Shown here: positions 1 to 64,000 of the stretch, piece after piece
How the letters are laid out: each line of letters starts with the position of its first letter
How positions within the stretch are numbered: the stretch's first letter is position 1
NCBI GenBank assembly: GCA_945861755.1
Contig: CAMAVQ010000003.1
Coordinates: 5,689 to 69,688, forward strand
Direction: 5' to 3'
Source: Gemmatimonas phototrophica
GTDB taxonomy: Bacteria; Latescibacterota; UBA2968; UBA8231
Length of the DNA stretch: 64,000 nucleotides
Made by a program: the position numbers and the translations under genes
Notes under the pieces: generated by a model
What the model was told of the DNA's origin: nothing
The model's database searches: none
Seen by the model: the letters and a program-made list of their open reading frames with translations, nothing else

Positions 1-1
1 C

Positions 2-1087
2 TCATTTGCTCTCCTCCACCACGATGTCGTCCTCTTCCTCTTCCTCCACCTCCACCTCGGCTTCGGGCTCCTCTTCTTCCTCTTCTTCCTCTTCGTCGCC
101 GCCACCCTTGCGGCCCTTGAAGAAGGTGAAGAGGTAGTAACCCAGACCTAGCACCCCAAGTCCGCCTACTGCGCTCAGGAACCAGGTGGCGGTGTAGAAG
201 GGCGGCTCTTCGACCCCTGGGGTCTCCTCTTCGTGGTGCTCCTCCTCGGCGTGTTCCGGCTCGACGTGCTCCTCCTCGCGGTGCTCCGGCTCGGCGTGTA
301 CCTCTGGCTCGGGGTGGTGCTCCTCCACGGCCGGCGCTGCCTGAACCACCACGGTGGTCTCCGGGGGGATCTCGGCCCGCAGCTTGCGGATCTCCTCCTG
401 GATGACTTGGCGCAGGTGGTCGAGTTGTTCGCTGCTGAGAGAGTCGGGTTTTTCGCCTCTCGTTTTCCCGACCGTGGGCGACACCAGCGCACTGACTTGC
501 TCCCGGATCTGGCTCATCTCCCGCCTGAGGCCGTTGATGTCGCCGCTGATGCCCTTCAGTTGGGCCCGGAACCGCTCATCCACCTTCTCCAGCCGCGCCA
601 CCATGTTTTCGAGGGTATGGATGGTCCCCTGGATGCTTTTGACATCGCGGGTAAGGCCGGAGACGTCGGATTTGAGTTGCTGCCGCTCCTCAGCCTCCTC
701 CTTCTTTGCTACCTCGGTGTGTGTCTGTTGCTCCATCACCTGGCTGGGGGACCCCGTGGCCACGAAGCGGATCACGTCGCCGGCGCGCACTGCCATCAGC
801 GGCAGCCCCTTGAGGCGGACCACCCCCGAACCAACGCTCACCTTGGCCACCTGACCGGCGGCCAGGCGGATTTCTGGGGAGCCCAGGTTTTCGCCGGTGA
901 TCGGGTGGATGACCGCTTCGCCCGGGGGCCGCACCACCATCACCTCCATGCCCACCACCAGGCCCTGGTCGGCGCCCTTGTCGACGCTGAGCGAGAGACC
1001 TCGCACCTTGGTGACCATGGCCTCGCTCGCGCCAGCCGCCTGGGCCAGCGCGCAGAGGAGCAGGGCTGTCCAGCAGTATCTGTTCAT
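2..1087 (-). CDS. Exported, C-terminally anchored coiled-coil protein with His/Glu/Pro-rich repeats and poly-Glu tail (function unknown)
   Basis: 361-aa ORF with ATG at 1085-1087. Signal peptide MNRYCWTALLLCALAQAAGA, charged heptad-like central region, repeats EPEVHAEPEHREEEHVEPEHAEEEH, and one TM helix (WFLSAVGGLGVLGLGYYLFTFF) followed by an acidic EEEEEEEEE tail. No enzymatic motif seen. Confidence 0.7.
   Translation of the reverse strand: MNRYCWTALLLCALAQAAGASEAMVTKVRGLSLSVDKGADQGLVVGMEVMVVRPPGEAVIHPITGENLGSPEIRLAAGQVAKVSVGSGVVRLKGLPLMAVRAGDVIRFVATGSPSQVMEQQTHTEVAKKEEAEERQQLKSDVSGLTRDVKSIQGTIHTLENMVARLEKVDERFRAQLKGISGDINGLRREMSQIREQVSALVSPTVGKTRGEKPDSLSSEQLDHLRQVIQEEIRKLRAEIPPETTVVVQAAPAVEEHHPEPEVHAEPEHREEEHVEPEHAEEEHHEEETPGVEEPPFYTATWFLSAVGGLGVLGLGYYLFTFFKGRKGGGDEEEEEEEEEPEAEVEVEEEEEDDIVVEESK
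235..294 (-). repeat. Two tandem 30-nt units (26/30 identical) encoding the EPEH-type His/Glu/Pro repeat
   Basis: Hand alignment of 235-264 (gtgctcctcctcggcgtgttccggctcgac) against 265-294 (gtgctcctcctcgcggtgctccggctcggc). A degenerate third unit follows. Confidence 0.7.
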
Positions 1088-1112
1088 GGTTTTCCCTCGT
1101 TAAAACCGCTCT

Positions 1113-2675
1113 TCAGCAGGCGGCGCGCATCAGGGTATCGCGCTGCCAGTGTTCGTCGTCGCGCTGCGGGTAGTCGCTGTTGAAATGCCCCCCGCGGCTC
1201 TCCTGCCGCATCCGGGCTCCGTGGGCCATCAACTGGGCGACGGTGGCCAGATTGCGCAGTTCGACCAGCCCTGGTTCCAGGGCATGTCGGTGGTAGAGCG
1301 CTTCACTTTGCTCGGCCAGGCCGTCGAGGGTCTGACAGGCCCGCTCCAGGCCGGCGGCGGTGCGCAGGATGCCCACTTCCTCCCACATGCAGCGGCGCAG
1401 TTGTTGCCTGAGCGCGGCGAGCTGCCCCAGGTCTGGCTGCGGGCCCTGGCCTGGCCCCTGCCCACCGGGCAGGTCGGCAGGTGGGGCCGGCGACGCCTGC
1501 TCCTGGGCATGGTTCCAGGCCCGGCGGGCAAAAACCAGGGCCTCCAGGAGCGAGTTGCTGGCCAGGCGGTTGGCCCCGTGCAGGCCGGTCAGCGCCACCT
1601 CGCCGGCGGCGTAGAGACCGGGGATTTCGGTCTGTGCCCAGGTATCGGTCCTGACCCCGCCCATCAGGTAGTGGGCCGCCGGCATCACCGGGATCAGGTC
1701 AGCGGTGATATCGATGCCCCGCTGGGCGCAGTGTTGGCTGATGCCGGGGAAACGCCGCCTGGTCTCGGCCGGGTCCACGCCCCTCACATCGAGAAAGACA
1801 CATTCGTCGCCATTCTGTTTCAGCTCGCCGACAATGGCCCGGGCCACGATGTCGCGGGTGGCCAGCGAGCCGCTGGGGTGATAACGTTCGGCGAAGGGGC
1901 GGCCCTGCCGGTCCACCAGCACCCCGCCATGACCGCGCAGCGCCTCGCTGATGAGGAAAGAGGGGCCGCCCGGCTGGAAAAACATGGTCGGGTGGAACTG
2001 CATAAATTCCAGGTTGCCCACCGCGGTCCCGGCCCGGTAGGCCATGGCCAGCCCGTCGCCGCAGGCCACCGCTGGATTGGTGGTGTGCAGGTACGCCTGG
2101 CCCGCGCCACCGGTGGCCAGCAGGGTAAAGGGGGCGGCGAAACGCCGGACCTGGCCACTGTCCAGTTCCAGCACCTGGGCACCCCAGCAGCGCCCTTCGA
2201 CCAAGAGTTCCAGCGCCAGATGGCGCTCATATATTTTTAGCTTGCCGCGGGCCACCGCCTCCAGCAGCGCCCGGACGATCTCCCTGCCGGTGGCGTCGGC
2301 GGCGCGGACCACCCGCGCCTGGGAGTGGCCGCCCTCGCGTCCCAGGGACAGTTCACCAGAGGTTTCGCGGGAAAAGTGCGCCCCCAGTTGCATCAACTCG
2401 CCTACGACCTCGGGTCCCTCGCGCACCACCAACTCTACCACCGCCGGGTCGCACAGGCCGGCGCCGGCCTCAAGGGTGTCGCGCACGTGCAGGGCGAAGG
2501 AATCCCGGCCCTGGTCCATCACCGCGGCGATGCCGCCCTGGGCATAGGCGGTGTTCGACTCCAGGGCGGTGGCTTTGGTCACCAGGGCCACCGAATGGTG
2601 CTCGGCTGCCTTGAGGGCAAAAAAGAGACCAGCCAGGCCACTGCCGACGATCAGATAATCGGTCTGTATGTCCAT
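1113..2675 (-). CDS. nadB: L-aspartate oxidase
   Basis: FAD dinucleotide fold DYLIVGSGLAGL at the N-terminus, with a succinate dehydrogenase/fumarate reductase flavoprotein-like body along the whole length. ATG at 2673-2675 (MDIQTDY) is preferred over the in-frame upstream start at 2696. Confidence 0.9.
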   Translation of the reverse strand: MDIQTDYLIVGSGLAGLFFALKAAEHHSVALVTKATALESNTAYAQGGIAAVMDQGRDSFALHVRDTLEAGAGLCDPAVVELVVREGPEVVGELMQLGAHFSRETSGELSLGREGGHSQARVVRAADATGREIVRALLEAVARGKLKIYERHLALELLVEGRCWGAQVLELDSGQVRRFAAPFTLLATGGAGQAYLHTTNPAVACGDGLAMAYRAGTAVGNLEFMQFHPTMFFQPGGPSFLISEALRGHGGVLVDRQGRPFAERYHPSGSLATRDIVARAIVGELKQNGDECVFLDVRGVDPAETRRRFPGISQHCAQRGIDITADLIPVMPAAHYLMGGVRTDTWAQTEIPGLYAAGEVALTGLHGANRLASNSLLEALVFARRAWNHAQEQASPAPPADLPGGQGPGQGPQPDLGQLAALRQQLRRCMWEEVGILRTAAGLERACQTLDGLAEQSEALYHRHALEPGLVELRNLATVAQLMAHGARMRQESRGGHFNSDYPQRDDEHWQRDTLMRAAC

Positions 2676-2756
2676 ACTCTTTAAGAAAATATACAAGCGA
2701 CGCCCAGCTGGCGCTCGGCGAGGGAAACTTTTTCCATACTTAGAAGTGATATGTCT

Positions 2757-5504
2757 TCAGCGCAGCACCAGCATCTTCCGGGCCACCCGCACCGGATTGA
2801 CCACCAGCTGGCAGCAGTATACCCCGCTGGCCACCGGCTGCCCCGCTTCGTCGCGCCCGTCCCAGATCACCGAATAGAGCCCGGGGGCGGCGGGCTGGCG
2901 CACCAGCTGGCGCACCAGCCCGCCGGCGAGGGAGCGCACCTCCACCACGATTTCGCTTTCTAGGGCGAGGGCGGCCTTGTTGATGCCCACGGTGTACCCG
3001 ATGACCGTGGCGTCGTCGAAGGGGTTGGGGTAGTTGGGGTTGAGGGAGAAGGTCACCGGGATACGCGGGTCGAAATTGAGGAAGGGGTGCCACTGGGCCC
3101 GGCCTTTGATATGGGCTTGGATCCAGGCTTCGTCGTCGCGGCCCCACCAGTTGTTGCGGGCCACGACCTCGATACCGGTCTGGTTGTCGAGCAGCTGGCT
3201 GGCGTTCTCCACGGCGTTGAGTTCCAGCCGGGCGGGCACCCGCACTCCGGTCAGCAGCAGGGCCAGGTCGTTGTCGACGAATTCGTTGCGCACCAGGTGT
3301 GGCCGGCCGCTGTCGCTGAGCAGGCCGAGGCGGAGACCGGCCAGGCGATTCTGCTCGATAAATACGTCTTCGCACTGCTCGCAGCGGATGCCGGTCCCCC
3401 CGCTCAGGCGATTGGCGGCCCTAGTGCCGAAGTGATTGTCGGCCACGGAGCCGAACACCCCTTCGCCCAGCACCAGATTGGCGCCGGCCCCCTGAGCCAG
3501 GCCATTGTCAGTGAAGGTGCTGCCGCGGCACTCGAGGTAACCGCCGCGGCGCTCCAGGCCCAGGGTGCCGTTGCCCTGCAGGTGGGCCTGGCGCACCCGC
3601 ACCGGGGCCGGGCCAGTGATACGAATGCCCTGCTGGCCGGCCTGGTCCACCTCCACCCCCAGCAGCGAGACGGGTTCCTGCACCTCTTCCAGGCAGATGC
3701 CGCATTGGCCGGCCTGGAGGATGCGGGTATCCTCAATGGACAGGGGATTGAGCAGGCCTTTGCCCGATACCCCCTGCTGGGGGTACTCGAGGGTGGCCTG
3801 GCGCAGAAAGAGTTGGCCGGCCGGCTGCAGGGTGATGCCGTACCAGTCACCCGGGGCTGGGGTGGCGGCCGCCGAACTGAGCCGGGCCTGGCTGCCGACA
3901 ATCAATTGCCCCTCCACCACCAGTTCGCAGCGCAGTGGGTCGACGCCGGCCTGCCGCTGGTCTTTGCCAAAGCGGACCAGGGTCCCCGGGGCGATCTCGA
4001 GCCGGACCCCGACAGGCACCACCACGTCGCCCACTACCTCCACGGTGTCCTGCCAGCGGGCGTCTGCCTCGACGGTGCCGGCCCGCCGGGGGTCGCGCAG
4101 GTGCAGGTCGACCAGCAGGGTCTCCCCCTGGCGGCGGAGGTGGTCCACGCTGACCCCTGGTGGCGCGGTAGGATTGGAGACCACCGAATACTCGGTGAAA
4201 TTCAAGCCGTCGAAGACATCGGTGGCATCGCCCAGGTTGCCCAGATGGCCGGCGCGGTACTCCTCGTCGTGGGCCCAGAAGTCCAGATTGTCGGCGCCCA
4301 ATTCCGGGGCGGGCCTGGTGCCGGCGGGGAAACCGGCGTCCAGGTAGCGCCCGTCGGCACAGACCAGGTCCACTTGTTTGCGGGTTTCGTCGTTGTTGCC
4401 TCCCAACGCCTCGCGCACCTGCCAGATCAGCAGGCCGTCGGCGGGCAGGTTGCGCTCGTAGTAGCTGTGGGCCGGGCTGCGGTGTTCGATCAACAGGTAG
4501 GTGCCGGAAGTGGACCCCGGCAGTTGGTAGACCTTGCCGCCGGTCCGCACATCGGCCAAGGCCGCGTCGCGCCGGTCCTCGCGCACTACCACCAAGTCGG
4601 CGTTGTCAACGCCGATCCAGCCCAGCTGCCCCAGGCTCCAGGCGCAAAAGGGATTGGGGCCGCCCTGGTCGTTCCAGCCCAGGGCCCCGTGGCCCATCAG
4701 GCACCAGTAGCCCACCCCGGCCGAATCTTTTTCGGGGTCGGGGAATCCGCTCTGCTGGCTGTAATCGAGGTCGTAGAGGTCGGGCAGGCCCAGGGCATGG
4801 CCAAATTCGTGGGCCATGCTGCCCACCGCCACCTCAAAGGTGTGGGCCCGCTGCAGGGTGCCCCCCTGGCCGCGGGGGTGGTAGTCGCTGCGGATGCGGA
4901 CAAAGCCGCCGGTGGGCCGGCGGTCCTTGGAGACATAGTCCTCGCCCAAGCCCAGCTTGGCCACCCCGGTGGCGTCGGCGACGATGAAGTTCCGGGGGAT
5001 GGTGAGGGTGTTGAGAAAAAAGAAATCCACGTACCCGTCGTCATCCCCCGAGTTGGGCCGCCCATCGGGGCCCTCGTTGTCGTAGCGCCCCAGGTCGGTG
5101 TCGGCGTCCACCGCCGCCAGGACTTCGCGGGCGAAGAGGCCGAAGTCCCCGCTCAGGCCGGTGCTGTCCACGTAGGCCGAGGCCGGCCGGAGCGAACCGT
5201 ACCAATGCGGGGCCATTTCCCCGTCGAGGCGGAACTGGCCCTGCGACATCTCCAGATAGAAATGGGTCAGGCTGCCGGGATGCTGGGGGTCGAAGAGGGC
5301 GTCGGTGAATTCGGGAAGGGTGTGATCGCTTTGGTCTTCATCCTGAAAGTGGGCGAAGACGGTCAGGGCGCGGAGGTGGCCCTTGGAGGAGAGGTGTCCT
5401 TGGGCGGGTTTGCCCACCTGCCCGCTGCAGACCAGGGCCCAGCCGCACTGGGTGCGGGCCAAGAGCAGGAAGAGGGCGATGCAGAGGGCGCCGCCGGGCT
5501 TCAT
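2757..5504 (-). CDS. Secreted M6 (InhA-like) zinc metalloprotease with beta-helix repeats and FlgD-Ig/Por-type C-terminal sorting domain
   Basis: 915 aa with a signal peptide and zinc motif HEFGHALGLPDLYD. The N-terminal half is clearly paralogous to 16638..19943 (shared NSGDDDGYVD and TxPRNF segments). Central right-handed beta-helix-like repeats. C-terminus YPNPF...WDGRDEAGQPVASGVY. The start overlaps the upstream stop (ATGA at 5501-5504). Confidence 0.85.
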   Translation of the reverse strand: MKPGGALCIALFLLLARTQCGWALVCSGQVGKPAQGHLSSKGHLRALTVFAHFQDEDQSDHTLPEFTDALFDPQHPGSLTHFYLEMSQGQFRLDGEMAPHWYGSLRPASAYVDSTGLSGDFGLFAREVLAAVDADTDLGRYDNEGPDGRPNSGDDDGYVDFFFLNTLTIPRNFIVADATGVAKLGLGEDYVSKDRRPTGGFVRIRSDYHPRGQGGTLQRAHTFEVAVGSMAHEFGHALGLPDLYDLDYSQQSGFPDPEKDSAGVGYWCLMGHGALGWNDQGGPNPFCAWSLGQLGWIGVDNADLVVVREDRRDAALADVRTGGKVYQLPGSTSGTYLLIEHRSPAHSYYERNLPADGLLIWQVREALGGNNDETRKQVDLVCADGRYLDAGFPAGTRPAPELGADNLDFWAHDEEYRAGHLGNLGDATDVFDGLNFTEYSVVSNPTAPPGVSVDHLRRQGETLLVDLHLRDPRRAGTVEADARWQDTVEVVGDVVVPVGVRLEIAPGTLVRFGKDQRQAGVDPLRCELVVEGQLIVGSQARLSSAAATPAPGDWYGITLQPAGQLFLRQATLEYPQQGVSGKGLLNPLSIEDTRILQAGQCGICLEEVQEPVSLLGVEVDQAGQQGIRITGPAPVRVRQAHLQGNGTLGLERRGGYLECRGSTFTDNGLAQGAGANLVLGEGVFGSVADNHFGTRAANRLSGGTGIRCEQCEDVFIEQNRLAGLRLGLLSDSGRPHLVRNEFVDNDLALLLTGVRVPARLELNAVENASQLLDNQTGIEVVARNNWWGRDDEAWIQAHIKGRAQWHPFLNFDPRIPVTFSLNPNYPNPFDDATVIGYTVGINKAALALESEIVVEVRSLAGGLVRQLVRQPAAPGLYSVIWDGRDEAGQPVASGVYCCQLVVNPVRVARKMLVLR

Positions 5505-7078
5505 GCATCCTGCGAAGTGGGGGGGGCGGCGGCCATACGCGCCTTGATTTCGTCGAGTTTGAGATAGAGTTCTTCCCGGATGAACAACTCGAAGACGTCC
5601 CGATCCAGGTACCCGCGCTCCACCTCCTCTTTGAGGATGCGCAGCACCACTTCCCTGGGCATGGGTTTGGCCCGGTAGGGGCGGTCGTCGGCGCTGAGCG
5701 ATTCAAAGATGTCCACCAGCGCCAGGATACGCGCCTGCAGGCTGATCTGGTCGGCCTTCAGGCCCAAGGGGTAACCGCTGCCATCGAGTTTTTCGTGGTG
5801 GGCCCCGGCGATGGGGGGTACCTGGTTGAGCTTGCGGGTGAAGGGGATCTGGGCCAGCATTTTGATGCTCATCGAGGCGTGGTCGTTGATCTTCTGGCGC
5901 TCTTCCTGGGTCAGGCTGCCTTTGCGGATGCACAGGTTCTTCAGCTCGTTTTCGCTCAGGTAGGGGCGTTGCTGGCCGCCTTCCACATAGGTCTGGCCGG
6001 CAATTTGGTTTAATCTAACCAGATCTGCATCCTGCATGAACTCGCCCGGAGTGTTGGCCCGCTCCAGAAAGGCCAGGTCCTCAGCGAGGGCCTGCAGGCG
6101 GCGTTCGTATTCTTCGGCGAAATCGGCGGGCAGGGGTTGGCCGGTGACCTGCTTTTCGAGGCGTTCCAGTTGGATGGATTTCTCGATCAGCGCGAAACGG
6201 GTGCGCACCAGTTCGATGCGGTCGAAGAGGGTGTGTAACTTGGTGGGTTTGTCCACCACCCATTCGGGGGTGGTGATCTTGCCGATGTCGTGCATCCAGG
6301 CGGCGATGCGCAGCTCGTTGAGTTGGTCCTCGTCAAATTGCCGCGGCCCCAGAGGACCCTCCTGGCAGGTGTTGATGCTGTGGGCCACGGCCATGGCCAT
6401 CTCGGCCACCCGGCGGATATGGCCCCCGGTGTAGGGCGAACGCTCGTCGATGGCGGTGGCCATCACCTGGACAAAGGAGTCGAAGAGGGCTTCGGTCTCG
6501 GCGATCAGGCGGACATTGTTGATGGCCACCGCCGCCTGCGAGGCCAGCGACTGGATGAGGGATTGGTCCTGGGCCGAGAAAGGCACCACTTCCCCGGTGA
6601 GCGGGTGGAGGGGGTTGATCAGCTGGACCACCCCGATGATCTGGTCCTCGTGGTCCTTCATCGGCACCCCGAGGATGGAACGGGTGCGGTATCCGGTCAT
6701 GCGGTCGTAATTCTTGGGGCCCTCGAAGCGGTAGACGGGTTCGCTGTACACGTCCTCGATGTTGAGGGCCTGTCCGGTGACCGCCACGTATCCCGAGACG
6801 CTCTCCTTGTTGAGCGGCACCGGGGGCATATCCATCTTGCCGTGGGTGCCGCCGGCAAAACTCTTGAGGGTGTCGTTCTGGGCGATTTCGAAGGTGAGGT
6901 GGTCGCCTTTGAGCAGGAAGAGGGTGCCGGCGTCGGCGCGGGTGAATCTGCGGGCCTCTAGCAGGATGCGTTCGAGCAGCACGGTGAGGTTGTGCTCCAC
7001 CGAGAGGGCCACGCCGATTTCGTTGAGCCGGCGAAGGCGGTCCTCCAAGTCGAAGGCGGATTGGCTCTGATCAACCAT
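5501..7078 (-). CDS. GAF domain / HD-GYP domain protein (putative c-di-GMP phosphodiesterase)
   Basis: 525 aa. N-terminal GAF-like region (ADAGTLFLL...GVPMKDHEDQIIGVVQLIN), an HD motif (WMHDIGKITTP) and a GYP motif (HHEKLDGSGYP). Confidence 0.85.
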   Translation of the reverse strand: MVDQSQSAFDLEDRLRRLNEIGVALSVEHNLTVLLERILLEARRFTRADAGTLFLLKGDHLTFEIAQNDTLKSFAGGTHGKMDMPPVPLNKESVSGYVAVTGQALNIEDVYSEPVYRFEGPKNYDRMTGYRTRSILGVPMKDHEDQIIGVVQLINPLHPLTGEVVPFSAQDQSLIQSLASQAAVAINNVRLIAETEALFDSFVQVMATAIDERSPYTGGHIRRVAEMAMAVAHSINTCQEGPLGPRQFDEDQLNELRIAAWMHDIGKITTPEWVVDKPTKLHTLFDRIELVRTRFALIEKSIQLERLEKQVTGQPLPADFAEEYERRLQALAEDLAFLERANTPGEFMQDADLVRLNQIAGQTYVEGGQQRPYLSENELKNLCIRKGSLTQEERQKINDHASMSIKMLAQIPFTRKLNQVPPIAGAHHEKLDGSGYPLGLKADQISLQARILALVDIFESLSADDRPYRAKPMPREVVLRILKEEVERGYLDRDVFELFIREELYLKLDEIKARMAAAPPTSQDA

Positions 7079-7147
7079 GGGCGATGGGCGGCAAATTCGG
7101 CGGTGGAAAATTCAGATAATTCAAGTTATCCACCGAGTTCCCGCGTG

Positions 7148-8695
7148 TCAACTTCGCGGAGACCACTCCAGGTCCAACTGCAGACCGGCATCGCGCCGGC
7201 CCTGCTGCTGGCGGTAGCGGCCGGCCAGGCGCAGGGGGCCCCAGGTGCGGGCGGCCAGCAGGTACCAGCGCCAGCCCTTGCCGTAAAGCGGCCGGATGCT
7301 CAGGGCGCCGGGCAGGTCGTACTCGTATTCGTAGAGGCGGCTGGCATAGGCGGAGGTGTGGAAGCGGCTCAGGTGGCAGGTCCATTCCAGCCGCTGCCAC
7401 TGGCCTGCGGCGCGCCAGGAAAAGAGGCGGCCCCATGCGGCGGCCTTGCCTTTCCCCTGCAGCCGGCGTCCCTCGATGCGGGCAGCCAGTTCCAGGCGGC
7501 GCTGCGGGGTCCAGCGCAGCTCCAGCCGGCCCCGCCGATCTTGGCCGGGGTTCTGCTGCCCGGAGAGTTCGAGGCGCAGAGAGGGGGGCAGTGGGGCGCT
7601 CAGGCTCCAGCCAAGTACCTGGCTGCGGGGCTGGTCGGCCTGGGCAGAGTGCCAGTTGTCGGTCCAGAGCCGACCTTGCCAGCCTCGCCAGCGGAGGTCG
7701 GCGTTGAGCAAGAGGCCGGTTTCGCCGCGCTCGCTGCGGCCCAGGGCCCCGCCGAAGAAGGTGGGGAAGTCGGGATCATAGTGCCGCCAGGTGGCGCCCA
7801 GCCGCTGTCGTCCCAGCCGCAGCATCGCTACCCCCAGCATCCCGCGCCGGCCCTGGGCGTCCACCCCGGCTTCGCCCGCAGCGCTCAGGCCCCGCCACTG
7901 GAGGCGGAAGTCGGTCCCGGACAGCCGCACGGCCTGCCCGTGGAAGGCGCGGTCGTCCTTTTTCCTCAGATCTACCCGCCGGTCGAAGCGCAAGGCCTGG
8001 AAGGTGGCACCCCACTGATAGCTGGGCCTCGCCCAGCGCAGTCGGGCCCCGCCCACCCAGAGGTTTAGCAGGTCCTGCCCGGTTTTTTCGGTGCGGGTGC
8101 GGTGCAGGCCGCTGGTGGGCAGGGAGATCACCTGGCCCTCTTTGCCCATCCGGGCATCGCGCCCGGCCCGGCCAGCCAGCACCACCACTTCCCAGGACCC
8201 GGCCCGGCCGTCCAGGGCCAGGCCGCGCAGGGCGTCGTTTTCGCCGCTGGCCCGGTACCCGGGGGTCTGGCGGTCCTGGCGCAGGGCGGGGAAAGGCGCG
8301 CCCCGCCCGCCGCTGCGGCCAAAGACCAGGCCCTGGCCAAAGCCGGGGCGCAGGTCGCCGGCGGTGAGCGAAAAGGGATGGGCACTAGAGTGCCAGTGGT
8401 AATAGCCGGCGGCAAAATCGGCCCAAAACGTTTCGCCCGGATCGCGTTCGACCAGCAAATAGACCTCCTGGTGCCGGCCCTTCCAGGCGAGGCGCTGGTA
8501 CTGCCGGGTCCGGCCCGGCGCGCCCTGGCCGCGCAGGCGCAGGGAGAAGGCACCTGGGCCTCCCTGTTCGGCCAATTCATTTTCGCGGGCCGCGGCGTTC
8601 TCTTCGCCGGCAAAGGGGTCCAAGTCCTGGGGGTGTGCCGGCACCCGCAAGAGCAGGAGGAGGCAGAGCAGGAGCATGAGGCGGGCATACTGCAA
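7148..8695 (-). CDS. Hypothetical exported protein, possibly an outer-membrane beta-barrel
   Basis: 515 aa. Hydrophobic signal (MLLLCLLLLLRVPA) and many short alternating aromatic/Arg-rich strand-like segments (LRLRW, LELRW, WRWYLL). The ORF-track start at 8695 is TTG; an ATG alternative lies at 8677. The function call is weak. Confidence 0.55.
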   Translation of the reverse strand: MQYARLMLLLCLLLLLRVPAHPQDLDPFAGEENAAARENELAEQGGPGAFSLRLRGQGAPGRTRQYQRLAWKGRHQEVYLLVERDPGETFWADFAAGYYHWHSSAHPFSLTAGDLRPGFGQGLVFGRSGGRGAPFPALRQDRQTPGYRASGENDALRGLALDGRAGSWEVVVLAGRAGRDARMGKEGQVISLPTSGLHRTRTEKTGQDLLNLWVGGARLRWARPSYQWGATFQALRFDRRVDLRKKDDRAFHGQAVRLSGTDFRLQWRGLSAAGEAGVDAQGRRGMLGVAMLRLGRQRLGATWRHYDPDFPTFFGGALGRSERGETGLLLNADLRWRGWQGRLWTDNWHSAQADQPRSQVLGWSLSAPLPPSLRLELSGQQNPGQDRRGRLELRWTPQRRLELAARIEGRRLQGKGKAAAWGRLFSWRAAGQWQRLEWTCHLSRFHTSAYASRLYEYEYDLPGALSIRPLYGKGWRWYLLAARTWGPLRLAGRYRQQQGRRDAGLQLDLEWSPRS

Positions 8696-8817
8696 GGAGC
8701 GTGCCGGCCGCCGCTCTCTGGAGGCGCGGGCCAGGGTGGCTCAGAAAGGACACAACTGGCGTGGGGAAGGTGACATGGTTAATTTCGATCCGGCTGTTTT
8801 GCGACGGAGGATACCCC

Positions 8818-9651
8818 ATGAAATTCGCCACCTGCAACGAATACTTCGAGAACTGGCCCATCGAGGAGGTCTTCGCCTATGCCGCCGAAGTGGGCTATCA
8901 GGGTGTGGAGATCGCCCCCTTCACCCTGGCCCCCTCGGTGGAGGAGATCTCCACAGCCCGCCGCCTGGAGATCCGCCGGGCCGCCGAGGCCGCCGGGGTG
9001 GAGATCGTCGGGTTACACTGGCTGCTGGTCAGCCCCACCGGGTTGTACATCAATCATCCAGACGAGGGCATCCGCAAGAAGACGCGCGATTATTTTGAGG
9101 CCCTGATCCGCTGCTGTGGGGATCTGGGAGGGCAGGTGATGATCATCGGCTCGCCCAAGCAGCGCAATGTGCAGGAGGGCTGGGATTATCAGCAGACCTG
9201 GGAGCGGACTCGGGTGGTATTCGAGTCCTGCCTGAAGACAGCACAGGAGTGCGGGGTGTACCTGTGTTTCGAACCCCTGAGCCCGGACCAGACCAACTTC
9301 ATCACCACCGTGGCCCAGGCCCGCCAGTTGGTGGCCCAGATCGGCCATCCCCACTTTCAGACCATGGTGGATGTGTGCAGCGGTTCCAGCGAAGCGGTGC
9401 CAGTGCCCCAGTTACTGCGCGACGCGGGGCCACACCTATATCACGTACACGTCAACGACGCCAACAAGCGGGGCCCCGGCTTTGGCCAGAGCGATTTTGT
9501 CGGGGTGCTGCAGACCTTGCAGGAGTTGAAATACGAGGGCTATGTCTCGGTGGAGGTTTTCGACTTCAAGCCCGATCCGCGCACCATCGCCGCTGCCAGC
9601 CTGGCGTATATGAAGGGGATTCTTGCGGGAATGAATGCGGCGGGGAGATGA
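8818..9651 (+). CDS. Sugar phosphate isomerase/epimerase (xylose isomerase-like TIM barrel)
   Basis: Starts at MKFATCNEYF (ATG 8818). Family-typical segments GYQGVEIAPF, LCFEPL and HVHVNDAN. The upstream in-frame extension from 8701 looks like junk. Confidence 0.8.
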   Translation: MKFATCNEYFENWPIEEVFAYAAEVGYQGVEIAPFTLAPSVEEISTARRLEIRRAAEAAGVEIVGLHWLLVSPTGLYINHPDEGIRKKTRDYFEALIRCCGDLGGQVMIIGSPKQRNVQEGWDYQQTWERTRVVFESCLKTAQECGVYLCFEPLSPDQTNFITTVAQARQLVAQIGHPHFQTMVDVCSGSSEAVPVPQLLRDAGPHLYHVHVNDANKRGPGFGQSDFVGVLQTLQELKYEGYVSVEVFDFKPDPRTIAAASLAYMKGILAGMNAAGR

Positions 9652-9795
9652 CCCCAGCTGGGTGGGCCGCCAGGGTTAGCGCCGCGGCAGGTGGGGGGGC
9701 CTTTACTGGGCGCAACACCATCTATATGGTGCTGCGGGGCCTGGGGGCAGAGCGGGGCGGTGGCAGGCCTGGGCATCGGGAAAGGCCGGAGGGGG

Positions 9796-10161
9796 TCACT
9801 CCCCGGCGCTACTGGGAGGCTCCTGCTGCTCTTGCTGCTGCTGGCGGGCGAGGATGTCCCGGATCAGTTGCTGAAATTTCTCGTCGGCCTGGTCCTTTTT
9901 GGCCTTCTCGGTGTTGAGCATGTTGCCCAGGATAGTGGCCAGGCGGGCCGGGTTGTTCTGGCCGATGCGGAGCATGGTTTTGATCTCGGAGATGGAGCGG
10001 TCCAGAGGGGTGGGGCGCGGCGGTTTGGATGGGGCCGCTTTTTCGGGGGCTGCCTTTTTCCGGGCTTCGGCGGGTTTCTTGGCAGCCGGCTTGGCCTTGC
10101 CCTTGGCGCCAAAGAGGCGGGCCAGCAGCGAAGGTTTGGCTTTTTTCTTTTTTGGGCTCAT
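9796..10161 (-). CDS. Small Lys/Ala/Pro-rich basic protein (121 aa), function unknown
   Basis: ATG at 10159-10161 overlaps the stop of the upstream cNMP-binding gene (ATGA). N-terminus MSPKKKKAKPSLLARLFGAKGKAKPAAKKPAEARKKAAPEK, followed by a helical Gln-rich tail. It is the only sensible reading of the 3' part of ORF 9796..10785. Confidence 0.55.
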   Translation of the reverse strand: MSPKKKKAKPSLLARLFGAKGKAKPAAKKPAEARKKAAPEKAAPSKPPRPTPLDRSISEIKTMLRIGQNNPARLATILGNMLNTEKAKKDQADEKFQQLIRDILARQQQQEQQEPPSSAGE

Positions 10162-10715
10162 CTGGCGGCCATTCCTTCCTCGTCCTGCAGAAAGTCGTAG
10201 CCCAGCTTCTTGAGGGTCTGGTAGTCTTTGGTCAGGGTGTGGCCCATCTGTTCGGCCAGGTTGAGAAGGATCTTGCAGCCCAGGCCGGGGTTGGTGACCA
10301 TGAGGTCCATCAGATCGGGCTTGAAGAAGCCGATCAACTCGCTGGGTTCGGCCGCCACCACCGTGGAGGTGCGGGGAGAACCATCGACCAGGGCAAATTC
10401 GCCCAGCAGTTCGCCCGGCCCCAGGGCGCCCACCACCTGAGGCGCACCGTTGGCGCTGAGGCGCAGGATCTGCACGCTCCCCGAGCGGACCAGGTAGAAG
10501 CCCGACTGCTCGGCACCGCGGCGAATGATGGTTTCGCCGGTCACAAAACGGCGCGGGTGTACGATGCGCGCCAGGGTCCATAGCTCCCTGAGCGTGAGGG
10601 TGCTGAAGACCGGGACGCCGGCCAGGATCGTTTCGAGGGGGAGTTGGGCCTGGGCTTCCTGGCGGAACAGGTTGGCCCATTCGGGATCTTCCCACTCCTC
10701 GGCGCTTGCTTCCAT
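10158..10715 (-). CDS. Cyclic nucleotide-binding domain protein (stand-alone CNB domain)
   Basis: 185 aa. Crp/PKA-type CNB pattern: FVTGETIIRRGAEQSGFYLVRSGSV...GPGELLGEFALVDGSPRTSTVVA. No attached DNA-binding or enzymatic domain. Confidence 0.85.
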   Translation of the reverse strand: MEASAEEWEDPEWANLFRQEAQAQLPLETILAGVPVFSTLTLRELWTLARIVHPRRFVTGETIIRRGAEQSGFYLVRSGSVQILRLSANGAPQVVGALGPGELLGEFALVDGSPRTSTVVAAEPSELIGFFKPDLMDLMVTNPGLGCKILLNLAEQMGHTLTKDYQTLKKLGYDFLQDEEGMAAR

Positions 10716-10744
10716 GAAAGATCTCCAGGGCAGTGGCTGCGGCT

Positions 10745-10773
10745 ATTTTAAGCAGCGCTTCCTCCCAAGGCAA
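10745..10773 (-). promoter_or_regulatory. Candidate sigma70-type promoter for the cNMP-binding/Lys-rich gene pair (TTGCCT-17 nt-TAAAAT)
   Basis: Minus-strand read: ttgcct tgggaggaagcgctgct taaaat. It ends about 30 nt upstream of the ATG at 10715, and GGAG lies 8 nt before the start. Confidence 0.4.
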
Positions 10774-10792
10774 ATATCGGCGCATTCGTCTA

Positions 10793-10821
10793 TTGACAGA
10801 ACACTTTTTTTTTGGAATTTT
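10793..10821 (+). promoter_or_regulatory. Candidate promoter for the Gfo/VOC/Gfo block (TTGACA-17 nt-AATTTT)
   Basis: Perfect -35 TTGACA at 10793-10798 in a T-rich spacer. The -10 is weak (3/6). GGAGGTGG RBS precedes the ATG at 10851. Confidence 0.3.
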
Positions 10822-10850
10822 CAGCCAGGTCTAGACGCGGAGGTGGAAAC

Positions 10851-11990
10851 ATGGCAGCCAAACTGAGGGTGGGTATCGTCGGCCTGGGGCAGCGGGGTCT
10901 GCAACATCTGGAGGCGCTGTGGCGCATCCCCCAGGCCCAGGTGGTGGCCCTCTGCGATCCCTTTCCCGAGAATCTGACCGAGGAAAAACTGCGGCGTTTT
11001 GTCCCCGGTTTTTCGCTGTCCGGGGTGCAGGTTTGTAATCGTTTTGAGCAGTTGTTGGCGGTCGGCCTGGACGCGGTGTACTTCTGCATCCCCCCTGGTC
11101 GGCACCAGGGCGAACTGATCCGCGCCGCCGAGCAGGGCTTGCACATCTTCGCCGAAAAGCCGGTGAGCCTCTTCCTCGACGAGGCCCTGGAGATGGACCG
11201 GGCCATCCGCCGGACCGGGGTGGTGGGCACGGTGGGCTTCCAGCAGCGCCACGATGGTTGGCATTTGGCCGTCCGCGATTTTCTCCGAGATAAGCGGTTG
11301 GTGATGCTCACCCAGGTGACCAACGGCACCCTCGAATCCCACTCGGTCAAACACACCCGCACCGAGGAGTTGGGTGGGCCGGCCAACCGGGTGTGGGCCG
11401 CCAATTTCGCCTGGTCGGGTTCCACGGTGGTGGAGGCCGGCATCCATCCCCTCGATCTGATGCGCTTCTGGGCCGGAGAGGTGGTGTGGGTGCGGGCCAG
11501 CTACATCCCGCGCGCGCCCGAGGATATCGTCGACGGGGGCGACAATCCCTGCGGGTACGCGGTGACTTTCGGCTTTGAATCGGGTGCCGTGGCCACCCTC
11601 AACCTGACCCGGCTGCGCCGGACCTTCTGGGGGGACGGGTACCAGGACATTGCCTGGGATTACGGCCACCTCAAGATCGAGGCCGAGGGCCCGGTGGCCT
11701 ATTACTACGATGGGCCCTATCCGCCCCCCGGCAAGGTGGATGCCGCTGCCCTGCGCCATGTGCTGCCGGCGAGTCCGCGCGGCGACACCACCCTGGCCAT
11801 CGGCCAGGCCTTTGTCGAGGCGGCGCGCACCGGCGATTCCTCCCTGTTGCTCAACACCTTTGCCTCGAGCATGAACAGCCACAGCGCGGTGCTGGGGGCC
11901 AATGTCTCTGACCAACTGGGCGGGGAAAAGGTCGAACTGGGCGAACTGCTCAGCCATCCCAAGTACGCTGCGTACCGCAAAAAAACCTAA
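10851..11990 (+). CDS. Gfo/Idh/MocA family oxidoreductase
   Basis: Starts at MAAKLRVGIVGLGQRG (Rossmann GxGxxG) after a GGAGG RBS. EKP motif (IFAEKPV). Typical length of about 380 aa. Confidence 0.85.
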   Translation: MAAKLRVGIVGLGQRGLQHLEALWRIPQAQVVALCDPFPENLTEEKLRRFVPGFSLSGVQVCNRFEQLLAVGLDAVYFCIPPGRHQGELIRAAEQGLHIFAEKPVSLFLDEALEMDRAIRRTGVVGTVGFQQRHDGWHLAVRDFLRDKRLVMLTQVTNGTLESHSVKHTRTEELGGPANRVWAANFAWSGSTVVEAGIHPLDLMRFWAGEVVWVRASYIPRAPEDIVDGGDNPCGYAVTFGFESGAVATLNLTRLRRTFWGDGYQDIAWDYGHLKIEAEGPVAYYYDGPYPPPGKVDAAALRHVLPASPRGDTTLAIGQAFVEAARTGDSSLLLNTFASSMNSHSAVLGANVSDQLGGEKVELGELLSHPKYAAYRKKT

Positions 11991-12004
11991 GCGAGGAGAG
12001 TATC

Positions 12005-12379
12005 ATGCCCAACTATCAGCTCAACCATCTCCACCACGAAACCCGCGACGTGGACGGCGCGGTGTCTTTCTACCAAAAGATTTTCGGCGCCACCAGCGAG
12101 CCGCCCTTTGAGCGGGGCGGGGCCACCTGGGTCAAGGTCCACGTGGGGGATGTGGCGATCATGGTCACCAACCGCCCCTGCACCGACAACGCTTTGGGCC
12201 GCTACCAGGGTCTGGACCATGTCGGGTTGATGACCGACAACTTCGACGATACCATCGCCACCATTCAGAAAGAAGGGGCCAATATCTGGTTCGGTCCCAC
12301 CAAACTGGACACCGGCATGCGCATCGCCTTTGTCAGCGGCCCCGACAATATCAAGATCGAGCTGATGGAGAAGATATGA
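12005..12379 (+). CDS. VOC/glyoxalase family protein
   Basis: 124 aa. LNHLHHETRDVDGAVSFYQKIFG and a repeated beta-alpha-beta-beta-beta module ending in KIELMEK. The stop overlaps the next start (ATGA at 12376-12379). Confidence 0.75.
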   Translation: MPNYQLNHLHHETRDVDGAVSFYQKIFGATSEPPFERGGATWVKVHVGDVAIMVTNRPCTDNALGRYQGLDHVGLMTDNFDDTIATIQKEGANIWFGPTKLDTGMRIAFVSGPDNIKIELMEKI

Positions 12380-13392
12380 AGGTCGGAGTGATTGGCCTGG
12401 GCATGGGGCGGGCCCACCTGCAGGCGTATCGCGCCTTCGACCAGGCGGAAATTGTTGGAATCGCCGACCTCGACGAAGCCCGGCTGAAATCCAGCGCTGC
12501 CGAATACGGGATCGGCCGCATCTTCACCGATTACCACGACCTGCTGGCCCTGCCCGAGCTGGAGGCGGTGAGCGTGTGTCTGCCCAACCATCTGCACGCC
12601 CCGGTGGTCATCGAGGCTTTGCAGGCCGGCAAACACGTGCTGGTGGAAAAACCCATGGCCCGCACCCCAGCCGAAGCGCGTTCCATGAAGGAGGCCGCCG
12701 AGGCGACCGGGCGCACCCTGGGCGTCTCGATGAACTACCGCTGGATCGTCGGCCCGGATTCGTGGTATCTCAAACACCTGATCGACGCGGGCCGGCTGGG
12801 CGAGATCTACTATGTGCGGGCCTACACCCTGCGCCGCCGCACCTTTCCGCGCGGCCATAAGACCTGGTTCACCCAGAAGGCCATTTCGGGTGGCGCAGCG
12901 CTGATGGACATGGGGCCGCACCTGCTCGATCTGGCCATGTGGTTGGTCGGCGACTACGCCCCGCAGCAGGTGAGCGGGGTGACCCGCACAGCGCTGATGA
13001 CCGACACCGACGTGGACGATTTTGGCGTGGTCCTGGTGCGCATGCAGGGCGGGGCGACCATCTACCTGGAGTCCACCTGGGCTTCCTTTACCAAGCCGGG
13101 CGTCGGACTGGTGGTGATGGGCACCCAGGGCGGGGCCCTGCTCGATCTGGGCGCTGCCCAGGGCAAACGTCTGACCCTGCTGGGCGCCGATGGCGACACC
13201 CTCACCGAGGTCACGCCGGTGGACATCCAACTCCCCTACACGCCCGAGGCTTCGATCCAGGAGCACTTCATCCGGCGGGTGGCCGCTGGCCAGCAACCCG
13301 AAACCACCCCTGCCCGCGGCCTGGCCGTGGTCCAGGTGATCGACGGGGCGTACCGCTCCAGTGAGAGCGGCCACGAGGTGGTGATCGAATAA
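12376..13392 (+). CDS. Gfo/Idh/MocA family oxidoreductase
   Basis: MKVGVIGLGMGRAH Rossmann start and VLVEKPMA motif. 338 aa. Confidence 0.85.
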   Translation: MKVGVIGLGMGRAHLQAYRAFDQAEIVGIADLDEARLKSSAAEYGIGRIFTDYHDLLALPELEAVSVCLPNHLHAPVVIEALQAGKHVLVEKPMARTPAEARSMKEAAEATGRTLGVSMNYRWIVGPDSWYLKHLIDAGRLGEIYYVRAYTLRRRTFPRGHKTWFTQKAISGGAALMDMGPHLLDLAMWLVGDYAPQQVSGVTRTALMTDTDVDDFGVVLVRMQGGATIYLESTWASFTKPGVGLVVMGTQGGALLDLGAAQGKRLTLLGADGDTLTEVTPVDIQLPYTPEASIQEHFIRRVAAGQQPETTPARGLAVVQVIDGAYRSSESGHEVVIE

Positions 13393-13435
13393 AAACTAGA
13401 GCGGCGGCATTCGCCGACGCTCCAGCAGGAGTTAT

Positions 13436-14851
13436 ATGCCCCAGTACGAGACCGTCATCGGCATGGAAGTACATGTGGAGCTGCAAACCGCCTCCAAGAT
13501 GTTCTGCCGCTGCCCGGCCCACCACTTCCAGGTGGAGGCCAATCGCCACATCTGCCCGGTGTGTACCGCCCAGCCCGGGGCCTTGCCGGTGATCAACGGG
13601 CGGGCCGTGGAGCTGACGGCGATGACCGGCATCGCGCTTAACTGCGCCGTGCAACACCGCAGCGTCTTTGCCCGCAAGAACTACACCTATCCCGACCTGC
13701 CCAAGGGCTACCAGATCTCCCAGTACGAGTTGCCCTTGTGTACGGCTGGGTGGGTGGAGGTGGAGGGCAAAGACATCGGCATCGAGCGGGTACACCTGGA
13801 GGAGGACACCGGCAAGCTGGTCCACCAGGGCGCTTCTAGCCTGGTGGATTACAACCGCGCCGGGGTGCCGCTGATGGAGATCGTCTCCGACTCCTCCCTA
13901 CGTTCGGCAGAAGAGGCCTACGCGTACCTCTGGGCTATCCGCCAGGTGGTGCGGTACCTGGGGGCCTCTTCCGGGGATATGGAGAAGGGGGCCATGCGCT
14001 GCGAGGCCAATATCTCGGTGCGGCCCGTCGGCGCGACCACCTATGGCACCAAGGTGGAGGTGAAAAACCTCAACTCTTTCCGCGCCGTGCGCAACGCCAT
14101 CGACTACGAGACCGGGCGCCAGGTGAAACTGCTCGAAGAGGGCGGCCAGGTGCGGCAGGTGACCATGGGGTGGGACGAGGAGGCGGGCGTCACCCGCGAG
14201 CAGCGCAGCAAGGAGACCTCCGAGGACTATCGCTACTTCCCCGAGCCCGACCTGCTGCCGGTAGTGGTGGACCAGACCTGGACAGATCGGGTGCAGGGCA
14301 TGTTGCCCGAACTACCCCAGGCCAAGGCCGCCCGCTTCGCCGCCCGCTACGGACTGAGCGCCCAGGATATCGGGGTGCTGGTGGACGACCAGGAGGTGGC
14401 CGCGTACTTCGAGGCCGCCGCGGCCCAGGCCGATCCCAAGCTGGTGAGCAACTGGGTGACGGTGGAACTCTTCCGCCGACTCAAGGAGGATGGGGTCCAG
14501 ATGGGCGCGATCAAGGTGCAGCCACAGGCCCTGGCCGAGTTGATCGGGCTGGTCAAATCTGGGGCCATCAACCAGCCGGCGGCCAAGGAGGTCTTTGGGG
14601 TGTTGTGGGTCGAAGGCGGCTCGCCGGCCCAGATCGTCGCTGCCCGGGGCCTGGGGCAGATCTCCGACACCGGGGCCCTGGGGCAGGCAGTGAGCGAGGC
14701 GCTGGCGGCCAGCCCGGACGCGGTGGAGAAGATCCGAGCCGGCAACGACAAGGCGATCAAGTTTCTCATCGGCCAGGTGATGAAGGCCACCCGCGGCAAG
14801 GCCAATCCGGCCCTGGTCGAGGAGTTGCTGCGCCGGCAATTGGTAGGCTGA
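13436..14851 (+). CDS. gatB: Asp-tRNA(Asn)/Glu-tRNA(Gln) amidotransferase subunit B
   Basis: 471 aa. [37 protein letters not shown] and a YqeY-like C-terminal tail, all characteristic of GatB. Confidence 0.93.
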
Positions 14852-14865
14852 ACGAGAGGAAAACC

Positions 14866-15630
14866 ATGGTAATGGCGGGTAAGAAGGCCCTGGTCACCGG
14901 GGGCAAACGGCGCATCGGGCGGGGCATCGCCCTGGCCCTGGCCGAGGCCGGCTGCGACGTGGGCATCAACGATCTGCAGGAGGACGAGGATGCCCAGGAG
15001 ACCCTGCGGCTCATCGAAGCGCAGGGCCGGCAGAGCGCCTTCTTTGCGGCGGACATCACCTCCAGCGTGCAGGTGAGGGGGATGTTTGCCGGCTTTGTCG
15101 AGCATTTTGGCGGCATCGACATCCTGGTGAACAACCCCTTCTACGCCCGCCACCAATCTTTCCTGGACATCGACGAAGAGGAATTCGACCGCACCCTGGG
15201 GGTTTGTCTGAAGGGGTACTTCCTGTGCAGCCAGGAGGCTGCCCGGCGCATGGTCGACCAGCAGCGGGGGGGCAGTATCGTCAGCATTTCTTCGGTCCAC
15301 GCCCAGGTGGTCTGGGACACCGACACCTGCTACGGCGTCGCCAAGGCCGCCATCCTACGCCTGAACCAGAGCATGGCGGTGGAGCTGGGCAAGTACCAGA
15401 TCCGCTGCAACGTCATCCTGCCCGGTTTCATGGATACGGACCACGTGTTTGGCACGGCGCCACCGCCTTTCGATGCCGGCCTGGGTCCGCCCCGGGCCCA
15501 CCACACGCCCACCCTGCGCTGTTCCACACCCGAGGAGATCGGGCGGGCAGCGGTGTTTCTCAGCTCCCCGGCGTCGGGCAATATCACGGGGGTGGCCCTG
15601 CCGGTGGACGGCGGGTTGCTGACGGGTTAA
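14866..15630 (+). CDS. Short-chain dehydrogenase/reductase (SDR)
   Basis: ATG at 14866 after GAGAGGA. KKALVTGGKRRIGRGIA cofactor motif, NNPF, and catalytic YGVAKAA (YxxxK). The ORF-track extension back to 14170 overlaps gatB and is discounted. Confidence 0.85.
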   Translation: MVMAGKKALVTGGKRRIGRGIALALAEAGCDVGINDLQEDEDAQETLRLIEAQGRQSAFFAADITSSVQVRGMFAGFVEHFGGIDILVNNPFYARHQSFLDIDEEEFDRTLGVCLKGYFLCSQEAARRMVDQQRGGSIVSISSVHAQVVWDTDTCYGVAKAAILRLNQSMAVELGKYQIRCNVILPGFMDTDHVFGTAPPPFDAGLGPPRAHHTPTLRCSTPEEIGRAAVFLSSPASGNITGVALPVDGGLLTG

Positions 15631-15663
15631 GGATCTCCCCTACCCCCTCGCCAAAACGATCCC

Positions 15664-16641
15664 ATGCCCCTCCCCCCGCAGCTACAGCGCGCCATCGAAC
15701 AGGAGACGGGCCGGCATCCTGCCAAGGCCCTGAGCCAGGCCGCTGCGGAACTTTCCGAGGTGTACCGCGCCGGACACCTGGCTAGCGGGGCTTTCCTCCC
15801 CTCCGAGCTGCACCGACTCGCGTACGCGGCTGTGCGGCTGCCGGCCACCTTTGCGGCGGTGCGTGCGGTGTTGGCGGAAGTGGGCCGTCGGTTGCCCGAC
15901 CGGCCACTGGCGAGCTTGCTCGACTTGGGCGCCGGCCCGGGCACAGCTGGCTGGGCAGCCGGGGAAGTCTTTGGCCAGTTGGAGTCGCTCACCCTGATCG
16001 AAAGGGACGCCGGGTTGATCGCGCTGGGCAAAGCGCTGGCGCGGGCCGGGGAACACGCCCTATTGGAACAGGCCCGCTGGGTGCAGGGGGATCTGCGCGT
16101 GCTGCCCGCTTTTGCGCCCTGCGATTTGGTGGTCAGTTCCTATGCGCTGGGAGAGTTGGGGGAGGAGGCTGCCAGTGCGGTGCTGCGGGCGGCCTGGGCG
16201 GCGACCTCTCAGGTGCTGGTGGTGGTGGAGCCGGGGACCATGCGGGGGTTTGCGCTTATCCGCCGGCTGCGCGATGAGCTGATCGGGGCCGGTGCCCACT
16301 TGATCGCCCCCTGTCCGCACCACGAGGACTGTCCCTTGCCGGCGGGAGACTGGTGCCATTTCTCGCAGCGCCTCGAACGCTCGCGGCTGCACCAGCGCCT
16401 CAAGGAGGTCGCCCTGGGATACGAAGACGAGAAGTTTTCGTACGTGGCAGTGGCCAGACATCCGCTCCAGCCCGCCCCGGCCCGCATCCTGCGTCACCCG
16501 CTGCGCCACGCCGGCCACACCGAATTGCAGTTGTGTACGCCGGCGGGCCTGCAGACCTTGACGGTGACGCGCAGCGACAAGGCAGGGTGGAAAGAGGCGA
16601 GGAAAGCGGAGTGGGGCGATGAGTGGCGGGGTGGGGGCTAA
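15664..16641 (+). CDS. Rsm22-like SAM-dependent methyltransferase
   Basis: 325 aa. SAM motif LLDLGAGPGTAGWAA and C-terminal Cys/His cluster APCPHHEDCPL...WCHF, typical of bacterial Rsm22-family proteins. Confidence 0.7.
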   Translation: MPLPPQLQRAIEQETGRHPAKALSQAAAELSEVYRAGHLASGAFLPSELHRLAYAAVRLPATFAAVRAVLAEVGRRLPDRPLASLLDLGAGPGTAGWAAGEVFGQLESLTLIERDAGLIALGKALARAGEHALLEQARWVQGDLRVLPAFAPCDLVVSSYALGELGEEAASAVLRAAWAATSQVLVVVEPGTMRGFALIRRLRDELIGAGAHLIAPCPHHEDCPLPAGDWCHFSQRLERSRLHQRLKEVALGYEDEKFSYVAVARHPLQPAPARILRHPLRHAGHTELQLCTPAGLQTLTVTRSDKAGWKEARKAEWGDEWRGGG

Positions 16642-19600
16642 CGCACCAGCGCCAGCCGCTGCACCGCCCCGAAGTTCCCCGCCTGTAGCCGGCAGAAGTA
16701 CACCCCCGAAGCCACCTCCCGTCCCTGCTCGTCGCGGCCGTCCCAGCCATAGGTGTACATCCCCGCCGGCAGCGAGGTGTCCAACAAGCGGCGCAGCGGG
16801 CGGCCCAGGGGGTCGTAGATGGTCAGGGCGGCGCGTCCTTCGCGGGGCAGCTCGAAAGGGAAGGTGGTCCGGGCATTGAAGGGGTTGGGGAAACCGGGAT
16901 GGAGGACCAGGTGTTTCGGCAGGGAGACGTCCCCTTCCTCGACAGGGGTCTGTTCGGGCGCTGCGTCGAGGAAGGGCTGCCAGGCTACCTGGCCCTTGAA
17001 GAGGGCGGCGATGGTGATGCTGTCGGTGGTGCCCCAGTAGTTGCCCTGGGCCGGCAGGATTTGGTCCGAGAGGTTTTCGACGGCAATGCGGTTGTCGAGG
17101 AAGGTGTTGCGGGTCAGGGTGGGCACTTGGGTGCCGCTGACCTTGAGGGCGGTGAGGTTGTGCTCGAAGGTGTTGCCCTCGACCTGGGGGGAAGAGGCCT
17201 GGGACTCGAAGCCCACCCCGGCGTTGCTAAAGGTGCTGGTGCGCACGGTGAATTTGGGAATGTTTTCGAGGCGCAGGCCGGCGTTGTTGAGGAAGTGGCT
17301 CATCTCGATGGCCCCGGAAGCGCCTTCGCGCAGCACCAATCCGGTGCCGATATTGTCGGCGAAGTTGGTGGTCCCCACCTCCACTATGGGCACGGCGGCC
17401 ACCACGGCCCCGTCGCCCAGGTTGCGCTCCACCTGCACCTGCTCAAAGGTGAGCCGCTCAAGGCCGCGGGCCCGCAGGCCCTCGTGCTGGTTGGCGCTGA
17501 GTTGGCTGTCGTGGATCTCTACCACCCCCTCCCAAGCCTCCAGGTCCAAGCCGTGCTGGGTGTTGCGCGTCGAACTGCTATTCCATAGCTCGATCTTCTG
17601 GCCGCGCCCGCCCACTGCTTTCAGACCGGAGCGCGGGTCCTTGGGGTCGAGCAGGCCGTTCTGCTCCAGGCGGAGGTTCACCGCCTCCAGGGAGGCGTTG
17701 CCCAGCGAGATGCCCTCCTGGCCGCATTGCTGCACGGTTACGTCGCGCAGCGAGAGCAGGCCGCCCCCCTGCACATAGATGGCCGGGGTGGTGAGGTGGA
17801 AAAAGGTGGTCCCGGTCACTTGGGCCGGCCCGTTGAGGGTCAGCGACAACCCGGCCAGGCCCTGCTGGATGCGGCCGCCTTCGAGCGCAAAGCTGCTGGT
17901 GGCAGAGACCTCGCCGCTGAACCCGTACCCGCAGCGTTCTATGGTAGCGTCGTGGACCTTCACCTGGGCGCCAGGGGCCAGGCGCACCCCGAACCACAGG
18001 TCCTGATTGCTGGTCTGGGCCACGGTGAAGGTGCCGCCCTCGGCGCTGAGTTTGCCTTCGACCACCAGTTCGGACAACGCTGGGCTCAGGCCACTGCCAC
18101 TGAGGTCTGCAGGGGCGAATTGCAGCTGGGCGTTGGAATCCACCACCAGCTCAGCACCGACGGGGATGATCAGATCCTGAAAGAGGGACTGCACGCCCGA
18201 AAAATGGGTGATGCCCGCTGGCAGCCGGCTGCGCACCAGCCCGTAGCGGGCATTGACCAGCTGGAGCTGGTCGGTGTCCAGGGGCTGGCCGTCCATCAGG
18301 AAAAGGCCGAGCCAGTCGTCGGCGCGCGGCACCGTGGCCGCTGATTCGCAGCGGATCTGGCCCTGCACCTGGAGGCCGCCGTAGACGATCAACTCGCAGC
18401 GGCCCGCGTCGAAACCAGTGCGCCGGCTGTCGGCAGCAGCAAAACGGATACGGGTGCCCTCGGCCAGGATGAGCTTGACCCCGGGGTCCACCACCACATC
18501 CCCGTCCAGCTGCACCGTCCCCGACCAGGTGGTGTCGGTGCTGATGTGGCCGGGCAACTTCTGGTGCAGGCGCACATCGCAGCGCATGCGCGTGCCCTCG
18601 CGGCGGATGTTTTCGAGGGCCATGCCCAGGGGCAGGTTGCGGCTGAAGCCGGTGTGGGCACTGAGGGAGGGGTTGGTGTCCCAGGCCAGGCGGGTGAAGC
18701 GCTGTCCGTCGAAGGGGTCGGTGGCATCGCCCTCGTTGCCGTGGTGGGCGGCGGTGTAGGCCTCGTCCTTGGCCCAGAAGTCGAGGTTGTCCCTGCCTCT
18801 GACTGTATCGGGTTGCCCGTCGGGGTAGCCCTTGTCCGCGTAGAGCCCGTCGGCGCAGACCAGGTCCACCTGCGGGTGGCGCTCCTCGTCGTTGTCGGCC
18901 CGCTCGTCCACGTGCCAGACCAAGAGGCCCTCGCCGGGAATGCTGCGGTTGTAGTAGCTGCTGGCGCGGCGGCGGTTTTCGAGGAGGAAGCACTCGTCGG
19001 CACTGAGGCGGATCTTGTAGATTTTATTTCCTATGGCCACGTCCTCGATGGCCAGGTCGGGTTGGTCCTGGGTGAGTTCGACGACCTCCACCCAGCCTAA
19101 CTTGGCCAGGGCCCAGGCGCAGAAAGCATTGGGGCCATCCTCCACCCCCCAGCCCTGGGTCCCTGCCGAGGTCATCAGGCACCACTTGCCCACCCCCGCA
19201 CTTTCCTCCGTCGGGTCGAGTTGGCCGGAGGCAGTCACCGAGGACTGGTCGAAGAGGTCGGGCAGGCCCAGCACGTGGCCGAACTCGTGGCACATGGAGG
19301 CGGCGGTGACGCTGAAGGTGTGGCCCCGCTGGGTGGTGCCGCCAAAACCAGAAAAGCGACTGCGGATGTGAATGGTCCCGCCTTTGGCCGCCGGGTCGTT
19401 GCTGATGAAGTCGGTGTCCAATCCCAGGGAGGCGTAGCCAGTGGCCCCGCTGATGAAGAAATTGCGGGGCACGGTGAGCAGGTTGATGAAGACCACATCC
19501 ACGTACCCGTCGTCATCGCCCGAATTGGGAAGCCCGTCCGGGCCGTCATTGTCGAAGCGGCCGAGGTCGGCGTCGCGGTCAGCTTGTACGAGAATTTGGC

Positions 19601-19943
19601 GGTTGAAGAGGCCAAAGTTGCCCTGGACCCCGGCGCTGGGGGCCACGTAGGCCGCAGCTGGCTGCAGGGAGGAGTAGCGCCGGGGCAGCACCTGGCCGGA
19701 GACCTGGATCTTGCCCCGCGACATCTCGCGGTAGAAGTGGGCGAAGCTGCCTGGCACGCCGAGATTGAACAGATCCGCAGCCCAGGGCGGGGCCTGGGTC
19801 TCGCCTTGGGCCTCGCCCTGGAACTTGGCGAAGATCACCAGGGCGTTGAGGGTGCCGCTGGTCTTGAGTGCAGAAGCCGGTGGCGGGGTCTGGGCTCCGG
19901 CTGCAAGGGCGGCCAGCAGGGCGCCCAGCAGCAGGGCTTTCAT
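16638..19943 (-). CDS. Secreted M6 (InhA-like) zinc metalloprotease with long beta-helix region and FlgD-Ig/Por-type C-terminal domain
   Basis: 1101 aa. Signal peptide MKALLLGALLAALAAGAQT and zinc motif HEFGHVLGLPDLFD. Paralogue of 2757..5504. C-terminus FPNPFN...WDGRDEQGREVASGVYFCRL. The start overlaps the stop of the 150-aa ORF (ATGA at 19940-19943). Confidence 0.85.
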   Translation of the reverse strand: MKALLLGALLAALAAGAQTPPPASALKTSGTLNALVIFAKFQGEAQGETQAPPWAADLFNLGVPGSFAHFYREMSRGKIQVSGQVLPRRYSSLQPAAAYVAPSAGVQGNFGLFNRQILVQADRDADLGRFDNDGPDGLPNSGDDDGYVDVVFINLLTVPRNFFISGATGYASLGLDTDFISNDPAAKGGTIHIRSRFSGFGGTTQRGHTFSVTAASMCHEFGHVLGLPDLFDQSSVTASGQLDPTEESAGVGKWCLMTSAGTQGWGVEDGPNAFCAWALAKLGWVEVVELTQDQPDLAIEDVAIGNKIYKIRLSADECFLLENRRRASSYYNRSIPGEGLLVWHVDERADNDEERHPQVDLVCADGLYADKGYPDGQPDTVRGRDNLDFWAKDEAYTAAHHGNEGDATDPFDGQRFTRLAWDTNPSLSAHTGFSRNLPLGMALENIRREGTRMRCDVRLHQKLPGHISTDTTWSGTVQLDGDVVVDPGVKLILAEGTRIRFAAADSRRTGFDAGRCELIVYGGLQVQGQIRCESAATVPRADDWLGLFLMDGQPLDTDQLQLVNARYGLVRSRLPAGITHFSGVQSLFQDLIIPVGAELVVDSNAQLQFAPADLSGSGLSPALSELVVEGKLSAEGGTFTVAQTSNQDLWFGVRLAPGAQVKVHDATIERCGYGFSGEVSATSSFALEGGRIQQGLAGLSLTLNGPAQVTGTTFFHLTTPAIYVQGGGLLSLRDVTVQQCGQEGISLGNASLEAVNLRLEQNGLLDPKDPRSGLKAVGGRGQKIELWNSSSTRNTQHGLDLEAWEGVVEIHDSQLSANQHEGLRARGLERLTFEQVQVERNLGDGAVVAAVPIVEVGTTNFADNIGTGLVLREGASGAIEMSHFLNNAGLRLENIPKFTVRTSTFSNAGVGFESQASSPQVEGNTFEHNLTALKVSGTQVPTLTRNTFLDNRIAVENLSDQILPAQGNYWGTTDSITIAALFKGQVAWQPFLDAAPEQTPVEEGDVSLPKHLVLHPGFPNPFNARTTFPFELPREGRAALTIYDPLGRPLRRLLDTSLPAGMYTYGWDGRDEQGREVASGVYFCRLQAGNFGAVQRLALVR

Positions 19944-20392
19944 GCCAGCAGGTCGAAACTAATGGCGGAGAACTGCAGCGCAAAACCGCCCTGGGTGCGG
20001 CGGGGATTGGCACTGGCCTGCAACAGGCGGCTCTGGTTGTCCGATTGCTGTAGGTGGTGACGGAGATTTAGCTGGCTGGCCTGGAGCAGGTGCAGGGCCG
20101 GGGGGTCCTGGTTGTTGCCGATCAGGCCGGCGGTGAGTGGGCTGGTGGTTTTGGTCTGGGCAGCCAGACTGGAGAGGAGGCCCTCGCCGCTGGTCGGCAG
20201 GTCGAAGAGCCCAGGGCTGGGATCGGCCTGAGCCGCCGAAGAGGTCCCGCTCACCCCCGGTGGCCCGCCGGTGGCCCGCAGCGAAGCGATGCCCAGCCCG
20301 TCTTTGACGCGGGCGGTCCCGGCGTTATGGTTGAGCCGCTTGATGAAGCGGGGGCCGGCGAAGGACTCGTCTTGTTGGAGCGGGGTCACCAT
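19940..20392 (-). CDS. Hypothetical 150-aa protein between pafA and the M6 protease
   Basis: ATG at 20390-20392, 6 nt after the pafA stop. The stop overlaps the M6 start. Hand-counted third-position G/C is 15/17 (20341-20390) and 17/20 (20161-20220) in this frame, clearly higher than the other two phases. No signal peptide and no recognisable motif; Gln/Ser/Gly/Leu-rich. Confidence 0.55.
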   Translation of the reverse strand: MVTPLQQDESFAGPRFIKRLNHNAGTARVKDGLGIASLRATGGPPGVSGTSSAAQADPSPGLFDLPTSGEGLLSSLAAQTKTTSPLTAGLIGNNQDPPALHLLQASQLNLRHHLQQSDNQSRLLQASANPRRTQGGFALQFSAISFDLLA

Positions 20393-20398
20393 GGGCGA

Positions 20399-21811
20399 TC
20401 AGTCAGGGGAAGGGCGCTGAAATTCGCGGACGAATTCCTCTAGCTCAAGATCGTAGGTCTGGAAGGGATCGTCCAGGTTGAGATATTTCTCGTCCTCGAC
20501 GTAGATCGAATCCCACTCGATCACGTAGCGGGCCTTGTGGTTGGTCAGCGAGCGCATGACCGAGGAGCGGGCCCGGGCGCGGGTGTCCTGCGGGGGGGTG
20601 ACCATGGCCAGATTCACCCGCTCATCGTCCACTACCTTCTTGGTCATGCCGCGGCTGCGCAGGTCAAAGTAGAGCCCCTTGGCGGGGTTGAGATTGTGGT
20701 ATTCCAGATCCAGGCTCTGCACCCAGGGATCCTGCCAGTCGAGGCCCTCGGCCTCGATGAAGGATTGCAGCAGCCACTTCTTGGCCACCCAGTCGAGGCG
20801 GTCGATCAGGCTCATGGGATCGACCGCCAGGGCCTCCAGCACAAAGCGCCATTCGCGCAGCACCCAGTCGATCTCTGGCTCCCGGCCGCGCAGGTGGCGT
20901 TCGGCCAGTTCCAGGTAAGTCAACTGCAGGTCGATGGCGGTGGTGTGGCGCCCGTCCTCCAACTTTATCACCCACTGGTAGGTTGGATCGCGGGAGATGT
21001 CGCGGATGGCATCCACCGCATTGTCCAGGCGGATATCGGGCCAGATCTCCTGCTCGAGTAATTCGATGAGCACCGCGGTGGTCCCCACTTTGAGGGCAGT
21101 GACGTATTCGGACATGTTGGAGTCGCCCACCAGCAGGTGCAGCCGGCGGTACAGGCCCCAGTCGGCCAGCGGCTCGTCGCGGGTGTTGATGATGGCCCGG
21201 CTGAACTGGATCCACTGGTAGATCTCGGTGACGATATGGTCGGCCCGCTGGGAGAGCTGAAAGTCGATGCGCGGGGTTTCGGGGCTGCCCGAATCGAAGA
21301 CATCGTTGTGGCAGCCCACCCGGCCGGCCCCGGCAAAGATCTGGCGGGTGACAAAGAAAGGCAGCAGGGCCGGCAGCAGTCGCTGAGAGAAGGGGACTTC
21401 TCGGCGCACCAGATAGTTCTCGTGGCAGCCGAAGGTGGCCCCGGTGTAGTGGTCGATGTTGTTCTTGAAGAAGGAGGCGGTCTCGGCCAAGCCCAGCTGG
21501 CTGAGGGCGCGCTGCACAATGAGTTCGCCGGCCCGGTCGGAGGCCACCAGGTCGAAGAGGCCGCGGCATTCGGGGGTGGCAAATTCGATGTGCCCCATGT
21601 CGAGGTAAAGCCGCCCGCCGTTGAAGAGAAAGCCGCCGTTGCCCGGCGGCTCGTCGCGGCCCCGGTAATGGGTGTCGACAAATCCCAACCCTTCGCGGCC
21701 GAAGACCCGGTCCTTGGCCCGCGCCGAGATCAGGTCGGGGCTGTGGAAGGGGTCGCCCTCGGGGGGCATACAACCGTATTCGATTTCGAGTCCGAAGATG
21801 CGGTTGCGCAT
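20399..21811 (-). CDS. pafA: Pup(UBact)-protein ligase PafA
   Basis: 470 aa. FGLEIEYG, FLFNGGRLYLDMGHIEFATPEC and FGCHENYL motifs of the Pup ligase/deamidase family. It lacks the Dop-type N-terminal insert and sits downstream of prcA, as pafA does in mycobacteria. Confidence 0.88.
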   Translation of the reverse strand: MRNRIFGLEIEYGCMPPEGDPFHSPDLISARAKDRVFGREGLGFVDTHYRGRDEPPGNGGFLFNGGRLYLDMGHIEFATPECRGLFDLVASDRAGELIVQRALSQLGLAETASFFKNNIDHYTGATFGCHENYLVRREVPFSQRLLPALLPFFVTRQIFAGAGRVGCHNDVFDSGSPETPRIDFQLSQRADHIVTEIYQWIQFSRAIINTRDEPLADWGLYRRLHLLVGDSNMSEYVTALKVGTTAVLIELLEQEIWPDIRLDNAVDAIRDISRDPTYQWVIKLEDGRHTTAIDLQLTYLELAERHLRGREPEIDWVLREWRFVLEALAVDPMSLIDRLDWVAKKWLLQSFIEAEGLDWQDPWVQSLDLEYHNLNPAKGLYFDLRSRGMTKKVVDDERVNLAMVTPPQDTRARARSSVMRSLTNHKARYVIEWDSIYVEDEKYLNLDDPFQTYDLELEEFVREFQRPSPD

Positions 21812-21825
21812 GGCCAGCCCTCGCT

Positions 21826-22587
21826 TCAGGAGGTGAAGGGCGCCAAGGTCTCCTCCAGGGAGGCCGCCGGCAGAAAGCGAAACTTGGTGCGGGTGGGCAG
21901 GGTGCGGTCTAACACGGCGGCGTCGAAGCGGCGGGTGCGCACGGCCTTGCCGAGAAAGGTGCGCAACTCCTCTTCGTCCGGCTCGCCTTCTGCCTCGCGC
22001 TCGGCCAGCAGGGCACCCAGGCCCCAGGCCTCCAGGGCTCGGCGCAGCGCTTCCTTGAGGGAGAGGGAGGCGGGGTCCAGGTCGGCCAGGCGGGCAGTGA
22101 TGGCCTCTTCGCTCTTCCGGGTGCCGGCCACGGCCGCCGCTTTGCCGGCACTGGCAAAAGACCCGTCGGGCTCGAGGGTGTAGAAACGCTCCTCGGCGTG
22201 GATCGGGTCCAGCTCGGCGACCATGACCCGGGCAATATAGGGGGAGCGGAGGATCTCGTCGAAGGCGGTTTTCATCAAAGGCCCCAGGCCCAGGTGTACC
22301 AGGCGCTGCAGGGAGACATCGCTGGCCGACAGGTTGAAGGCCTCCAGGTGGGCGATGTCGATGACCACCTTGCGCAGCTTTTCCAGGTCCGCCGGATGGC
22401 CGATGGCGGCAAAGGAGATGTTGTTGTAGACCTCAAAGATTTTGCGCGGCCCCGGCGTGGTGGTCAAGAGCAGCACCCCGTCGGCGTACCCCAGGCCCAC
22501 CACCGGACTGGCGCCGCGCAGCTGGTCTTCTAGATACTCGCGGCGGTTGCGGATGGCTTCTACCCAGCGGTAGGGGTCTTCGAGCAT
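21826..22587 (-). CDS. prcA: 20S proteasome alpha subunit
   Basis: 253 aa. Ntn-hydrolase-fold pattern without an N-terminal Thr after processing (SPVVGLGYADGVLLLT...IFEVYNNISFAAIGH). Sits directly after prcB. Confidence 0.85.
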   Translation of the reverse strand: MLEDPYRWVEAIRNRREYLEDQLRGASPVVGLGYADGVLLLTTTPGPRKIFEVYNNISFAAIGHPADLEKLRKVVIDIAHLEAFNLSASDVSLQRLVHLGLGPLMKTAFDEILRSPYIARVMVAELDPIHAEERFYTLEPDGSFASAGKAAAVAGTRKSEEAITARLADLDPASLSLKEALRRALEAWGLGALLAEREAEGEPDEEELRTFLGKAVRTRRFDAAVLDRTLPTRTKFRFLPAASLEETLAPFTS

Positions 22588-22597
22588 GGGGCGCCTT

Positions 22598-23368
22598 TCA
22601 GCCGGAATTCTTGCCGAGGGCCTGGTAATGGGCCTCCAGGTCGGCTTCGGGGATAGAGGTGATGCCCGTCCGGTCCAGGCGCATCACCTGGGGGAAGATC
22701 CGGGCGCGGGAGCGATACCCGCCGGTGGCGGTGTCGTATTCGGCGGCGGTCTCCAGCAATTTGAGGGCGAGGGCGACGGCGGCCGGCTCGTCGAGGCTGG
22801 CCAGGGGTTCCGGCCCCCAGCGGTCCTGGAAGTAGACTGCGCCCCGGATGGTGGGCGAGCCAGAACCGGTGGCGCAAAAATCCACCGACTCAAATTGGGC
22901 CCCCAGCAGGTCGTAGAAGAAGATCCGGCCCCCTTCCCGGGGGTCGAAGGCGGCGAGGATGGGCACCACCGCGCCGATGCCCTGCATGGCCAGGCCCAGG
23001 TTTTCCCGCAGCAGGCGGGACAGGGTGCGCAGCTTGCCGTCCAGGCTCAATTCTTGTAACTGAGAGCGGCGGTAATGTTGGAAAGAGATTTCGAGCAGGC
23101 GGGCGATCTCGTAGCCGATGGCCGGCGAGCCCGAAATGGCCAATACCACGCTGTCGTCGATGGTCAGCACTTTGTCGGCCCGGTCATAGACCACGGTGTT
23201 GCCCATGGTGGCGCGTCGGTCGCCGGCCACCAGCACCCCATCCCGGTAGCGCAGGGCCAGGATGGTGGTGCCCTCGATGGTTTCGAGGTGTTCCGGGTGC
23301 TTGAGGGATGCGAAAGGAGCGGGCAAGAGCTGGCCGCGTTCCCGCAGGAGGGTGAAAAAATCCTCCAT
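22598..23368 (-). CDS. prcB: 20S proteasome beta subunit (with propeptide)
   Basis: 256 aa. The propeptide ends ...HLETIEG and is followed by TTILALRYRDGVLVAGDRRATMG (catalytic Thr1 context). GSGS motif (CATGSGSP). Collinear similarity to the mycobacterial PrcB sequence as I recall it. Confidence 0.9.
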   Translation of the reverse strand: MEDFFTLLRERGQLLPAPFASLKHPEHLETIEGTTILALRYRDGVLVAGDRRATMGNTVVYDRADKVLTIDDSVVLAISGSPAIGYEIARLLEISFQHYRRSQLQELSLDGKLRTLSRLLRENLGLAMQGIGAVVPILAAFDPREGGRIFFYDLLGAQFESVDFCATGSGSPTIRGAVYFQDRWGPEPLASLDEPAAVALALKLLETAAEYDTATGGYRSRARIFPQVMRLDRTGITSIPEADLEAHYQALGKNSG

Positions 23369-23371
23369 GTC

Positions 23372-23572
23372 CTACTGGCCCGTGCGCTGGCGGTACCGCC
23401 GGGCCTGGTCCGGGTCGACCCTGCGCATGCGGCGCATCAGCTCGTCGGTGCTGGGGCGCTCGACCTTGGGGCGGCGCGGACCTTCGTCATCGCCGCCGCC
23501 TTCGCCCGGTTCGGCGGGGCTGGTGGGGCGGGGGGCGCGGTCGCGCAGTTGGAAGAAGTGATCGTCAGCCAT
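23372..23572 (-). CDS. pup: Prokaryotic ubiquitin-like modifier, UBact-type Pup homologue
   Basis: 66 aa and apparently disordered: Gly/Pro/Asp/Glu/Arg-rich with a helical C-terminal part (STDELMRRMRRVDPDQARRYRQ). Ends in RTGQ directly before the stop. Located between dop and prcB. Confidence 0.85.
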   Translation of the reverse strand: MADDHFFQLRDRAPRPTSPAEPGEGGGDDEGPRRPKVERPSTDELMRRMRRVDPDQARRYRQRTGQ

Positions 23573-23583
23573 GGGGTGCCTCC

Positions 23584-25113
23584 TTAGGCAGAGGTCGGCA
23601 ATTTTTCGAGCAGGGCCTCGACGCTGGGAGCGCTGTCCAGCACCTGATTATAATACGCCGCAGCTTCCGCGTCCACACACGCTTTGAGGTCCACCACGCG
23701 GGTGCGGCCGTTGACGGAAAATTCGATGCTGTCCCAGTTGAGCGAGCGCACCGCCGCGCCGAACCGCTCCAGGCAGCGGCCGCGAAAATAGGCGCGGGTA
23801 TCGGCCGGCGGCCGGGTCATGCCGCGCAGGACTTCCTCCTCGCCCACCAGCCGGGTCATCTGCCCCTGGGCTTCGAGCAACAGATACAGGCCCTCCTCGG
23901 GATCGATGTTGCTGTATTCCAGATCCTGGCTCTGCAGCCAGACGCGGTGGTCCGGGTTTTCCCAATCCAGCCCCTCGGCCTGGGCAAAGGTGTCCAGCAG
24001 CCACTTTTTGGTGACCCAGTCGCAGCGGCCCAGCAGGTCGAGGGGGTCGTTCCCCAACTTTTCGAGGGCTTCCTGCCACTGGGCCAGCACCCAGTCGGTC
24101 TCCGGGTCGCGGCCCTGGGCCAGGCGCCCGGCCGCTTCCAGATAAGAACGCTGGATTTCGAGGGCCGAGACGGTTTTTCCCCCAGCCAGGGGCACTGCCC
24201 ACTGGTGGGAGGGGTCGCGGGAGAGGGTTTTGAGGGCGGCCACCGGATCTGCCAATTCCCAGCGGGGCAGGGCCCCGGCCTCTAAAAGGTCTAGCACCAG
24301 GGCGAGGGCACCCACTTTGAGGGCGGTGGCCCACTCCGACATGTTGGCGTCGCCGATGATCAGGTGCAGGCGGCGGTACTGGTCGGCATTGGCGTGCGGC
24401 TCGTCGCGGGTGTTGACCAGCGGCCGGCGGGTCATGGTATCGACGCTGGCCAGGGTCTCGAAGAAATCGGCCCGCTGCGAGAGCTGGTAGGTGGAGGCCC
24501 GGGCCTGGGGATCGCACTCCACTCCCACCTTGCCGGCCCCGGCGTAGAGCTGGCGGGTGACCAGAAAGGGTATCAGGCCCTCGATCACCTGCTGGAAGGG
24601 CAGTTGGCGGGGCAGGAGGAAGTTTTCGTGGCAGCCGTAGCTGTGTTCGGCGAAATCGGTGTTGTTCTTGTAGAGGCGCACCAAGCCGCCGCCGGCGCGG
24701 GTGGCGCTGCGCCGGGCGGCGCAGTGCAGCAGGATGCGCTCGCCGGCCCGGTCCAGGGCCACCAGGTCGAAGAGGCTGTGGCACTCTGGGGTGGAGTACT
24801 CGGGGTGGGTGTGGTCGTTGTAGAGCCGGGCCCCGTTGCTGATGATCAGGTCGCTCTTGAGGTCCTTTAAGGGGATTTTGCGCTGGCGGTCGCGTTGCAG
24901 GTGGACGGTCTCGTCCTGGTCGTTGAGCAGCTCGTCCACCTCAAAGCCGCGCATGTCGCGGCGGGGATTCTCCAACTGGTAGTCCCAGCGGGCGACGAAG
25001 TCCTCCACGAGGTAGCAGCGGATCAACTCCATGGACTCGACCACCACGTCCATGTCGTCGACCCCGTCCACCTGGATGCCGTATTCGGTCTCCAAGCCAA
25101 AAAGCCGCCGCAT
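23584..25113 (-). CDS. dop: Pup(UBact) deamidase/depupylase Dop
   Basis: Starts at MRRLFGLETEYG (ATG 25111-25113, 5 nt after the mpa stop). RWDYQLENPRRDMRGFE resembles the Dop-specific N-terminal segment. NGARLYNDHTHPEYSTPEC and YGCHENFL. It is the longer paralogue (509 aa) and sits between mpa and pup. Confidence 0.88.
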   Translation of the reverse strand: MRRLFGLETEYGIQVDGVDDMDVVVESMELIRCYLVEDFVARWDYQLENPRRDMRGFEVDELLNDQDETVHLQRDRQRKIPLKDLKSDLIISNGARLYNDHTHPEYSTPECHSLFDLVALDRAGERILLHCAARRSATRAGGGLVRLYKNNTDFAEHSYGCHENFLLPRQLPFQQVIEGLIPFLVTRQLYAGAGKVGVECDPQARASTYQLSQRADFFETLASVDTMTRRPLVNTRDEPHANADQYRRLHLIIGDANMSEWATALKVGALALVLDLLEAGALPRWELADPVAALKTLSRDPSHQWAVPLAGGKTVSALEIQRSYLEAAGRLAQGRDPETDWVLAQWQEALEKLGNDPLDLLGRCDWVTKKWLLDTFAQAEGLDWENPDHRVWLQSQDLEYSNIDPEEGLYLLLEAQGQMTRLVGEEEVLRGMTRPPADTRAYFRGRCLERFGAAVRSLNWDSIEFSVNGRTRVVDLKACVDAEAAAYYNQVLDSAPSVEALLEKLPTSA

Positions 25114-25118
25114 GGGGA

Positions 25119-26840
25119 TCAGACGATCCTTCCGGACTGCTTTTCCGGGCGCTGTTCCTCGGGGCGCACCGGGGTGACCCGCACCACGTTTTCGGGGTCG
25201 TAGTCGATGAGTTTGAGCCAATCCTCCATCGCGTCGGTGGGCGGGAAGATCTCGTTCTCGCGGTACTCGGCGCGCACCGCCTCCTCTAGGTCCTGGAGGC
25301 GCAGGCCGGCCTGGGTGTCGCTCCCGGCGATGGCCCGTTTGATGGCCGACTCCTTGGCCCGCTGCACGATGGAGGAGATCAGCGCGCCGCTGATCAGGTC
25401 GCCCCAGTAGAGCACTTCGTGGCGGCCGCTGCGCAGGGTCACTTCGAGGAAGCGGTGGTCCTGGCTGCGGGCAAAGAGGGCCTTAAGGGCCCCGTCCACC
25501 AGCGCCTGGCGGGCCGCCTCGGTGTTGCCGGCGCGGGCGACTTCCTCGGCGTCGATGGGCAACTCGGGCGTCAGGTAGATCTCGAGGATGGCGCGCGAGG
25601 CGACCTGGTCGGGCCGGCGCACCTTGATCTTGCGGTCGATGCGGCCGGGGCGCAGGATGGCCGGGTCGATCAGGTCGTGGCGATTGGAGGCCAGGATGAT
25701 GACCACGTCCTGCAGTGACTCAATGCCGTCCATCTCGGTGCAGAACATCGGCACCACGGTGTTGGAGATATTGTGGGTGCGCATGGAACGGCGGGTGCCC
25801 AGGATCGACTCGGCCTCGTCGATGAAGATGAAGGGCAGGTACCCTTCCTTGCGTTTCTGGCGGGCCTGGGAGAAGATCTCCCGCACCATGCGCTCGGTCT
25901 CGCCCAGCCACATGTTGAGGATCTCCGGCCCCTTGATGTGCATGAAGTATTCTTTGAGTTCCAGCCCTTCCTGTTGGCGCAGGTGTTGTACCAGGTTGTA
26001 GGCAGTGGCCTTGCCGATGAGGGTCTTGCCGCAGCCGGGGGGCCCGTGGAGCAGGAAACCCTTGGGGGTGGAGTACTGGAACTTGGCGAAGAGTTCGGGG
26101 TGGAGGGCCGGCAGTTCGATGGTATCGCGGATGGCCTGGATGGCTTCCTCCTGGCCGCCGATCTTCGACCAGGGCATGGGCGGGATCTCTTCGAGGAAGT
26201 GCTCCCTGCGCTCGCGGGGTTGTAACCTTTCGAGGGCCACCTTGAAGGTGGGGTCCACCCGCACCTCGTCACCCACCTTGAGGTCTACCTCTTGCAGGTC
26301 CGCCGAGCGCACCAGGACCAGGTCTTGGGTGCCATGGGCCTGGCCGATGCGCAGCCGGCCTCCGTCCAGCAAATCGGCGATCTTGGCCACCGGGCCGGTG
26401 GGGTTGTAGTCGAGGGAGCCCACCACCGCATAGGCCTCGTTGATCAGCACCCGGCTGCCTACCTTGAGCTGGGCCAGGTCCACACGTGGGTCCACGTTGG
26501 CAAAGTACTCAGTGCCACCCACAAAGAGGTCGGCGATGCCCTCCCTGGGCGAGCCTAGGAAGATGCCGATGCGGTTGGCCGGGGCGGTGACCTTTTCGAG
26601 AGCGGCCTCCAGTTCGATCAGGGCGTGGCGGGCTTCCTGGAAGGTCAGTTCGCGCTCCAAGAGCAGACGCCGCAGCTGGTAGAGCAGCGGCCGCACCGGG
26701 TCGCGGTCGGGCAGCAGCAGCAGGGCCTGGTCCACCAACTCCAGGGGGCGGTCGTCTGGTTCGTACTCGACGGCCTCGTCCACGGGCTCGAAATCGTCTT
26801 CCTCGCCGCGGTCGCGGTAGTCGCGGTCCTTTTTGCTCAT
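25119..26840 (-). CDS. mpa: Proteasome-associated AAA+ ATPase (Mpa/ARC)
   Basis: N-terminal coiled coil, OB-like region (VGSRVLINEAYAVV, VGDEVRVDP), Walker A GPPGCGKT and Walker B FIFIDEAES. ATG at 26840 (MSKKDRDY) is preferred; a GTG alternative at 26873 would overlap lepB. The C-terminus is ...EKQSGRIV. Confidence 0.88.
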   Translation of the reverse strand: MSKKDRDYRDRGEEDDFEPVDEAVEYEPDDRPLELVDQALLLLPDRDPVRPLLYQLRRLLLERELTFQEARHALIELEAALEKVTAPANRIGIFLGSPREGIADLFVGGTEYFANVDPRVDLAQLKVGSRVLINEAYAVVGSLDYNPTGPVAKIADLLDGGRLRIGQAHGTQDLVLVRSADLQEVDLKVGDEVRVDPTFKVALERLQPRERREHFLEEIPPMPWSKIGGQEEAIQAIRDTIELPALHPELFAKFQYSTPKGFLLHGPPGCGKTLIGKATAYNLVQHLRQQEGLELKEYFMHIKGPEILNMWLGETERMVREIFSQARQKRKEGYLPFIFIDEAESILGTRRSMRTHNISNTVVPMFCTEMDGIESLQDVVIILASNRHDLIDPAILRPGRIDRKIKVRRPDQVASRAILEIYLTPELPIDAEEVARAGNTEAARQALVDGALKALFARSQDHRFLEVTLRSGRHEVLYWGDLISGALISSIVQRAKESAIKRAIAGSDTQAGLRLQDLEEAVRAEYRENEIFPPTDAMEDWLKLIDYDPENVVRVTPVRPEEQRPEKQSGRIV

Positions 26841-26856
26841 AGGATAGGGACTCTCT

Positions 26857-27564
26857 TCAGATGATGACCCCACCCAGGCGGCTGTAGCGCACCCGGGCGG
26901 GCAGCCGCCAGAGGAAGGTGCCGGCCAGCGCGGGGATGGAGGCCAGGCCGGTATAGTAAGGGGGACGGGTGTCCGATTCCCACGACCAGTAGATGAGCAT
27001 GGCCTTGCCCTTGACCAGTTCCCTGGACACGGCCCCGAAATAGCGGCTGTCGGCGCTGTTGTCCCGGTTGTCGCCCATCATAAAGAAATGGCCGGGCGGC
27101 ACGGTGAAGGGGCCGAAATTGTCGCGTGGCTGGACCGTGGCCGGGTAGGTCTCGGAGTCGGTGTGTTTGGACAGGGGCGGGTTGGGAGAGGGCTTGCCGT
27201 CGACGTAGAGCACCTTGTCGATGACCTGGAGCTTTTGGCCGCCCACGGCCACGCAGCGTTTGATCAGGTCGCGGTCCGGATCGGTGGGGGAACGGAAGAT
27301 GACGATATCCCCCGGTTGGGGATCGCGCAGTCCAGGCAGGCGGAACAGGGTGTAGTCGGCCATGGGGATGTCGACGGGGGCCCCGTAGACGAATTTGTTG
27401 GCCAGCAGATAGTCGCCCACCAGCAGGGTGTCCTCCATGGAACCCGAAGGGATGTAGAAGGCCTGGACCACGGTGGTGCGGATGAAAAGGGCCAGGCCCA
27501 CGGCGATCAGGAGGGAGGAGGTGTACTCCTTGACGGTGGACTTGGGCGTAGGTTGACCGGGCAT
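26857..27564 (-). CDS. lepB: Signal peptidase I
   Basis: 235 aa from ATG 27562-27564. TM helix SSLLIAVGLALFI, catalytic Ser box IPSGSMEDTL, Lys box DLIKRCVAVGGQ and GDNRDNSADSRYFG. The long upstream extension of the ORF (to 28182) is discounted. Confidence 0.9.
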   Translation of the reverse strand: MPGQPTPKSTVKEYTSSLLIAVGLALFIRTTVVQAFYIPSGSMEDTLLVGDYLLANKFVYGAPVDIPMADYTLFRLPGLRDPQPGDIVIFRSPTDPDRDLIKRCVAVGGQKLQVIDKVLYVDGKPSPNPPLSKHTDSETYPATVQPRDNFGPFTVPPGHFFMMGDNRDNSADSRYFGAVSRELVKGKAMLIYWSWESDTRPPYYTGLASIPALAGTFLWRLPARVRYSRLGGVII

Positions 27565-27609
27565 AGGTAATTCTCTGGGGTTTGGAGAGGCGATGGCAAT
27601 GATGGTAGG

Positions 27610-27638
27610 AGTATAATAAACGGGCAGGGGGTTGTAAA
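27610..27638 (-). promoter_or_regulatory. Candidate sigma70-type promoter for the lepB-mpa-dop-pup-prcBA-pafA block (TTTACA-17 nt-TATACT)
   Basis: Minus-strand read: tttaca accccctgcccgtttat tatact. The -35 and -10 each match consensus 5/6, with an exact 17-nt spacer. It ends about 45 nt upstream of the lepB ATG. Confidence 0.5.
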
Positions 27639-27665
27639 TACAGCCGGATGCGGGCCGGGAATCGC

Positions 27666-27694
27666 TTGTGAAAGCCGGGGGACGGTGATATAAT
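27666..27694 (+). promoter_or_regulatory. Candidate sigma70-type promoter for the tandem MBL genes (TTGTGA-17 nt-TATAAT)
   Basis: ttgtga aagccgggggacggtga tataat. Consensus -10 and a 17-nt spacer. It ends about 38 nt upstream of the ATG at 27733. Confidence 0.5.
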
Positions 27695-27732
27695 TGTAGC
27701 AACTTGCCGCGAGAGGGTGGATTTTGGCAGCG

Positions 27733-28605
27733 ATGCAGATCTCTTTTTGGGGAGTGAGGGGTTCCTTCCCGGTGTGCCGAGCGCAGAGCCTGCGCTACGG
27801 GGGCAATACCCCCTGCCTGGAGATCGATGCTGGTGAGGCGGTGATTCTCATCGACGCCGGCACCGGCATCCGGGCTGCCGGCCAGGCGCTGGTGGAGCGG
27901 GGGGTGAAGGAGATTCACCTGCTCCTGAGCCACGCCCACTGGGACCACATTCAGGGCTTCCCCTATTTTGCCCCCCTGCACCAGCCCGGAACCTGCATCC
28001 GCATCTATTCTCTTCGCCGCCCGGGCACGGCCCTGGGGACCATCTTCGCCGACCAGCAGCGCCACCCCTTTTTCCCGGTGGCCCTCGACCAACAGGCCGC
28101 CCGGCTGGAGTTTGTGGAGCTGGATGAGGGACAGGTGGTGGAGATCGGGGATACCCAGGTGTCCAGTCGGCGGCTCAATCACCCCAGTGTGACCGGAGGG
28201 TTTCGCCTCGAAAGGCAGGGCCGGACCTTCGCCTACCTGTCCGACGTGGACCTCTACACCAAGTTGTTGCTGGGCGAGGGGCTGCAGACCCCCAGCGCCG
28301 CGGAGCGCCAGCAGCGGCTGGCGGGGCTATTGGCGGGTGTCTGTGCGCTGGCGCACGGCGCTGATCTGGCGGTCTGCGATACCTTTTTTAGGCCCGAGGA
28401 CTACGAGCCCAGTTGGGGTCACAGCCGTCCCGAGGACGCCTTGCGCCTGGCCAGGGACACCGGCATCGGGCAGCTGGTGCTCTTCCATCACGAACCCCAC
28501 CGCAGCGACGAGGAAATCGACGAGTTGCTGGCCCACTACCGCCGGCAGGCCGGGGGGGGGCTGGAAGTGCTCGCTGCCGCCGAAGGGTTGGCGCTGAGCC
28601 TGTGA
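27733..28605 (+). CDS. MBL-fold metallo-hydrolase (paralogue 1)
   Basis: MQISFWGVRGSFP start, HxHxDH motif (SHAHWDHIQGFPYF) and C-terminal LVLFHHEPHRSD. ATG 27733 is taken in preference to the ORF-track start at 27724. Confidence 0.8.
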   Translation: MQISFWGVRGSFPVCRAQSLRYGGNTPCLEIDAGEAVILIDAGTGIRAAGQALVERGVKEIHLLLSHAHWDHIQGFPYFAPLHQPGTCIRIYSLRRPGTALGTIFADQQRHPFFPVALDQQAARLEFVELDEGQVVEIGDTQVSSRRLNHPSVTGGFRLERQGRTFAYLSDVDLYTKLLLGEGLQTPSAAERQQRLAGLLAGVCALAHGADLAVCDTFFRPEDYEPSWGHSRPEDALRLARDTGIGQLVLFHHEPHRSDEEIDELLAHYRRQAGGGLEVLAAAEGLALSL

Positions 28606-28618
28606 GAAAGGGTCGCTG

Positions 28619-29458
28619 TTGCAGGTAAAGGTCTGGGGCGCCAGAGGATCGGTGCCGGCGCCGACGCCGGCCAATGCCAAGTACGGGGGAGACACCTGCT
28701 GCGTTGAGGTGCGGACCCCTGGCGGGACGGTGCTCATCCTCGACGCCGGCATGGGGTTACACTGGCTGGGCCGGGCCCTGATGGCAGAGGCCTTCGGCGG
28801 GGGCCAGGGCGAGGCCCACCTGCTCTTGAGCCACACCCACTGGGGGCACATCCAGGGCATTCCTTTTTTTACCCCGCTGCTGATCGCCGGCAACCGCTTC
28901 TCGCTCTACGGGCCGGGCGAGGGGGAGCCACTCCAGGACGCGATGCGCCAACAGCTGCATCCCACCTATTGTCCAGTGCCCAATTTTTTCAACGACCAGG
29001 TGGGCGCGACCATCCAGATTCACGAGGCGGAGGAGGGGGCTTTTGTCATCGGGGATGCGCAGGTGGCGGTCCGGCGGGTCAACCACAGCCCCGGCATCAC
29101 CTGTTTTGCCTACCGGATCGAAGCGGGGGGCCGCGCCCTGGCCTATATCCCAGATGTCGAGTACCTGGAACCGGCCCAGCGCCGGCCCGCATTGGAACTG
29201 GCCCACCGCGCTGACCTGCTCTTCCACGACGCCCACTGGAGTGCCGGGGATTACCGCCCGGGCTGGGGCCATGCCAGCGATCGGGATGCCGTGGCGCTGG
29301 CCGGCGAGGCCGGGGTCCGCCGGCTGGCCCTCTTTCACCATCACCCCGAACGCAGCGACCAGGAGATCGACGCGGCGGTGGCCGCTTATCAAGGACAGGA
29401 GGTGGTGGTGGAAGGGGCGCAGCAGGGGCAGAGTTACCAGCTGGGGAAAAAGCCATGA
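28619..29458 (+). CDS. MBL-fold metallo-hydrolase (paralogue 2)
   Basis: MQVKVWGARGSVP start (TTG at 28619), SHTHWGHIQGIPFF (the Asp of HxHxDH is replaced by Gly) and LALFHHHPERSD. Collinear with paralogue 1. Confidence 0.75.
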   Translation: MQVKVWGARGSVPAPTPANAKYGGDTCCVEVRTPGGTVLILDAGMGLHWLGRALMAEAFGGGQGEAHLLLSHTHWGHIQGIPFFTPLLIAGNRFSLYGPGEGEPLQDAMRQQLHPTYCPVPNFFNDQVGATIQIHEAEEGAFVIGDAQVAVRRVNHSPGITCFAYRIEAGGRALAYIPDVEYLEPAQRRPALELAHRADLLFHDAHWSAGDYRPGWGHASDRDAVALAGEAGVRRLALFHHHPERSDQEIDAAVAAYQGQEVVVEGAQQGQSYQLGKKP

Positions 29459-29901
29459 GGGTATGGGGGCTGATCGCGGTGCTGGCGCTGGTTGCGTGCG
29501 GCCAGCGCGGCAAGTCTCAGGCAGCGGGTAAAGACTATCTGCAGGAAGTACAACAAGTGTTACAAGAGTTGCGGGTCCTCGATCAACAGATCGCCGTCCA
29601 GGTCACCGCCGATACCCTCGACAGCAGCAGCATCGTGCCGCTGATCCGCCAGCGGTACCGGCCAGCCCTGGCCGAGCTGCACCAGCGGGTCAGCGGATTA
29701 AAACCGGATTCGGCCTTCGCCGCGGTCAACCAGCAACTGCTGCGTTACCTCGACCTGCGCCTGCACGCCTACGACCTGGCCATCCAGGGAGAGCGGGAGC
29801 AGCGCCAGGAACTCTTCGAGGAATTCTCTGCCCTCCAGGTGCAAGCCGACGCCGTGGGCCGGAGCCTGGAGGAGGAGCTGCGCCAGGTCCGGCACAAGTA
29901 G
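29455..29901 (+). CDS. Small coiled-coil lipoprotein (function unknown)
   Basis: 148 aa. Lipobox LALVAC after a signal sequence. The start overlaps the upstream stop (ATGA 29455-29458). Helical Gln/Glu/Leu-rich body. Confidence 0.65.
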   Translation: MRVWGLIAVLALVACGQRGKSQAAGKDYLQEVQQVLQELRVLDQQIAVQVTADTLDSSSIVPLIRQRYRPALAELHQRVSGLKPDSAFAAVNQQLLRYLDLRLHAYDLAIQGEREQRQELFEEFSALQVQADAVGRSLEEELRQVRHK

Positions 29902-29903
29902 CT

Positions 29904-30002
29904 AAGGAGCGCCGGCTGAAGGTAGAGTACCAGAGCCTGGCAGACGAGCTGACGGAGATCAAGAACCGGCTGCACCAGGCCCGCGGCTCAACCCCGGGTT
30001 GA
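29904..30002 (+). other. Coding-like 32-codon segment in the -1 frame relative to the lipoprotein gene (possible frameshifted C-terminal extension)
   Basis: Translates to KERRLKVEYQSLADELTEIKNRLHQARGSTPG followed by a stop. 28/32 codons end in G/C. There is no in-frame start codon, and it continues the coiled-coil character of the upstream protein. Confidence 0.4.
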
Positions 30003-30028
30003 GCGCGGGCGTTCTCCCACCCGAGGAA

Positions 30029-31366
30029 ATGTTCATGACCGGCCCCACCGCCGGACCCCTGCAGGTCCATGCAACCAACCCCCGCTATTTTGCCGACCGC
30101 CACGGGCGGGCGGTCTACCTGATCGGTTCCCATACCTGGGACACCTTACAAGATTTGGGACAGACGGATCCGCCGGTCCCCTTCGACTTCGACGCGCATC
30201 TGGATTTTCTCGTTGCCCGCGGCCACAATTTCATCCGCCTGTGGCGCTGGGAGCTGGTCCGCTGGGATACCGGAGCCAACCAGGAGGAGATGGCCAAGGA
30301 GTTGGTGGCCGCGCCCCACCCCTGGGCGCGGCCGGGGCCGGGGCTGGCCCTGGACGGCAAGCCGCGCTTTGACCTGAGGCAGTTCGATCCAGCATTCTTC
30401 GGCAGGCTGCGGTCCCGGGTGGAGGTGGCGGGCCGGCGCGGGATCTATGTCTCGGTGATGCTCTTCGAGGGTTGGGGCCTACGCTTCGTCGAGGGCGGCT
30501 GGGAAGCACATCCTTTCCATCCGGGCAACCGCCTGCCCCTCGGTGTGGGGGAGCCCACCGGCGCGGTGGACGGCAAGAACCTCTTCACTCTGGATTCGCC
30601 GGCCATCAACGCGCTGCAGGAGGCCTATGTGCGCCAGGTGGTCGATACGGTCAGCGACCTGGACAACGCGCTCTACGAAGTCGCCAACGAGAGCGATTTT
30701 TCCACCACGCTGTGGCAGTACCACCTGATCCGCCAAATCAAGGCCTACGAGGCCGGCAAGGCGCAGCAGCACCCGGTGGGCATGACCAGCATTGGCTACG
30801 GGGTCGATGATCTGGGCCGGCTGCTCGACAGCCCCGCCGACTGGATCTCCCCCAACCCCGACGGTTTCGACTACAAGAACGACCCCCCCGCTGCGACCGG
30901 GGCCAAGGTCATCCTGCTCGACACCGACCACCTGTGGGGCGTGGGCGGCAACGTGCAGTGGGTCTGGAAGAGTTTCACCCGCGGGCTGAATCCCATCTTC
31001 ATGGACCCCTATCTGCGGCAGGTGTTGGACATGGGGGACGAGGCCGAGTGGGAAGGGTGCCGCCGCGCCCTGGGGGTCACCCGCCGGCTGGCCGAGGAGG
31101 TGGGTATGGACGGGATGGTACCCCGACCGGAGCTGGCCAGTACCGGGTACTGCCTCTCCGAGGAGGGGCGGGTATATCTAGTGTACCTACCCGAAGGGGG
31201 CGAGGTGAGGGTGGATCTTTTGGGGGTGAGGGGACGGGTGCGCGCCGAGTGGCTCGATCCGCGGACGGGCAAGGCGAGGGACGGTGGAGAGGCAGAGGGT
31301 GGCGGGCGGGTGACGTGGACTGCGCCTGAGGCAGGCGATGCGGTACTTTGCGTCAGGGTCGCTTAG
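30029..31366 (+). CDS. Clan GH-A type glycoside hydrolase (GH5/GH140-like TIM barrel)
   Basis: ATG 30029 (MFMTGP...). NPRYFADRHGRAVYLIGSHTWDT N-terminal segment, an acid/base-type NE motif (LYEVANESD), and LLDTDHLWG. No signal peptide seen. The family assignment is approximate. Confidence 0.65.
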   Translation: MFMTGPTAGPLQVHATNPRYFADRHGRAVYLIGSHTWDTLQDLGQTDPPVPFDFDAHLDFLVARGHNFIRLWRWELVRWDTGANQEEMAKELVAAPHPWARPGPGLALDGKPRFDLRQFDPAFFGRLRSRVEVAGRRGIYVSVMLFEGWGLRFVEGGWEAHPFHPGNRLPLGVGEPTGAVDGKNLFTLDSPAINALQEAYVRQVVDTVSDLDNALYEVANESDFSTTLWQYHLIRQIKAYEAGKAQQHPVGMTSIGYGVDDLGRLLDSPADWISPNPDGFDYKNDPPAATGAKVILLDTDHLWGVGGNVQWVWKSFTRGLNPIFMDPYLRQVLDMGDEAEWEGCRRALGVTRRLAEEVGMDGMVPRPELASTGYCLSEEGRVYLVYLPEGGEVRVDLLGVRGRVRAEWLDPRTGKARDGGEAEGGGRVTWTAPEAGDAVLCVRVA

Positions 31367-31412
31367 GGCAGGACACCGGAGGTTTTCCGAAGCGCGCTGC
31401 GGCGCATTGTTT

Positions 31413-32225
31413 TTAACGGAACAGAGAGCGAAAGTAATCTCGCAAACGGACGGTCTCGGTCAGGTCATTGCCGCCGTACTCCAGTTCAATCCAGCCTCGG
31501 TACCCCGTTTTCTCCATCACCGCGAAGATACGTTTCCAGTCCAGGGTGTTGTCCGCCAGGGAAGACGAGCCGCTGTGCTTGTTGGTGCCGCGCGCGTGGA
31601 AATGGCTGGAGTACTGGATCAGCGATTCGATCTCCTGCTCGCGAAAACCGCGCGGAAAATGGTGGCCGTAGTCCAGAGTCAGGGTCAGGCCAGGGACATC
31701 CTGCACCAGTTTGGCTGCCCGCGCGGGGGTGTCGGCAAAGGAGCCGATATGGGGCTCGATTGCGAAGACGATGCGGTACTCCCGCGCCTTTTCCACCCGC
31801 CAGGCCAGCTCCTCTGCGGCACGGGCCAGGGAGTCGCGCCGGCTCTCTTCCTTGAAAAACACACCGGGCAGGCCGCTTAGGTGTTTGCCTTTGCACCCGG
31901 CGGCATAGTCCAGCGCCTTGAGGAAGGCCTCGCGGGCCTGGCGCCGGCGCTGGGGCTGGGGCTGGTTGACCGCATAGGATTCGTAGTCCAACGCCAGTTG
32001 CAGAAAAAGATCCGCTGCCACCAGGCCCTGGTCATCCAGCTTTTTTTTGAGATTGCGCGCCGAGCGGGACACGTTGGCAAACTCGCTGGAAGGCTGGAGA
32101 TGGGAGCGGTCCTCGAACAAGCCGATGTCCACCCCTTTGAACCCCAGCATGGAAATCAGCTGCAGCGCCTGATGGTGGGGCAGAATGGGAAAGGTAAAAT
32201 CAGCGCAGGCCAATTTGAGTTTCAT
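31413..32225 (-). CDS. Sugar phosphate isomerase/epimerase (xylose isomerase-like TIM barrel)
   Basis: 270 aa. MKLKLACADFTFP, GFKGVDIGLF, FAIEPH, and a HFHARG-type metal-ligand region. Confidence 0.8.
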   Translation of the reverse strand: MKLKLACADFTFPILPHHQALQLISMLGFKGVDIGLFEDRSHLQPSSEFANVSRSARNLKKKLDDQGLVAADLFLQLALDYESYAVNQPQPQRRRQAREAFLKALDYAAGCKGKHLSGLPGVFFKEESRRDSLARAAEELAWRVEKAREYRIVFAIEPHIGSFADTPARAAKLVQDVPGLTLTLDYGHHFPRGFREQEIESLIQYSSHFHARGTNKHSGSSSLADNTLDWKRIFAVMEKTGYRGWIELEYGGNDLTETVRLRDYFRSLFR

Positions 32226-32235
32226 GTGTCCTCCG

Positions 32236-32880
32236 TTAGCCGTGCCGTTCCTCGGTCCAGGGGTCGCCGTGGTTGTGGTAGCCGCGCACCTCCCAGAAAC
32301 CGGGTTGGTCCTGGGCGGTGAAGACCAGTTTGCGCAAGAATTTGGCGGATTTCCAGGCGTAGAGTTTGGGCACGATCAGGCGCATGGGGCCGCCGTGCTC
32401 CAGGGGCAGGGGCTGGCCAGAGAGTTCATAGGCCAGGATCACGTCCTCGTCCATGCAGTCGGCCAGGGGCATGTTGGTGGTGTACCCGTCGGCGCTGTGG
32501 GCGATGAGGAAACGGGCCGCTTCGGTGGGGCGGACCAGGGCGGCCAGGTCGAGGAAGTTGATCCCGGCCCAGGCCACGTCGTACTTGGACCAGGTGGTGA
32601 CGCAGTGGAAGTCGGCCACCTGGTCTTTTTTGGGCAAAAGCTGCACGAACCCGTCCCAGTCCACGTCGATGGGTTGTTCGACCTCGCCTTCCACCTGGAA
32701 GCGCCAGCGCTTGGCATGGAATTGGGGATGCACGCCCAAGTCGAGGATGGGGAAGCCGGTGGTCAGGTGTTGGCCTGGGGGCAGGCGGTCGCGGGTGGGG
32801 GCAGGGGCGCTGGGACCCTTGCTGCGGAAGCGCTCCAGCAGCTTGCGTTTGGCCTCCAGCATCTTCTCGTTGTATTCCAT
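32236..32880 (-). CDS. Sulfite-oxidase-like molybdopterin-binding oxidoreductase (short form)
   Basis: 214 aa from ATG 32878-32880 (MEYNEK...). DFHCVTTWSK (Mo-ligand Cys context), GGPMRLIVPKLYAWKSAKFL and FWEVRGYH. The ORF-track extension to 33228 overlaps the next gene and is discounted. Confidence 0.75.
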   Translation of the reverse strand: MEYNEKMLEAKRKLLERFRSKGPSAPAPTRDRLPPGQHLTTGFPILDLGVHPQFHAKRWRFQVEGEVEQPIDVDWDGFVQLLPKKDQVADFHCVTTWSKYDVAWAGINFLDLAALVRPTEAARFLIAHSADGYTTNMPLADCMDEDVILAYELSGQPLPLEHGGPMRLIVPKLYAWKSAKFLRKLVFTAQDQPGFWEVRGYHNHGDPWTEERHG

Positions 32881-32890
32881 CTGTCCTCGC

Positions 32891-33898
32891 TCAGCCTTTG
32901 ACCTGATCCACGTACACCACCTTCTCGCCCTCGATGGACTCGATGGCCGCGGCCAGCACCCGCTGGGCCGCCAGGCCGTCAGCACCGGAGCCGTCGATCT
33001 CCTCCGGGCGGGCGCCTTCGTCCAACTGCTCGACAAAACGACCCAGCCGGTTGCGGAAGGTATCCTCGAAACTGGCCATGCCGCCGAAGAGGGGATTGGT
33101 ATAGACCGTTTTTTCGAGGTTGCCGGCAGGGTACAGGGTCGCTTCGCGGAACATGTCCTCGATGACGAAACGCCCCTTGAGGCCGGCCACCTCGCAGCGC
33201 TCCATGGGATGTCCCCGCTCGATGTCATAGCTGCCGGTCAGGTGCCCCAGGGCCCCGCTCTTGAAGCGCATGTTGAACTGAGCGGTGGAGTAGATGGACC
33301 GGCCCGGCGCCTTGAGGGCGAAGCACTGCACGGCCTCGATGTCGCCGCAGAAGTAGCGCATGATGTCCACGGTGTGGGGGTGCAGGGCCTTGATCTGGAA
33401 CCAAGGCGAACTCTCGCGGGGGTTCTTGATCCACATGCTCATGTTCATAAAGAGCTGGTGGCCGATGCGTCCCTCCTCCACCCAGCGTTTGGCCAGCAGC
33501 GCTGCCGGGGTGAAGCGGTGGTTGAGATCGACGCCGAAGCAGCGGTTGAGGCGGCGGGCGGTGGCCACCATCTGCTCGGCCTTGGCGATCTCGTTGGAGA
33601 TGGGTTTCTCGCACAGGACGTGGGCCCCGGCCTCCAGGGCCTCGATGGTGGGCTGGTAGTGGTCGCTGCCGTACTCGTAGCCGCCGGTGGCGACGCTGAC
33701 CATGTCGGGGGCCAGGGCCTTCATCAGTTCGGCGACGCTGGAGAAGGCCGGCACTCCGAGGCGCTCGCTGGCCCGGCGGGCGCGTTCCTGGTCGATGTCA
33801 CACACGCCCACCAGTTGCGCGCGGGGCATCTCCTTATAGAGGTCGGCGTGCAGGTTGCCGATGGTCCCCAAGCCGACGACAGCTACTCTGATGGTCAT
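32891..33898 (-). CDS. Gfo/Idh/MocA family oxidoreductase
   Basis: MTIRVAVVGLGTIGNLH Rossmann start and VLCEKPIS motif. Paralogous to 33996..34982 (shared MWI.NP.ESSP and HPH..D.MRYF.GD). Confidence 0.85.
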   Translation of the reverse strand: MTIRVAVVGLGTIGNLHADLYKEMPRAQLVGVCDIDQERARRASERLGVPAFSSVAELMKALAPDMVSVATGGYEYGSDHYQPTIEALEAGAHVLCEKPISNEIAKAEQMVATARRLNRCFGVDLNHRFTPAALLAKRWVEEGRIGHQLFMNMSMWIKNPRESSPWFQIKALHPHTVDIMRYFCGDIEAVQCFALKAPGRSIYSTAQFNMRFKSGALGHLTGSYDIERGHPMERCEVAGLKGRFVIEDMFREATLYPAGNLEKTVYTNPLFGGMASFEDTFRNRLGRFVEQLDEGARPEEIDGSGADGLAAQRVLAAAIESIEGEKVVYVDQVKG

Positions 33899-33995
33899 AG
33901 TTGGCTTTCTATGCGCTGCGCGAGCGTTACACAGGGGGCGTCGGGAAGCGGCCCACTCCCCGCCGCGTTGCCCGTTACCGTCCCGCCAAAGGCGG

Positions 33996-34982
33996 TTACA
34001 GTGTAATCACCTTCCCGGTGTCCCAGGATTTGATCGCGGCTTCGATGACGAGTTGCACCTTGAGGGCGTCCTCGGCTTTGGCGTCGATCTTTTCGGGCAG
34101 GGTCTTTTTGCGCAGGTCCTCGATCCAGGCGCCGATGCGCGAGGGGAAGGTGTCGGGGAAACTTTTCATGCCGCCCAGGTGCTCGTAGCTTTCGACCTGG
34201 TTGGAGAAACGCGGGTGAAAGCTCAGCTTCTCGCAGGCCTCATTGATGATCACCCGGGCCTGGGAGCCGACTAACTCACAGGTTTCCAGGCCGTAGCTGC
34301 CGCCGGCGTCGTAGCTGCCGGTCAGGTGGCCGATGGTCCCGTTGGCGAAGAGCAGGTTGACCTGCACGTTGGACCAGATCTGGCGGCCCGGACCCTTCTT
34401 GAAGAAGGCCTGCACCTTGGCCACATCCCCGGCGAAGTAGCGCATAACATCGAGGGAATGGGGATGGAGGGCGCGCATGTGGAAGTGGGGGCTGGACTCG
34501 TTGGGGTTGTTGATCCACATGGTCATGTTGATGATGTTGAGTTCGCCCAGGCGGCCCTTGTCCAACCACTCCTTGGCGCGCACGGCCGAGGGGGTGAAGC
34601 GGTGGTTGAGGTTGATGCCGTAGGGGATCTTTTTCTGTTTGGCCAGGGCGACCATGCGGCGGGCCTTGGCGACTTCGTTGGAAATGGGTTTCTCGCCCAG
34701 CACCGGGATGCCGGCGGCCAGGAGTTCCATGGTGGGCTTATAATGATCCCCCCCGTTTTCTTTGCCGGCGCTGGTCACGCTGCAGGCATCGAGTTTGATG
34801 CCGCTCTTGAGCATCTCGCGGACGCTGTAGAAGGCGCGGGCCTGGTACTTCTCGGCCGCGGCGTCGGCCTTTTCTTTGATGAGATCGCAGACGGCCACGA
34901 TCTGGGTGTGCTTATTTTCGGTGTAGCAGCGGGCGTGTAAGTTGCCGATGCCGCCCAGGCCGACGATGCCGATACGCAACAT
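33996..34982 (-). CDS. Gfo/Idh/MocA family oxidoreductase
   Basis: MLRIGIVGLGGIGNLH start and VLGEKPIS motif. 328 aa. Paralogue of 32891..33898. Confidence 0.85.
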   Translation of the reverse strand: MLRIGIVGLGGIGNLHARCYTENKHTQIVAVCDLIKEKADAAAEKYQARAFYSVREMLKSGIKLDACSVTSAGKENGGDHYKPTMELLAAGIPVLGEKPISNEVAKARRMVALAKQKKIPYGINLNHRFTPSAVRAKEWLDKGRLGELNIINMTMWINNPNESSPHFHMRALHPHSLDVMRYFAGDVAKVQAFFKKGPGRQIWSNVQVNLLFANGTIGHLTGSYDAGGSYGLETCELVGSQARVIINEACEKLSFHPRFSNQVESYEHLGGMKSFPDTFPSRIGAWIEDLRKKTLPEKIDAKAEDALKVQLVIEAAIKSWDTGKVITL

Positions 34983-35028
34983 AGGATGCTCTCCTTGGCT
35001 GGTGATCCTCTTAGTTAATCTAACAAAA

Positions 35029-36327
35029 TTAGCCCCAGCGTTTGCCCAGGGTGATGTCTTGTTCCAAAAGCGGGTCCTGGGTGCGGCCCAGGGTTTCGAG
35101 GCGGCGGCGGATCAGGCGCTCCAGTTCTTCTTCTAGCGCACGGCACAGGTCGGGTTGCTCGGCGGCCAGGTTGCGGGTCTCGCCCGGGTCGGTCTGCAGG
35201 TCGTAGAGTTCGCGGGGGGGATTGCCGTAGGGGTCTGGTCGGCGGGCCAGGATGAGTTTGTGGCTGGCGGTGCGCAGGCTCCACTTGGACTGCCAGGTGT
35301 TTTCGGCGCTGAGCACCTGGGAGGGGGGCTGGCGGTCGGCGGCCAGCAGGTTTCTGCCCTCCATGCCGGCGGGGACTTCGACTCCGGCGGCGGCCAGCAG
35401 AGTAGGGGCCAGGTCGAAATGCTGGGTCAGCCCCCCCTGCTTTTGCCCTGCCTCCACCCGGCCGGGCCAGCGCAGGATGAGCGGCACGTGCAGGCAGCAG
35501 TCGTAGAGCCCGTGGTGGTCGTAGTAAATGCCGTGTTCGGTGAGGCTCTCGCCGTGGTCGGCCATCAGCACCACCAAGGTCCGCTCCTCCAGGCCCAGGG
35601 CGGCCAATTCCTCCAACAGGTGCTCTAGCTGTGTATCCAGATAATTCAGCGCCCCGGCGTAGAGGGCATTGACAAAGGCCGCGTCCGTGACCCCGCCCAC
35701 CCACTTGAACCAGGTGTCCTGCCAGGTCTTGCCCAGGGGGTGCTGCCACAGCGAATCCAGCGAATGGTTGGCCGGATCGGCCTGGTCTTTACCCTGATAG
35801 AAGCGCCGACGGTACGGCTCGGGGGGCAGGTAGGGGGTGTGTACGTCCCAGTAGTGGACCAGCAGGAAGAAGGGCTCCTGGGCGTGGCCGCGCAAGAATT
35901 GAAGGGCTCGTTGGTTTAGATCTTCGGCGGGAACCATCAGCGGCATTGCCTGACGGCGCGAGGGGTCCATGTAGTACTCGTAGCCCCGATTGAACCAGGC
36001 GTATTTGCCCCAGCCCAGATTGTCGATGGCCGCCGTGGTATACCCGGCCTGGAGCAGCAGTTCGGGCAGGGTGGGGGTGAGCGCCTCGAGCTGGGCCTGG
36101 CCACCGTGGCAGACGATGTTGTGGGTCAGGGGGTGCTGGCCGGTGTAGAAGGTGGTGAAGGAGGGATGAGTGGGAATGGCCGGGGCGAAACACTCTTCCC
36201 ACAAGGTCCCCTGGGAAGCCAGGCGGTCGATGGCTGGGGTGAGGGGGCGGGATTCGCCGTAAGAGCCCAGGTGATCGGCGCGCAGAGAGTCGATGGCCAG
36301 GACGAGGATATTGGTCTTATCGGCCAT
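35029..36327 (-). CDS. Sulfatase-fold (alkaline phosphatase superfamily) hydrolase with Thr at the nucleophile position
   Basis: 432 aa. NILVLAIDSLRADHLGSYG metal-binding start. T-H-P-S-F occupies the place of the sulfatase C/S-x-P-x-R box (codons at 36157-36171). MADHGESL and later sulfatase-like segments. No signal peptide or TM seen. Confidence 0.75.
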   Translation of the reverse strand: MADKTNILVLAIDSLRADHLGSYGESRPLTPAIDRLASQGTLWEECFAPAIPTHPSFTTFYTGQHPLTHNIVCHGGQAQLEALTPTLPELLLQAGYTTAAIDNLGWGKYAWFNRGYEYYMDPSRRQAMPLMVPAEDLNQRALQFLRGHAQEPFFLLVHYWDVHTPYLPPEPYRRRFYQGKDQADPANHSLDSLWQHPLGKTWQDTWFKWVGGVTDAAFVNALYAGALNYLDTQLEHLLEELAALGLEERTLVVLMADHGESLTEHGIYYDHHGLYDCCLHVPLILRWPGRVEAGQKQGGLTQHFDLAPTLLAAAGVEVPAGMEGRNLLAADRQPPSQVLSAENTWQSKWSLRTASHKLILARRPDPYGNPPRELYDLQTDPGETRNLAAEQPDLCRALEEELERLIRRRLETLGRTQDPLLEQDITLGKRWG

Positions 36328-36330
36328 GGT

Positions 36331-37395
36331 TCAGGCAGGGAGAGGAAGGGGCAAGGCCACGCCCAGTTCGGCGGCCAGGGCGCTGATCTGGCCCCAGGCC
36401 CGCTCGTCCACGGAGATGCCCTTTTGCAATCGCTGCTGGGAGATGCGCCAGGCCTGCTCGCCGGGCAGGAGCACCTCCTCGAAGCCGGCGGCCGGCGGGC
36501 TGGACTTGACCCAGTCGATGAACTGCTCGCTCTCCTGGAAAAAGCGCTCCAGAGGGGTGAAGGCGGCGATGTCGATCAGGGCGATGAAGAGGGCGTTGCC
36601 GCTGCGCTCGGGTGCGGCCTGGCTGCAGCCGGCGCCTGAAAGGGCCCCGGCCAGGATGTCGACCATCACCGCCAGGCCAAAGCCCTTGTGGCCGGCCCCG
36701 GGAAAACCCAGGGGCAGCATGGCGCCGGGCGGGGGGCCATAATAGTCTTTGGTGTTGATGGTGGGCTGCCCTTGGGCGTCGATGAGCCGGTCGGGCGGGG
36801 TGGGCTTGCCCACGTTCTGGTGCAGGCGCAGGGCCCCGCCGGAGATGGCGCTGGTGGTCATGTCCAGGACCAGGGGCCAGGGCCGCTGCGTGGGCAGGGC
36901 CAGGCACAGTGGGTTGGTGGGCAGGCGCCGCTCTATACCGCCAAAAGGGGCCACCGCCAGGTCGCCGCCGTGGCCATTGGCGGCGATCAGGGCGATGCGG
37001 TTCTCGCGGGCGGCCAGGGCGGCGAAACGGCCCAGCCGGGCCACGTGGTTGCAATCTTTGAGGGTTATCACACAGAGAGGGGCTTGTTTGGCCAGCTCCA
37101 GGGCCATACGCATGGCGGCTTCGGCGCTGACCGGGCCGAAGTTCCAGTTGCCCGAGAGCTGGGCCAGGCAGCGGGTGGCGCGCAGGACCTGGGTGGGAGC
37201 GCCGGGTGTGACCGTGCCCTGACGCACCATCTCCACGTACTGGGGAAAACGCAGGGGCCCGTGGCTGTCGTGGCCCAAAAGGCTGGATTCGACCAGGTGG
37301 TCGGCCACCAACTCGGCTTCGGCAGGGGGCACCCCCACGGCGGCAAAAAGGGCGATACCCAGGTTTTTCAGCTCTTCGGCGCGGATGCAGGGCAT
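36331..37395 (-). CDS. Ldh_2 family (malate/L-lactate/ureidoglycolate-type) dehydrogenase
   Basis: 354 aa. VADHLVESSLLGHDSHGPLRFPQY and GHKGFGLAVMVDILAG, typical of the type-2 malate/lactate dehydrogenase family. Confidence 0.8.
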   Translation of the reverse strand: MPCIRAEELKNLGIALFAAVGVPPAEAELVADHLVESSLLGHDSHGPLRFPQYVEMVRQGTVTPGAPTQVLRATRCLAQLSGNWNFGPVSAEAAMRMALELAKQAPLCVITLKDCNHVARLGRFAALAARENRIALIAANGHGGDLAVAPFGGIERRLPTNPLCLALPTQRPWPLVLDMTTSAISGGALRLHQNVGKPTPPDRLIDAQGQPTINTKDYYGPPPGAMLPLGFPGAGHKGFGLAVMVDILAGALSGAGCSQAAPERSGNALFIALIDIAAFTPLERFFQESEQFIDWVKSSPPAAGFEEVLLPGEQAWRISQQRLQKGISVDERAWGQISALAAELGVALPLPLPA

Positions 37396-37400
37396 GGGAT

Positions 37401-38594
37401 TCAGAGGGTGGCGGTGGTATCCACCACCAGCAGGGCATTGGCCACCGGCCGCTCGCCGGTTTCGTCCGAGGGTCGATTGACCACCTGCTGGTGCACCACC
37501 ATGGTGGTGGAGCCGCCCCCGTCCAGGTTGAGGGCCTGGTAGGCATTGGCACCGACATTGGTGTATTCGGCCATTTTGCTGCCCATGAAATCGGCCAATT
37601 CCTGGAGGGTCATGCCTTCGCTGTACCCAGGCTGCCGGCCGTCCACGGTGATCAGGAAGAGGGTTTCCGCGTCCTTGGTATAGCCGATGGCGGTGCGGGG
37701 GTGGCGTTCGAAGACAAATTTGGGGGCGTTGCGGTCCAATCCTTCCTGCTCGTATTCGATGGAGACTTCGCCGTCGCGCAGCAGGCGGGGCCCGCCGCCC
37801 AGACCCTCCTGCAGGGGGTGCATCGCCGGAGGCAGCAGGCAGAAAACACGCACCGTGTCACCTGGGGCCAGGGGGGTGTTGTTCAGGTAGTTGACCCCGG
37901 CGCTGACCAGCCATTGGCCCTCGTCCAGGGCGATATCGGCGTTGACCGGCAGCACCTGGACCACGCGCGCGGTGACCGTGTCGTTGGCCAAGGGGGTCGG
38001 CGTCAGGGGCTGGAGCTGGTAGCCGATCTGGGCGCGGCTGGAGTCCAGGTAGCTGGGGCCGAACTGGGTATAGAGGCTCAGGCCGTTGGCCGCCGGGCGG
38101 CGGTTGAGGGCGGTGATGGGCAGGATCTGGTCGGGGGACTGGATCAGGCCGGCTTCAAAGTGAAAGACCTCGATCAGCGGCTGGCCCTCGGTGTCGAGGG
38201 CGAAGACCGAGCGTTTCTGGGGGAGTTGCAGCAGTTGCCCATGGCGCACCTGCAGGCCGGCCGTGCGCAGTACCGGCTCGTCTTTATAGAAGTAGTCGCC
38301 GTTGATGGCGGCAATGGCCTTGCCGGCCAGCGCGCTGGTTTTTTCGAGCACCCCGTGCGCCAGGTCGGCCCTGGCCGTGCGCAGGCTGAGGCCCCCTTCT
38401 CGGGCTTCGGGAAGGTCCACCTCGATAATATTGATGACCCATGGCCCTTGAGGGAGATTGAGCTGGTGGTGATAGACCCCAGGGGCGATGGCCGGTGTCG
38501 TGGCCGATCTACAGGCCGGCAGGCCCAGCAGGAAGAGCCAGACCAACCAGTTGCCAGGCCACCGCACAATCAAGGATCGCCTATTGCACACCAT
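37401..38594 (-). CDS. Phosphodiester glycosidase family (DUF2233/NAGPA-like) lipoprotein
   Basis: 397 aa. Signal/lipobox LLGLPAC. AINGDYF, RTAIGYTKD and LNLDGGGSTTMV motifs characteristic of the uncovering-enzyme-like family. Confidence 0.75.
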   Translation of the reverse strand: MVCNRRSLIVRWPGNWLVWLFLLGLPACRSATTPAIAPGVYHHQLNLPQGPWVINIIEVDLPEAREGGLSLRTARADLAHGVLEKTSALAGKAIAAINGDYFYKDEPVLRTAGLQVRHGQLLQLPQKRSVFALDTEGQPLIEVFHFEAGLIQSPDQILPITALNRRPAANGLSLYTQFGPSYLDSSRAQIGYQLQPLTPTPLANDTVTARVVQVLPVNADIALDEGQWLVSAGVNYLNNTPLAPGDTVRVFCLLPPAMHPLQEGLGGGPRLLRDGEVSIEYEQEGLDRNAPKFVFERHPRTAIGYTKDAETLFLITVDGRQPGYSEGMTLQELADFMGSKMAEYTNVGANAYQALNLDGGGSTTMVVHQQVVNRPSDETGERPVANALLVVDTTATL

Positions 38595-38660
38595 CCATTC
38601 CTCGGCCTTGATGAAGAGGCGGGGAGAATGTAGGACAGCCCCTGGACAGTGTCAAGCAAG

Positions 38661-41600
38661 TCAATGGAGAATCAGGAGTTGCTGAGAAAGCTGCCCGCCG
38701 GGGCTGCGCAGCCGGACCAGGTAGATGCCGCTGCCCGCCAGCCTTCCCTGCTGGTCGCGGCCATCCCACACCAGGCGGTAGGAACCCGCCTCCTGAACCC
38801 CCGAGACCAAGGTCCGCACCTGCTGCCCGGCCGCGTTGTAGATGACCAGGGAGAGAGGCTGGGCCCGGGGGAGTTCGTAGCTGAGCACCACCTCGGCGTT
38901 GAAGGGGTTGGGATAGGGAGGATGGAGGGCCAGGGTGTCGGCCGCCCCGGAGGCGGAGCGGACCACGGCGGAGTTTACCCTCAGCACCAGCGAGGAGGGG
39001 TTGGGACTGACCAGCCGCAGGTGCAGCAGCCCCAGCAGACCCTCGCCGTTCACCGGGGGGTCGAAGGACAGGCCCAGGGCCAGGTTGCCGTCCTCCCCGG
39101 GATTGGCCAGGATGAGGGGGTGCGCCACCAGGCTGCCGGCGGGGAATTCCATGCCCGCGTATGCCAATGGGGCGGGCAGGCTCAACTCCAGGCTCAACCC
39201 GTTTAGTTCCCGGGCCTGGTGCAATTGCAGGGGGATGGCGAACTCCCCGTCCCGCAGTGCCGGCACCCCCAGGGTGAGGGTGGTGGGGGCCTGGCCACGG
39301 CCTTCGAGGGCGACTTCCAGCGATTCCTTCAGATTGGTGCTGAGCACCAGCCGGCCGCGACTGGTCCCAGGGCGGGTGGGCCGGTACTCCAACTGGATCA
39401 CCCCCCGTGCGCCGGGCGCTAGTTTGGCCGGGGCCTGGAGTACCCGGAAGGGACCTTCGGCGAGGGCCTGCAGCGCCAGGGCGGTGCGAGTATGGAGATT
39501 GCGGACCTCCAACTCCCAGACGCGGCCCTTGTCCACCACGGTGGGGGCAAAGAGATGCCGGGTCGCTGCGGTGTACAGGAAGGTGCGGTTGCCCCGGCCG
39601 GCAAAGGGGAAACTCGCGCGAGGGTGGGCCGGATCATCGGTAGTAAAGGTGAGGGTCCCCTGCACCAGGCTGGTGTCCCTGGGGGTGAAAACCACCTCCA
39701 CCACACCGGTTTGGCCAGGCGGGATATTTAGGCGCCTGGCGGCGGGCAACACGAGCCGGGAGCCGGTGAGCATCCGGTCCAGGTGCAGCTCCACCTCGCC
39801 GGTATTGCGCAGCTCGAGGTGATAGCGGCGGGCCTGGCCGATGCGGGTCAGGCCCAGGTCCAGACTGGTCGGCAGGGCGGCCAGTTCGGGCTGGCCCCCC
39901 CGGCCGCTGAGCAGTACCCGGCGCACCGGGGTTTCGGGTACGTCGCTGTAGATGAAGAGGGTGTCGGCATAGGCGCGCCGCTGGGCCGGCACCAAGCTGA
40001 GGGGCAGTTGGATTGCAGCGCCCGGTGCCAGTTGGCCGGTACCAACGAGGCCCAGGCGATAGGTCCCTGCCAATTCGAGGCGGTACTGGAGGGGAGCGGT
40101 GCCCGGGTTGCCCAGGGTCAGTGCCTGGTGGGCTTCTTTGCCCACGGCCACGGTGCCAAAGTCCAGGGCGGCGGCGCTGAGGCGAAGCTCCGGGGCCAGG
40201 CCCAGGCTAGCCAGGGGCACTTGCAGCAGAGCAGTGCCGCCGGGGGCGCGCCAGAACAGGGTGTCGGTCTGGGTGCCGCGTGCGGCCAGGGTGTAGGAAA
40301 GGTCCAGCGTGCGGGTTTCACCAGGGTTCAGGCGCAGCGAGGGGCCCTGGGCAATGCGCAGGGCCGAACCCTGGGCCGCGACCAGTTCGACCGGCAGGGT
40401 GCCCCGGTTGCGCAACATGAGCTGCCGGCTGGCATAGAGGCCCACCCGCTGGGGGCCAAAGTCCAGGCGCGGCGGCCAGGCTTCGACCTGAGGAGTGGGT
40501 GGGGAGAGGCGGAGGATACGGCCGCTGTACGCGTCGCCCTCGAGGGCGTAGATCGCTCCGTCCGGGCCGGCGGCCAGGTCGAGCAGGGCCGGGGCAAAAC
40601 CTGAGGCCAATTCCTGGAGCTGCTCATCTGGGCCAAGGCGGTAGAGGTGTCCCCCGGCCAGGGCCAGGTAGAGTTCGGCGCCGAAACTGAGGGCCACTGG
40701 CCGCTCGGGCAGCAGGGCCACCCGCCGCAGGGTGAACTGCCCATCCTGATCGAGATCCTCGGCCTTGAAGAGTTCGCGGCTCTGGACCGAGGCGATGAAG
40801 AGGGGCCCGGCGGGGGTACCTTCGAGCAGGGCCGGACCGGTGGGCAGGGTCGCGCATAGTTCCAGAGTTTGGTCGACCAGGCGCAGGAGACGGCCTCTAT
40901 CTTGTTGGTAGAGGTAGAGCTGGCCGCCGCTCTTGGTCAGCACATCGGCGGCCTCGCTGATCTGGGCCAGGGGCAGGTACAGGGGTTTGCCTTCGTTGTC
41001 GGCGGCGATCAGGGTCAGGGGCTGGGACCGGCCCAGGGCCGGCGGGGTCAACACCATCAGACCAGCGCCCAGGGCAGCGGGCGCTAGGGCGGTGCGATAG
41101 GAGCTGGCCTGAAAGTGGGCGAAGCGACGGCGGGCGGGCAGGAGCTGTTCCACACCCTCGCGGTGGGTAAAATAAAGAACCCTGGCATCGGGATTGTAGA
41201 CCAGCTCCAGCAAGCCGGGCGTGCTCAGGGCCGCTTCGCTCTCCAGCTGGTAGGAGAAAGAGGTGTGGATGCGGACGCCGGCGTCGGCCAGTTGGCGTGC
41301 CACTGGCAGGCGGGCGACACGGTGCTGCTCGATATCGGCCAGCACTAGGCCGCCTCTGAGGTCGAGGGTGAGGCGGGCCGGGCGGCCAGCGTCGGTCTCT
41401 AGTACCCTCAACACCCCGTCGCCATCCACATGCACCAGCCGGCCATTGCCGGTGTCGGCGAGGTACACCCCGCCGCTGCCATCGGCCACCAGACCCAGGG
41501 GCTGGTTGAGGGCGGCGTGGGCCGCCAGCTGGCCGTCGTACCCCTGGCCGGGACTGCCAATGCCGGCCAGGGAGCGCAGCAGGCCCTCCGGGCTCAGGGT

Positions 41601-43265
41601 GTAGACCCGGTGGCTGCCGGGGTCGGCGATAAAGAGCAGGCCCTCGGTGGCAAAGCTCAGATCCATGGGCGAAGCGAGGGCGCTTTCCAGGGCCGGTCCG
41701 CCTTCGCCGGGCAGCAGGTCGCGGTTGGTGCCGGCCACAGTTTGGATATTGCCGCTGGTGTCGAGTTTGCGGACGCGGCGGTTGGCGCTGTCGGCGATGT
41801 AGAGGTTGTTCTGGGAGTCGAAGGCCAGTCCATTGGGCTGGTTTAGCAGGGCTAGGCGCGCGGGTCCACTGTCTCCGCCAAAGCCGGGCACCCCGGTGCC
41901 GGCCACGGTTTGGATATTGCCATCGGGGCTGAGTTTGCGGACGCGGTGGTTGGCGCTGTCAGCGATGTAGAGATTGCCCTGGCGGTCGAAGGCGAGGCCA
42001 GTGGGCTGATTGAGTAGGGCCAAACGCGCCGGTCCGCCCTCGCCGCCAAAGCCGGGCAGGCCAGTGCCGGCCACCCGCTCGATGATGCCGTCGGCGCGCA
42101 CCCGGCGGACCAAGTGGTTGCGGCGGTCGGCGAGGTAGAGGTTGCCCTGGGGGTCGTAGGCCAGGCCAAAGGGCTGGTACAGGGAGGCGTTGAGGGCCGG
42201 CCCGCCCTCGCCGCTGGCGCGCAAGAGGCCGTTGCCGGCCAGGGGCAGGGGCGAGGCCTGGTCCTGGAGGAGCACCACGCGGCGCTGGGCATAGTCGGCC
42301 ACCAGGACGCGGCCTTGGCGGTCGACGCTGAGGGCCTTGGGCTGCGAGCCAGGGTCGAATTGGGCCAGCACCACCAGGGTGGAATCGGCTTCGAGGCGCA
42401 GCAGGCGCGGTCCCAGTTCGTCGAGCACCAACAGCCGTCCCTGCAAGTCGAGGGCCACGTCTATGGGCTTGAGGCTGGCCTGGAGGGCAGGTCGGCGGCC
42501 GCTCCAGGGCAGTTCGCCGCCGTCTCCGGCCAAGGTGGAGATGCGGCCCTGAGGGTCGACGCGGCGCACGCGGCGGTTGCCGGTGTCGGCGACGTAGATC
42601 GAGGCATCGGGACCCACGACCACGGCGCGCGGGTCAGCCAGGCGCGCCAAGGCTGAAGGGTCGCCATCGCCGCTGAAACCGCGCTGGCCATTGCCGGCTA
42701 CGGGCCGTCCCCGGCCGTCGGGATCCAGCTGCCAGATGCGCTGGTTGCCCCGGTCGGCCACCAGCACGCGGCCCTCGGCATCGGCGGCCACTGCGTACGG
42801 GGCAAAGCCGTTGGCAGAGGCAGCCACCAGGGAGTGGCCGGGGCCCATGAAGGTGCGCAGGGTCCCGTCCGGGTCGAGCACACAGATCCGGCGGTTGCCC
42901 AAATCAACTAGATAGAGCTGGCCCTCGGGTCCCAGCGCCAGGCTAGCCGGGATGGCCAGGGCGCTCTGGCGGGCGGAGAGGACCTGGGTATCCAATCCGT
43001 AGCGGCCATCGCCCACCACGGTGCGCAGGCGGCCCTGAGCATCGACCACGCGCACTCGGTTGTAGAGTTCGTCGGCGAAGTAGACCGACCCGTCCGGGGC
43101 GGCCAGCACATCCTGGGGCAGCAGGCTGGCGTCCAGGGCCGGGCCGCCTTCGCCCAGACCGCCGCCGGCCAGGAATTCCAGGTCGCCGGTGGTGAACAAG
43201 TCGGAAGCCCCTACTTGCAGGGGCAGGAGGGCCAGGCAATAACCCACTAGCCACAGTGCGGACAT
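38661..43265 (-). CDS. Giant secreted NHL-repeat beta-propeller / Ig-like (ASH/HYDIN-type) / cohesin-like protein with FlgD-Ig/Por-type C-terminal domain
   Basis: 1534 aa with a signal peptide. More than 10 NHL-like blades (YIADSANHRVRKL..G...TVAG). At least 4 LDFG...L.L.N.G Ig-like modules in the distal third. C-terminus YPNPFN...WDGRDQQGRLAGSGIYLVRL. Confidence 0.85.
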   Translation of the reverse strand: MSALWLVGYCLALLPLQVGASDLFTTGDLEFLAGGGLGEGGPALDASLLPQDVLAAPDGSVYFADELYNRVRVVDAQGRLRTVVGDGRYGLDTQVLSARQSALAIPASLALGPEGQLYLVDLGNRRICVLDPDGTLRTFMGPGHSLVAASANGFAPYAVAADAEGRVLVADRGNQRIWQLDPDGRGRPVAGNGQRGFSGDGDPSALARLADPRAVVVGPDASIYVADTGNRRVRRVDPQGRISTLAGDGGELPWSGRRPALQASLKPIDVALDLQGRLLVLDELGPRLLRLEADSTLVVLAQFDPGSQPKALSVDRQGRVLVADYAQRRVVLLQDQASPLPLAGNGLLRASGEGGPALNASLYQPFGLAYDPQGNLYLADRRNHLVRRVRADGIIERVAGTGLPGFGGEGGPARLALLNQPTGLAFDRQGNLYIADSANHRVRKLSPDGNIQTVAGTGVPGFGGDSGPARLALLNQPNGLAFDSQNNLYIADSANRRVRKLDTSGNIQTVAGTNRDLLPGEGGPALESALASPMDLSFATEGLLFIADPGSHRVYTLSPEGLLRSLAGIGSPGQGYDGQLAAHAALNQPLGLVADGSGGVYLADTGNGRLVHVDGDGVLRVLETDAGRPARLTLDLRGGLVLADIEQHRVARLPVARQLADAGVRIHTSFSYQLESEAALSTPGLLELVYNPDARVLYFTHREGVEQLLPARRRFAHFQASSYRTALAPAALGAGLMVLTPPALGRSQPLTLIAADNEGKPLYLPLAQISEAADVLTKSGGQLYLYQQDRGRLLRLVDQTLELCATLPTGPALLEGTPAGPLFIASVQSRELFKAEDLDQDGQFTLRRVALLPERPVALSFGAELYLALAGGHLYRLGPDEQLQELASGFAPALLDLAAGPDGAIYALEGDAYSGRILRLSPPTPQVEAWPPRLDFGPQRVGLYASRQLMLRNRGTLPVELVAAQGSALRIAQGPSLRLNPGETRTLDLSYTLAARGTQTDTLFWRAPGGTALLQVPLASLGLAPELRLSAAALDFGTVAVGKEAHQALTLGNPGTAPLQYRLELAGTYRLGLVGTGQLAPGAAIQLPLSLVPAQRRAYADTLFIYSDVPETPVRRVLLSGRGGQPELAALPTSLDLGLTRIGQARRYHLELRNTGEVELHLDRMLTGSRLVLPAARRLNIPPGQTGVVEVVFTPRDTSLVQGTLTFTTDDPAHPRASFPFAGRGNRTFLYTAATRHLFAPTVVDKGRVWELEVRNLHTRTALALQALAEGPFRVLQAPAKLAPGARGVIQLEYRPTRPGTSRGRLVLSTNLKESLEVALEGRGQAPTTLTLGVPALRDGEFAIPLQLHQARELNGLSLELSLPAPLAYAGMEFPAGSLVAHPLILANPGEDGNLALGLSFDPPVNGEGLLGLLHLRLVSPNPSSLVLRVNSAVVRSASGAADTLALHPPYPNPFNAEVVLSYELPRAQPLSLVIYNAAGQQVRTLVSGVQEAGSYRLVWDGRDQQGRLAGSGIYLVRLRSPGGQLSQQLLILH
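41731..42066 (-). repeat. Two adjacent 168-nt (56-codon) NHL-blade units with 137/168 identical positions
   Basis: Hand alignment of 41731-41898 against 41899-42066. Both units begin ccggccac.gtttggatattgcc. The same 168-nt phase continues at 42067. Confidence 0.75.
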
Positions 43266-43292
43266 GACCTACCTCAAAGGGGTTTACCTCTA

Positions 43293-43321
43293 TATCTACA
43301 CACCCAGTCGCCTGGAGGCAA
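43293..43321 (-). promoter_or_regulatory. Candidate promoter for the giant NHL gene (TTGCCT-17 nt-TAGATA)
   Basis: Minus-strand read: ttgcct ccaggcgactgggtgtg tagata. GAGG lies 6 nt before the ATG at 43265. The -10 match is weak. Confidence 0.3.
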
Positions 43322-43367
43322 CCCTGCGGATCACCTTATCAGAAGGCAGAGGCGCTGCATATCCTGC

Positions 43368-45260
43368 TTACTCCCCGGTGCGCTGGCGCGGCAGCCAGTT
43401 GCGATCAAAGCGCCCTTGGCGCGCTGCACTGCCGTCCGGCCGCAGGAGGACATAGTCCGGCATCCCTCCAAAGTCCCCGGATAACCCCGCATAGGCCGTG
43501 GGGCCCAGCGGCGCGACCAGTCCCACGTAGCGGTCCGGCTGCAGGGGGTTGGGATGGATCATCAATAGCAATAGGTCCTCAGCCGCAAAAGTCTCGCCGG
43601 CGAGCACCAGCTGCTGGTCGCCGAACTCCACCGGCAGTGCTCTTGCGATGCGCGCCAGCATCACATTGGTCCGGGGGGTGCCGAAGAGGATCAGATTGGC
43701 CCGCGCCAGATCCTCCCCAGTGAGGGCAGTATCCGCTTTGACCGGGAAGGTGATGTCCACCCTCTCATTGTCGCCGGCGATGCCGATATTGACCTCGGCC
43801 AGTCGCTCGGCCGCCTGCTGCGCGGCGGCGGTTTCCTCCTGGCTGCCCTGGGTGCCGTACACAAATATGTGCCAGCCAGAGCGGAGTTCTGCCAAGCCGC
43901 CGCCGGGGACCAGGGCCGGCCTCCACGCCTCGTGGGTACGGGCGAAGCGATCCCCTGACCTGGCGAAGGAGAGCGAGCCATCCGCCGGGGGTACGGCCGC
44001 AAAACAGGGCACCCCATCGACCACGACCTCAACGGGCTGGTCCATGGCCACCAGTCCCGAACTGAGGGCCAGCGAGAAACGGCTCAGGTTCTTGGTCTTC
44101 ACGGCGATGTGATTGCCCTCCTCCACCTGCGCTTCGAGCTGCCCGAAGACATAGGGCTCGGTCAGCACCTCCATGCGCGTCCAGTAGCTTTGCCCATAAC
44201 GGGTGGGGTTGGTCGTGGTGTGCAGTACGCGGCGCGGGTATGGATCGCGGACGAACTGGGAGAACCAGGAAAAGATGCGGCCATCCCGGTACGCCTGGTC
44301 CCCAGCGTTGTGGCCCACGTCCAGGTACTCCTCGTACTCCACCCGATACCCCAGCTCCTTCAGCTGCTTAAAGAGCGTCCGGGGAAATTCTATACTGAAT
44401 AGCGGGTCCACTTCGCCGTGGCAGAGTTTGATCGGCAGGTTGAGGGCATTCTCGGCGTGACGGAGGTCGCTCCAGGTGGACACCACCGCGATGGCGGCAA
44501 AGCGGTCCGCGTGCAGCATTCCCAGGTGCAAGGTGCCCCCTCCACCCATGGAGTGGCCGGTCAGGTAGAGGCGGTTGGTGTCGATGCGGCAGGTCTGCTG
44601 GACATCCTGGATGACCCGCCAGACATCCTCCTCGCCGAGCTGGTTAGCATAGCCAATATTGTCCCGGTTATAGGGAGTGGCGACGATGAAGCCCTGGTCC
44701 TGGTACGCCCCGCCCCGCCCGAACACCGCCTGCATGGCTTCTTCGGGGTTGCCGCCGTACCCATGCAGCATCACCACCAACGGATAACTCTGCTGCGGAT
44801 CGAAGTCGGTGGGGAGGTAGAGGCCATAGGGCTGCAATCGGCCGTCCAGCTCTGAGCGATACGCCTTGAACATGAACCCGGTCCTGCCGGCGAAGGGATC
44901 CTCCCCTGCGGCCAGCCGGTCAGCGCCTTGGATGATCCACTCCACCTGCTGCACCACCTGTGGGTAGTGCGCCTCCAGTTGCTCCATCGACGTCCAGGTT
45001 TCCACTTCCCGGCGCGCGCGGACGAGTGCATAGGCCAGGCTGTGCAGGCTCACCTCGCGCAATAAGGGTGGGAGCGTCTCGTCTTGCTCTCGCGCTTGCA
45101 GTGCCTGCTCGGCTTGCGTCTGCAGCCGGCTGAGTTCCGCCAGGTGCTGCACTGCAATGGGGCTGGCGAATCTCTCGGCGAAAAGCTCTTCCTGGGCCAT
45201 GGTCTCTCCGGGGGCTGTTCCTGTGAGCAGCAGTATGACTGCAACCCGGTGTCCATTCAT
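43368..45260 (-). CDS. Alpha/beta hydrolase (esterase / S9-like serine peptidase family) with extra N- and C-terminal domains
   Basis: 630 aa. Nucleophile elbow LTGHSMGGGG preceded by VVMLHGYGGNPEE. Downstream D and H candidates (HGEVDP, VGHNAG). Weak signal-like N-terminus. Confidence 0.7.
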   Translation of the reverse strand: MNGHRVAVILLLTGTAPGETMAQEELFAERFASPIAVQHLAELSRLQTQAEQALQAREQDETLPPLLREVSLHSLAYALVRARREVETWTSMEQLEAHYPQVVQQVEWIIQGADRLAAGEDPFAGRTGFMFKAYRSELDGRLQPYGLYLPTDFDPQQSYPLVVMLHGYGGNPEEAMQAVFGRGGAYQDQGFIVATPYNRDNIGYANQLGEEDVWRVIQDVQQTCRIDTNRLYLTGHSMGGGGTLHLGMLHADRFAAIAVVSTWSDLRHAENALNLPIKLCHGEVDPLFSIEFPRTLFKQLKELGYRVEYEEYLDVGHNAGDQAYRDGRIFSWFSQFVRDPYPRRVLHTTTNPTRYGQSYWTRMEVLTEPYVFGQLEAQVEEGNHIAVKTKNLSRFSLALSSGLVAMDQPVEVVVDGVPCFAAVPPADGSLSFARSGDRFARTHEAWRPALVPGGGLAELRSGWHIFVYGTQGSQEETAAAQQAAERLAEVNIGIAGDNERVDITFPVKADTALTGEDLARANLILFGTPRTNVMLARIARALPVEFGDQQLVLAGETFAAEDLLLLMIHPNPLQPDRYVGLVAPLGPTAYAGLSGDFGGMPDYVLLRPDGSAARQGRFDRNWLPRQRTGE

Positions 45261-45390
45261 CTACTAGGTCTCCGCACGTCTCCTCATGATCTTCAGAACC
45301 TGCTCGCCCAGCGCCATCACGTGTAGGATAGGGCGCGAGGTGAAGCAGAGCAACCGCGCGGCGGCCTTCGCTGACAAACCTTGATAGGGC

Positions 45391-45419
45391 CGGGGGATTG
45401 TACTACATTCACCGCCGAT
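45391..45419 (+). promoter_or_regulatory. Candidate promoter for the ABC binding-protein/permease pair (TTGATA-17 nt-TACATT)
   Basis: ttgata gggccgggggattgtac tacatt. It ends 19 nt upstream of the ATG at 45439, just before the GGGAGG RBS, so the leader would be very short. Confidence 0.35.
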
Positions 45420-45438
45420 CTTTCCCGGGAGGAAACAT

Positions 45439-46611
45439 ATGAAGAAGATATTCTCGACTCTAGTCCTGGTGTTGGGCCTGGCGGCGGGGGCTACCGCCGA
45501 GGAGTGGCACGGTTTTGATCCGGCCGGCTTCGGCGGGCTCATGCTCAAGGCCGAGCAGCTGCAGGCCATGGTGGCCGAACTCAAGCCGCTTCGACCGCCC
45601 AAGAACGGGGACCACCATGTCTTTGCCTTTGCCAATCTGCAGCGAGATATGGCCTTTGGCATCAGGGTGGAGGAGGGCATCAAGGCCAATGCAGATGCTG
45701 CGGGTGTCGAATTGCTGGTGGCCGACAACCGGCTCGACGGTCCCACGGCCCTGGCCAATGCTGAGAGCTTTGTGCGGCGCGGCGTGGACTTTGTTATCGA
45801 GTTCCAGACCGATGTGAACTTTGGCCCCACCATCATGCAGAAATTCGCCAAGGCCGGCATCGGGGTGGTGGCCATCGACATTCCCATGCCAGGGGCCACC
45901 TTCTTTGGGGCCGACAACCCGCGTTCGGGTTTTATGGGCGGTTCGTACCTGGGCCAGGCAGCCCTGGCCCGCTTTGGCGCCGAAGCGGTGGCCAAGGGAT
46001 ACCTGGTGGTGGGCGAGTTGCCCCAGTCCGGGGCCATCCCGGCCATGCGCACCGAAGGCCAGATAGCCGGCTTTATGGCGGTGCTGCCCGACTTTCCCGG
46101 AGATCACTTGATCCGCATCGATACCAAGAACACCCTGCAGTACTCTTTCCAGCAGATGAGCAACGTGCTGGCCCGCATCCCCCCGGGTGCGCCGCTGATG
46201 CTGACGGCCATCAACGATCAGTCGGTCACCGGCATGCTGCGGGCAGTGCAGCAGACCGGCCGGCAGGGGGATGCCATTGCGGTGGGCAACGGGGCCGATG
46301 AGTTGGAGACCCTGGCCAAAGAGGAAACGCTAGTCGCCTCGGTGGCCTACTTCCCCGAACGCTACGGCAACTATCTCATCCCCATCGGTTTGATGGCGCT
46401 GGCCGGACGCCCCCTGCCTCCGGCGGTGCTGGTCCGGCATCTGATGGTCACCCGGACCAATATCTGCCAGTACTATCCCGACTTCCTCTGCCGGGAACAG
46501 GGGCCGGGCTTTTCCTATGCCTTCCCCCAGGAAGCTTTTGGCCGGCACCTGGCCGGACTGAAGGGCAAGCCCGATCTGGCCGGGTACGAAACCCTCCTCC
46601 CCGCCCGTTGA
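45439..46611 (+). CDS. ABC transporter periplasmic sugar-binding protein (type I PBP fold)
   Basis: 390 aa. Signal peptide MKKIFSTLVLVLGLAAGATA and LacI/RbsB-like alternating beta-alpha pattern (HVFAFANL..., VDFVIEFQ, GVVAIDIPMPG). Confidence 0.75.
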   Translation: MKKIFSTLVLVLGLAAGATAEEWHGFDPAGFGGLMLKAEQLQAMVAELKPLRPPKNGDHHVFAFANLQRDMAFGIRVEEGIKANADAAGVELLVADNRLDGPTALANAESFVRRGVDFVIEFQTDVNFGPTIMQKFAKAGIGVVAIDIPMPGATFFGADNPRSGFMGGSYLGQAALARFGAEAVAKGYLVVGELPQSGAIPAMRTEGQIAGFMAVLPDFPGDHLIRIDTKNTLQYSFQQMSNVLARIPPGAPLMLTAINDQSVTGMLRAVQQTGRQGDAIAVGNGADELETLAKEETLVASVAYFPERYGNYLIPIGLMALAGRPLPPAVLVRHLMVTRTNICQYYPDFLCREQGPGFSYAFPQEAFGRHLAGLKGKPDLAGYETLLPAR

Positions 46612-46617
46612 AGGCAG

Positions 46618-47574
46618 ATGTCTAGGTTCTACGCGCTGATCGCTAAGCCCTGGGCCGGGGTGGGCTTGCTGCTGCTCTTTTACCTGGGGGTGAGCTGTTG
46701 CTTCGCCCTGCTCTCGCCCTGGTTCCTCAGCTTCGACAATTTGGTCAGCATCGGGGCCAATATGGCTTTCATCGGTTTGATGGCGGCGGCGCAGACCCCG
46801 CTGATCATCGCCGGGGGCCTAGATCTGTCGGTGGCGGCGGTGGCCGGGTTGACCGGGGTGGTGGTGGCCCTGTTGCACGCTGGGGGCATGGACGTGTGGC
46901 TGGCCGCGCTCTTGGCCCTGGTACTGGGTGGGGGGATCGGGGCGATCAATGGTGCGCTGACCACCCGTCTGCATTTCAACTCTTTTGTCGCTACCCTGGG
47001 GACCATGAGCGTGGTGAGTGGGCTGGCCCTGGTGCTGACGGGTGGCCTGACCAAACCCCTGTTGGTGGATTCCTTTGCCTGGCTGGGCAATGGTCAGTTA
47101 GGTGGCCTGCCCGTGCCGCTGCTCTTGATGCTGGCGGTGTACGCGGCGCTGGGCTGGGTGCTGCGCCACACCCGCTTTGGGCGCTATACCTATGCTGCGG
47201 GCAGCAATGCGGTGGCCAGCCGGCTGATGGGGCTGCCGGTGGAACGCATGTTGATGCTCCTGTACGTGGGCTCGGGCCTGAGCGGGGCGCTAAGTGGATT
47301 GGTGCTGGCGGCCATGCTGGGGGCCGGGGCCCCGGATGCGGCGGGCAAACATCTGCTGACGGTGGTGGCGGCGGTGATCCTGGGCGGCACCAGTCTTTTG
47401 GGCGGGCGGGGCAGTGTGTGTGGGACCTTGCTGGCGGTGCTCTTGCTGGGGACCCTCAACAATGGGCTGACGCTGCTGGATGTATCGAGTTTCTGGCAGG
47501 ACGTGACTCGGGGCGTGGTGCTCTTGGCGGCCATCGGGCTGGATCAGTTGCGCACCCGCGCTCTGGGGGAGTGA
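46618..47574 (+). CDS. ABC transporter permease (ribose/xylose RbsC-type)
   Basis: 318 aa, multi-TM. GGLDLSVAAV and the VILGGTSLLGGRGSV motif typical of monosaccharide-importer permeases. Confidence 0.85.
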   Translation: MSRFYALIAKPWAGVGLLLLFYLGVSCCFALLSPWFLSFDNLVSIGANMAFIGLMAAAQTPLIIAGGLDLSVAAVAGLTGVVVALLHAGGMDVWLAALLALVLGGGIGAINGALTTRLHFNSFVATLGTMSVVSGLALVLTGGLTKPLLVDSFAWLGNGQLGGLPVPLLLMLAVYAALGWVLRHTRFGRYTYAAGSNAVASRLMGLPVERMLMLLYVGSGLSGALSGLVLAAMLGAGAPDAAGKHLLTVVAAVILGGTSLLGGRGSVCGTLLAVLLLGTLNNGLTLLDVSSFWQDVTRGVVLLAAIGLDQLRTRALGE

Positions 47575-47600
47575 GACGATACCCAAGACCCTCCGGCGCC

Positions 47601-48386
47601 CTATGCCGCTGGCACGTGCTCCAACAATTGGGATAGATGGCGCAGCCGTTCGGGCGAAGCCATAGCCAGGAGTGGTCCCCCCGGAATGCCGAAGACCTCC
47701 CGCGTGGTGTAGCGGTGGCTGCGAACGATCTCCTTGAAATGGTCGGCGTCCGCGCCGGTGTGTTTGGGGGTGAAGACGATGGTGAACATGCGGCGTTTTT
47801 CGCTGCCGCCCCAAGCGCTGTGTTTGGTCGAGTGGTTGAACATCACCAGATCACCGGGCTCGGTCTCGAGCGCCAGCGCCGGCACTTCGCTCCCCTTCAG
47901 TCCGCCCCACGATTCCTTGTTGGTGGTCAGCTGCGCGTGTACGCTCTCCGCGAAGCCTTCCCCGAAGCGGTGGCTGCCGGGGATGATGCGCAACGCGCCG
48001 GTGTCGGCCCTGAGGGGATCGAGGTAGATCCCCATCTTGTAGAAGCGGATCGGCTCCGGCCAGGAGGTATCCGAATGCCAGGGTGTATCCCCGACGTAGT
48101 AGTTGCCGTCGCTGTTCCAGTACTGATAATCCGGCCCCATCAAGCTTTCGGCGATGCCGGCGATGTGTTCGTCGTCGAGCAGGGAGCACAGGTATGGGTG
48201 GTGATTGAGAAAAGGCGCGACGGCCAGCCGCTTGAGGCCCTGGTGGTCCGGGCCTCCCTTGACGGCCATGATCTCTTCAAAGGCCTGTTCGATGGCCTGA
48301 AGGCGGTCCTTGAGCAGCCCGGGAAAGGAGAGGTAGCCGAAGGTTTCCATGAATGCCAGTTGGCCGGGGGTAAGACGAAAGGACAT
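47601..48386 (-). CDS. Phytanoyl-CoA dioxygenase (PhyH) family Fe(II)/2-oxoglutarate oxygenase
   Basis: 261 aa. HxD (PWHSDTS), RIIPGSHR and a distal His (FNHSTKHSA). Confidence 0.8.
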   Translation of the reverse strand: MSFRLTPGQLAFMETFGYLSFPGLLKDRLQAIEQAFEEIMAVKGGPDHQGLKRLAVAPFLNHHPYLCSLLDDEHIAGIAESLMGPDYQYWNSDGNYYVGDTPWHSDTSWPEPIRFYKMGIYLDPLRADTGALRIIPGSHRFGEGFAESVHAQLTTNKESWGGLKGSEVPALALETEPGDLVMFNHSTKHSAWGGSEKRRMFTIVFTPKHTGADADHFKEIVRSHRYTTREVFGIPGGPLLAMASPERLRHLSQLLEHVPAA

Positions 48387-48419
48387 GGGGAAGCTCCTGG
48401 GGTTTGAGAGAGGAAGGAC

Positions 48420-49190
48420 TCAAACCAGCGCGTCCACCGGGGTGAGCGGGAAGGGCTGGGGCCAGGGGTAGATCTCCGCCCCGTCCGGCAGGCGCAGATC
48501 CGCCGGGCCCCAACTCAGATGTAGGATGCGGCGGTGCTGCTGGTCAGAGGTCATCTTCTCCGAGCGGTGGAGGACGAGAGGGTTGTAGAAGAGGGCCGAG
48601 CCGATGGACTGGGGTGCGGACAGACCTTTGTTGCTGCCGTGGAGAGCGGCCACGTTCTTGTTGTCGCCCAGGTGCTCGTGGTGGGTGCCGGGCAGGACGT
48701 AGAGCCCGCCGCTGTCTGGCAGGGCCGGGTCCAGGGCTAGCCGGCAGGTGACATCGCCGGCCAGTTCGAGGCCCCGGGTGGAGTACACCGGCAGGCCGCC
48801 GCGCACGTCGTCCTTTTCGCCGGGGGGAGTGTGGGCCACGTAGATGCCGGTGTCCTGGTGCCAGGGCACCTCCCAGTTGTGCTGTGGGTCTTTGTCGAGC
48901 AGCAGGCCACCGGTCACCCGCACCTGCTTGCCGATCAGTTGTTGCACCAGTCTCAGCACTGGGCGGTACTGGATGATGCGCCCCAGGGGGCCGGCGCGTT
49001 TGGGCAGGTCGTGGATGATGGTGAGGTAATTGTCCGCGGTGCTGAGGCCGATATCGCCGGGGTGGCGGGCCAGGTTCAGCTGCTCGATGGCGGCGCGCAG
49101 CATTTCGGCTTGGGCCAGGGTGATGACGTTTTCCACCACCAGATAACCCTGGTCGCGGAAGTGGGCAAGCTGTTCCTGGGTTAGTTCCAT
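48420..49190 (-). CDS. Phytanoyl-CoA dioxygenase (PhyH) family Fe(II)/2-oxoglutarate oxygenase
   Basis: 256 aa. FRDQGYLVVENV start, HxD (PWHQDTG), YVLPGTHHEH and a distal His (PLVLHRSE). Confidence 0.8.
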   Translation of the reverse strand: MELTQEQLAHFRDQGYLVVENVITLAQAEMLRAAIEQLNLARHPGDIGLSTADNYLTIIHDLPKRAGPLGRIIQYRPVLRLVQQLIGKQVRVTGGLLLDKDPQHNWEVPWHQDTGIYVAHTPPGEKDDVRGGLPVYSTRGLELAGDVTCRLALDPALPDSGGLYVLPGTHHEHLGDNKNVAALHGSNKGLSAPQSIGSALFYNPLVLHRSEKMTSDQQHRRILHLSWGPADLRLPDGAEIYPWPQPFPLTPVDALV

Positions 49191-49191
49191 A

Positions 49192-50256
49192 TCAAAATCC
49201 TAGTTGAGGGACGATGGGGCATTTGGTCAACTCCTCCGGCCCCTTTGCCGACACGTAGATCATATTCTCCACCCGCGCCCCGCCCAGGCCGGGCACGTAC
49301 AGCCCCGGCTCGCAGGAAAGGGCATCTCCGGCCTGCAACACATCGCCGCTCTCGCGGTTGATGCCGGGCCGGTCGCCGCCCAGGCCCAGGCCGTGGCTGA
49401 GGTGGTGCACGAAATACTTGGCCCAGCCCTTGGCCGCGTAACAATCCACCACCGACTGATAGATCTTGCGGCCCTCGGCCCCCGGCACCATGGCCTGCGA
49501 GGCGGTGTGATAGGCCTGGTGGACGGTGGCCAGCAACTCGCGCTGCTGGGGGGTGCCCTCGCCGACGATGGCGGCCCGGGTCATGTCGCCCAGGTAGCCA
49601 TGTACGTAGGCGGCCATGTCGATGAAGAGCATGTCGCCTTCTTTGATCACCCGGCGGGGGTCTTCGCCGCTGTCCAGATAATAGGTGCCGATGCCCACGG
49701 CGGGGTTCATGACCGCGTATTCGGCGCCGGCTCGGAGCATGGCGGCGGTGCCTTCGGCGACCACTTCGAGGGTGGTGAGTCCGGGCCGGACGGCCTTGAA
49801 GGCGGTGCTCATGCCTAAGTCGGAGATGCGGGCAGCCTCGCGCATGAAGGCCAGGTCGCGTTCGTCCTTGCAGCGGCGCAGCACCGCACCCACGTCCTCG
49901 ACCACCACCTCGGTGCCCGGAAAATGGGGCGTGAGCTGGTCGGAGAGTACTTTCTTGAGGCCGGCCTTTTTCAGGTAGGCCTCCAGCTGCTCGGCCGGGG
50001 AGGGATCGCCCAGCTCGCAGGGGATGACCTCGCAGTTGGTGAGCAGGTCGCGGCAGGCGTTGGAACTCCACACCCCGGGAAAAACAACGGTGCGCCCGGC
50101 GCTGAAGAGAATGGCGTGGCAGTTGCCGCGCGAGATCACGGTGCTGGGATCGGGATGGTCTAGGAGGTAGAGCTGATTGGGGCGTTGATGGGCCAGAAAG
50201 GCCTGGGCCCCGGCCCGGTCGAGGGCCTCGGCGAGTCGTTGGCGACGCGAATGCAT
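49192..50256 (-). CDS. M24 family metallopeptidase (Xaa-Pro dipeptidase/creatinase-like)
   Basis: 354 aa. Creatinase-like N-domain plus a pita-bread fold with ligand candidates FIDMAAYVHGYLGDMTR, HGLGL, CEPGLY and ARVENMI. Confidence 0.8.
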   Translation of the reverse strand: MHSRRQRLAEALDRAGAQAFLAHQRPNQLYLLDHPDPSTVISRGNCHAILFSAGRTVVFPGVWSSNACRDLLTNCEVIPCELGDPSPAEQLEAYLKKAGLKKVLSDQLTPHFPGTEVVVEDVGAVLRRCKDERDLAFMREAARISDLGMSTAFKAVRPGLTTLEVVAEGTAAMLRAGAEYAVMNPAVGIGTYYLDSGEDPRRVIKEGDMLFIDMAAYVHGYLGDMTRAAIVGEGTPQQRELLATVHQAYHTASQAMVPGAEGRKIYQSVVDCYAAKGWAKYFVHHLSHGLGLGGDRPGINRESGDVLQAGDALSCEPGLYVPGLGGARVENMIYVSAKGPEELTKCPIVPQLGF

Positions 50257-50297
50257 AACAAACCTCTGCGCTGGGAATCAGGGTGAGGGGAAGGAGA

Positions 50298-51236
50298 TCA
50301 CTTCAACAGACGATCGAGGAAAACCTCGAGGAAACCGGGCACATCCACCTTGACGGCGCACTCTACCTGGTTGCCGACCAGATGGCCGTCGATGACAAAG
50401 GGACGGCGGTCCACCACCAGCTGTCCGGCGGTTAATTCGCCATCGGGTTCGACGTCGATCCACAGAGGCTGAACCTTGCACAACTCGGGAAAGATGGATA
50501 GGCCCACGGCCAAGGGGTCGTGCAGGTGCATACCTTTGCGGCCGTATCGCTGGGTTTCGAAGGCCATCACCGTCTGGGTGGCGGCGGCACAGAAAAGGGC
50601 GAGGGCGTCTTCTCTGCCGGCCAGGCGCTGCAAGAGCAGGTCCTGCTCCAGCCAGAGCTGGCGGGCGGCCTCCAGGGGCACCAGGGCGATGTTGGCCCCC
50701 GAATTGACCACCAGCCGGGCGGCGTGCGGGTCGGCGTGGAAATTGAATTCGGTATGGGGCGAGATATTGCCCGGCTCGTGTAACACCCCGCCCATGATCA
50801 CCAGCCGGCGGGCGTGGCTCAGGATGCCGGGGCACCGGGCTTCGGCCAGGGCCAGGTTGGTGAGGGGGCCGGTGGCCACCACGATCACCTCGCCCAGACG
50901 GGCTTCGATATTTTCGATCAGGAAATCGATGGCGTCGCCGGCCGGCATGGTTTCGGGGTCTGGCAAATCAGCCGCCCCCAGGCCTTCGGGTCCGTGTACC
51001 TCGTAGGTGTAGTGCGGCTGGCGAACCAGGGGTTTGGCCGCCCCCATACATACCGGCACGTCCGTGCGGCCGGCCAGTTCCAGCACCTTGAGCGCGTTTT
51101 CGGTGGTTTGGTCCAGCGGCACATTGCCGCTCACCGTGGTCAGGCCGATGAGCTCCATTTCCGGGGAATGCACGGCCATGAGAATGGCCAGCGCGTCATC
51201 GACCCCGGGGTCGACGTCTAGGATTACGGGGCGCAT
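50298..51236 (-). CDS. Nucleoside hydrolase (IUNH family)
   Basis: 312 aa from ATG 51234-51236. N-terminal fingerprint ILDVDPGVDDALAIL. The ORF-track extension to 51353 overlaps the upstream gene and is discounted. Confidence 0.85.
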   Translation of the reverse strand: MRPVILDVDPGVDDALAILMAVHSPEMELIGLTTVSGNVPLDQTTENALKVLELAGRTDVPVCMGAAKPLVRQPHYTYEVHGPEGLGAADLPDPETMPAGDAIDFLIENIEARLGEVIVVATGPLTNLALAEARCPGILSHARRLVIMGGVLHEPGNISPHTEFNFHADPHAARLVVNSGANIALVPLEAARQLWLEQDLLLQRLAGREDALALFCAAATQTVMAFETQRYGRKGMHLHDPLAVGLSIFPELCKVQPLWIDVEPDGELTAGQLVVDRRPFVIDGHLVGNQVECAVKVDVPGFLEVFLDRLLK

Positions 51237-51243
51237 GGGCACC

Positions 51244-52047
51244 TCACCGGTGGTCCTCGGCGCGGTCTGCGGGCAGGTAGCCCACTTGTTGGCGGGCCTG
51301 TTCCAGATCCACCCAGCGCCACTGGTTGTCCGACATGCCGTAGTAGATGGCAAAACGCAGATCCTCGGGCGCGTCGACGCAGCGCTGGATCAGTTGGGCC
51401 ATGTCGGCCTGGCTGCACCAGAGATGCGCCGACCCGGCGTTGGGTGGCCGGTCTTGGGCCACCACCCAACCGGGGCGGATGCACAGGCAGGACATGCCGT
51501 GGCTGTAGGCGTAGACCTGGGCCAGCGACTCGCTCCAGACCTTGGAAGCGGCGTAGAGATTGCGCGGCCGGGGAAGGTCGGTGCCCTTCACCTTGGGGAA
51601 GTCGGCGGGCAGGTCCTGAAAGCGGCCCTCGATGATGGCCAGGTACGGTTCCTGCTGCATATTGCCGGTGGAAACCTGGATGGTGCTGGCGGCGATCAGG
51701 CGTTTGACCCCGGCCTGGCGGCAAGCCTCGAAAACGTTGTACGCGCCGATGATGTTGTTGTGCAAGAGGCTCTCCCAGCCTCTGCCCGCCGGGTCGGCGG
51801 CCAGGTGGACCACCGCGTCCATGCCCTGCACGGCATGGCCGAGGCCCACCGTGTCCAGCAGGTCGCATTGGCGGAAGTGATCGGCGGGGATGTCGCAGAC
51901 CCAGTGCTCTGGCACCCGGTCCGAGAGCTGGCGGCTCAGATCGAGGCCATAGACCTCGTAGCGCTCGGGGTGGCGGCGCAGCCAGGTATAGGCGGCGTAG
52001 CCGATCAGGCCGGTGGCGCCGGTGATCAGGACCTTTTTCGGGGGCAT
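51244..52047 (-). CDS. NAD-dependent epimerase/dehydratase (extended SDR)
   Basis: 267 aa from ATG 52045-52047 (MPPKKVLITGATGLIG). Catalytic YAASK. Confidence 0.8.
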   Translation of the reverse strand: MPPKKVLITGATGLIGYAAYTWLRRHPERYEVYGLDLSRQLSDRVPEHWVCDIPADHFRQCDLLDTVGLGHAVQGMDAVVHLAADPAGRGWESLLHNNIIGAYNVFEACRQAGVKRLIAASTIQVSTGNMQQEPYLAIIEGRFQDLPADFPKVKGTDLPRPRNLYAASKVWSESLAQVYAYSHGMSCLCIRPGWVVAQDRPPNAGSAHLWCSQADMAQLIQRCVDAPEDLRFAIYYGMSDNQWRWVDLEQARQQVGYLPADRAEDHR

Positions 52048-52194
52048 CAGGAACTCCTCTTGACCCGGCACCAGCCGCAGGGCGTTTTTGGCGCAGCCCT
52101 TCGCCCGCACCTCAATCAGATACTCTTAGGCTTGGGATTGGGTGTATATTTCACCAAATATAGGTATTAGGCGCCAACCTTCCCAGCGCGGCAA

Positions 52195-52219
52195 AACTTT
52201 TGGCCCTAGCCAGTCGTCT
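52195..52219 (+). promoter_or_regulatory. Candidate ECF-type (autoregulated) promoter: AAC-17 nt-CGTC
   Basis: caAAACTTttggccctagccagtCGTCTtat. Resembles the ECF consensus GGAAC-N16/17-CGT. Lies about 25 nt upstream of the sigma-factor start. Confidence 0.4.
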
Positions 52220-52242
52220 TATATCCAGAACCGGAGATGGGG

Positions 52243-52815
52243 ATGAGCGACGCGGACCTGATTGCCCGTTGCCTGAGCGGCGAGGAAGGGGCTTTCGACC
52301 TGCTGGCCGGGCGCTGGCACCGACGCCTCTACAACTTTATCCTGCGCTACATCGGCGGCGACCGAGAAGAGGCCCAGGATCTTTGCCAGCAGACCCTGCT
52401 TAAGGCGTACCAGGGGCTGGGCCGGTTGCGCGAGCCGGAGCGCTTCTCCACCTGGCTGTACCAGATTGCGGTCAACGCCTGCCGCGACGAGTTCAGCCGC
52501 CGGAAGCAGCGCCCCACCGTCTCGGTAGAGGAGATCGGGGAACCGGTCGATCCCACTCGGGACGGGGCGGAATTGGGTGCCCTGCGCCGCGACCTGCGCG
52601 ACTGGCTGGAGCGGGGTTTGCAGGCCATCCCAGAGGAGCAGCGGCTGGTGGTGGTGATGAAGGAATACCAGCAATTGAAGTTCACCGAAATCGCCGACGT
52701 GCTGAAGTTGCCGGTGAATACCGTCAAATCGCGCCTGTACTATGGATTGAACAATCTGAGAAAAGTGCTGGCTGGCTGGCAGATCTCGCAGGAGGCCCTA
52801 GATCATGAGTTGTGA
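52243..52815 (+). CDS. ECF (sigma-24/sigma-70 group IV) RNA polymerase sigma factor
   Basis: Region 2 (RWHRRLYNFILRYIGGDREEAQDLCQQTLLKAY) and region 4 (EEQRLVVVMKEYQQLKFTEIADVLKLPVNTVKSRLYYGL). ATG 52243 has GGAG 6 nt upstream; an alternative ATG lies at 52237. Confidence 0.88.
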   Translation: MSDADLIARCLSGEEGAFDLLAGRWHRRLYNFILRYIGGDREEAQDLCQQTLLKAYQGLGRLREPERFSTWLYQIAVNACRDEFSRRKQRPTVSVEEIGEPVDPTRDGAELGALRRDLRDWLERGLQAIPEEQRLVVVMKEYQQLKFTEIADVLKLPVNTVKSRLYYGLNNLRKVLAGWQISQEALDHEL

Positions 52816-53482
52816 TTTGTCCGTTGAAGACCTGGTGGCCTATGTACACGGCGAGGTGGAACCGGCCCGCAAAGGGGCGATCACCGCGCACCTGGAGCAA
52901 TGCCCGGCCTGTCAGGGCAGCTACCAGGAGCTGCAGCAGACCCGCCGGCTGCTGGCGGCCTGGACCGACGAGGAGCCCTCGGCCAAATTGGTCTTCCTGC
53001 CGCCCCGTTCCTCTGCGCGGCGCTGGAAAAAGCTGGGTTGGGGGCTGTCGCTGGCCGCCGCCGCCTCCCTGGCGATCCTGGCGCTGGCTCACTCCCAGAT
53101 CGAGTATGGCCAGGGGCAGTTGCGGTTGCAGTTGAGCCTGAGGGCCGCCCCGGTGCCTGACAGCTTGGGCACGCCGCTCACCCGCGCCGAGTTCCAACAG
53201 GCCCAGCTCCAGCTGGCCGCGATGGTGCAGCAGGCCGTGCAAAGGGTCCAGACCCAGCAGCGCCAGCATCTGGAGCAGGCCCTGTTGACCTCGCAGACCC
53301 AGCAGCGCCGGCAACTGGAGCAGGCCCTGACCAGCTTTGCCGTGGAACTGGACAAGCAGCGCCAGGAAGACCTGCAGGCCGTCAGTCAGGGGTTGCAGGT
53401 CATCGACTGGTCCACCGCTGATCGTTTCACCCGCACCGAGGGGTTGTTGCAACAGTTGTTGATCACGGCCGTCGACCAATGA
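52805..53482 (+). CDS. Anti-sigma factor (zf-HC2 type, single-pass membrane, Gln-rich extracytoplasmic coiled coil)
   Basis: 225 aa. Overlaps the sigma gene by 11 nt. HLEQCPAC (H-x3-C-x2-C) motif and TM helix LGWGLSLAAAASLAILALA. Confidence 0.8.
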   Translation: MSCDLSVEDLVAYVHGEVEPARKGAITAHLEQCPACQGSYQELQQTRRLLAAWTDEEPSAKLVFLPPRSSARRWKKLGWGLSLAAAASLAILALAHSQIEYGQGQLRLQLSLRAAPVPDSLGTPLTRAEFQQAQLQLAAMVQQAVQRVQTQQRQHLEQALLTSQTQQRRQLEQALTSFAVELDKQRQEDLQAVSQGLQVIDWSTADRFTRTEGLLQQLLITAVDQ

Positions 53483-53495
53483 GGAGCTAGGGGAT

Positions 53496-54692
53496 ATGTG
53501 GCGCATGGCAATCGCCTTCTTGAGCGCGCTGGCGTTAGCGCCGCTGGCCGCCGAGGCCGAAAGCTTCGATGCCCAGAAGATGTACCGCGACCTGGGCATC
53601 GCCGAAACCATCCTGGTCCATCTGCAGGGGGGGGAGGATCTGCCTTTTGCCAACCCGGTGCGGGGGGTTTACCTCAAGGGCTACGGGGCGGTGTTCCTCA
53701 GCGCCGGCCAGAACCGAAATCTGATGATCGCCCTGATGGGCAGTCCGCTGGAGCAGGCGGAAGCGGCAAAAAAGACGCCGGGCGGCGACTTTGAGGTGTT
53801 TAAGGAGCAGACCGCTGAGTTCTTCCGCTCCTACGCCGATGCCATCGCCCAGGTGGGGGAGGAGGAGCGCATCACCGTGCTGAGCGGGGACCTGGCCAGC
53901 GGCACCCGGTGGATGGGCTGGGGAAAGGGACGGAGCAGGAAGATGATGCGGAAGATGTTCGCGGTCGAGGCGGCGGCTGATTCGGCCGGCCCGCAAGCCG
54001 AAGGCGGGAAGACCTTTGAGAGGGAGATGCCCCCGCCGGGCGGGCCGGGTTCCAAGCCAGGAGACCCGGGACCCAGGCCGGAGGAAGACCTCTTTTTGCG
54101 GGTGCAGAAAGAACTCGAGGCCGCGGCACAGGAACCGGCGATCTTCGAAGGATCGGTGAAAAAGGCAGACCTGCGAGCCCTGCACCAGGGCCGGCTCAGC
54201 GAGGAGGATTTCGCCAAACACCTCACCTGGCAGCAGCACCGCCCTGATCCCGTGGCTGCCAAGCAGGTGGACATTATGGCCGGCATTCTCGACAAGGCGC
54301 TGGCCGGAGAGGGGCAGGGATTCAGGTGCTCCGGGGTGTACCACGAGGGCCTGGGGGCGCTCTTCTTTGTCAACCTGGGGTTCGGCAAGATTTTTTCCGC
54401 CCTGACTCCGGCCCGTTTCGACCGCACCCAGCCGGTCATGCCCCAGATCGCGGCGGTGACCGATGAACAAGAGGCCCAGATCAAGGCCGAATTGGTGAAG
54501 GCGGTGGCCGAATACGGCCATACCCTGCCGCTCAAGCCCCATGAATATCTGGTGGTCGAGGTGCATTCCGGGGGGCCCCCCAAGATGTGCATCGACCTGC
54601 TGCTCCGGGTGCGGCAGGAAGAACTAGAAGCCTACCGCAAGGGCACCCTGAGTCTGGTAGAATTTGGCCAGAAGGTGGAGTTTGAGCAATAA
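53496..54692 (+). CDS. Hypothetical secreted protein with two related modules joined by a charged Pro/Gly-rich linker
   Basis: 398 aa. Signal peptide MWRMAIAFLSALALAPLAAEA. Modules around VRGVYLKGYGAVFLS and CSGVYHEGLGALFFVN. GAGGAG RBS upstream. No known motif recognised. Confidence 0.65.
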   Translation: MWRMAIAFLSALALAPLAAEAESFDAQKMYRDLGIAETILVHLQGGEDLPFANPVRGVYLKGYGAVFLSAGQNRNLMIALMGSPLEQAEAAKKTPGGDFEVFKEQTAEFFRSYADAIAQVGEEERITVLSGDLASGTRWMGWGKGRSRKMMRKMFAVEAAADSAGPQAEGGKTFEREMPPPGGPGSKPGDPGPRPEEDLFLRVQKELEAAAQEPAIFEGSVKKADLRALHQGRLSEEDFAKHLTWQQHRPDPVAAKQVDIMAGILDKALAGEGQGFRCSGVYHEGLGALFFVNLGFGKIFSALTPARFDRTQPVMPQIAAVTDEQEAQIKAELVKAVAEYGHTLPLKPHEYLVVEVHSGGPPKMCIDLLLRVRQEELEAYRKGTLSLVEFGQKVEFEQ

Positions 54693-54741
54693 TTCACGGC
54701 CAAATATTGATGGCGGACGGGCGCAGGCCTATTATGTCGGC

Positions 54742-55728
54742 ATGCGCTTTTCGCTTTTGGTGTTCATGCTCGCCTTCGCCACCCCTGTCCTGCCCGGGGA
54801 AAAGGTGCTGGGTATCACGCTCTCCACCCACGGCAGCGGTCAGGACTGGGGCAGTGACCAGATCGGGACTACCTTGCAGGATATGCGCCAGGTGGGCGCC
54901 AACTGGGTGGCCATCCATCCCTATGCCCGCATCTCCGGCGAGGGCCAGGTCAGCTTCCGCGACTTCGACCCAGCCAGTCCCCCCGCGTACCTGATCCGGC
55001 CTATCCAGGAAGCCCACCAGCGGGGCCTGAAGCTGTGCATCATCCCCCATCTGGCCTATTGGGGCTCCCCCTTCTCCTGGAAGGGGGATATCGCCTTTGA
55101 GCGGCCCGAGGATTGGGAGCGCTTCTGGCGGGATTATTCTTATTGGATCACCCGGCTGGCCGCCGCCTGCCAGGGGGCCGATGGTTTTGTGGTGGGCACC
55201 GAACTGGACCGCACCCTGGATCACGAGAACCAGTGGCGGGCCCTCATCGCCCAGGTGCGCAAAGTCACGCTCGCGCCGCTGACGTACGCGGCCAACTGGA
55301 CCGACTACACTCGGGTGCCCTTCTGGGACGCCCTCGATGTGGTGGGCATCCAGGCCTATTTTCCCCTGGTTGACCACCTGGACCCCACCCAGGAGGAGGT
55401 CGAGGCTGGCTGGGCATTGCGCGTGGGTGAAATGCGCGCCTATTCCCAGCAGACCGGCAAATACATCCTCTTCACTGAACTGGGCTACAACCAGTCCTAC
55501 CTGGCGCCTTTGGAGCCGTGGAACTACCAGGTGGACGGGGAGGATGCCCGCCCCATCCAGGAGACCTGTATGCGCACCGCACTGGAGGCAGTGGCCGGCG
55601 AATCGAGCATCGTCGGGGCCTTTCTGTGGAAGTGGTTCCCCAACCCCCGTCCAGTGGGCCGGGATTTTCAACTGGCCACTCCGGCCATCGAGCAGATCAT
55701 CTCCAGCATCTGGTTGCGCGGCCGATGA
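54742..55728 (+). CDS. Secreted clan GH-A-like TIM-barrel glycoside hydrolase
   Basis: ATG 54742 (MRFSLLVFMLAFATPVLPG signal). Candidate catalytic Glu pair in VVGTELD and LFTELGYN. The stop overlaps the tolC-like start (ATGA 55725-55728). Exact family uncertain. Confidence 0.6.
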   Translation: MRFSLLVFMLAFATPVLPGEKVLGITLSTHGSGQDWGSDQIGTTLQDMRQVGANWVAIHPYARISGEGQVSFRDFDPASPPAYLIRPIQEAHQRGLKLCIIPHLAYWGSPFSWKGDIAFERPEDWERFWRDYSYWITRLAAACQGADGFVVGTELDRTLDHENQWRALIAQVRKVTLAPLTYAANWTDYTRVPFWDALDVVGIQAYFPLVDHLDPTQEEVEAGWALRVGEMRAYSQQTGKYILFTELGYNQSYLAPLEPWNYQVDGEDARPIQETCMRTALEAVAGESSIVGAFLWKWFPNPRPVGRDFQLATPAIEQIISSIWLRGR

Positions 55729-57023
55729 GCAAAACGGGATTGTTGACCTGGCTGGGGCTGCTGGTCGCCCTCGCCCCGGCGGGGGCTCAGGCGCCGCTCG
55801 GCTTGGAGCGGGCAGTGCAGTTGGCCCTGGAGCGCAACGAGCGCGGCCGCACCGCCCAGCTACAGGGCGAGGCCGCCGATGCCCGCGTGGCCAAGGCCCG
55901 GGCCTTTTTCTTTCCCGACCTCACCCTGGTGGGCAACTACACCCGCCGCGCCTACCAGACGGTGCGCGAGGTGGGCGGCGAGCAGGTGATCATCCAGCGG
56001 CGCAACGTGCTGGCCCCGCGCGCCACCGCCACCCTGACCCTTTTCGATCCGCGCGCCCTGCCCTTGTACCGCCAGGCCCGGCGGGAGCGGGACGCCGCGA
56101 AACTGAACGCCCGCGAAGACCGGCGCTTGCTGGGCTTTGAGGCGGCCGACGCCTTTCTGCGCACCCTCAGCGCCGAGCAGGTACACGAGGCGGCGCGGCG
56201 GCGCCTGGACCTGGCCGAGCAGAGCCTGGCCGACGCGAGGGCGCGTTTTTCTGCCCAATTGGTGGGCTCCAACGACGTGACCCGCGCCGAACTAGAGCTG
56301 GCCACGGCCAGGCACCAGGCCACCCGCGCCCAGGGCGAGAAGGAGAGCGCGTACCTGCACCTGGGTTACTTGCTCGACACCCCGGTAGCCGGCTCGCTGG
56401 TCGCGCCCCAGGAGTTGCTCCAGATCGCCGCGCAGCCTCCCGGGGAGGAGAGCCCGCTCATCGAGGGGGCGCTCCGGATTCGTCTGGACCTGGCGGCCAG
56501 CCAGCGCCATGCCGAGGCCCAAGCCGCCGCCGCCGGAGAGCCCCTGCGCCGGCTGCTGCCCAGCCTGAATGCCAATGGCCAGTACCGGATGACCAACGAG
56601 GGCGGCCTGAGCGGGCGCACCCGCGATTGGTCGGCGGGTATGGACCTCACCTGGAGTATCTTCGACCGGGGCCAGCTCTGGGCCGACCGCAGCGAGCGCC
56701 GCGCCCTGGCCCGCATCGCCGATCTAGCAGCCCAGGCCGCGGTCCGGCGCGCCGCGCTGGAGGTGCGCACGGCCCTGGTGGCCCTGACCAGCCAGCAGGC
56801 GGCCATCGACCAGGCCCAGGTGGCGGCCCAGGTGGCGCGGGTGAACGCTGCCCAGACTGCCGAACTCTATCGGCAGGGCCTGACCAGCGCCCTGGCCGTG
56901 GCCGACGCCAGCGCCCGGCTCTTTGAAGCCGAGGTCGCCCTGGCGCGCGAGCAATACGGGGTGGCGCTGGCCTATCTGGATCTGCGTTCTGCCCGCGGCT
57001 TGAACCCTGTAGGAGAGGAGTAG
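55725..57023 (+). CDS. TolC-family outer-membrane efflux protein
   Basis: 432 aa from ATG 55725. Signal peptide, LERAVQLALERNE start, and two repeated coiled-coil halves typical of outer membrane factors. Confidence 0.85.
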   Translation: MSKTGLLTWLGLLVALAPAGAQAPLGLERAVQLALERNERGRTAQLQGEAADARVAKARAFFFPDLTLVGNYTRRAYQTVREVGGEQVIIQRRNVLAPRATATLTLFDPRALPLYRQARRERDAAKLNAREDRRLLGFEAADAFLRTLSAEQVHEAARRRLDLAEQSLADARARFSAQLVGSNDVTRAELELATARHQATRAQGEKESAYLHLGYLLDTPVAGSLVAPQELLQIAAQPPGEESPLIEGALRIRLDLAASQRHAEAQAAAAGEPLRRLLPSLNANGQYRMTNEGGLSGRTRDWSAGMDLTWSIFDRGQLWADRSERRALARIADLAAQAAVRRAALEVRTALVALTSQQAAIDQAQVAAQVARVNAAQTAELYRQGLTSALAVADASARLFEAEVALAREQYGVALAYLDLRSARGLNPVGEE

Positions 57024-57028
57024 GACCG

Positions 57029-58144
57029 ATGAGCTGGTGCCGATTTGCGGGAATGCTGCTTGTGGCCCTGGGGGCGGCTGGCTGCGGCGGGGGCCCGCCC
57101 GCCCAGGCCCAGGGGGGCAAAAAACAATTACAATTCCCGGTCGAGGTGGCGCCGGTGGAGGCCCGCCGGGTCGATTACCGGGTGGACGCCGTCGGCTCGG
57201 TGGAGGCCTTTGAGGTGGTGCAGGTGACGGCGCGGGTGTCGGGGGTGGTGGAACAGGTGCGCTTCACCGAGGGGCAGACGGTATCCAGAGATCAGGTGCT
57301 GGTGGAGATCGAGCCGGACCGCTTCCGGCTGGCGGTAGAGGCGGCCAAGGCCACCCTGGCCAAGGCCCAGGCGGCCCAGGCCGAGGCCGAGGCCAGCCTG
57401 AAGCGGCGCGAAGGCGCGGTCATCCAGAACCCCGGGCTGATCCCCGGCGAGGAGTTGGAGACCTGGCGCACCCGTGTCAACACCGCCCAGGCCGAGGTCG
57501 CCCAGGCCCGCTCTGCCATGGAACTGGCCGAACTCAACCTGCACGATGCCCTGGTGCGCGCCCCGGTGGGGGGGGCCATGCAGACCCGCACGGTGCAGAC
57601 CGGGCAGTATGTGCAGCCTGGGGCCACCCTGGCCACCCTGGTACGGCGCGATCCGCTGCTTTTGCGCTTCCAGGTGCCCGAACAGGACGCGGTGTCGCTG
57701 AAGCCGGGCACTGCGGTCAGCTTTGGGGTGCGCGACAGCCAGCACCGGTACAGCGCCCGCATCAGCCATGTGGCCGAAAGTGCGGACCTCAGTTCGCGCA
57801 TGGTGCCGGTCACGGCCCAGATCGATGATCCGGCGCGGGGCCAGTTGCGGGCCGGGGCTTTTGCCCAGGTCTCGGTGCCAGTGGGCGAGTCGGTGCAGGC
57901 CCCGGTGGTGCCGCAGATCGCGGTGCGGCCCAGCGAGCGGGGTTTCCTGGCCTTTGTGGTGGCCGAAAACGTGGCCCGCGAACGCATCCTCATTCTCGGC
58001 ATGCGCACCGCCGAGGGGCTGGTGGAGATCCGCTCAGGCCTGCAGGCAGGTGAGCTGCTGGTGGTGCGCGGTGCCGAAGCCCTTTTTGAGGGCGCCTCAG
58101 TGAAGGTCAGCGGGGCCGCCCCGCCCCAGGAGGCAAAGCCGTGA
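57029..58144 (+). CDS. RND efflux periplasmic adaptor (membrane fusion protein, lipoprotein)
   Basis: 371 aa. Lipobox LGAAGC, a HlyD-like hairpin (Ala/Gln/Glu-rich coiled coil), and barrel-sandwich segments (VLVEIEPDRF, APVGGAM). Confidence 0.88.
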   Translation: MSWCRFAGMLLVALGAAGCGGGPPAQAQGGKKQLQFPVEVAPVEARRVDYRVDAVGSVEAFEVVQVTARVSGVVEQVRFTEGQTVSRDQVLVEIEPDRFRLAVEAAKATLAKAQAAQAEAEASLKRREGAVIQNPGLIPGEELETWRTRVNTAQAEVAQARSAMELAELNLHDALVRAPVGGAMQTRTVQTGQYVQPGATLATLVRRDPLLLRFQVPEQDAVSLKPGTAVSFGVRDSQHRYSARISHVAESADLSSRMVPVTAQIDDPARGQLRAGAFAQVSVPVGESVQAPVVPQIAVRPSERGFLAFVVAENVARERILILGMRTAEGLVEIRSGLQAGELLVVRGAEALFEGASVKVSGAAPPQEAKP

Positions 58145-61100
58145 AACTCACCGAAGCCTGCATCGATAAACCGGTCTTCGCCTGGATGCTGATGGCGGCC
58201 ACCATCGTCTTTGGCGGGGTGGCCGCTTCTCGCATCGGCATCAGCCAGTTCCCCGACGTGGATTCCCCCAATATCTCGGTGAACGTCAATTGGGAGGGCG
58301 CGGCCCCCGAGGTGGTCGAGAACGACGTGGTCGAGATCCTCGAAGAGGCCCTGGTCCAGGTGGAGGGGGTGCGCTGGATCACCTCCTCGGCGCGGCAGGG
58401 CGGGGCCTCGCTCTCGGTGGAACTGCATCTTGAGCGCGACGTGGATCTTGCCCTGCAGGACGTACAAACCAAGGTCTCGCAGGCCCAGCTCCGCCTGCCC
58501 CGCGGCATGGACCCGCCGGTGATCTCCAAGTCCAACCCCGAGGACAACCCCATCATGTGGATCGGGCTTTCGGGGCCCTATCCGCGCCAGGTGCTCAGCG
58601 ACTTTGCCCGCTACCGACTGGCCGAAAAATTGCAGCAGGTGCCTGGGGTAGGCGAGATCATGATGGGCGGGTACCTGCAGCGCAACGTGCGTATCTGGAT
58701 CGACGCCAACCGCCTCGACGAGAAGGGGCTGACGGTGACCGACGTGGTGGGGGCCCTGCAGCGTGAGCATATCGAGCTGCCGGCCGGCCGTCTGGAGACC
58801 GAGGGGCGCGAGGTGAACGTGCGGGTGCTGGGCGAGGCCATCGACCTGAGTACCCTGCGCCGCATCGTGGTGCGCGAGGTGGCCGGCAGCCCGGTCTACC
58901 TAGAGGACGTGGCCCTGGTCGAGGACGGCTTCGAGGACATGCGCCGCATGGCCCGCGTCAACGGCCTGCCGGCCCAGGGCCTGGGGGTCAAGAAGCAGCG
59001 GGGGGCCAACGCCGTGGCCGTGGCCCAGGGTGTGCGCCAGGTGTTGGAGGACATCAAGCCCAGCCTGCCCGAGGGCATGGAGCTGGGTATCAACTTCGAC
59101 TCGACGCAGTTCATCGAGGACTCGGTGGAGAAGATCGAGTTCGAGCTGGTGGTTTCGGTGGTGCTGACCGCGATTGTCTGCTGGCTTTTCCTCGGCTCCC
59201 TGTCCAGCACCCTCAACGTGGTGCTGGCCATCCCGATGTCGCTCTTTGGCACCATCGCGGTGCTCTATTTTCTCGGCTATACCCTCAACACCTTCACCCT
59301 GCTGGGCCTGGCCCTGGCGGTGGGCATCGTCGTCGACGACGCCATCATGGTGATGGAGAATATCTTCCGCCGCGCCGAGGGTGGGGAGGACCGGGTGACC
59401 GCCGCGCGCGAGGGCACCCGGCAGATCGCCTTTGCGGCGCTGGCGGCGACCCTGGCGGTGGTGGCCATCTTCAGTCCGGTCATCTTTATGGAAGGGGTGA
59501 CGGGGCGTTTCTTCATGCAGTTTGGCATCACCCTGTGTGTGGCGGTGCTGCTCTCCTACGTCGAGGCGGTGACCCTCGCCCCATCGCGCTGCGCGCAGCT
59601 TTTGAACACTTCGCGCGAGGGCCGCAACCGGGTGGGCCTGTGGGTGGACCGCGGTTTCCGCCGGCTGGAAGGGCGTTATGCCCGCATCCTGGGCGGGGGC
59701 CTGCGGCGTCCGTACCTGGTGCTGGGCTTGGGCGGCCTGCTCTTTGTCGGCTCCATCTTTTTGTTCCGCTCCCTGCCCAAGGAGATGGTCCCCTCCCAGG
59801 ACCAGAGTCGGATGATGCTGCGGCTGCAGACGGCGGTGGGTTCGGACCTGGAGGAGACCAACAAACTCATCCTCAAGGCCGAGGAGATCATCCAGGCGGC
59901 CCCTGAAGTGGTGCGCCAGTTCACGGTGGCGGGCGGCTTTGGCGGGGGCGCGGTGAACAGCGGCTTTATGTTTATCACCCTGGTGCCCCCCGAAGAGCGG
60001 ACCCTCAGCCAGAACGATTTTGCCGCCCAATTGCGCCAGCAGCTCAACGCCATTCCCGGGTTGCGGGCCATCTACCAGGACAATTCACAGTCTGGCTTCA
60101 CGGCCCAGGGCGGCATGCCGGTGAGCTTTGCGCTCCTGGGCCCGGACTGGAACCAGTTGGTGAGCCTCAGCAACGACTTTAGGCAGAAGCTGGCGACCAG
60201 TGGTTTGGCGGTGGATGTGGACAGCGATTATCGGGTGGGCATGCCCGAGCTGCGCATCACCCCAGACCGGGCCCGCGCCGCGGACCTGGGGGTGCCCATC
60301 GAGCAGGTGGCCACCACCCTCAACGCCCTGGTGGGCGGGGTGCGGATCGGCAAGTACAGCAGCGGGGGTCGGCGTATCGACGTGCGGGCGCGGCTGCTGG
60401 CCGACCAGCGCTCGCGGCCCGAGGATATCGCCCGGCTCAAGATGCGCAGCGCCTCGGGCGCGCTGGTGCCGCTCTCCTCGCTGGTCAGCTACGAGGAGCA
60501 GCCGGCCCTGCAGGCCATCACCCGGCGCGACCGCGAGCGGGCCATCTCGGTCTCGGCCAATGTGGCCCCGGGCCGCTCCCAGGCCGAGGCTCTCGAACTG
60601 GTCGAGGAGTTGGGCCGCGAATTACCCCTGGGTTATCACCTCACCCTGACCGGGGCCAGCCAGACCTACCGCGAATCCAATGACAGTCTGGTATTCGCCA
60701 TGATCCTGGGCATTGTCGTTGCGTACATGGTGCTGGCCTTGCAGTTCAACTCCTTCCTGCATCCCTTCACCGTGCTGACCATCTTAGTGCCGGCGCTGAC
60801 CGGGGCCTTCCTCGCCCTGTGGCTGACGGGCACCAGCCTGAACATCTTCAGCGGCATCGGCCTGCTGCTCTTGATGGGCATCGTCAAGAAGAATTCCATC
60901 ATCCTGGTGGACTACGCCAACCAGATGCGAGCACAAAGCCACAACGCCCTCGAAGCCATGCTCTTGGCCGGTCCGGTGCGCTTGAGGCCCATCCTGATGA
61001 CCTCGGTGGCGACGCTGATGGCGGCCATCCCCCCCTCCCTGGGCATGGGCCCTGGTTCCGAGATCCGCGCCCCCATGGCCATCGCTGTCATCGGCGGCCT

Positions 61101-61242
61101 GGTGGTGTCCACCGCCCTCAGTCTGTTGATGGTGCCGGCCTTCTACGTGGTGGCCGACCGCCTGGTGGGCAGCACCGGCAAGATCTGGAGTCGCCGGCCC
61201 CGTCCCGCAGAGGCCCCGGTAGTGGGAACGCACGGGTCGTGA
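58141..61242 (+). CDS. RND efflux permease (AcrB/HAE1-type)
   Basis: 1033 aa. GTG start overlaps the adaptor stop (GTGA). 12-TM architecture with two large periplasmic loops. VGIVVDDAIMVMENI and GIVKKNSIILVDYAN motifs. Confidence 0.92.
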   Translation: MKLTEACIDKPVFAWMLMAATIVFGGVAASRIGISQFPDVDSPNISVNVNWEGAAPEVVENDVVEILEEALVQVEGVRWITSSARQGGASLSVELHLERDVDLALQDVQTKVSQAQLRLPRGMDPPVISKSNPEDNPIMWIGLSGPYPRQVLSDFARYRLAEKLQQVPGVGEIMMGGYLQRNVRIWIDANRLDEKGLTVTDVVGALQREHIELPAGRLETEGREVNVRVLGEAIDLSTLRRIVVREVAGSPVYLEDVALVEDGFEDMRRMARVNGLPAQGLGVKKQRGANAVAVAQGVRQVLEDIKPSLPEGMELGINFDSTQFIEDSVEKIEFELVVSVVLTAIVCWLFLGSLSSTLNVVLAIPMSLFGTIAVLYFLGYTLNTFTLLGLALAVGIVVDDAIMVMENIFRRAEGGEDRVTAAREGTRQIAFAALAATLAVVAIFSPVIFMEGVTGRFFMQFGITLCVAVLLSYVEAVTLAPSRCAQLLNTSREGRNRVGLWVDRGFRRLEGRYARILGGGLRRPYLVLGLGGLLFVGSIFLFRSLPKEMVPSQDQSRMMLRLQTAVGSDLEETNKLILKAEEIIQAAPEVVRQFTVAGGFGGGAVNSGFMFITLVPPEERTLSQNDFAAQLRQQLNAIPGLRAIYQDNSQSGFTAQGGMPVSFALLGPDWNQLVSLSNDFRQKLATSGLAVDVDSDYRVGMPELRITPDRARAADLGVPIEQVATTLNALVGGVRIGKYSSGGRRIDVRARLLADQRSRPEDIARLKMRSASGALVPLSSLVSYEEQPALQAITRRDRERAISVSANVAPGRSQAEALELVEELGRELPLGYHLTLTGASQTYRESNDSLVFAMILGIVVAYMVLALQFNSFLHPFTVLTILVPALTGAFLALWLTGTSLNIFSGIGLLLLMGIVKKNSIILVDYANQMRAQSHNALEAMLLAGPVRLRPILMTSVATLMAAIPPSLGMGPGSEIRAPMAIAVIGGLVVSTALSLLMVPAFYVVADRLVGSTGKIWSRRPRPAEAPVVGTHGS

Positions 61243-61246
61243 GCTT

Positions 61247-61630
61247 ATGAATAGAAAATCTGTCCGGCCGGTGCTCGCAGGGCTGTTCGTCATCATCGCC
61301 GCCACGAACCTGACCGACATCGTATTGCATGCAATAGGTGTCTACCCGCCCATGGACCAGCCGATTGACGATGCGCTTGCCCTGCTGGCGGCCTCCTACC
61401 GCTTCGTTATCGGCATCTGCGGGGCTTGGCTCACGGCCCATCTCGCGCCGGACAAGCCCATGAAACACGCCCTGTTCCTCGGCTATGTGGGGGTCTTCCT
61501 GGGGCTGGTGGGCGTGGTGGTAACCTGGAATATGGGCCTGGGTCCAAGATGGTATCCCATCGCCCTGGTCGTGCTGGCAGTACCGCAATGCTGGGCTGGC
61601 GGCAGAATCTACCAGAGACAAGCGCGTTGA
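61247..61630 (+). CDS. Small integral membrane protein (4 predicted TM helices), function unknown
   Basis: 127 aa with hydrophobic helices (VLAGLFVIIAATNL, FVIGICGAWLTAHL, FLGYVGVFLGLVGVVV, IALVVLAVPQCWAG). Starts 4 nt after the RND stop. Confidence 0.6.
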   Translation: MNRKSVRPVLAGLFVIIAATNLTDIVLHAIGVYPPMDQPIDDALALLAASYRFVIGICGAWLTAHLAPDKPMKHALFLGYVGVFLGLVGVVVTWNMGLGPRWYPIALVVLAVPQCWAGGRIYQRQAR

Positions 61631-61669
61631 GGGGTAAAAAAAAAGAACGATAGCCCCGCAGGAGATGAC

Positions 61670-62449
61670 ATGCTCAAGCTGCGAAGTGCTGCACCGGCAA
61701 TCCTGGCGGTCCTGCTCAGTGGGGCGATGTCCTATCTCTCCTCCGGGATCAACCAGGTCTGGATCGCAGCCGGGCTCGCGCCCATGCCGCTCCTCCTCGT
61801 GCCACCGGAAAAATTCGTCGGCATCACCCCAGAATACGCCGACAGCGCGCGGGCTATTTTCAGCGAGGCGGCGCGCGATAATCAGGTGACGATCGTCGCC
61901 GGCTTCAACCTTATCGGCTTGCCGGAATGGCCCAACATGGCCGTGGTTTTTGGCACCGATGGCCAGGTGGTGCTCGAGTACGACAAACAGCACATGATAC
62001 CCGGTCTGGAGGAGGGCTATCGCCGAGGTGAGGCAATCGGTGTCATCGCCGGGGCGGCGGCAGCCCTCGGAGTCGCCATCTGCAAGGATCTCGACTTTGT
62101 CCCGCTGGGCCGCGAGTACGCCGGCGCGGGTATTGGCCTGTTGCTGGTGCCCGCATGGGACTTTGTGAACGACGGCTGGCTGCACAGCCGGATGGCCCTG
62201 ATGCGCGGGGTTGAAGGGGGATATGCCGGGGACCGCAGCGCGAGCAACGGACTGCTCACCCTCAGCGATGCCCGTGGACGGATACTGGCCGAGCGGTCTT
62301 CGGGCGATTCAACGGAGGTGCTGCTCGCTGCCATGGTGCCCATCGGCCCTGGGGGAACCTGCTACAGTCGCACCGGGGACTGGTTCGCGTGGTTATGTCT
62401 GGGCACTATAGTTGGGTGTTTTGCCGCCGGCTGGAGGAATCGCCCCTAA
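61670..62449 (+). CDS. Stand-alone Lnt-like carbon-nitrogen hydrolase domain protein flanked by TM helices
   Basis: 259 aa. AGGAG RBS. Motifs align to the Lnt CN-hydrolase domain: LEYDKQHMIPGLEEG (Lys box), VAICKDLDF (Cys box) and LLVPAWDF...GWLHSRMALMRGVEGG. It lacks the multi-TM N-terminal half of canonical Lnt. Confidence 0.6.
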   Translation: MLKLRSAAPAILAVLLSGAMSYLSSGINQVWIAAGLAPMPLLLVPPEKFVGITPEYADSARAIFSEAARDNQVTIVAGFNLIGLPEWPNMAVVFGTDGQVVLEYDKQHMIPGLEEGYRRGEAIGVIAGAAAALGVAICKDLDFVPLGREYAGAGIGLLLVPAWDFVNDGWLHSRMALMRGVEGGYAGDRSASNGLLTLSDARGRILAERSSGDSTEVLLAAMVPIGPGGTCYSRTGDWFAWLCLGTIVGCFAAGWRNRP

Positions 62450-62544
62450 TAGAATGAACTACCCCAGCTCTGAGGGCCTGGTCCTGCATTCTGTGACCAG
62501 ACCCAATTTGGTTTGTAGAAGCGAAGGTGCAAAAAACGAAAACC

Positions 62545-62577
62545 TTGAATTTCCCCAAAGCGCATGTAGATTTGGGG
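62545..62577 (+). promoter_or_regulatory. Candidate hicAB promoter (TTGAAT-16 nt-TAGATT) overlapped by a 7-bp inverted repeat (CCCCAAA-11 nt-TTTGGGG)
   Basis: ttgaat ttccccaaagcgcatg tagatt. The inverted-repeat arms lie at 62553-62559 and 62571-62577. The region is visibly more AT-rich than its surroundings. Confidence 0.3.
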
Positions 62578-62678
62578 CAAATACCGAGAATTGCGATAGG
62601 CTAGGTCCAAAGGAGTCCCAGGAGAACACCCAAAGGGTGCGCCTGCAATTGATGTCGCCTGATCCGAGATGAACATAG

Positions 62679-62876
62679 ATGCCGCGCAAAGTCAGAGAGC
62701 TTATCAAGGATCTGGAAGCATCAGGGTTCGTGAATCGAGGTGGAAAAGGCAGCCACAGGAATTTCGTGCATCCAAAGGTAACCAAGCCAGTGACGATTGT
62801 TGGACAAGCCGGCGCCGATGCGAAGCACTATCAAGAAAGGGCCGTGAGACTGGCCATTGAGGAGTCGATACGATGA
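62679..62876 (+). CDS. hicA: HicA-family mRNA interferase toxin
   Basis: 65 aa. KVRELIKDLEASGF...GGKGSHRNFVHP pattern typical of HicA. The stop overlaps the hicB start (ATGA 62873-62876). Confidence 0.85.
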   Translation: MPRKVRELIKDLEASGFVNRGGKGSHRNFVHPKVTKPVTIVGQAGADAKHYQERAVRLAIEESIR

Positions 62877-63112
62877 AAGACAGCACCCGGTACGTCAAAA
62901 TCGTCGAGTGGTCTGACGAAGATCAGTGCTTCGTGGGAAGTTGTCCAGGGTTACTCTACGGCGGCTGCCACGGGGACGATGAGCAGGCGGTGTTTGCAGA
63001 GTTGTGCGAGATCGTGGACGAGACGATTACGCTTTATGAGAGAGACGGTAAAGCCTTGCCTCCTCCTACTGCTGGAAAGGACTACGCCAATAAGATGCTC
63101 CGCGTTGCTTGA
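62873..63112 (+). CDS. hicB: HicB-family antitoxin (short form)
   Basis: 79 aa. VEWSDEDQCFVGSCPGL...HGDDEQAVFAEL pattern of the HicB N-terminal fold. No obvious C-terminal DNA-binding extension. Confidence 0.8.
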   Translation: MKDSTRYVKIVEWSDEDQCFVGSCPGLLYGGCHGDDEQAVFAELCEIVDETITLYERDGKALPPPTAGKDYANKMLRVA

Positions 63113-63173
63113 CCAGCGCACCAACGGAGAAATCCGGTTGCTATTGGTCTAAAGGAACCTGTGGAGGAAAAAG

Positions 63174-63368
63174 ATGCACCTAACTCTGGAACTAAACGAC
63201 CAAGAAGCCCGGAGACTCCAAGCTCAGGCTGCAGAACTTGGGGTGACTCCTGAGCAACTAGCGCGCAGTGTGCTCACTGACTTGCTCGCCGAACCCGAGG
63301 AACAGTTCCGGGTCGTTGCCGAGCGGGTAATCGAGCAGAACCGCGAGTTATATAAACGACTCGGCTAG
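63174..63368 (+). CDS. Ribbon-helix-helix (CopG-like) antitoxin-type protein
   Basis: 64 aa. GGAGGA RBS. Beta-strand LTLEL followed by two helices (EARRLQAQAAELGVTPEQLARSVL). The acidic/helical tail is typical of toxin-neutralising segments. Confidence 0.6.
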   Translation: MHLTLELNDQEARRLQAQAAELGVTPEQLARSVLTDLLAEPEEQFRVVAERVIEQNRELYKRLG

Positions 63369-63478
63369 TGCGATTCTTAAGGCTAAACGAAATCCTCTGC
63401 CTCTTTGTAGTGGGCTGGCTGATCCAGCATCGGGACGCCCAAGGCCGCGAAATCCCCGCAGCGCTTACGCCGTGTTCA
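63368..63478 (+). pseudogene. Possible truncated doc/Fic-type toxin remnant (36 codons)
   Basis: The GTG overlaps the antitoxin stop (TAGTG). Translation VRFLRLNEILCLFVVGWLIQHRDAQGREIPAALTPCS resembles Doc N-termini of the type .FLT.EEVL.IH..LIE..GG..GIRD..LL. It stops before any Fic motif, where the convergent regulator gene ends. Confidence 0.3.
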
Positions 63479-64000
63479 TGAGGCGACGCCCGGCGAAGAG
63501 CTTTTCGACGTGTTCTCGCAGTTGCTCCAGTTCGATGGGCTTGGCCAGGAAGGCGTCCGCCCCGCATTCCATGGCCAGGCCTTTGTTTTGTTCGCTGGCG
63601 TAGCCGGTCAGGACCAGCACCTTGATGTGCCTGGTATCGGGGTTTGACTTGATCAACCGGCACACCTGGAAGCCGTCCAGATTCGGCATCATCAGGTCGA
63701 GGACGACCAGGTCGGGGCCAAAGCGCGCCACCTGAATCCCCGCTTCAAAGCCATCCGCGGCATTGGCCACCTCGTACTGGCCGGTCTTCCTGAGCCCCTT
63801 GACGATCACCTGCGTCACGTCTGCTTCGTCATCCACCACCAGAATCCGGCGCTTTAGGTCCGGGGACTCCCCGAAGAGGGGCAGGTTGTGCGCCCGGAGA
63901 AAGGTGTTGAAAACCGTCACGGCGATGCGGTGGTGCCGGCCCGGGGTGATGGCGGCCTGAAGGGTGCCCTTGTTGATCCAGTTGTTGACCGTCTTGACGG
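63465..64000 (-). CDS. Response regulator receiver domain with N-terminal excisionase/MerR-like HTH; 5' end outside the window
   Basis: Receiver motifs ILVVDDE, LVVLDLMMPNLDG and FLAKP. The frame stays open upstream of the GTG at 63920 to the window edge, reading VKTVNNWINKGTLQAAITPGRHHRI (HTH-like). The gene is therefore probably partial here. Confidence 0.75.
   Translation of the reverse strand, partial: VKTVNNWINKGTLQAAITPGRHHRIAVTVFNTFLRAHNLPLFGESPDLKRRILVVDDEADVTQVIVKGLRKTGQYEVANAADGFEAGIQVARFGPDLVVLDLMMPNLDGFQVCRLIKSNPDTRHIKVLVLTGYASEQNKGLAMECGADAFLAKPIELEQLREHVEKLFAGRRLMNTA

Follow-up and report, generated by a model that had tools for sequence, protein, structure and literature searches.

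The window analysed here, a stretch of DNA of 64,000 nucleotides, contains a string of nine co-directional genes (Table 1), as the initial annotation had claimed. All nine lie on the minus strand between positions 16638 and 27564. The spacing that it gave (gaps of 16, 5, 11, 3, 10, 14 and 6 nt and, at the last junction, an ATGA overlap of 4 nt) is reproduced exactly by the coordinates; every junction of the string is thus at most 16 nt. The span of 16638-27638 that had been assigned to the locus is right at its start; position 27638 is the edge of the -35 element of a promoter, and lepB itself ends at 27564. On public contigs from this organism, genes called independently are the same nine. 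Profile searches against Pfam and NCBIfam bear out the family assigned to each gene, with orf150 belonging to no family. Together with the coordinates they agree with the earlier reading that a UBact-type operon for tagging and proteasomal degradation is complete here and follows the canonical order mpa-dop-UBact-prcB-prcA-pafA. This Pup-like operon is a known kind of system in a lineage-specific layout.

Table 1. Genes and promoters of the nine-gene string (window coordinates)
Feature	Coordinates	Strand	Description
promoter TTTACA-17-TATACT	27610..27638	minus	sigma-70-like, 46 nt 5' of lepB ATG
lepB	26857-27564	minus	signal peptidase I, 235 aa; heads the string
mpa	25119-26840	minus	Mpa/ARC-type proteasomal AAA ATPase, 573 aa
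dop	23584-25113	minus	Dop-type deamidase/depupylase homologue, 509 aa
candidate internal promoter TGGACG-17-TATAAT	23647..23675	minus	within the 3' end of dop
UBact modifier	23372-23572	minus	66 aa
prcB	22598-23368	minus	20S proteasome beta subunit, 256 aa
prcA	21826-22587	minus	20S proteasome alpha subunit, 253 aa
pafA	20399-21811	minus	PafA-type UBact ligase homologue, 470 aa
orf150	19940-20392	minus	mostly disordered small protein, motif LRATGGPP
M6-like protease	16638-19943	minus	secreted zinc metalloprotease, 1101 aa

The modifier matches PF20513 (8.6e-22, 77.1 bits vs 27.8) and NF033388 (2.9e-23, 81.8 bits vs 35). Its C-terminus is ...RRYRQRTGQ, and the ending RYRQRTG[QE] is invariant across 60+ related loci. 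Pup-like tags are proteins of about 50-90 aa with a terminal G-[EQ] suited to ligation via Glu (PMC2588565); the modifier, with its 66 aa and RTGQ end, is of this kind. It has dop 11 nt on its 5' side and prcB 3 nt on its 3' side, and it has the same neighbours in the related loci that retain flanking genes. The modifier is a member of the UBact family, and by homology it would be conjugated to target lysines.

The dop product matches Pup_ligase (6.9e-159) and scores 470 bits with TIGR03688 vs 364.7 with the PafA model. This is under the TIGR03688 equivalog cut-off of 492.3, which makes it a close homologue outside the actinobacterial equivalog. Its best solved structures in the PDB are Dop chains (409 bits vs 248 for PafA). 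Dop proteins are distinguished by the Dop loop, some 40 residues long, and by a His straight after the catalytic Asp, in a V-D-H-A type motif (PMC7947786). Both features are found here: compared with the pafA gene there are about 30 extra aa between GLETEYG and NGARLY, before the catalytic Asp, and the motif reads N-D-H-T-H-P-E-Y-S-T-P.

PafA proteins, in turn, do not have this loop; around the catalytic Asp they carry a motif of the L-D-V-G-S type, and their alpha-loop is of the PafA type (PMC7947786). The pafA product (Pup_ligase, 1.8e-135) lacks the Dop-loop insertion, and its L-D-M-G-H aligns to L-D-V-G-S-H of PafA, being one residue shorter. The subsequent A-T is PafA-like and the next residue, P, is Dop-like; a His occupies the PafA alpha-loop position. 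The protein aligns to C. glutamicum PafA up to the C-terminus (residue 462), the tail aligning with PafA only. By overall score it cannot be told apart from Dop, the values for Dop being equal or slightly higher both in the PDB (288 bits vs 264 for PafA) and in NCBIfam (358.7 bits with the Dop model vs 349.8 with the PafA model, both under cut-off).

The ATPase has the AAA and double OB domains typical of Mpa/ARC: PF00004 (AAA, 4.5e-31), PF17758 and PF16450 are all above cut-off, with 9.6e-18 for Prot_ATP_ID_OB_N and 8.2e-13 for Prot_ATP_ID_OB_C. Its translation has the Walker motifs A (GPPGCGKT) and B (FIDEAE); with TIGR03689 the protein scores 468.5 bits, under the cut-off of 504.75. The features expected of a bacterial 20S core are also present, i.e., a beta subunit with a propeptide and the catalytic Thr1, Asp17 and Lys33, and a partner alpha subunit. 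PrcB (PF00227, 1.8e-27; TIGR03690, 170 bits, under the equivalog cut-off) has a propeptide of 33 residues, and G/TTILAL places Thr1 at residue 34; Asp17 and Lys33 are in register (AGD and ADK, read from the translation). PrcA matches PF00227 at 1.2e-06 (28.8 bits vs the cut-off of 22.4) and TIGR03691 at 2.3e-19, under the equivalog cut-off.

In Gram-negative bacteria UBact corresponds to the Pup of Actinobacteria. It was reportedly described by Lehmann et al. in 2017 (BBRC 483:946) in Nitrospirae, Verrucomicrobia, Armatimonadetes, Nitrospinae, Planctomycetes and candidate phyla; to our knowledge, Latescibacterota were not among the phyla named there. Public records already carry automatic annotations of Latescibacterota genes of this locus type. 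Sporadic Pup systems and Pup-proteasome neighbourhoods outside Actinobacteria were reported by Iyer et al. 2008 (PMC2588565), a paper in which the term “signal peptidase” does not occur. The locus resembles Gram-negative UBact loci in its six genes and their order, in matching the curated UBact models, in the RTG[QE] end, in the two Pup-ligase paralogues flanking the modifier and 20S genes, and in the outer-membrane host. It differs from them in that lepB heads the operon, orf150 and an M6 protease of the type IX secretion system (T9SS) trail it, and the host belongs to Latescibacterota. With the actinobacterial Pup-proteasome (M. tuberculosis) it shares the double-OB ATPase, Dop with the Dop loop, the putative PafA-type ligase, the Thr1 beta subunit and the C-terminal Gln of the tag, which implies deamidation before ligation; solved Dop/PafA structures are the best PDB matches. 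However, all six proteins are under the NCBIfam actinobacterial equivalog cut-offs, and the tag is UBact, ending in RTGQ instead of GGQ. No pafBC-like gene is found at the locus, orf150 holding the post-pafA position. Actinobacterial Mpa ends in GQYL, the motif that opens the 20S gate (PMC8142254). This motif is not present at the C-terminus of the ATPase described here, which is ...SGRIV, of the form G-x-[VI]-[VI]; [VI][VI] ends nearly all sampled ATPases of UBact loci.

The host is an uncultured Gram-negative-type bacterium of Latescibacterota, represented by a metagenome-assembled genome (MAG), and not an actinobacterium. Latescibacterota belong to the FCB group. In the nearest record, which is labelled as a MAG of Candidatus Latescibacterota, PafA is 97% identical, in keeping with the Gram-negative-type host of the initial annotation. 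The diderm-type context proposed there also agrees with the OEP/TolC, HlyD and AcrB genes of an RND pump at 55518-61242 in the window and with the Por/T9SS sorting domains on several window proteins.

A survey of 80 loci in related genomes shows that two Latescibacterota clades, Poribacteria and Verrucomicrobiota have the six-gene core in common. Beside this core neither lepB nor the M6 protease was found in the sister Latescibacterota clade, Poribacteria or Verrucomicrobiota among the 80 loci, and the layout headed by lepB and tailed by orf150 and M6 was found neither in other lineages of this set nor in the papers searched. The initial annotation had allowed that the adjacency of lepB, orf150 and M6 might be unconserved. 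This is not the case: in one Latescibacterota clade lepB lies directly 5' of mpa in 20/20 informative loci, with a gap of <=40 nt, and M6 orthologues lie 3' of pafA in 23/25 loci. LepB precedes the core only in the clade with PafA identity >=71%. Several unrelated neighbours are about as conserved, namely the convergent gatB, a GFO oxidoreductase gene on the upstream side and genes for metallo-beta-lactamases; a joint proteolysis regulon therefore cannot be concluded from adjacency by itself.

LepB itself is a signal peptidase I (S26A). It matches Peptidase_S26 (PF10502, 3.4e-49) and the equivalog model TIGR02227 (158.4 bits vs the cut-off of 47), and its translation has one hydrophobic membrane segment, at the N-terminus, as well as the boxes with the Ser and the Lys, SGSM (SGSMEDTL), KRCVAVGG and GDNRDNSADSRY. 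In these respects it is like bacterial LepB in general. The arrangement is different: the classical order lepA-lepB-rnc-era, known from E. coli, is absent, and lepB stands nearest to the promoter in a proteasome operon.

The sigma-70-like promoter candidate already pointed out before lepB has 10/12 matches to a consensus that may not fit Latescibacterota promoters. Its -10 block lies 5' of lepB in 18/20 clade loci scanned; in 8 loci -35 TTTACA and the TTTnnTATACT block are retained, the rest of the intergenic DNA there being unalignable. A promoter 5' of lepB would obligatorily link the expression of lepB and mpa/dop, and this linkage could reflect selection. In line with the earlier remark on the lack of an obvious internal terminator, a scan of the coding strand of the locus found no terminator-like sites at any junction. 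Hairpins occur 3' of pafA in some relatives. A second promoter is likely, judging from its sequence, in the 3' end of dop. The end of its -10 element is 75 nt from the UBact ATG, which is preceded by a strong AAGGAGG ribosome-binding site. The element is written with the rare codons TAT TAT AAT (P ~0.007 given the codon usage of the operon), and this spelling is shared by many relatives, including the sister clade.

The protease at the other end of the string is composed of a signal peptide, an M6 catalytic domain, a right-handed beta-helix region and a T9SS C-terminal sorting domain. Its assignment to Peptidase M6 (InhA-like) is based on both the profile (PF05547, 30.2 bits vs the cut-off of 22) and the HEXXHXXGXXD type zinc motif HEFGHVLGLPDL at residue 219. 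TIGR03296 gives 87.5 bits, under the domain cut-off of 110.8. The N-terminus MKALLLGALLAALAAGAQ is a Sec signal peptide; Beta_helix (3.2e-21) and NosD (6.5e-11) match the beta-helix region. The sorting domain is supported by TIGR04183 (23.4 bits vs 23, borderline) and FlgD_ig (29.6 vs 27). With its type-A sorting domain and Sec signal peptide the protein is a predicted T9SS cargo, as judged from the cargo protein alone. InhA/M6 proteases and the T9SS M6-like proteins of the FCB group are similar in the HEFGHxLGLPD zinc motif, the M6 hit above cut-off, the signal peptide and the type-A sorting domain; the protein described here differs in being large and in having a right-handed beta-helix region of great length. 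The “inactivated” T9SS M6-like model gives no match (44 vs 600 bits), and the active-site motif is intact. The family is multi-copy, with a second M6-like T9SS protease at 2757-5504 in the window.

One might suppose that this lepB is a specialised signal peptidase paralogue serving the neighbouring M6 protease or other T9SS cargo, with the general enzyme encoded elsewhere. It is co-directional with a Sec- and T9SS-dependent protease in the same string, and dedicated S26 paralogues exist in other systems, e.g., those of the TraF-type models, to which LepB has weak matches. However, the score of LepB is that of a standard signal peptidase I and far under the specialised S26 cut-offs, and the gene stays beside mpa where M6 is not adjacent (L008, L051). 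We regard such a specialisation as very improbable.

The string is probably a vertically inherited Latescibacterota UBact-proteasome operon in which lepB and M6 are lineage-specific passengers, fixed by descent and outside the tagging pathway. The synteny of gatB and of the GFO oxidoreductase/metallo-beta-lactamase genes speaks for this reading, as do the multiple copies of M6 and the post-pafA hairpins. So do the frequent insertions at the pafA-M6 junction of relatives, where Tsp45I and NgoMIV restriction-modification systems, a C5 methylase, a HerA-like ATPase and IS elements are found, and the losses of M6 (missing in L008, L051 and L087). Speaking against it, the lepB-mpa junction is tight in every sampled clade genome, down to 63% LepB identity, with the predicted linkage of lepB and mpa/dop expression by the promoter 5' of lepB, and M6 stays 3' of pafA despite the insertion of several kb of foreign DNA.

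The initial annotation suggested a possible regulon of coordinated intracellular and extracellular proteolysis. One promoter would then co-express the tagging machine, the signal peptidase and the extracellular protease, so that amino-acid or nitrogen limitation would lead to recycling of own proteins and external digestion together. The conserved lepB-first architecture and promoter are consistent with this, as are the junctions of 6 nt and the 4-nt overlap in the window and the distances from the pafA stop to the M6 start in relatives, 25 nt in both L027 and L028 and 71 nt in L012. The protease bears a Sec signal peptide and therefore needs LepB. In Mycobacterium smegmatis the Pup-proteasome is important under nitrogen starvation (Elharar 2014, as cited in PMC7947786). 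However, the association is limited to one clade, the synteny extends equally to unrelated genes, M6 proteases occur in several copies, and a number of genomes have either lost M6 or have foreign genes between it and pafA; the hairpins after pafA in some relatives and the likely promoter inside dop also argue against the regulon. Moreover, LepB is a general enzyme, so its co-expression with one substrate has little specificity. Functional coupling of lepB and M6 with the core is possible but unsupported, and we consider the regulon unlikely. The same low probability is given to the wider view that the extended string is a functional unit of one Latescibacterota lineage for protein scavenging inside and outside the cell, with the core, LepB and the T9SS protease co-expressed and orf150 acting as a new UBact cofactor, regulator or decoy substrate.

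The orf150 product is a real protein, mostly disordered and confined to Latescibacterota. Its GC3 of 0.82 is a coding-type composition. The LRATGGPP motif is invariant in relatives and its codons vary synonymously, which indicates selection at the protein level. There are 86 homologues, of which every source-named one is a hypothetical protein of Latescibacteria, and only 58 representatives among 1.84 billion proteins. AlphaFold gives a pLDDT of 58.8 and a pTM of 0.24. A tentative suggestion, rather doubtful but somewhat less so than the regulon, is that orf150 serves the UBact pathway as a lineage-specific accessory factor and is not a partner of the protease: a disordered protein binding Mpa, PafA/Dop or the 20S core via linear motifs as an adaptor, regulator or decoy substrate. 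The conserved motif is in favour of this, and so is the position immediately 3' of pafA in the contexts read, which come from one sub-clade and in which L013 differs. Furthermore, orf150 stays beside pafA in L008 and L087, where the protease is missing; its predicted disorder and C-terminal helix resemble Pup-like tags, and the tiny family occurs only with this operon type. On the other hand, orf150 is missing from about half of the same clade and from most UBact systems, and thus is not required. In L013 it goes with M6, about 2.5 kb from pafA, and its 4-nt overlap with the M6 start is no less compatible with translational coupling to the protease. Profile searches of Pfam and NCBIfam found no homology to known factors, and AlphaFold gave no usable fold.

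The tagging pathway can be outlined from homology. UBact would be made with a C-terminal Gln, which the Dop homologue would deamidate to Glu. The PafA homologue would then link this Glu to target lysines using ATP. The Mpa hexamer would bind the tag, unfold the target and feed it into the PrcA/PrcB 20S core, and Dop may also remove tags. In one clade the six-gene core would have come to lie within a longer transcription unit that starts at the conserved lepB promoter and originally extended into the T9SS-secreted M6-like metalloprotease, with orf150 between pafA and the protease in one sub-clade. The probable promoter inside dop may boost the expression of UBact, the 20S subunits and PafA. LepB would cleave Sec signal peptides in general, that of the M6 protease included; the protease would have its site of action outside, and the tagging pathway would involve neither of the two.

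All nine genes of the string (lepB to the M6 protease gene) lie on the minus strand in the same direction, and public contigs of the same organism carry identical gene calls for them. Searches with Pfam and NCBIfam profiles confirmed each family call of the initial annotation, including its unknown ORF (orf150), for which neither collection gave a match. Calculated from the coordinates, the first seven gaps are 16, 5, 11, 3, 10, 14 and 6 nt, and the last two genes overlap by 4 nt, all as reported there. The coding strand has no terminator-like site at any junction of the string, in agreement with the same annotation, and an Rfam scan of the entire window found no RNA family. At the downstream end, the M6 protease gene and the Rsm22-like gene converge with overlapping stop codons, leaving no space for a terminator between them.

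The PafA of the window is 97% identical to that of a Candidatus Latescibacteria MAG from deep Lake Baikal (isolate Baikal-deep-G198, SICG01000019.1); further contigs are present in ERZ27280223, ERZ27280287 and ERR3719144. The contig is therefore not actinobacterial, and the suggested unusual host stands. The suggested diderm cell is borne out by the TolC, HlyD and AcrB genes and by several T9SS sorting domains in the window. The 1534-aa product of a gene upstream of the string is predicted to be another large surface or secreted protein.

Features of the window in and around the UBact-proteasome gene string
Feature	Position	Strand	Observation
M6 and GAF-HD gene pair	2757-7078	-	second M6-like T9SS protease, 915 aa, HEFGHALGLPDL; directly downstream of the GAF-HD domain gene
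Rsm22-like methyltransferase gene	15664-16641	+	convergent to the M6 protease gene
Stop codon overlap	16638-16641		4 nt
M6-like protease	16638-19943	-	1101 aa; signal peptide, intact HEFGHVLGLPDL motif, beta-helix region, T9SS sorting domain
orf150	19940-20392	-	no Pfam or NCBIfam match
pafA	20399-21811	-	gene 7 of the string; without Dop loop
prcA	21826-22587	-	family confirmed by Pfam and NCBIfam
prcB	22598-23368	-	beta subunit; propeptide present; Thr1, Asp17 and Lys33 in register
UBact modifier	23372-23572	-	66 aa; PF20513 (77 bits), NF033388 (82 bits)
UBact C-terminal residue	23372-23374		protein ends in RTGQ
dop	23584-25113	-	gene 3 of the string; Dop-like
Promoter-like site	23647-23675	-	TGGACG-17-TATAAT, within the 3' end of dop
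mpa	25119-26840	-	Walker A and B motifs; double OB domain
ATPase C-terminus	25119-25148		SGRIV
lepB	26857-27564	-	Ser and Lys boxes; above the NCBIfam signal peptidase I equivalog cut-off
Divergent promoter-like site	27666-27694	+	TTGTGA-17-TATAAT with TG extension
Metallo-beta-lactamase-fold gene	27724-28605	+	
Large protein	38661-43265	-	1534 aa; NHL/beta-propeller repeats, ASH/HYDIN-type Ig domains, T9SS-type C-terminal domain
TolC, HlyD, AcrB genes	55518-61242		

The locus belongs to the known UBact-proteasome kind; its host is a member of the Latescibacterota, and its operon layout is specific to a lineage. UBact, the Pup-like modifier of Gram-negative-type bacteria, was reportedly described in 2017 and is a curated family (PF20513, NF033388). 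All six core proteins (Mpa to PafA) score under the NCBIfam actinobacterial equivalog cut-offs, as expected for the UBact branch. The criteria separating Dop from PafA were taken from PMC7947786. Gene 3 scores higher as Dop in NCBIfam, has Dop structures as its best PDB matches, and carries an extra loop ahead of the catalytic Asp, plus Asp-His. Gene 7 has Leu-Asp-Met-Gly, its alpha-loop carries a His of the PafA type, and its C-terminal tail aligns with PafA only. Because overall scores do not separate Dop and PafA for this gene, its role as the UBact ligase is likely rather than proven. For all proteins of the locus the biochemistry ascribed here is predicted from homology.

After an otherwise invariant RYRQRTG tail (window; L007-L086), the last residue of UBact depends on the lineage: most of the lepB-bearing clade (Latescibacterota loci with PafA at least 71% identical to that of the window) has Gln, and Glu is the residue in Poribacteria, most Verrucomicrobiota and the sister clade within Latescibacterota. 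The requirement for Dop to deamidate the modifier would vary with it. In essentially all sampled UBact loci (window; L007-L078) the C-terminus of the proteasomal ATPase is G-x-[VI]-[VI]. The GQYL motif, which opens the mycobacterial 20S gate (PMC8142254), is absent.

An alignment of 18 PafA sequences yielded 80 loci from species-representative genomes, on which the window proteins were placed with tblastn. The six-gene core occurs in the same order in the two Latescibacterota clades, Poribacteria and some Verrucomicrobiota. In many loci of Verrucomicrobiota (Udaeobacter, Chthoniobacterales), in a Poribacteria locus (L080) and in a locus labelled Dormiibacterota, a PafA homologue (about 52% identity) stands alone, and mpa, dop, UBact and proteasome genes are all absent within 10 kb (lone-PafA loci: L061, L064, L066, L067, L070-L073, L079-L082, L084, L085).

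In the lepB-bearing clade, every one of the 20 informative loci has lepB directly upstream of the core and on the same strand; one further metagenomic locus has it as well, and it was found at this position in none of the approximately 33 informative loci outside the clade. Complete genomes of the clade include OZ242318.1, OZ241362.1, OZ244790.1 and OZ220721.1. The distance from the lepB stop to the mpa start is at most 40 nt in every lepB-bearing locus. The promoter candidate previously noticed upstream of lepB (TTTACA-17-TATACT, with the edge of its -35 element at 27638) is footprinted in relatives: TTTACA and TTTnnTATACT are kept in otherwise unalignable intergenic DNA. Of the 20 loci, 18 carry the -10 block, and they include a sub-clade in which the end of an oxidoreductase gene lies just 58 nt upstream. 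The retention of this site indicates that a putative lepB-led transcription unit is a conserved feature of this one Latescibacterota clade. Back to back with it lies the divergent promoter-like site of the metallo-beta-lactamase-fold gene, likewise conserved in relatives. In the sister clade (L035-L049, L058; e.g., L039 227-4656) the position of lepB is occupied by a conserved 345-aa protein without a Pfam match, preceded by genes for a GFO oxidoreductase and for a protein whose only recognisable domain is the T9SS sorting domain. The 345-aa gene has no similarity to lepB and is thus not its degenerate form.

Of the 25 informative loci of the clade, 23 have an orthologue of the M6 protease gene downstream of pafA on the same strand. 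The only part of the protease with a match among PDB sequences is its C-terminal Ig-like domain, to FlgD. The protease gene is 71 nt from pafA in L012 and 25 nt from it in L027 and L028; orf150 fills the interval in one sub-clade, and in other loci the interval consists of 1.2-7 kb of low-GC3 DNA. The inserts code for Tsp45I and NgoMIV restriction enzymes, which are of type II and accompanied by methylases, for N6/N4 and C5 DNA methylases, and for a HerA-like ATPase. In L087, IS elements (transposases) occupy the position of the protease, and in L051 and L008 it is missing from the operon. L008 does have an M6 match 8 kb downstream, but this is not the operon protease: it is orthologous to the second M6 gene of the window, whose pairing with the GAF-HD gene is conserved there; in the window the two proteases are 48% identical over the catalytic part. 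Some relatives have a hairpin directly 3' of pafA. The pafA-M6 junction is a hotspot at which foreign genes of low GC3 insert (L019, L024, L025, L026, L029, L031; L087 6786-10881). A PADLOC scan of orf150, M6 and lepB gave no defence-system match.

The unknown ORF proved to be a real gene of no recognised family: its invariant motif LRATGGPP is encoded by synonymously varying codons, which excludes a nucleotide element. We found 86 homologues, and all those with a named source are hypothetical proteins from Latescibacteria; among 1.84 billion proteins there are only 58 representatives. Within the survey orf150 is confined to one sub-clade, where it directly follows pafA, also when the protease is absent; the exception is L013, where it lies beside M6. 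An accessory role in the UBact pathway may be considered for it, with a rather low probability. The AlphaFold model (36-sequence alignment; pLDDT 58.8, pTM 0.24), too poor for a fold search, predicts a mostly disordered protein.

Within dop, the codons that make up the -10 element of the promoter-like site, TAT TAT AAT, are rare ones (P about 0.007 given the operon's codon usage), and this spelling is retained in many relatives, the sister clade included. An internal promoter is likely here, and the site suggests a sub-operon of UBact, prcB, prcA and pafA.

The initial annotation proposed a regulon coordinating intracellular and extracellular proteolysis. The adjacency of lepB, orf150 and M6 is indeed conserved in relatives, contrary to what the initial annotation named as a refutation, but it does not establish a function. 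Unrelated neighbours are also kept at this divergence, namely the convergent gatB after the protease and GFO oxidoreductase or metallo-beta-lactamase genes upstream. The association of lepB and M6 with the core arose once, and no other sampled UBact lineage has it. Together with the multi-copy nature of the protease family, the plastic pafA-protease junction and the likely promoter in dop, this argues against a regulon coupling lepB, the core and the protease, which we regard as improbable, even more so than the accessory role of orf150. For the same reasons M6 and lepB are probably passengers. The three readings are not mutually exclusive.

A 2008 paper in which the term "signal peptidase" does not occur described Pup-proteasome neighbourhoods from outside Actinobacteria (PMC2588565), and a phylogenetic study of 2020 noted sporadic occurrences in several phyla (PMC7947786). 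We did not find this operon layout described in the open-access literature searched, which offers little on UBact or on Latescibacteria and the proteasome. What is known of UBact systems comes almost wholly from sequence, which makes any conserved accessory gene a clue to UBact biology. The locus offers three testable handles: a putative transcription unit that starts with lepB and has a footprinted promoter; a tiny, lineage-restricted protein, predicted to be disordered, tied to pafA; and an ATPase tail without the gate-opening motif of mycobacteria. Should the coupling to secretion and to proteolysis outside the cell be real, bacterial proteasomes would be tied to nutrient scavenging in an uncultured phylum that is abundant; otherwise the locus would be a clean example of conserved adjacency arising by descent alone.

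Follow-up and report, generated by a model that had tools for sequence, protein, structure and literature searches.

A UBact-type ubiquitin-like tag in a six-gene proteasome operon of a freshwater Latescibacterota bacterium

UBact was reportedly first described in 2017 as a family of bacterial ubiquitin-like protein tags. The system with which it invites comparison is that of Pup, the tag of the mycobacterial Pup-proteasome system (Mpa, Dop, PafA, and PrcBA), which lays a helix of about 30 residues on the ATPase Mpa. In the Pup cycle, Dop converts the terminal Gln of the tag to Glu by deamidation, and PafA joins the gamma-carboxylate of this Glu to lysines; removal of Pup is likewise the work of Dop, which is kept even in species whose tag already ends in Glu (PMC3511204). 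Structural work placed the two helices of Pup in the groove of PafA and Dop (PMC8599861). On the unfoldase side, the pore loop of M. tuberculosis Mpa consists of K340-F341-V342-G343, the Lys of which is reported to be strictly conserved in Actinobacteria (PMC8755798), and the penultimate Tyr of the C-terminal GQYL motif has been described as the main 20S-binding determinant of mycobacterial Mpa. For UBact, the searchable literature returned passing citations only, with no experimental work on any member of the family; the 2017 UBact paper (Lehmann, Udasin, Livneh, Ciechanover) is cited in PMC5751360.

Here we analysed a stretch of 64,000 nucleotides (hereafter, the window) that carries on its minus strand the same six genes, in the same order, as the mycobacterial system. 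The order is Mpa-Dop-UBact-PrcB-PrcA-PafA, and the intergenic gaps measure 3 to 14 nt (Table 1). The original prediction had called a small ORF between dop and prcB a ubiquitin-like modifier of 66 residues that ends in RTGQ directly before the stop, and our translation agrees with it in coordinates, length, terminus, and position. The product is MADDHFFQLRDRAPRPTSPAEPGEGGGDDEGPRRPKVERPSTDELMRRMRRVDPDQARRYRQRTGQ, which ends in RRYRQRTGQ followed by the stop codon. Two of the longer frames in the operon reach too far into the genes upstream of them: a GTG-started Mpa ORF (to 26873) and a TTG-started Dop ORF (to 25221), which overlaps the Mpa gene.

Table 1. Positions of the operon genes, tag and ATPase elements, and flanking genes in the window
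Feature	Position	Strand	Description
UBact CDS	23372..23572	minus	66 aa plus TAG stop, ATG start; from translation, PF20513, NF033388, and 271 homologues
Shine-Dalgarno AAGGAGG	23579..23585	minus	6 nt 5' of the UBact ATG; overlaps the dop TAA stop; read directly from the sequence
Codons R63-T64-G65-Q66	23375..23386	minus	UBact terminus; by analogy with Pup, deamidation and then side-chain ligation are expected at Gln66
Predicted helix 1, TDELMRRMRR	23420..23449	minus	aa 42-51; AlphaFold2; paired by hhalign with Pup TDDLLDEIDD
Predicted helix 2, QARRYRQRT	23381..23407	minus	aa 56-64; AlphaFold2; paired by hhalign with Pup ...VRAYVQKG
Mpa/ARC-type proteasomal AAA ATPase	25119..26840	minus	573 aa from ATG 26840; acidic N-terminal 39 aa, short coiled coil, two OB domains, AAA module
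Mpa residues 1-39	26724..26840	minus	Net charge -10 from the likely ATG start
Mpa pore loop 1	25902..25916	minus	N-M-W-L-G
Mpa C-terminus	25122..25133	minus	G-R-I-V
Dop-type deamidase/depupylase homologue	23584..25113	minus	509 aa from ATG 25113; Pfam Pup_ligase; Dop-loop
PrcB, proteasome beta subunit	22598..23368	minus	Catalytic Thr after Gly33 (G-TTILAL); profile match
PrcA, proteasome alpha subunit	21826..22587	minus	Profile match
PafA-like ligase paralogue	20399..21811	minus	470 aa; Pfam Pup_ligase; without Dop-loop
Signal peptidase I gene	26857..27570	minus	Ends 16 nt before the likely Mpa ATG
150-aa ORF	19940..20392	minus	Rich in Q, S, L, and A; separated by 6 nt from the end of the PafA-like gene; last 4 nt shared with the following gene
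1101-aa protein	16638..19943	minus	Directly downstream of the operon; signal-peptide-like start, M6-type metalloprotease domain

To place the locus among its relatives, we scanned species-representative genomes. At least 538 loci carried a gene for a relative of the tag, and the best 80 of them (L001 to L080) were compared. The gene order is kept in all 80 of these best loci, as far as their contigs reach. The nearest locus among the best 80 belongs to a Candidatus Latescibacterota metagenome-assembled genome (MAG) from deep Lake Baikal, whose tag is 95% identical to that of the window and whose DNA is 94% identical over 13.3 kb; the window DNA is also present in lake-water metagenomes. The host is a freshwater Latescibacterota bacterium, outside Actinobacteria. 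The Mpa orthologue of L001 begins at the same Met as the Mpa start given in Table 1. Within the best 80 loci and the window, the tag ends in Q in 33 loci and the window, mostly in Latescibacterota, and in E in 47 loci, mostly in Poribacteria (this split by taxon was made by hand), and Dop is kept in all Q-ending and all E-ending loci.

The flanks of the operon carry further genes. Upstream lies a signal peptidase I gene. Downstream, the 150-aa ORF that follows the PafA-like gene has no Pfam match, and it occupies the same position in 13 related loci at 28-92% identity (tblastn); it possibly represents an accessory gene of this operon that has escaped recognition. The protein encoded directly beyond it also carries right-handed beta-helix repeats and a C-terminal FlgD-Ig-like domain.

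The G+C content of the window is 66%, and 109 ORFs of at least 50 aa overlap the 16 kb surrounding the tag. Because the DNA is G+C-rich and open frames are plentiful on both strands, the UBact ORF by itself proves nothing, and we considered whether it is a chance ORF or whether the true gene lies on the opposite strand. Spurious ORFs are frequent in the window, two plus-strand ORFs (23075..23587 and 23262..23561) overlap the tag, and one antisense frame across it is open in 61 of 80 orthologous loci. An open antisense frame is, however, expected given the rarity of TTA, CTA, and TCA codons, and neither plus-strand ORF matches any Pfam family even at an E-value of 1. The minus-strand frame, on the other hand, matches UBact profiles at E-values of about 1e-22, is preceded by a Shine-Dalgarno site, and has hundreds of homologues that terminate at the same residue. 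The substitution pattern also agrees with this frame: compared with 78 distinct orthologous coding sequences, the differences at codon positions 1, 2, and 3 number 834, 403, and 1864, respectively, and this concentration at the third position shows that the UBact coding sequence is under purifying selection. For practical purposes, the chance and opposite-strand readings are refuted. The UBact ORF is, moreover, the sole ORF within the window with a [TSG]G[QE] ending before its stop.

Contigs assembled from one freshwater metatranscriptome run lie on most of the operon, including 23485..24195, and none lies over 23212..23435. These are assembled contigs from a single run, in which DNA carry-over is possible; they show presence rather than absence and are weak evidence, bearing on transcription only. 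At the junction with the next gene, the TAG stop of UBact, a single GAC codon, and the ATG of prcB share one reading frame (23366..23374, minus strand), and the same spacing is found in L001. Read-through of the TAG would fuse the tag to the propeptide of the beta-subunit; the arrangement probably reflects tight packing only.

We then determined to which tag family the protein belongs. It scores 77.1 bits against Pfam PF20513, UBact (cut-off 27.8, E 8.6e-22), and 81.8 bits against NCBIfam NF033388, 'ubiquitin-like protein UBact' (cut-off 35, E 2.9e-23), clearing both curated profiles by about 50 bits, whereas the Pfam Pup profile (PF05639) gives no match to it at E-values up to 10. The assignment to the UBact type rather than to the Pup type, made originally from the terminus, is thus borne out by the profiles. 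Conversely, M. tuberculosis Pup, the sequence of which was checked against PDB chain 7px9_G, scores 79.7 bits with Pfam Pup and has no match to Pfam UBact, and a search of the PDB with the UBact profile returned no Pup chain, and nothing else, even at an E-value of 10. In a collection of 5.8 billion proteins we found 271 homologues, all of which carry PF20513; relatives at 64-73% identity bear the NCBI name 'ubiquitin-like protein UBact' in MAGs of Latescibacterota, Gemmatimonadota, and Poribacteria. Searching 1.84 billion representatives (50% identity) with a profile, we recovered only 175 clusters at E-values of 0.001 or lower; the family therefore occupies little sequence space and has sharp limits.

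The terminus is equally characteristic. The 120 closest homologues end in RTGQ (75), RTGE (44), or RSGE (1), and the 149 representatives at 50% identity end in RTGQ (66), RTGE (28), RSGE (14), or RSGQ (10), so that the R-[T/S]-G-[E/Q] signature given in the original prediction fits 120 of 120 and 118 of 149 sequences, respectively. The remaining representatives show single variants (RAGE, RNGE, RDGE, and RQGQ) or are visibly mis-called or read-through ORFs. RTGQ, the ending of the window protein, is the commonest in both sets, and a GG[QE] ending occurs in neither. Across phyla, 20 columns of the alignment are invariant and the last 25 residues are almost invariant, while the 10 N-terminal residues and the acidic linker of the window protein vary as they do throughout the family. 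Profile, length, R-T-G-Q ending, disordered N-terminal half, dop-prcB slot, and non-actinobacterial host all agree with the UBact family, and nothing of note differs. On these sequence criteria, the window protein is, with near certainty, a typical member of an already known family that has its own Pfam and NCBIfam models.

Given that UBact occupies the operon slot of pup, we asked whether it is merely a divergent Pup, a true member of that family whose separate label marks no real difference. The two tags have much in common: both are about 65 aa long and disordered, end in Gly followed by a terminal Gln or Glu, and are encoded together with Dop, PafA, Mpa, and PrcBA. An AlphaFold2 model of the window protein, built from a 37-sequence alignment, leaves the first ~40 residues without secondary structure and predicts only the two short helices listed in Table 1, separated by V-D-P-D, in agreement with the low-complexity N-terminus and helical C-terminus noted originally (pLDDT 73.5); its pTM of 0.27 means that the model gives no fold to compare. 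A profile alignment by hhalign runs collinearly to the last residue of both tags, pairing TDELMRRMRRV with TDDLLDEIDDV and ARRYRQRTGQ with VRAYVQKGGQ, although the match is weak (E 0.019, probability 2.5%). Within this weak alignment, the hydrophobic positions of the two-helix C-terminus are conserved (L45, M46, M49, and V52 of UBact against L39, L40, I43, and V46 of Pup), as is a Y-x-Q-[KR]-x-G-[QE] end, whereas the acidic D41, E42, D44, and D45 of Pup are opposite R47, R48, R50, and R51 of UBact.

The differences are nonetheless consistent across the family. UBact ends in T-G-Q and Pup in G-G-Q, and neither protein matches the Pfam profile of the other; as noted above, the UBact profile retrieves no Pup chain from the PDB. 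Among the 175 UBact clusters drawn from the 1.84 billion representatives, none ends in GG[QE] and none is acidic. The net charge of the last 30 residues is +4 in the window protein and +4 to +7 in the 79 other loci of the best 80, against -9 in M. tuberculosis Pup, and that of the whole protein is +2 against -12; the basic C-terminus that the original prediction set against the acidic one of Pup is therefore a property of the window protein and of its relatives alike. Helix 2 is about 4 residues shorter in UBact than in Pup, and four invariant prolines (P32, P35, P40, and P54) interrupt the region that forms the long Mpa-binding helix of Pup, which leaves no room in UBact for a helix of ~30 residues. 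We consider it likely that UBact and Pup share ancestry, and unlikely that UBact is simply a Pup; as the Pup family is defined, the window protein falls outside it.

The operon encodes two paralogues of the ligase family, and we compared both with their actinobacterial counterparts. Against solved structures, the upstream paralogue matches A. cellulolyticus Dop best and over its full length (408.8 bits, compared with 248.4 for PafA). Like mycobacterial Dop, it has a Dop-loop with the conserved Trp (W43) and the active-site residues, namely N-D-H-T-HPEYSTPE around the catalytic Asp and equivalents of T217, R227, H231, and H241, which have been placed in the Dop active site (PMC8599861). Its score against NCBIfam Dop (TIGR03688) is 469.6, just below the equivalog cut-off of 492.3. 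By these sequence features, the upstream gene is clearly Dop.

The downstream paralogue stands about as far from actinobacterial PafA as from actinobacterial Dop. NCBIfam scores favour PafA slightly (TIGR03686, 358.7 bits, compared with 349.8 for Dop, under both cut-offs), and solved structures favour Dop (288.7 bits, compared with 263.9 for PafA), so that overall scores do not separate the two. The positions specific to PafA comprise L-D-V-G-S after the strand, A-T-A after HPEY, and an alpha-loop of H-x-W-E-G-x-S-S-A (Hecht et al., 2020, PMC7947786). The window paralogue has L-D-M-G-H..A-T-P-E and an alpha-loop that starts with RADH, and it has no Dop-loop; some of these positions are PafA-type (the Leu, Gly, Ala, Thr, and the alpha-loop His) and others are not (the Val-Gly-Ser segment is one residue shorter, M-G, and the Pro is Dop-type). 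The rest of the alpha-loop resembles neither actinobacterial enzyme, and RADHIVTEIY[EQ]WIQFSR is almost invariant in related loci. In every locus, the upstream paralogue is Dop-type (N-D-H-[AT]-HPE[YF]S-T-P-E plus a Dop-loop), and the downstream paralogue forms a separate conserved class ([IL]-D-M-G-H..A-T-P-E with an alpha-loop of RADHIVTEIY). Because both motif classes are kept in every locus, the two genes encode two distinct enzymes, and we infer that the PafA-like one acts as the ligase. We also considered the charge of the Dop-loop as a mimic of the tag (median -3 in UBact loci, compared with -8 in the single actinobacterial comparator) and rejected it, as this comparison is too thin.

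Starting from the family membership, terminus, and operon context of the tag, and from the two enzyme paralogues with their diagnostic motifs, we consider it most likely that the locus holds a real UBact gene, encoding a Pup-like tag outside Actinobacteria, within a standard six-gene operon that would run a Pup-like cycle. Each biochemical step of this cycle is drawn by analogy with Pup. UBact would be made with a C-terminal Gln and would be largely disordered. Its last ~25 residues would form two short helices, seated in the binding groove of the Dop homologue, where Gln66 would be deamidated to Glu; the PafA-like paralogue would then activate the gamma-carboxylate of this Glu with ATP and join it to lysine side chains of targets. 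The Mpa-type ATPase would recognise the tag and thread the substrate into the PrcAB 20S core, and Dop would also take the tag off. The original prediction held that a terminal Gln has to be deamidated before ligation, which is established for Pup (PMC3511204), and that this tag needs the co-encoded Dop; a genuine Dop is indeed present, and the need for it would follow by a sound analogy with Pup.

In favour of such a cycle, Q-ending and E-ending tags both keep Dop, as is the case with Pup, and the predicted two-helix C-terminus mirrors the Pup helices bound in Dop and PafA (PMC8599861), with the two tags collinear to the last residue in the hhalign comparison. Against it stand the marginal similarity to Pup in the hhalign comparison, the PafA-like paralogue that is not clearly PafA by overall score, the linked Mpa that lacks both the pore-loop Lys and GQYL, which are tied to function in mycobacteria, and the prolines that bar a long Pup-like Mpa-binding helix. 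We also weighed the possibility that UBact is never attached covalently and acts instead as a small binding partner that, for instance, regulates Mpa, Dop, or 20S assembly or serves them as an adaptor. The searchable literature reports no UBact conjugate, and such extreme conservation over the last 25 residues would suit a pure binding peptide too. However, an invariant G-[QE] right before the stop is exactly what side-chain ligation needs, Q and E alternate, as they do in Pup, solely at the last position, and the tag always comes with two paralogues from the carboxylate-amine ligase family, of which one is Dop-type and the other has no Dop-loop. A purely non-covalent role is thus quite improbable, and the covalent, Pup-like tag remains our preferred reading.

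We also compared Mpa with its mycobacterial counterpart. The domain layout of the window protein (coiled coil, two OB domains, and AAA module) is that of mycobacterial Mpa, whereas its coiled coil is shorter and its N-terminal extension more acidic. Pore loop 1 reads N-M-W-L-G, in contrast to the mycobacterial N-K-F-V-G, and does so in 76 of the 76 UBact loci examined. At the C-terminus, G-R-I-V replaces the mycobacterial G-Q-Y-L, although the 20S genes are present; nearly all related loci end in x-V-I, with no penultimate Tyr.

The original prediction also proposed that the Arg-rich helix of the tag complements, in charge, the Mpa coiled coil, the N-terminus of which was said to be very acidic. 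The acidic N-terminus was confirmed (Table 1), and the equivalent segment, variable in sequence, is negative in 74 of 75 loci, reaching -25 in Poribacteria. Complementarity with the coiled coil itself was not supported, because the coiled coil falls within the 50 residues preceding the OB domain, and these are near neutral (-1 in the window, +1 in M. tuberculosis Mpa, and between -4 and +2 in 75 loci), with the acidic stretch located further towards the N-terminus. We therefore set aside the simple form of the idea. M. tuberculosis Mpa (N-terminal sequence verified against PDB chain 3m9b_A) is likewise acidic N-terminal of its coiled coil, less so (-5), which makes this acidity a matter of degree. 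Furthermore, in the hhalign comparison the Arg-rich segment of UBact aligns with the two Pup helices bound in the groove of PafA and Dop (PMC8599861), and the invariant prolines of UBact rule out the long helix with which Pup lies on Mpa. From these sequence comparisons, a different mode of recognition of UBact by Mpa appears plausible, and it is a fair hypothesis that the acidic Mpa extension would play an electrostatic role.

Taken together, the differences raise a further possibility: rather than being Pup systems with an altered last tripeptide, UBact systems may have been rewired coherently, such that the unfoldase recognises the tag in another way. This reading draws on a basic tag that invariant prolines limit to two short helices, on a strongly acidic Mpa extension of variable sequence ahead of a shorter, near-neutral coiled coil, and on the loss of the pore-loop Lys in all 76 loci together with that of the penultimate Tyr in the 20S-docking motif. 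We advance it tentatively, as a possibility somewhat short of an even chance. Should the changes be linked in function, tag capture, threading, and 20S docking would all depart from the mycobacterial model.

For annotation, the value of the present locus is small, as standard pipelines already name UBact and the window copy is typical. UBact-proteasome operons are, on the other hand, common in uncultured phyla, with at least 538 hits among species-representative genomes, and what interest remains lies in UBact biochemistry and in the coherent set of contrasts with the mycobacterial system. Each of these contrasts supplies a hypothesis: the tag is basic where Pup is acidic, Mpa has an acidic extension, its pore loop has no Lys, and GQYL is absent from its C-terminus. 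Trypsin, cutting after Arg63, would leave Thr-Gly-Glu on a modified lysine, and this predicted remnant of +287.112 Da (+243.086 for Pup) would allow metaproteomes already available to be searched.
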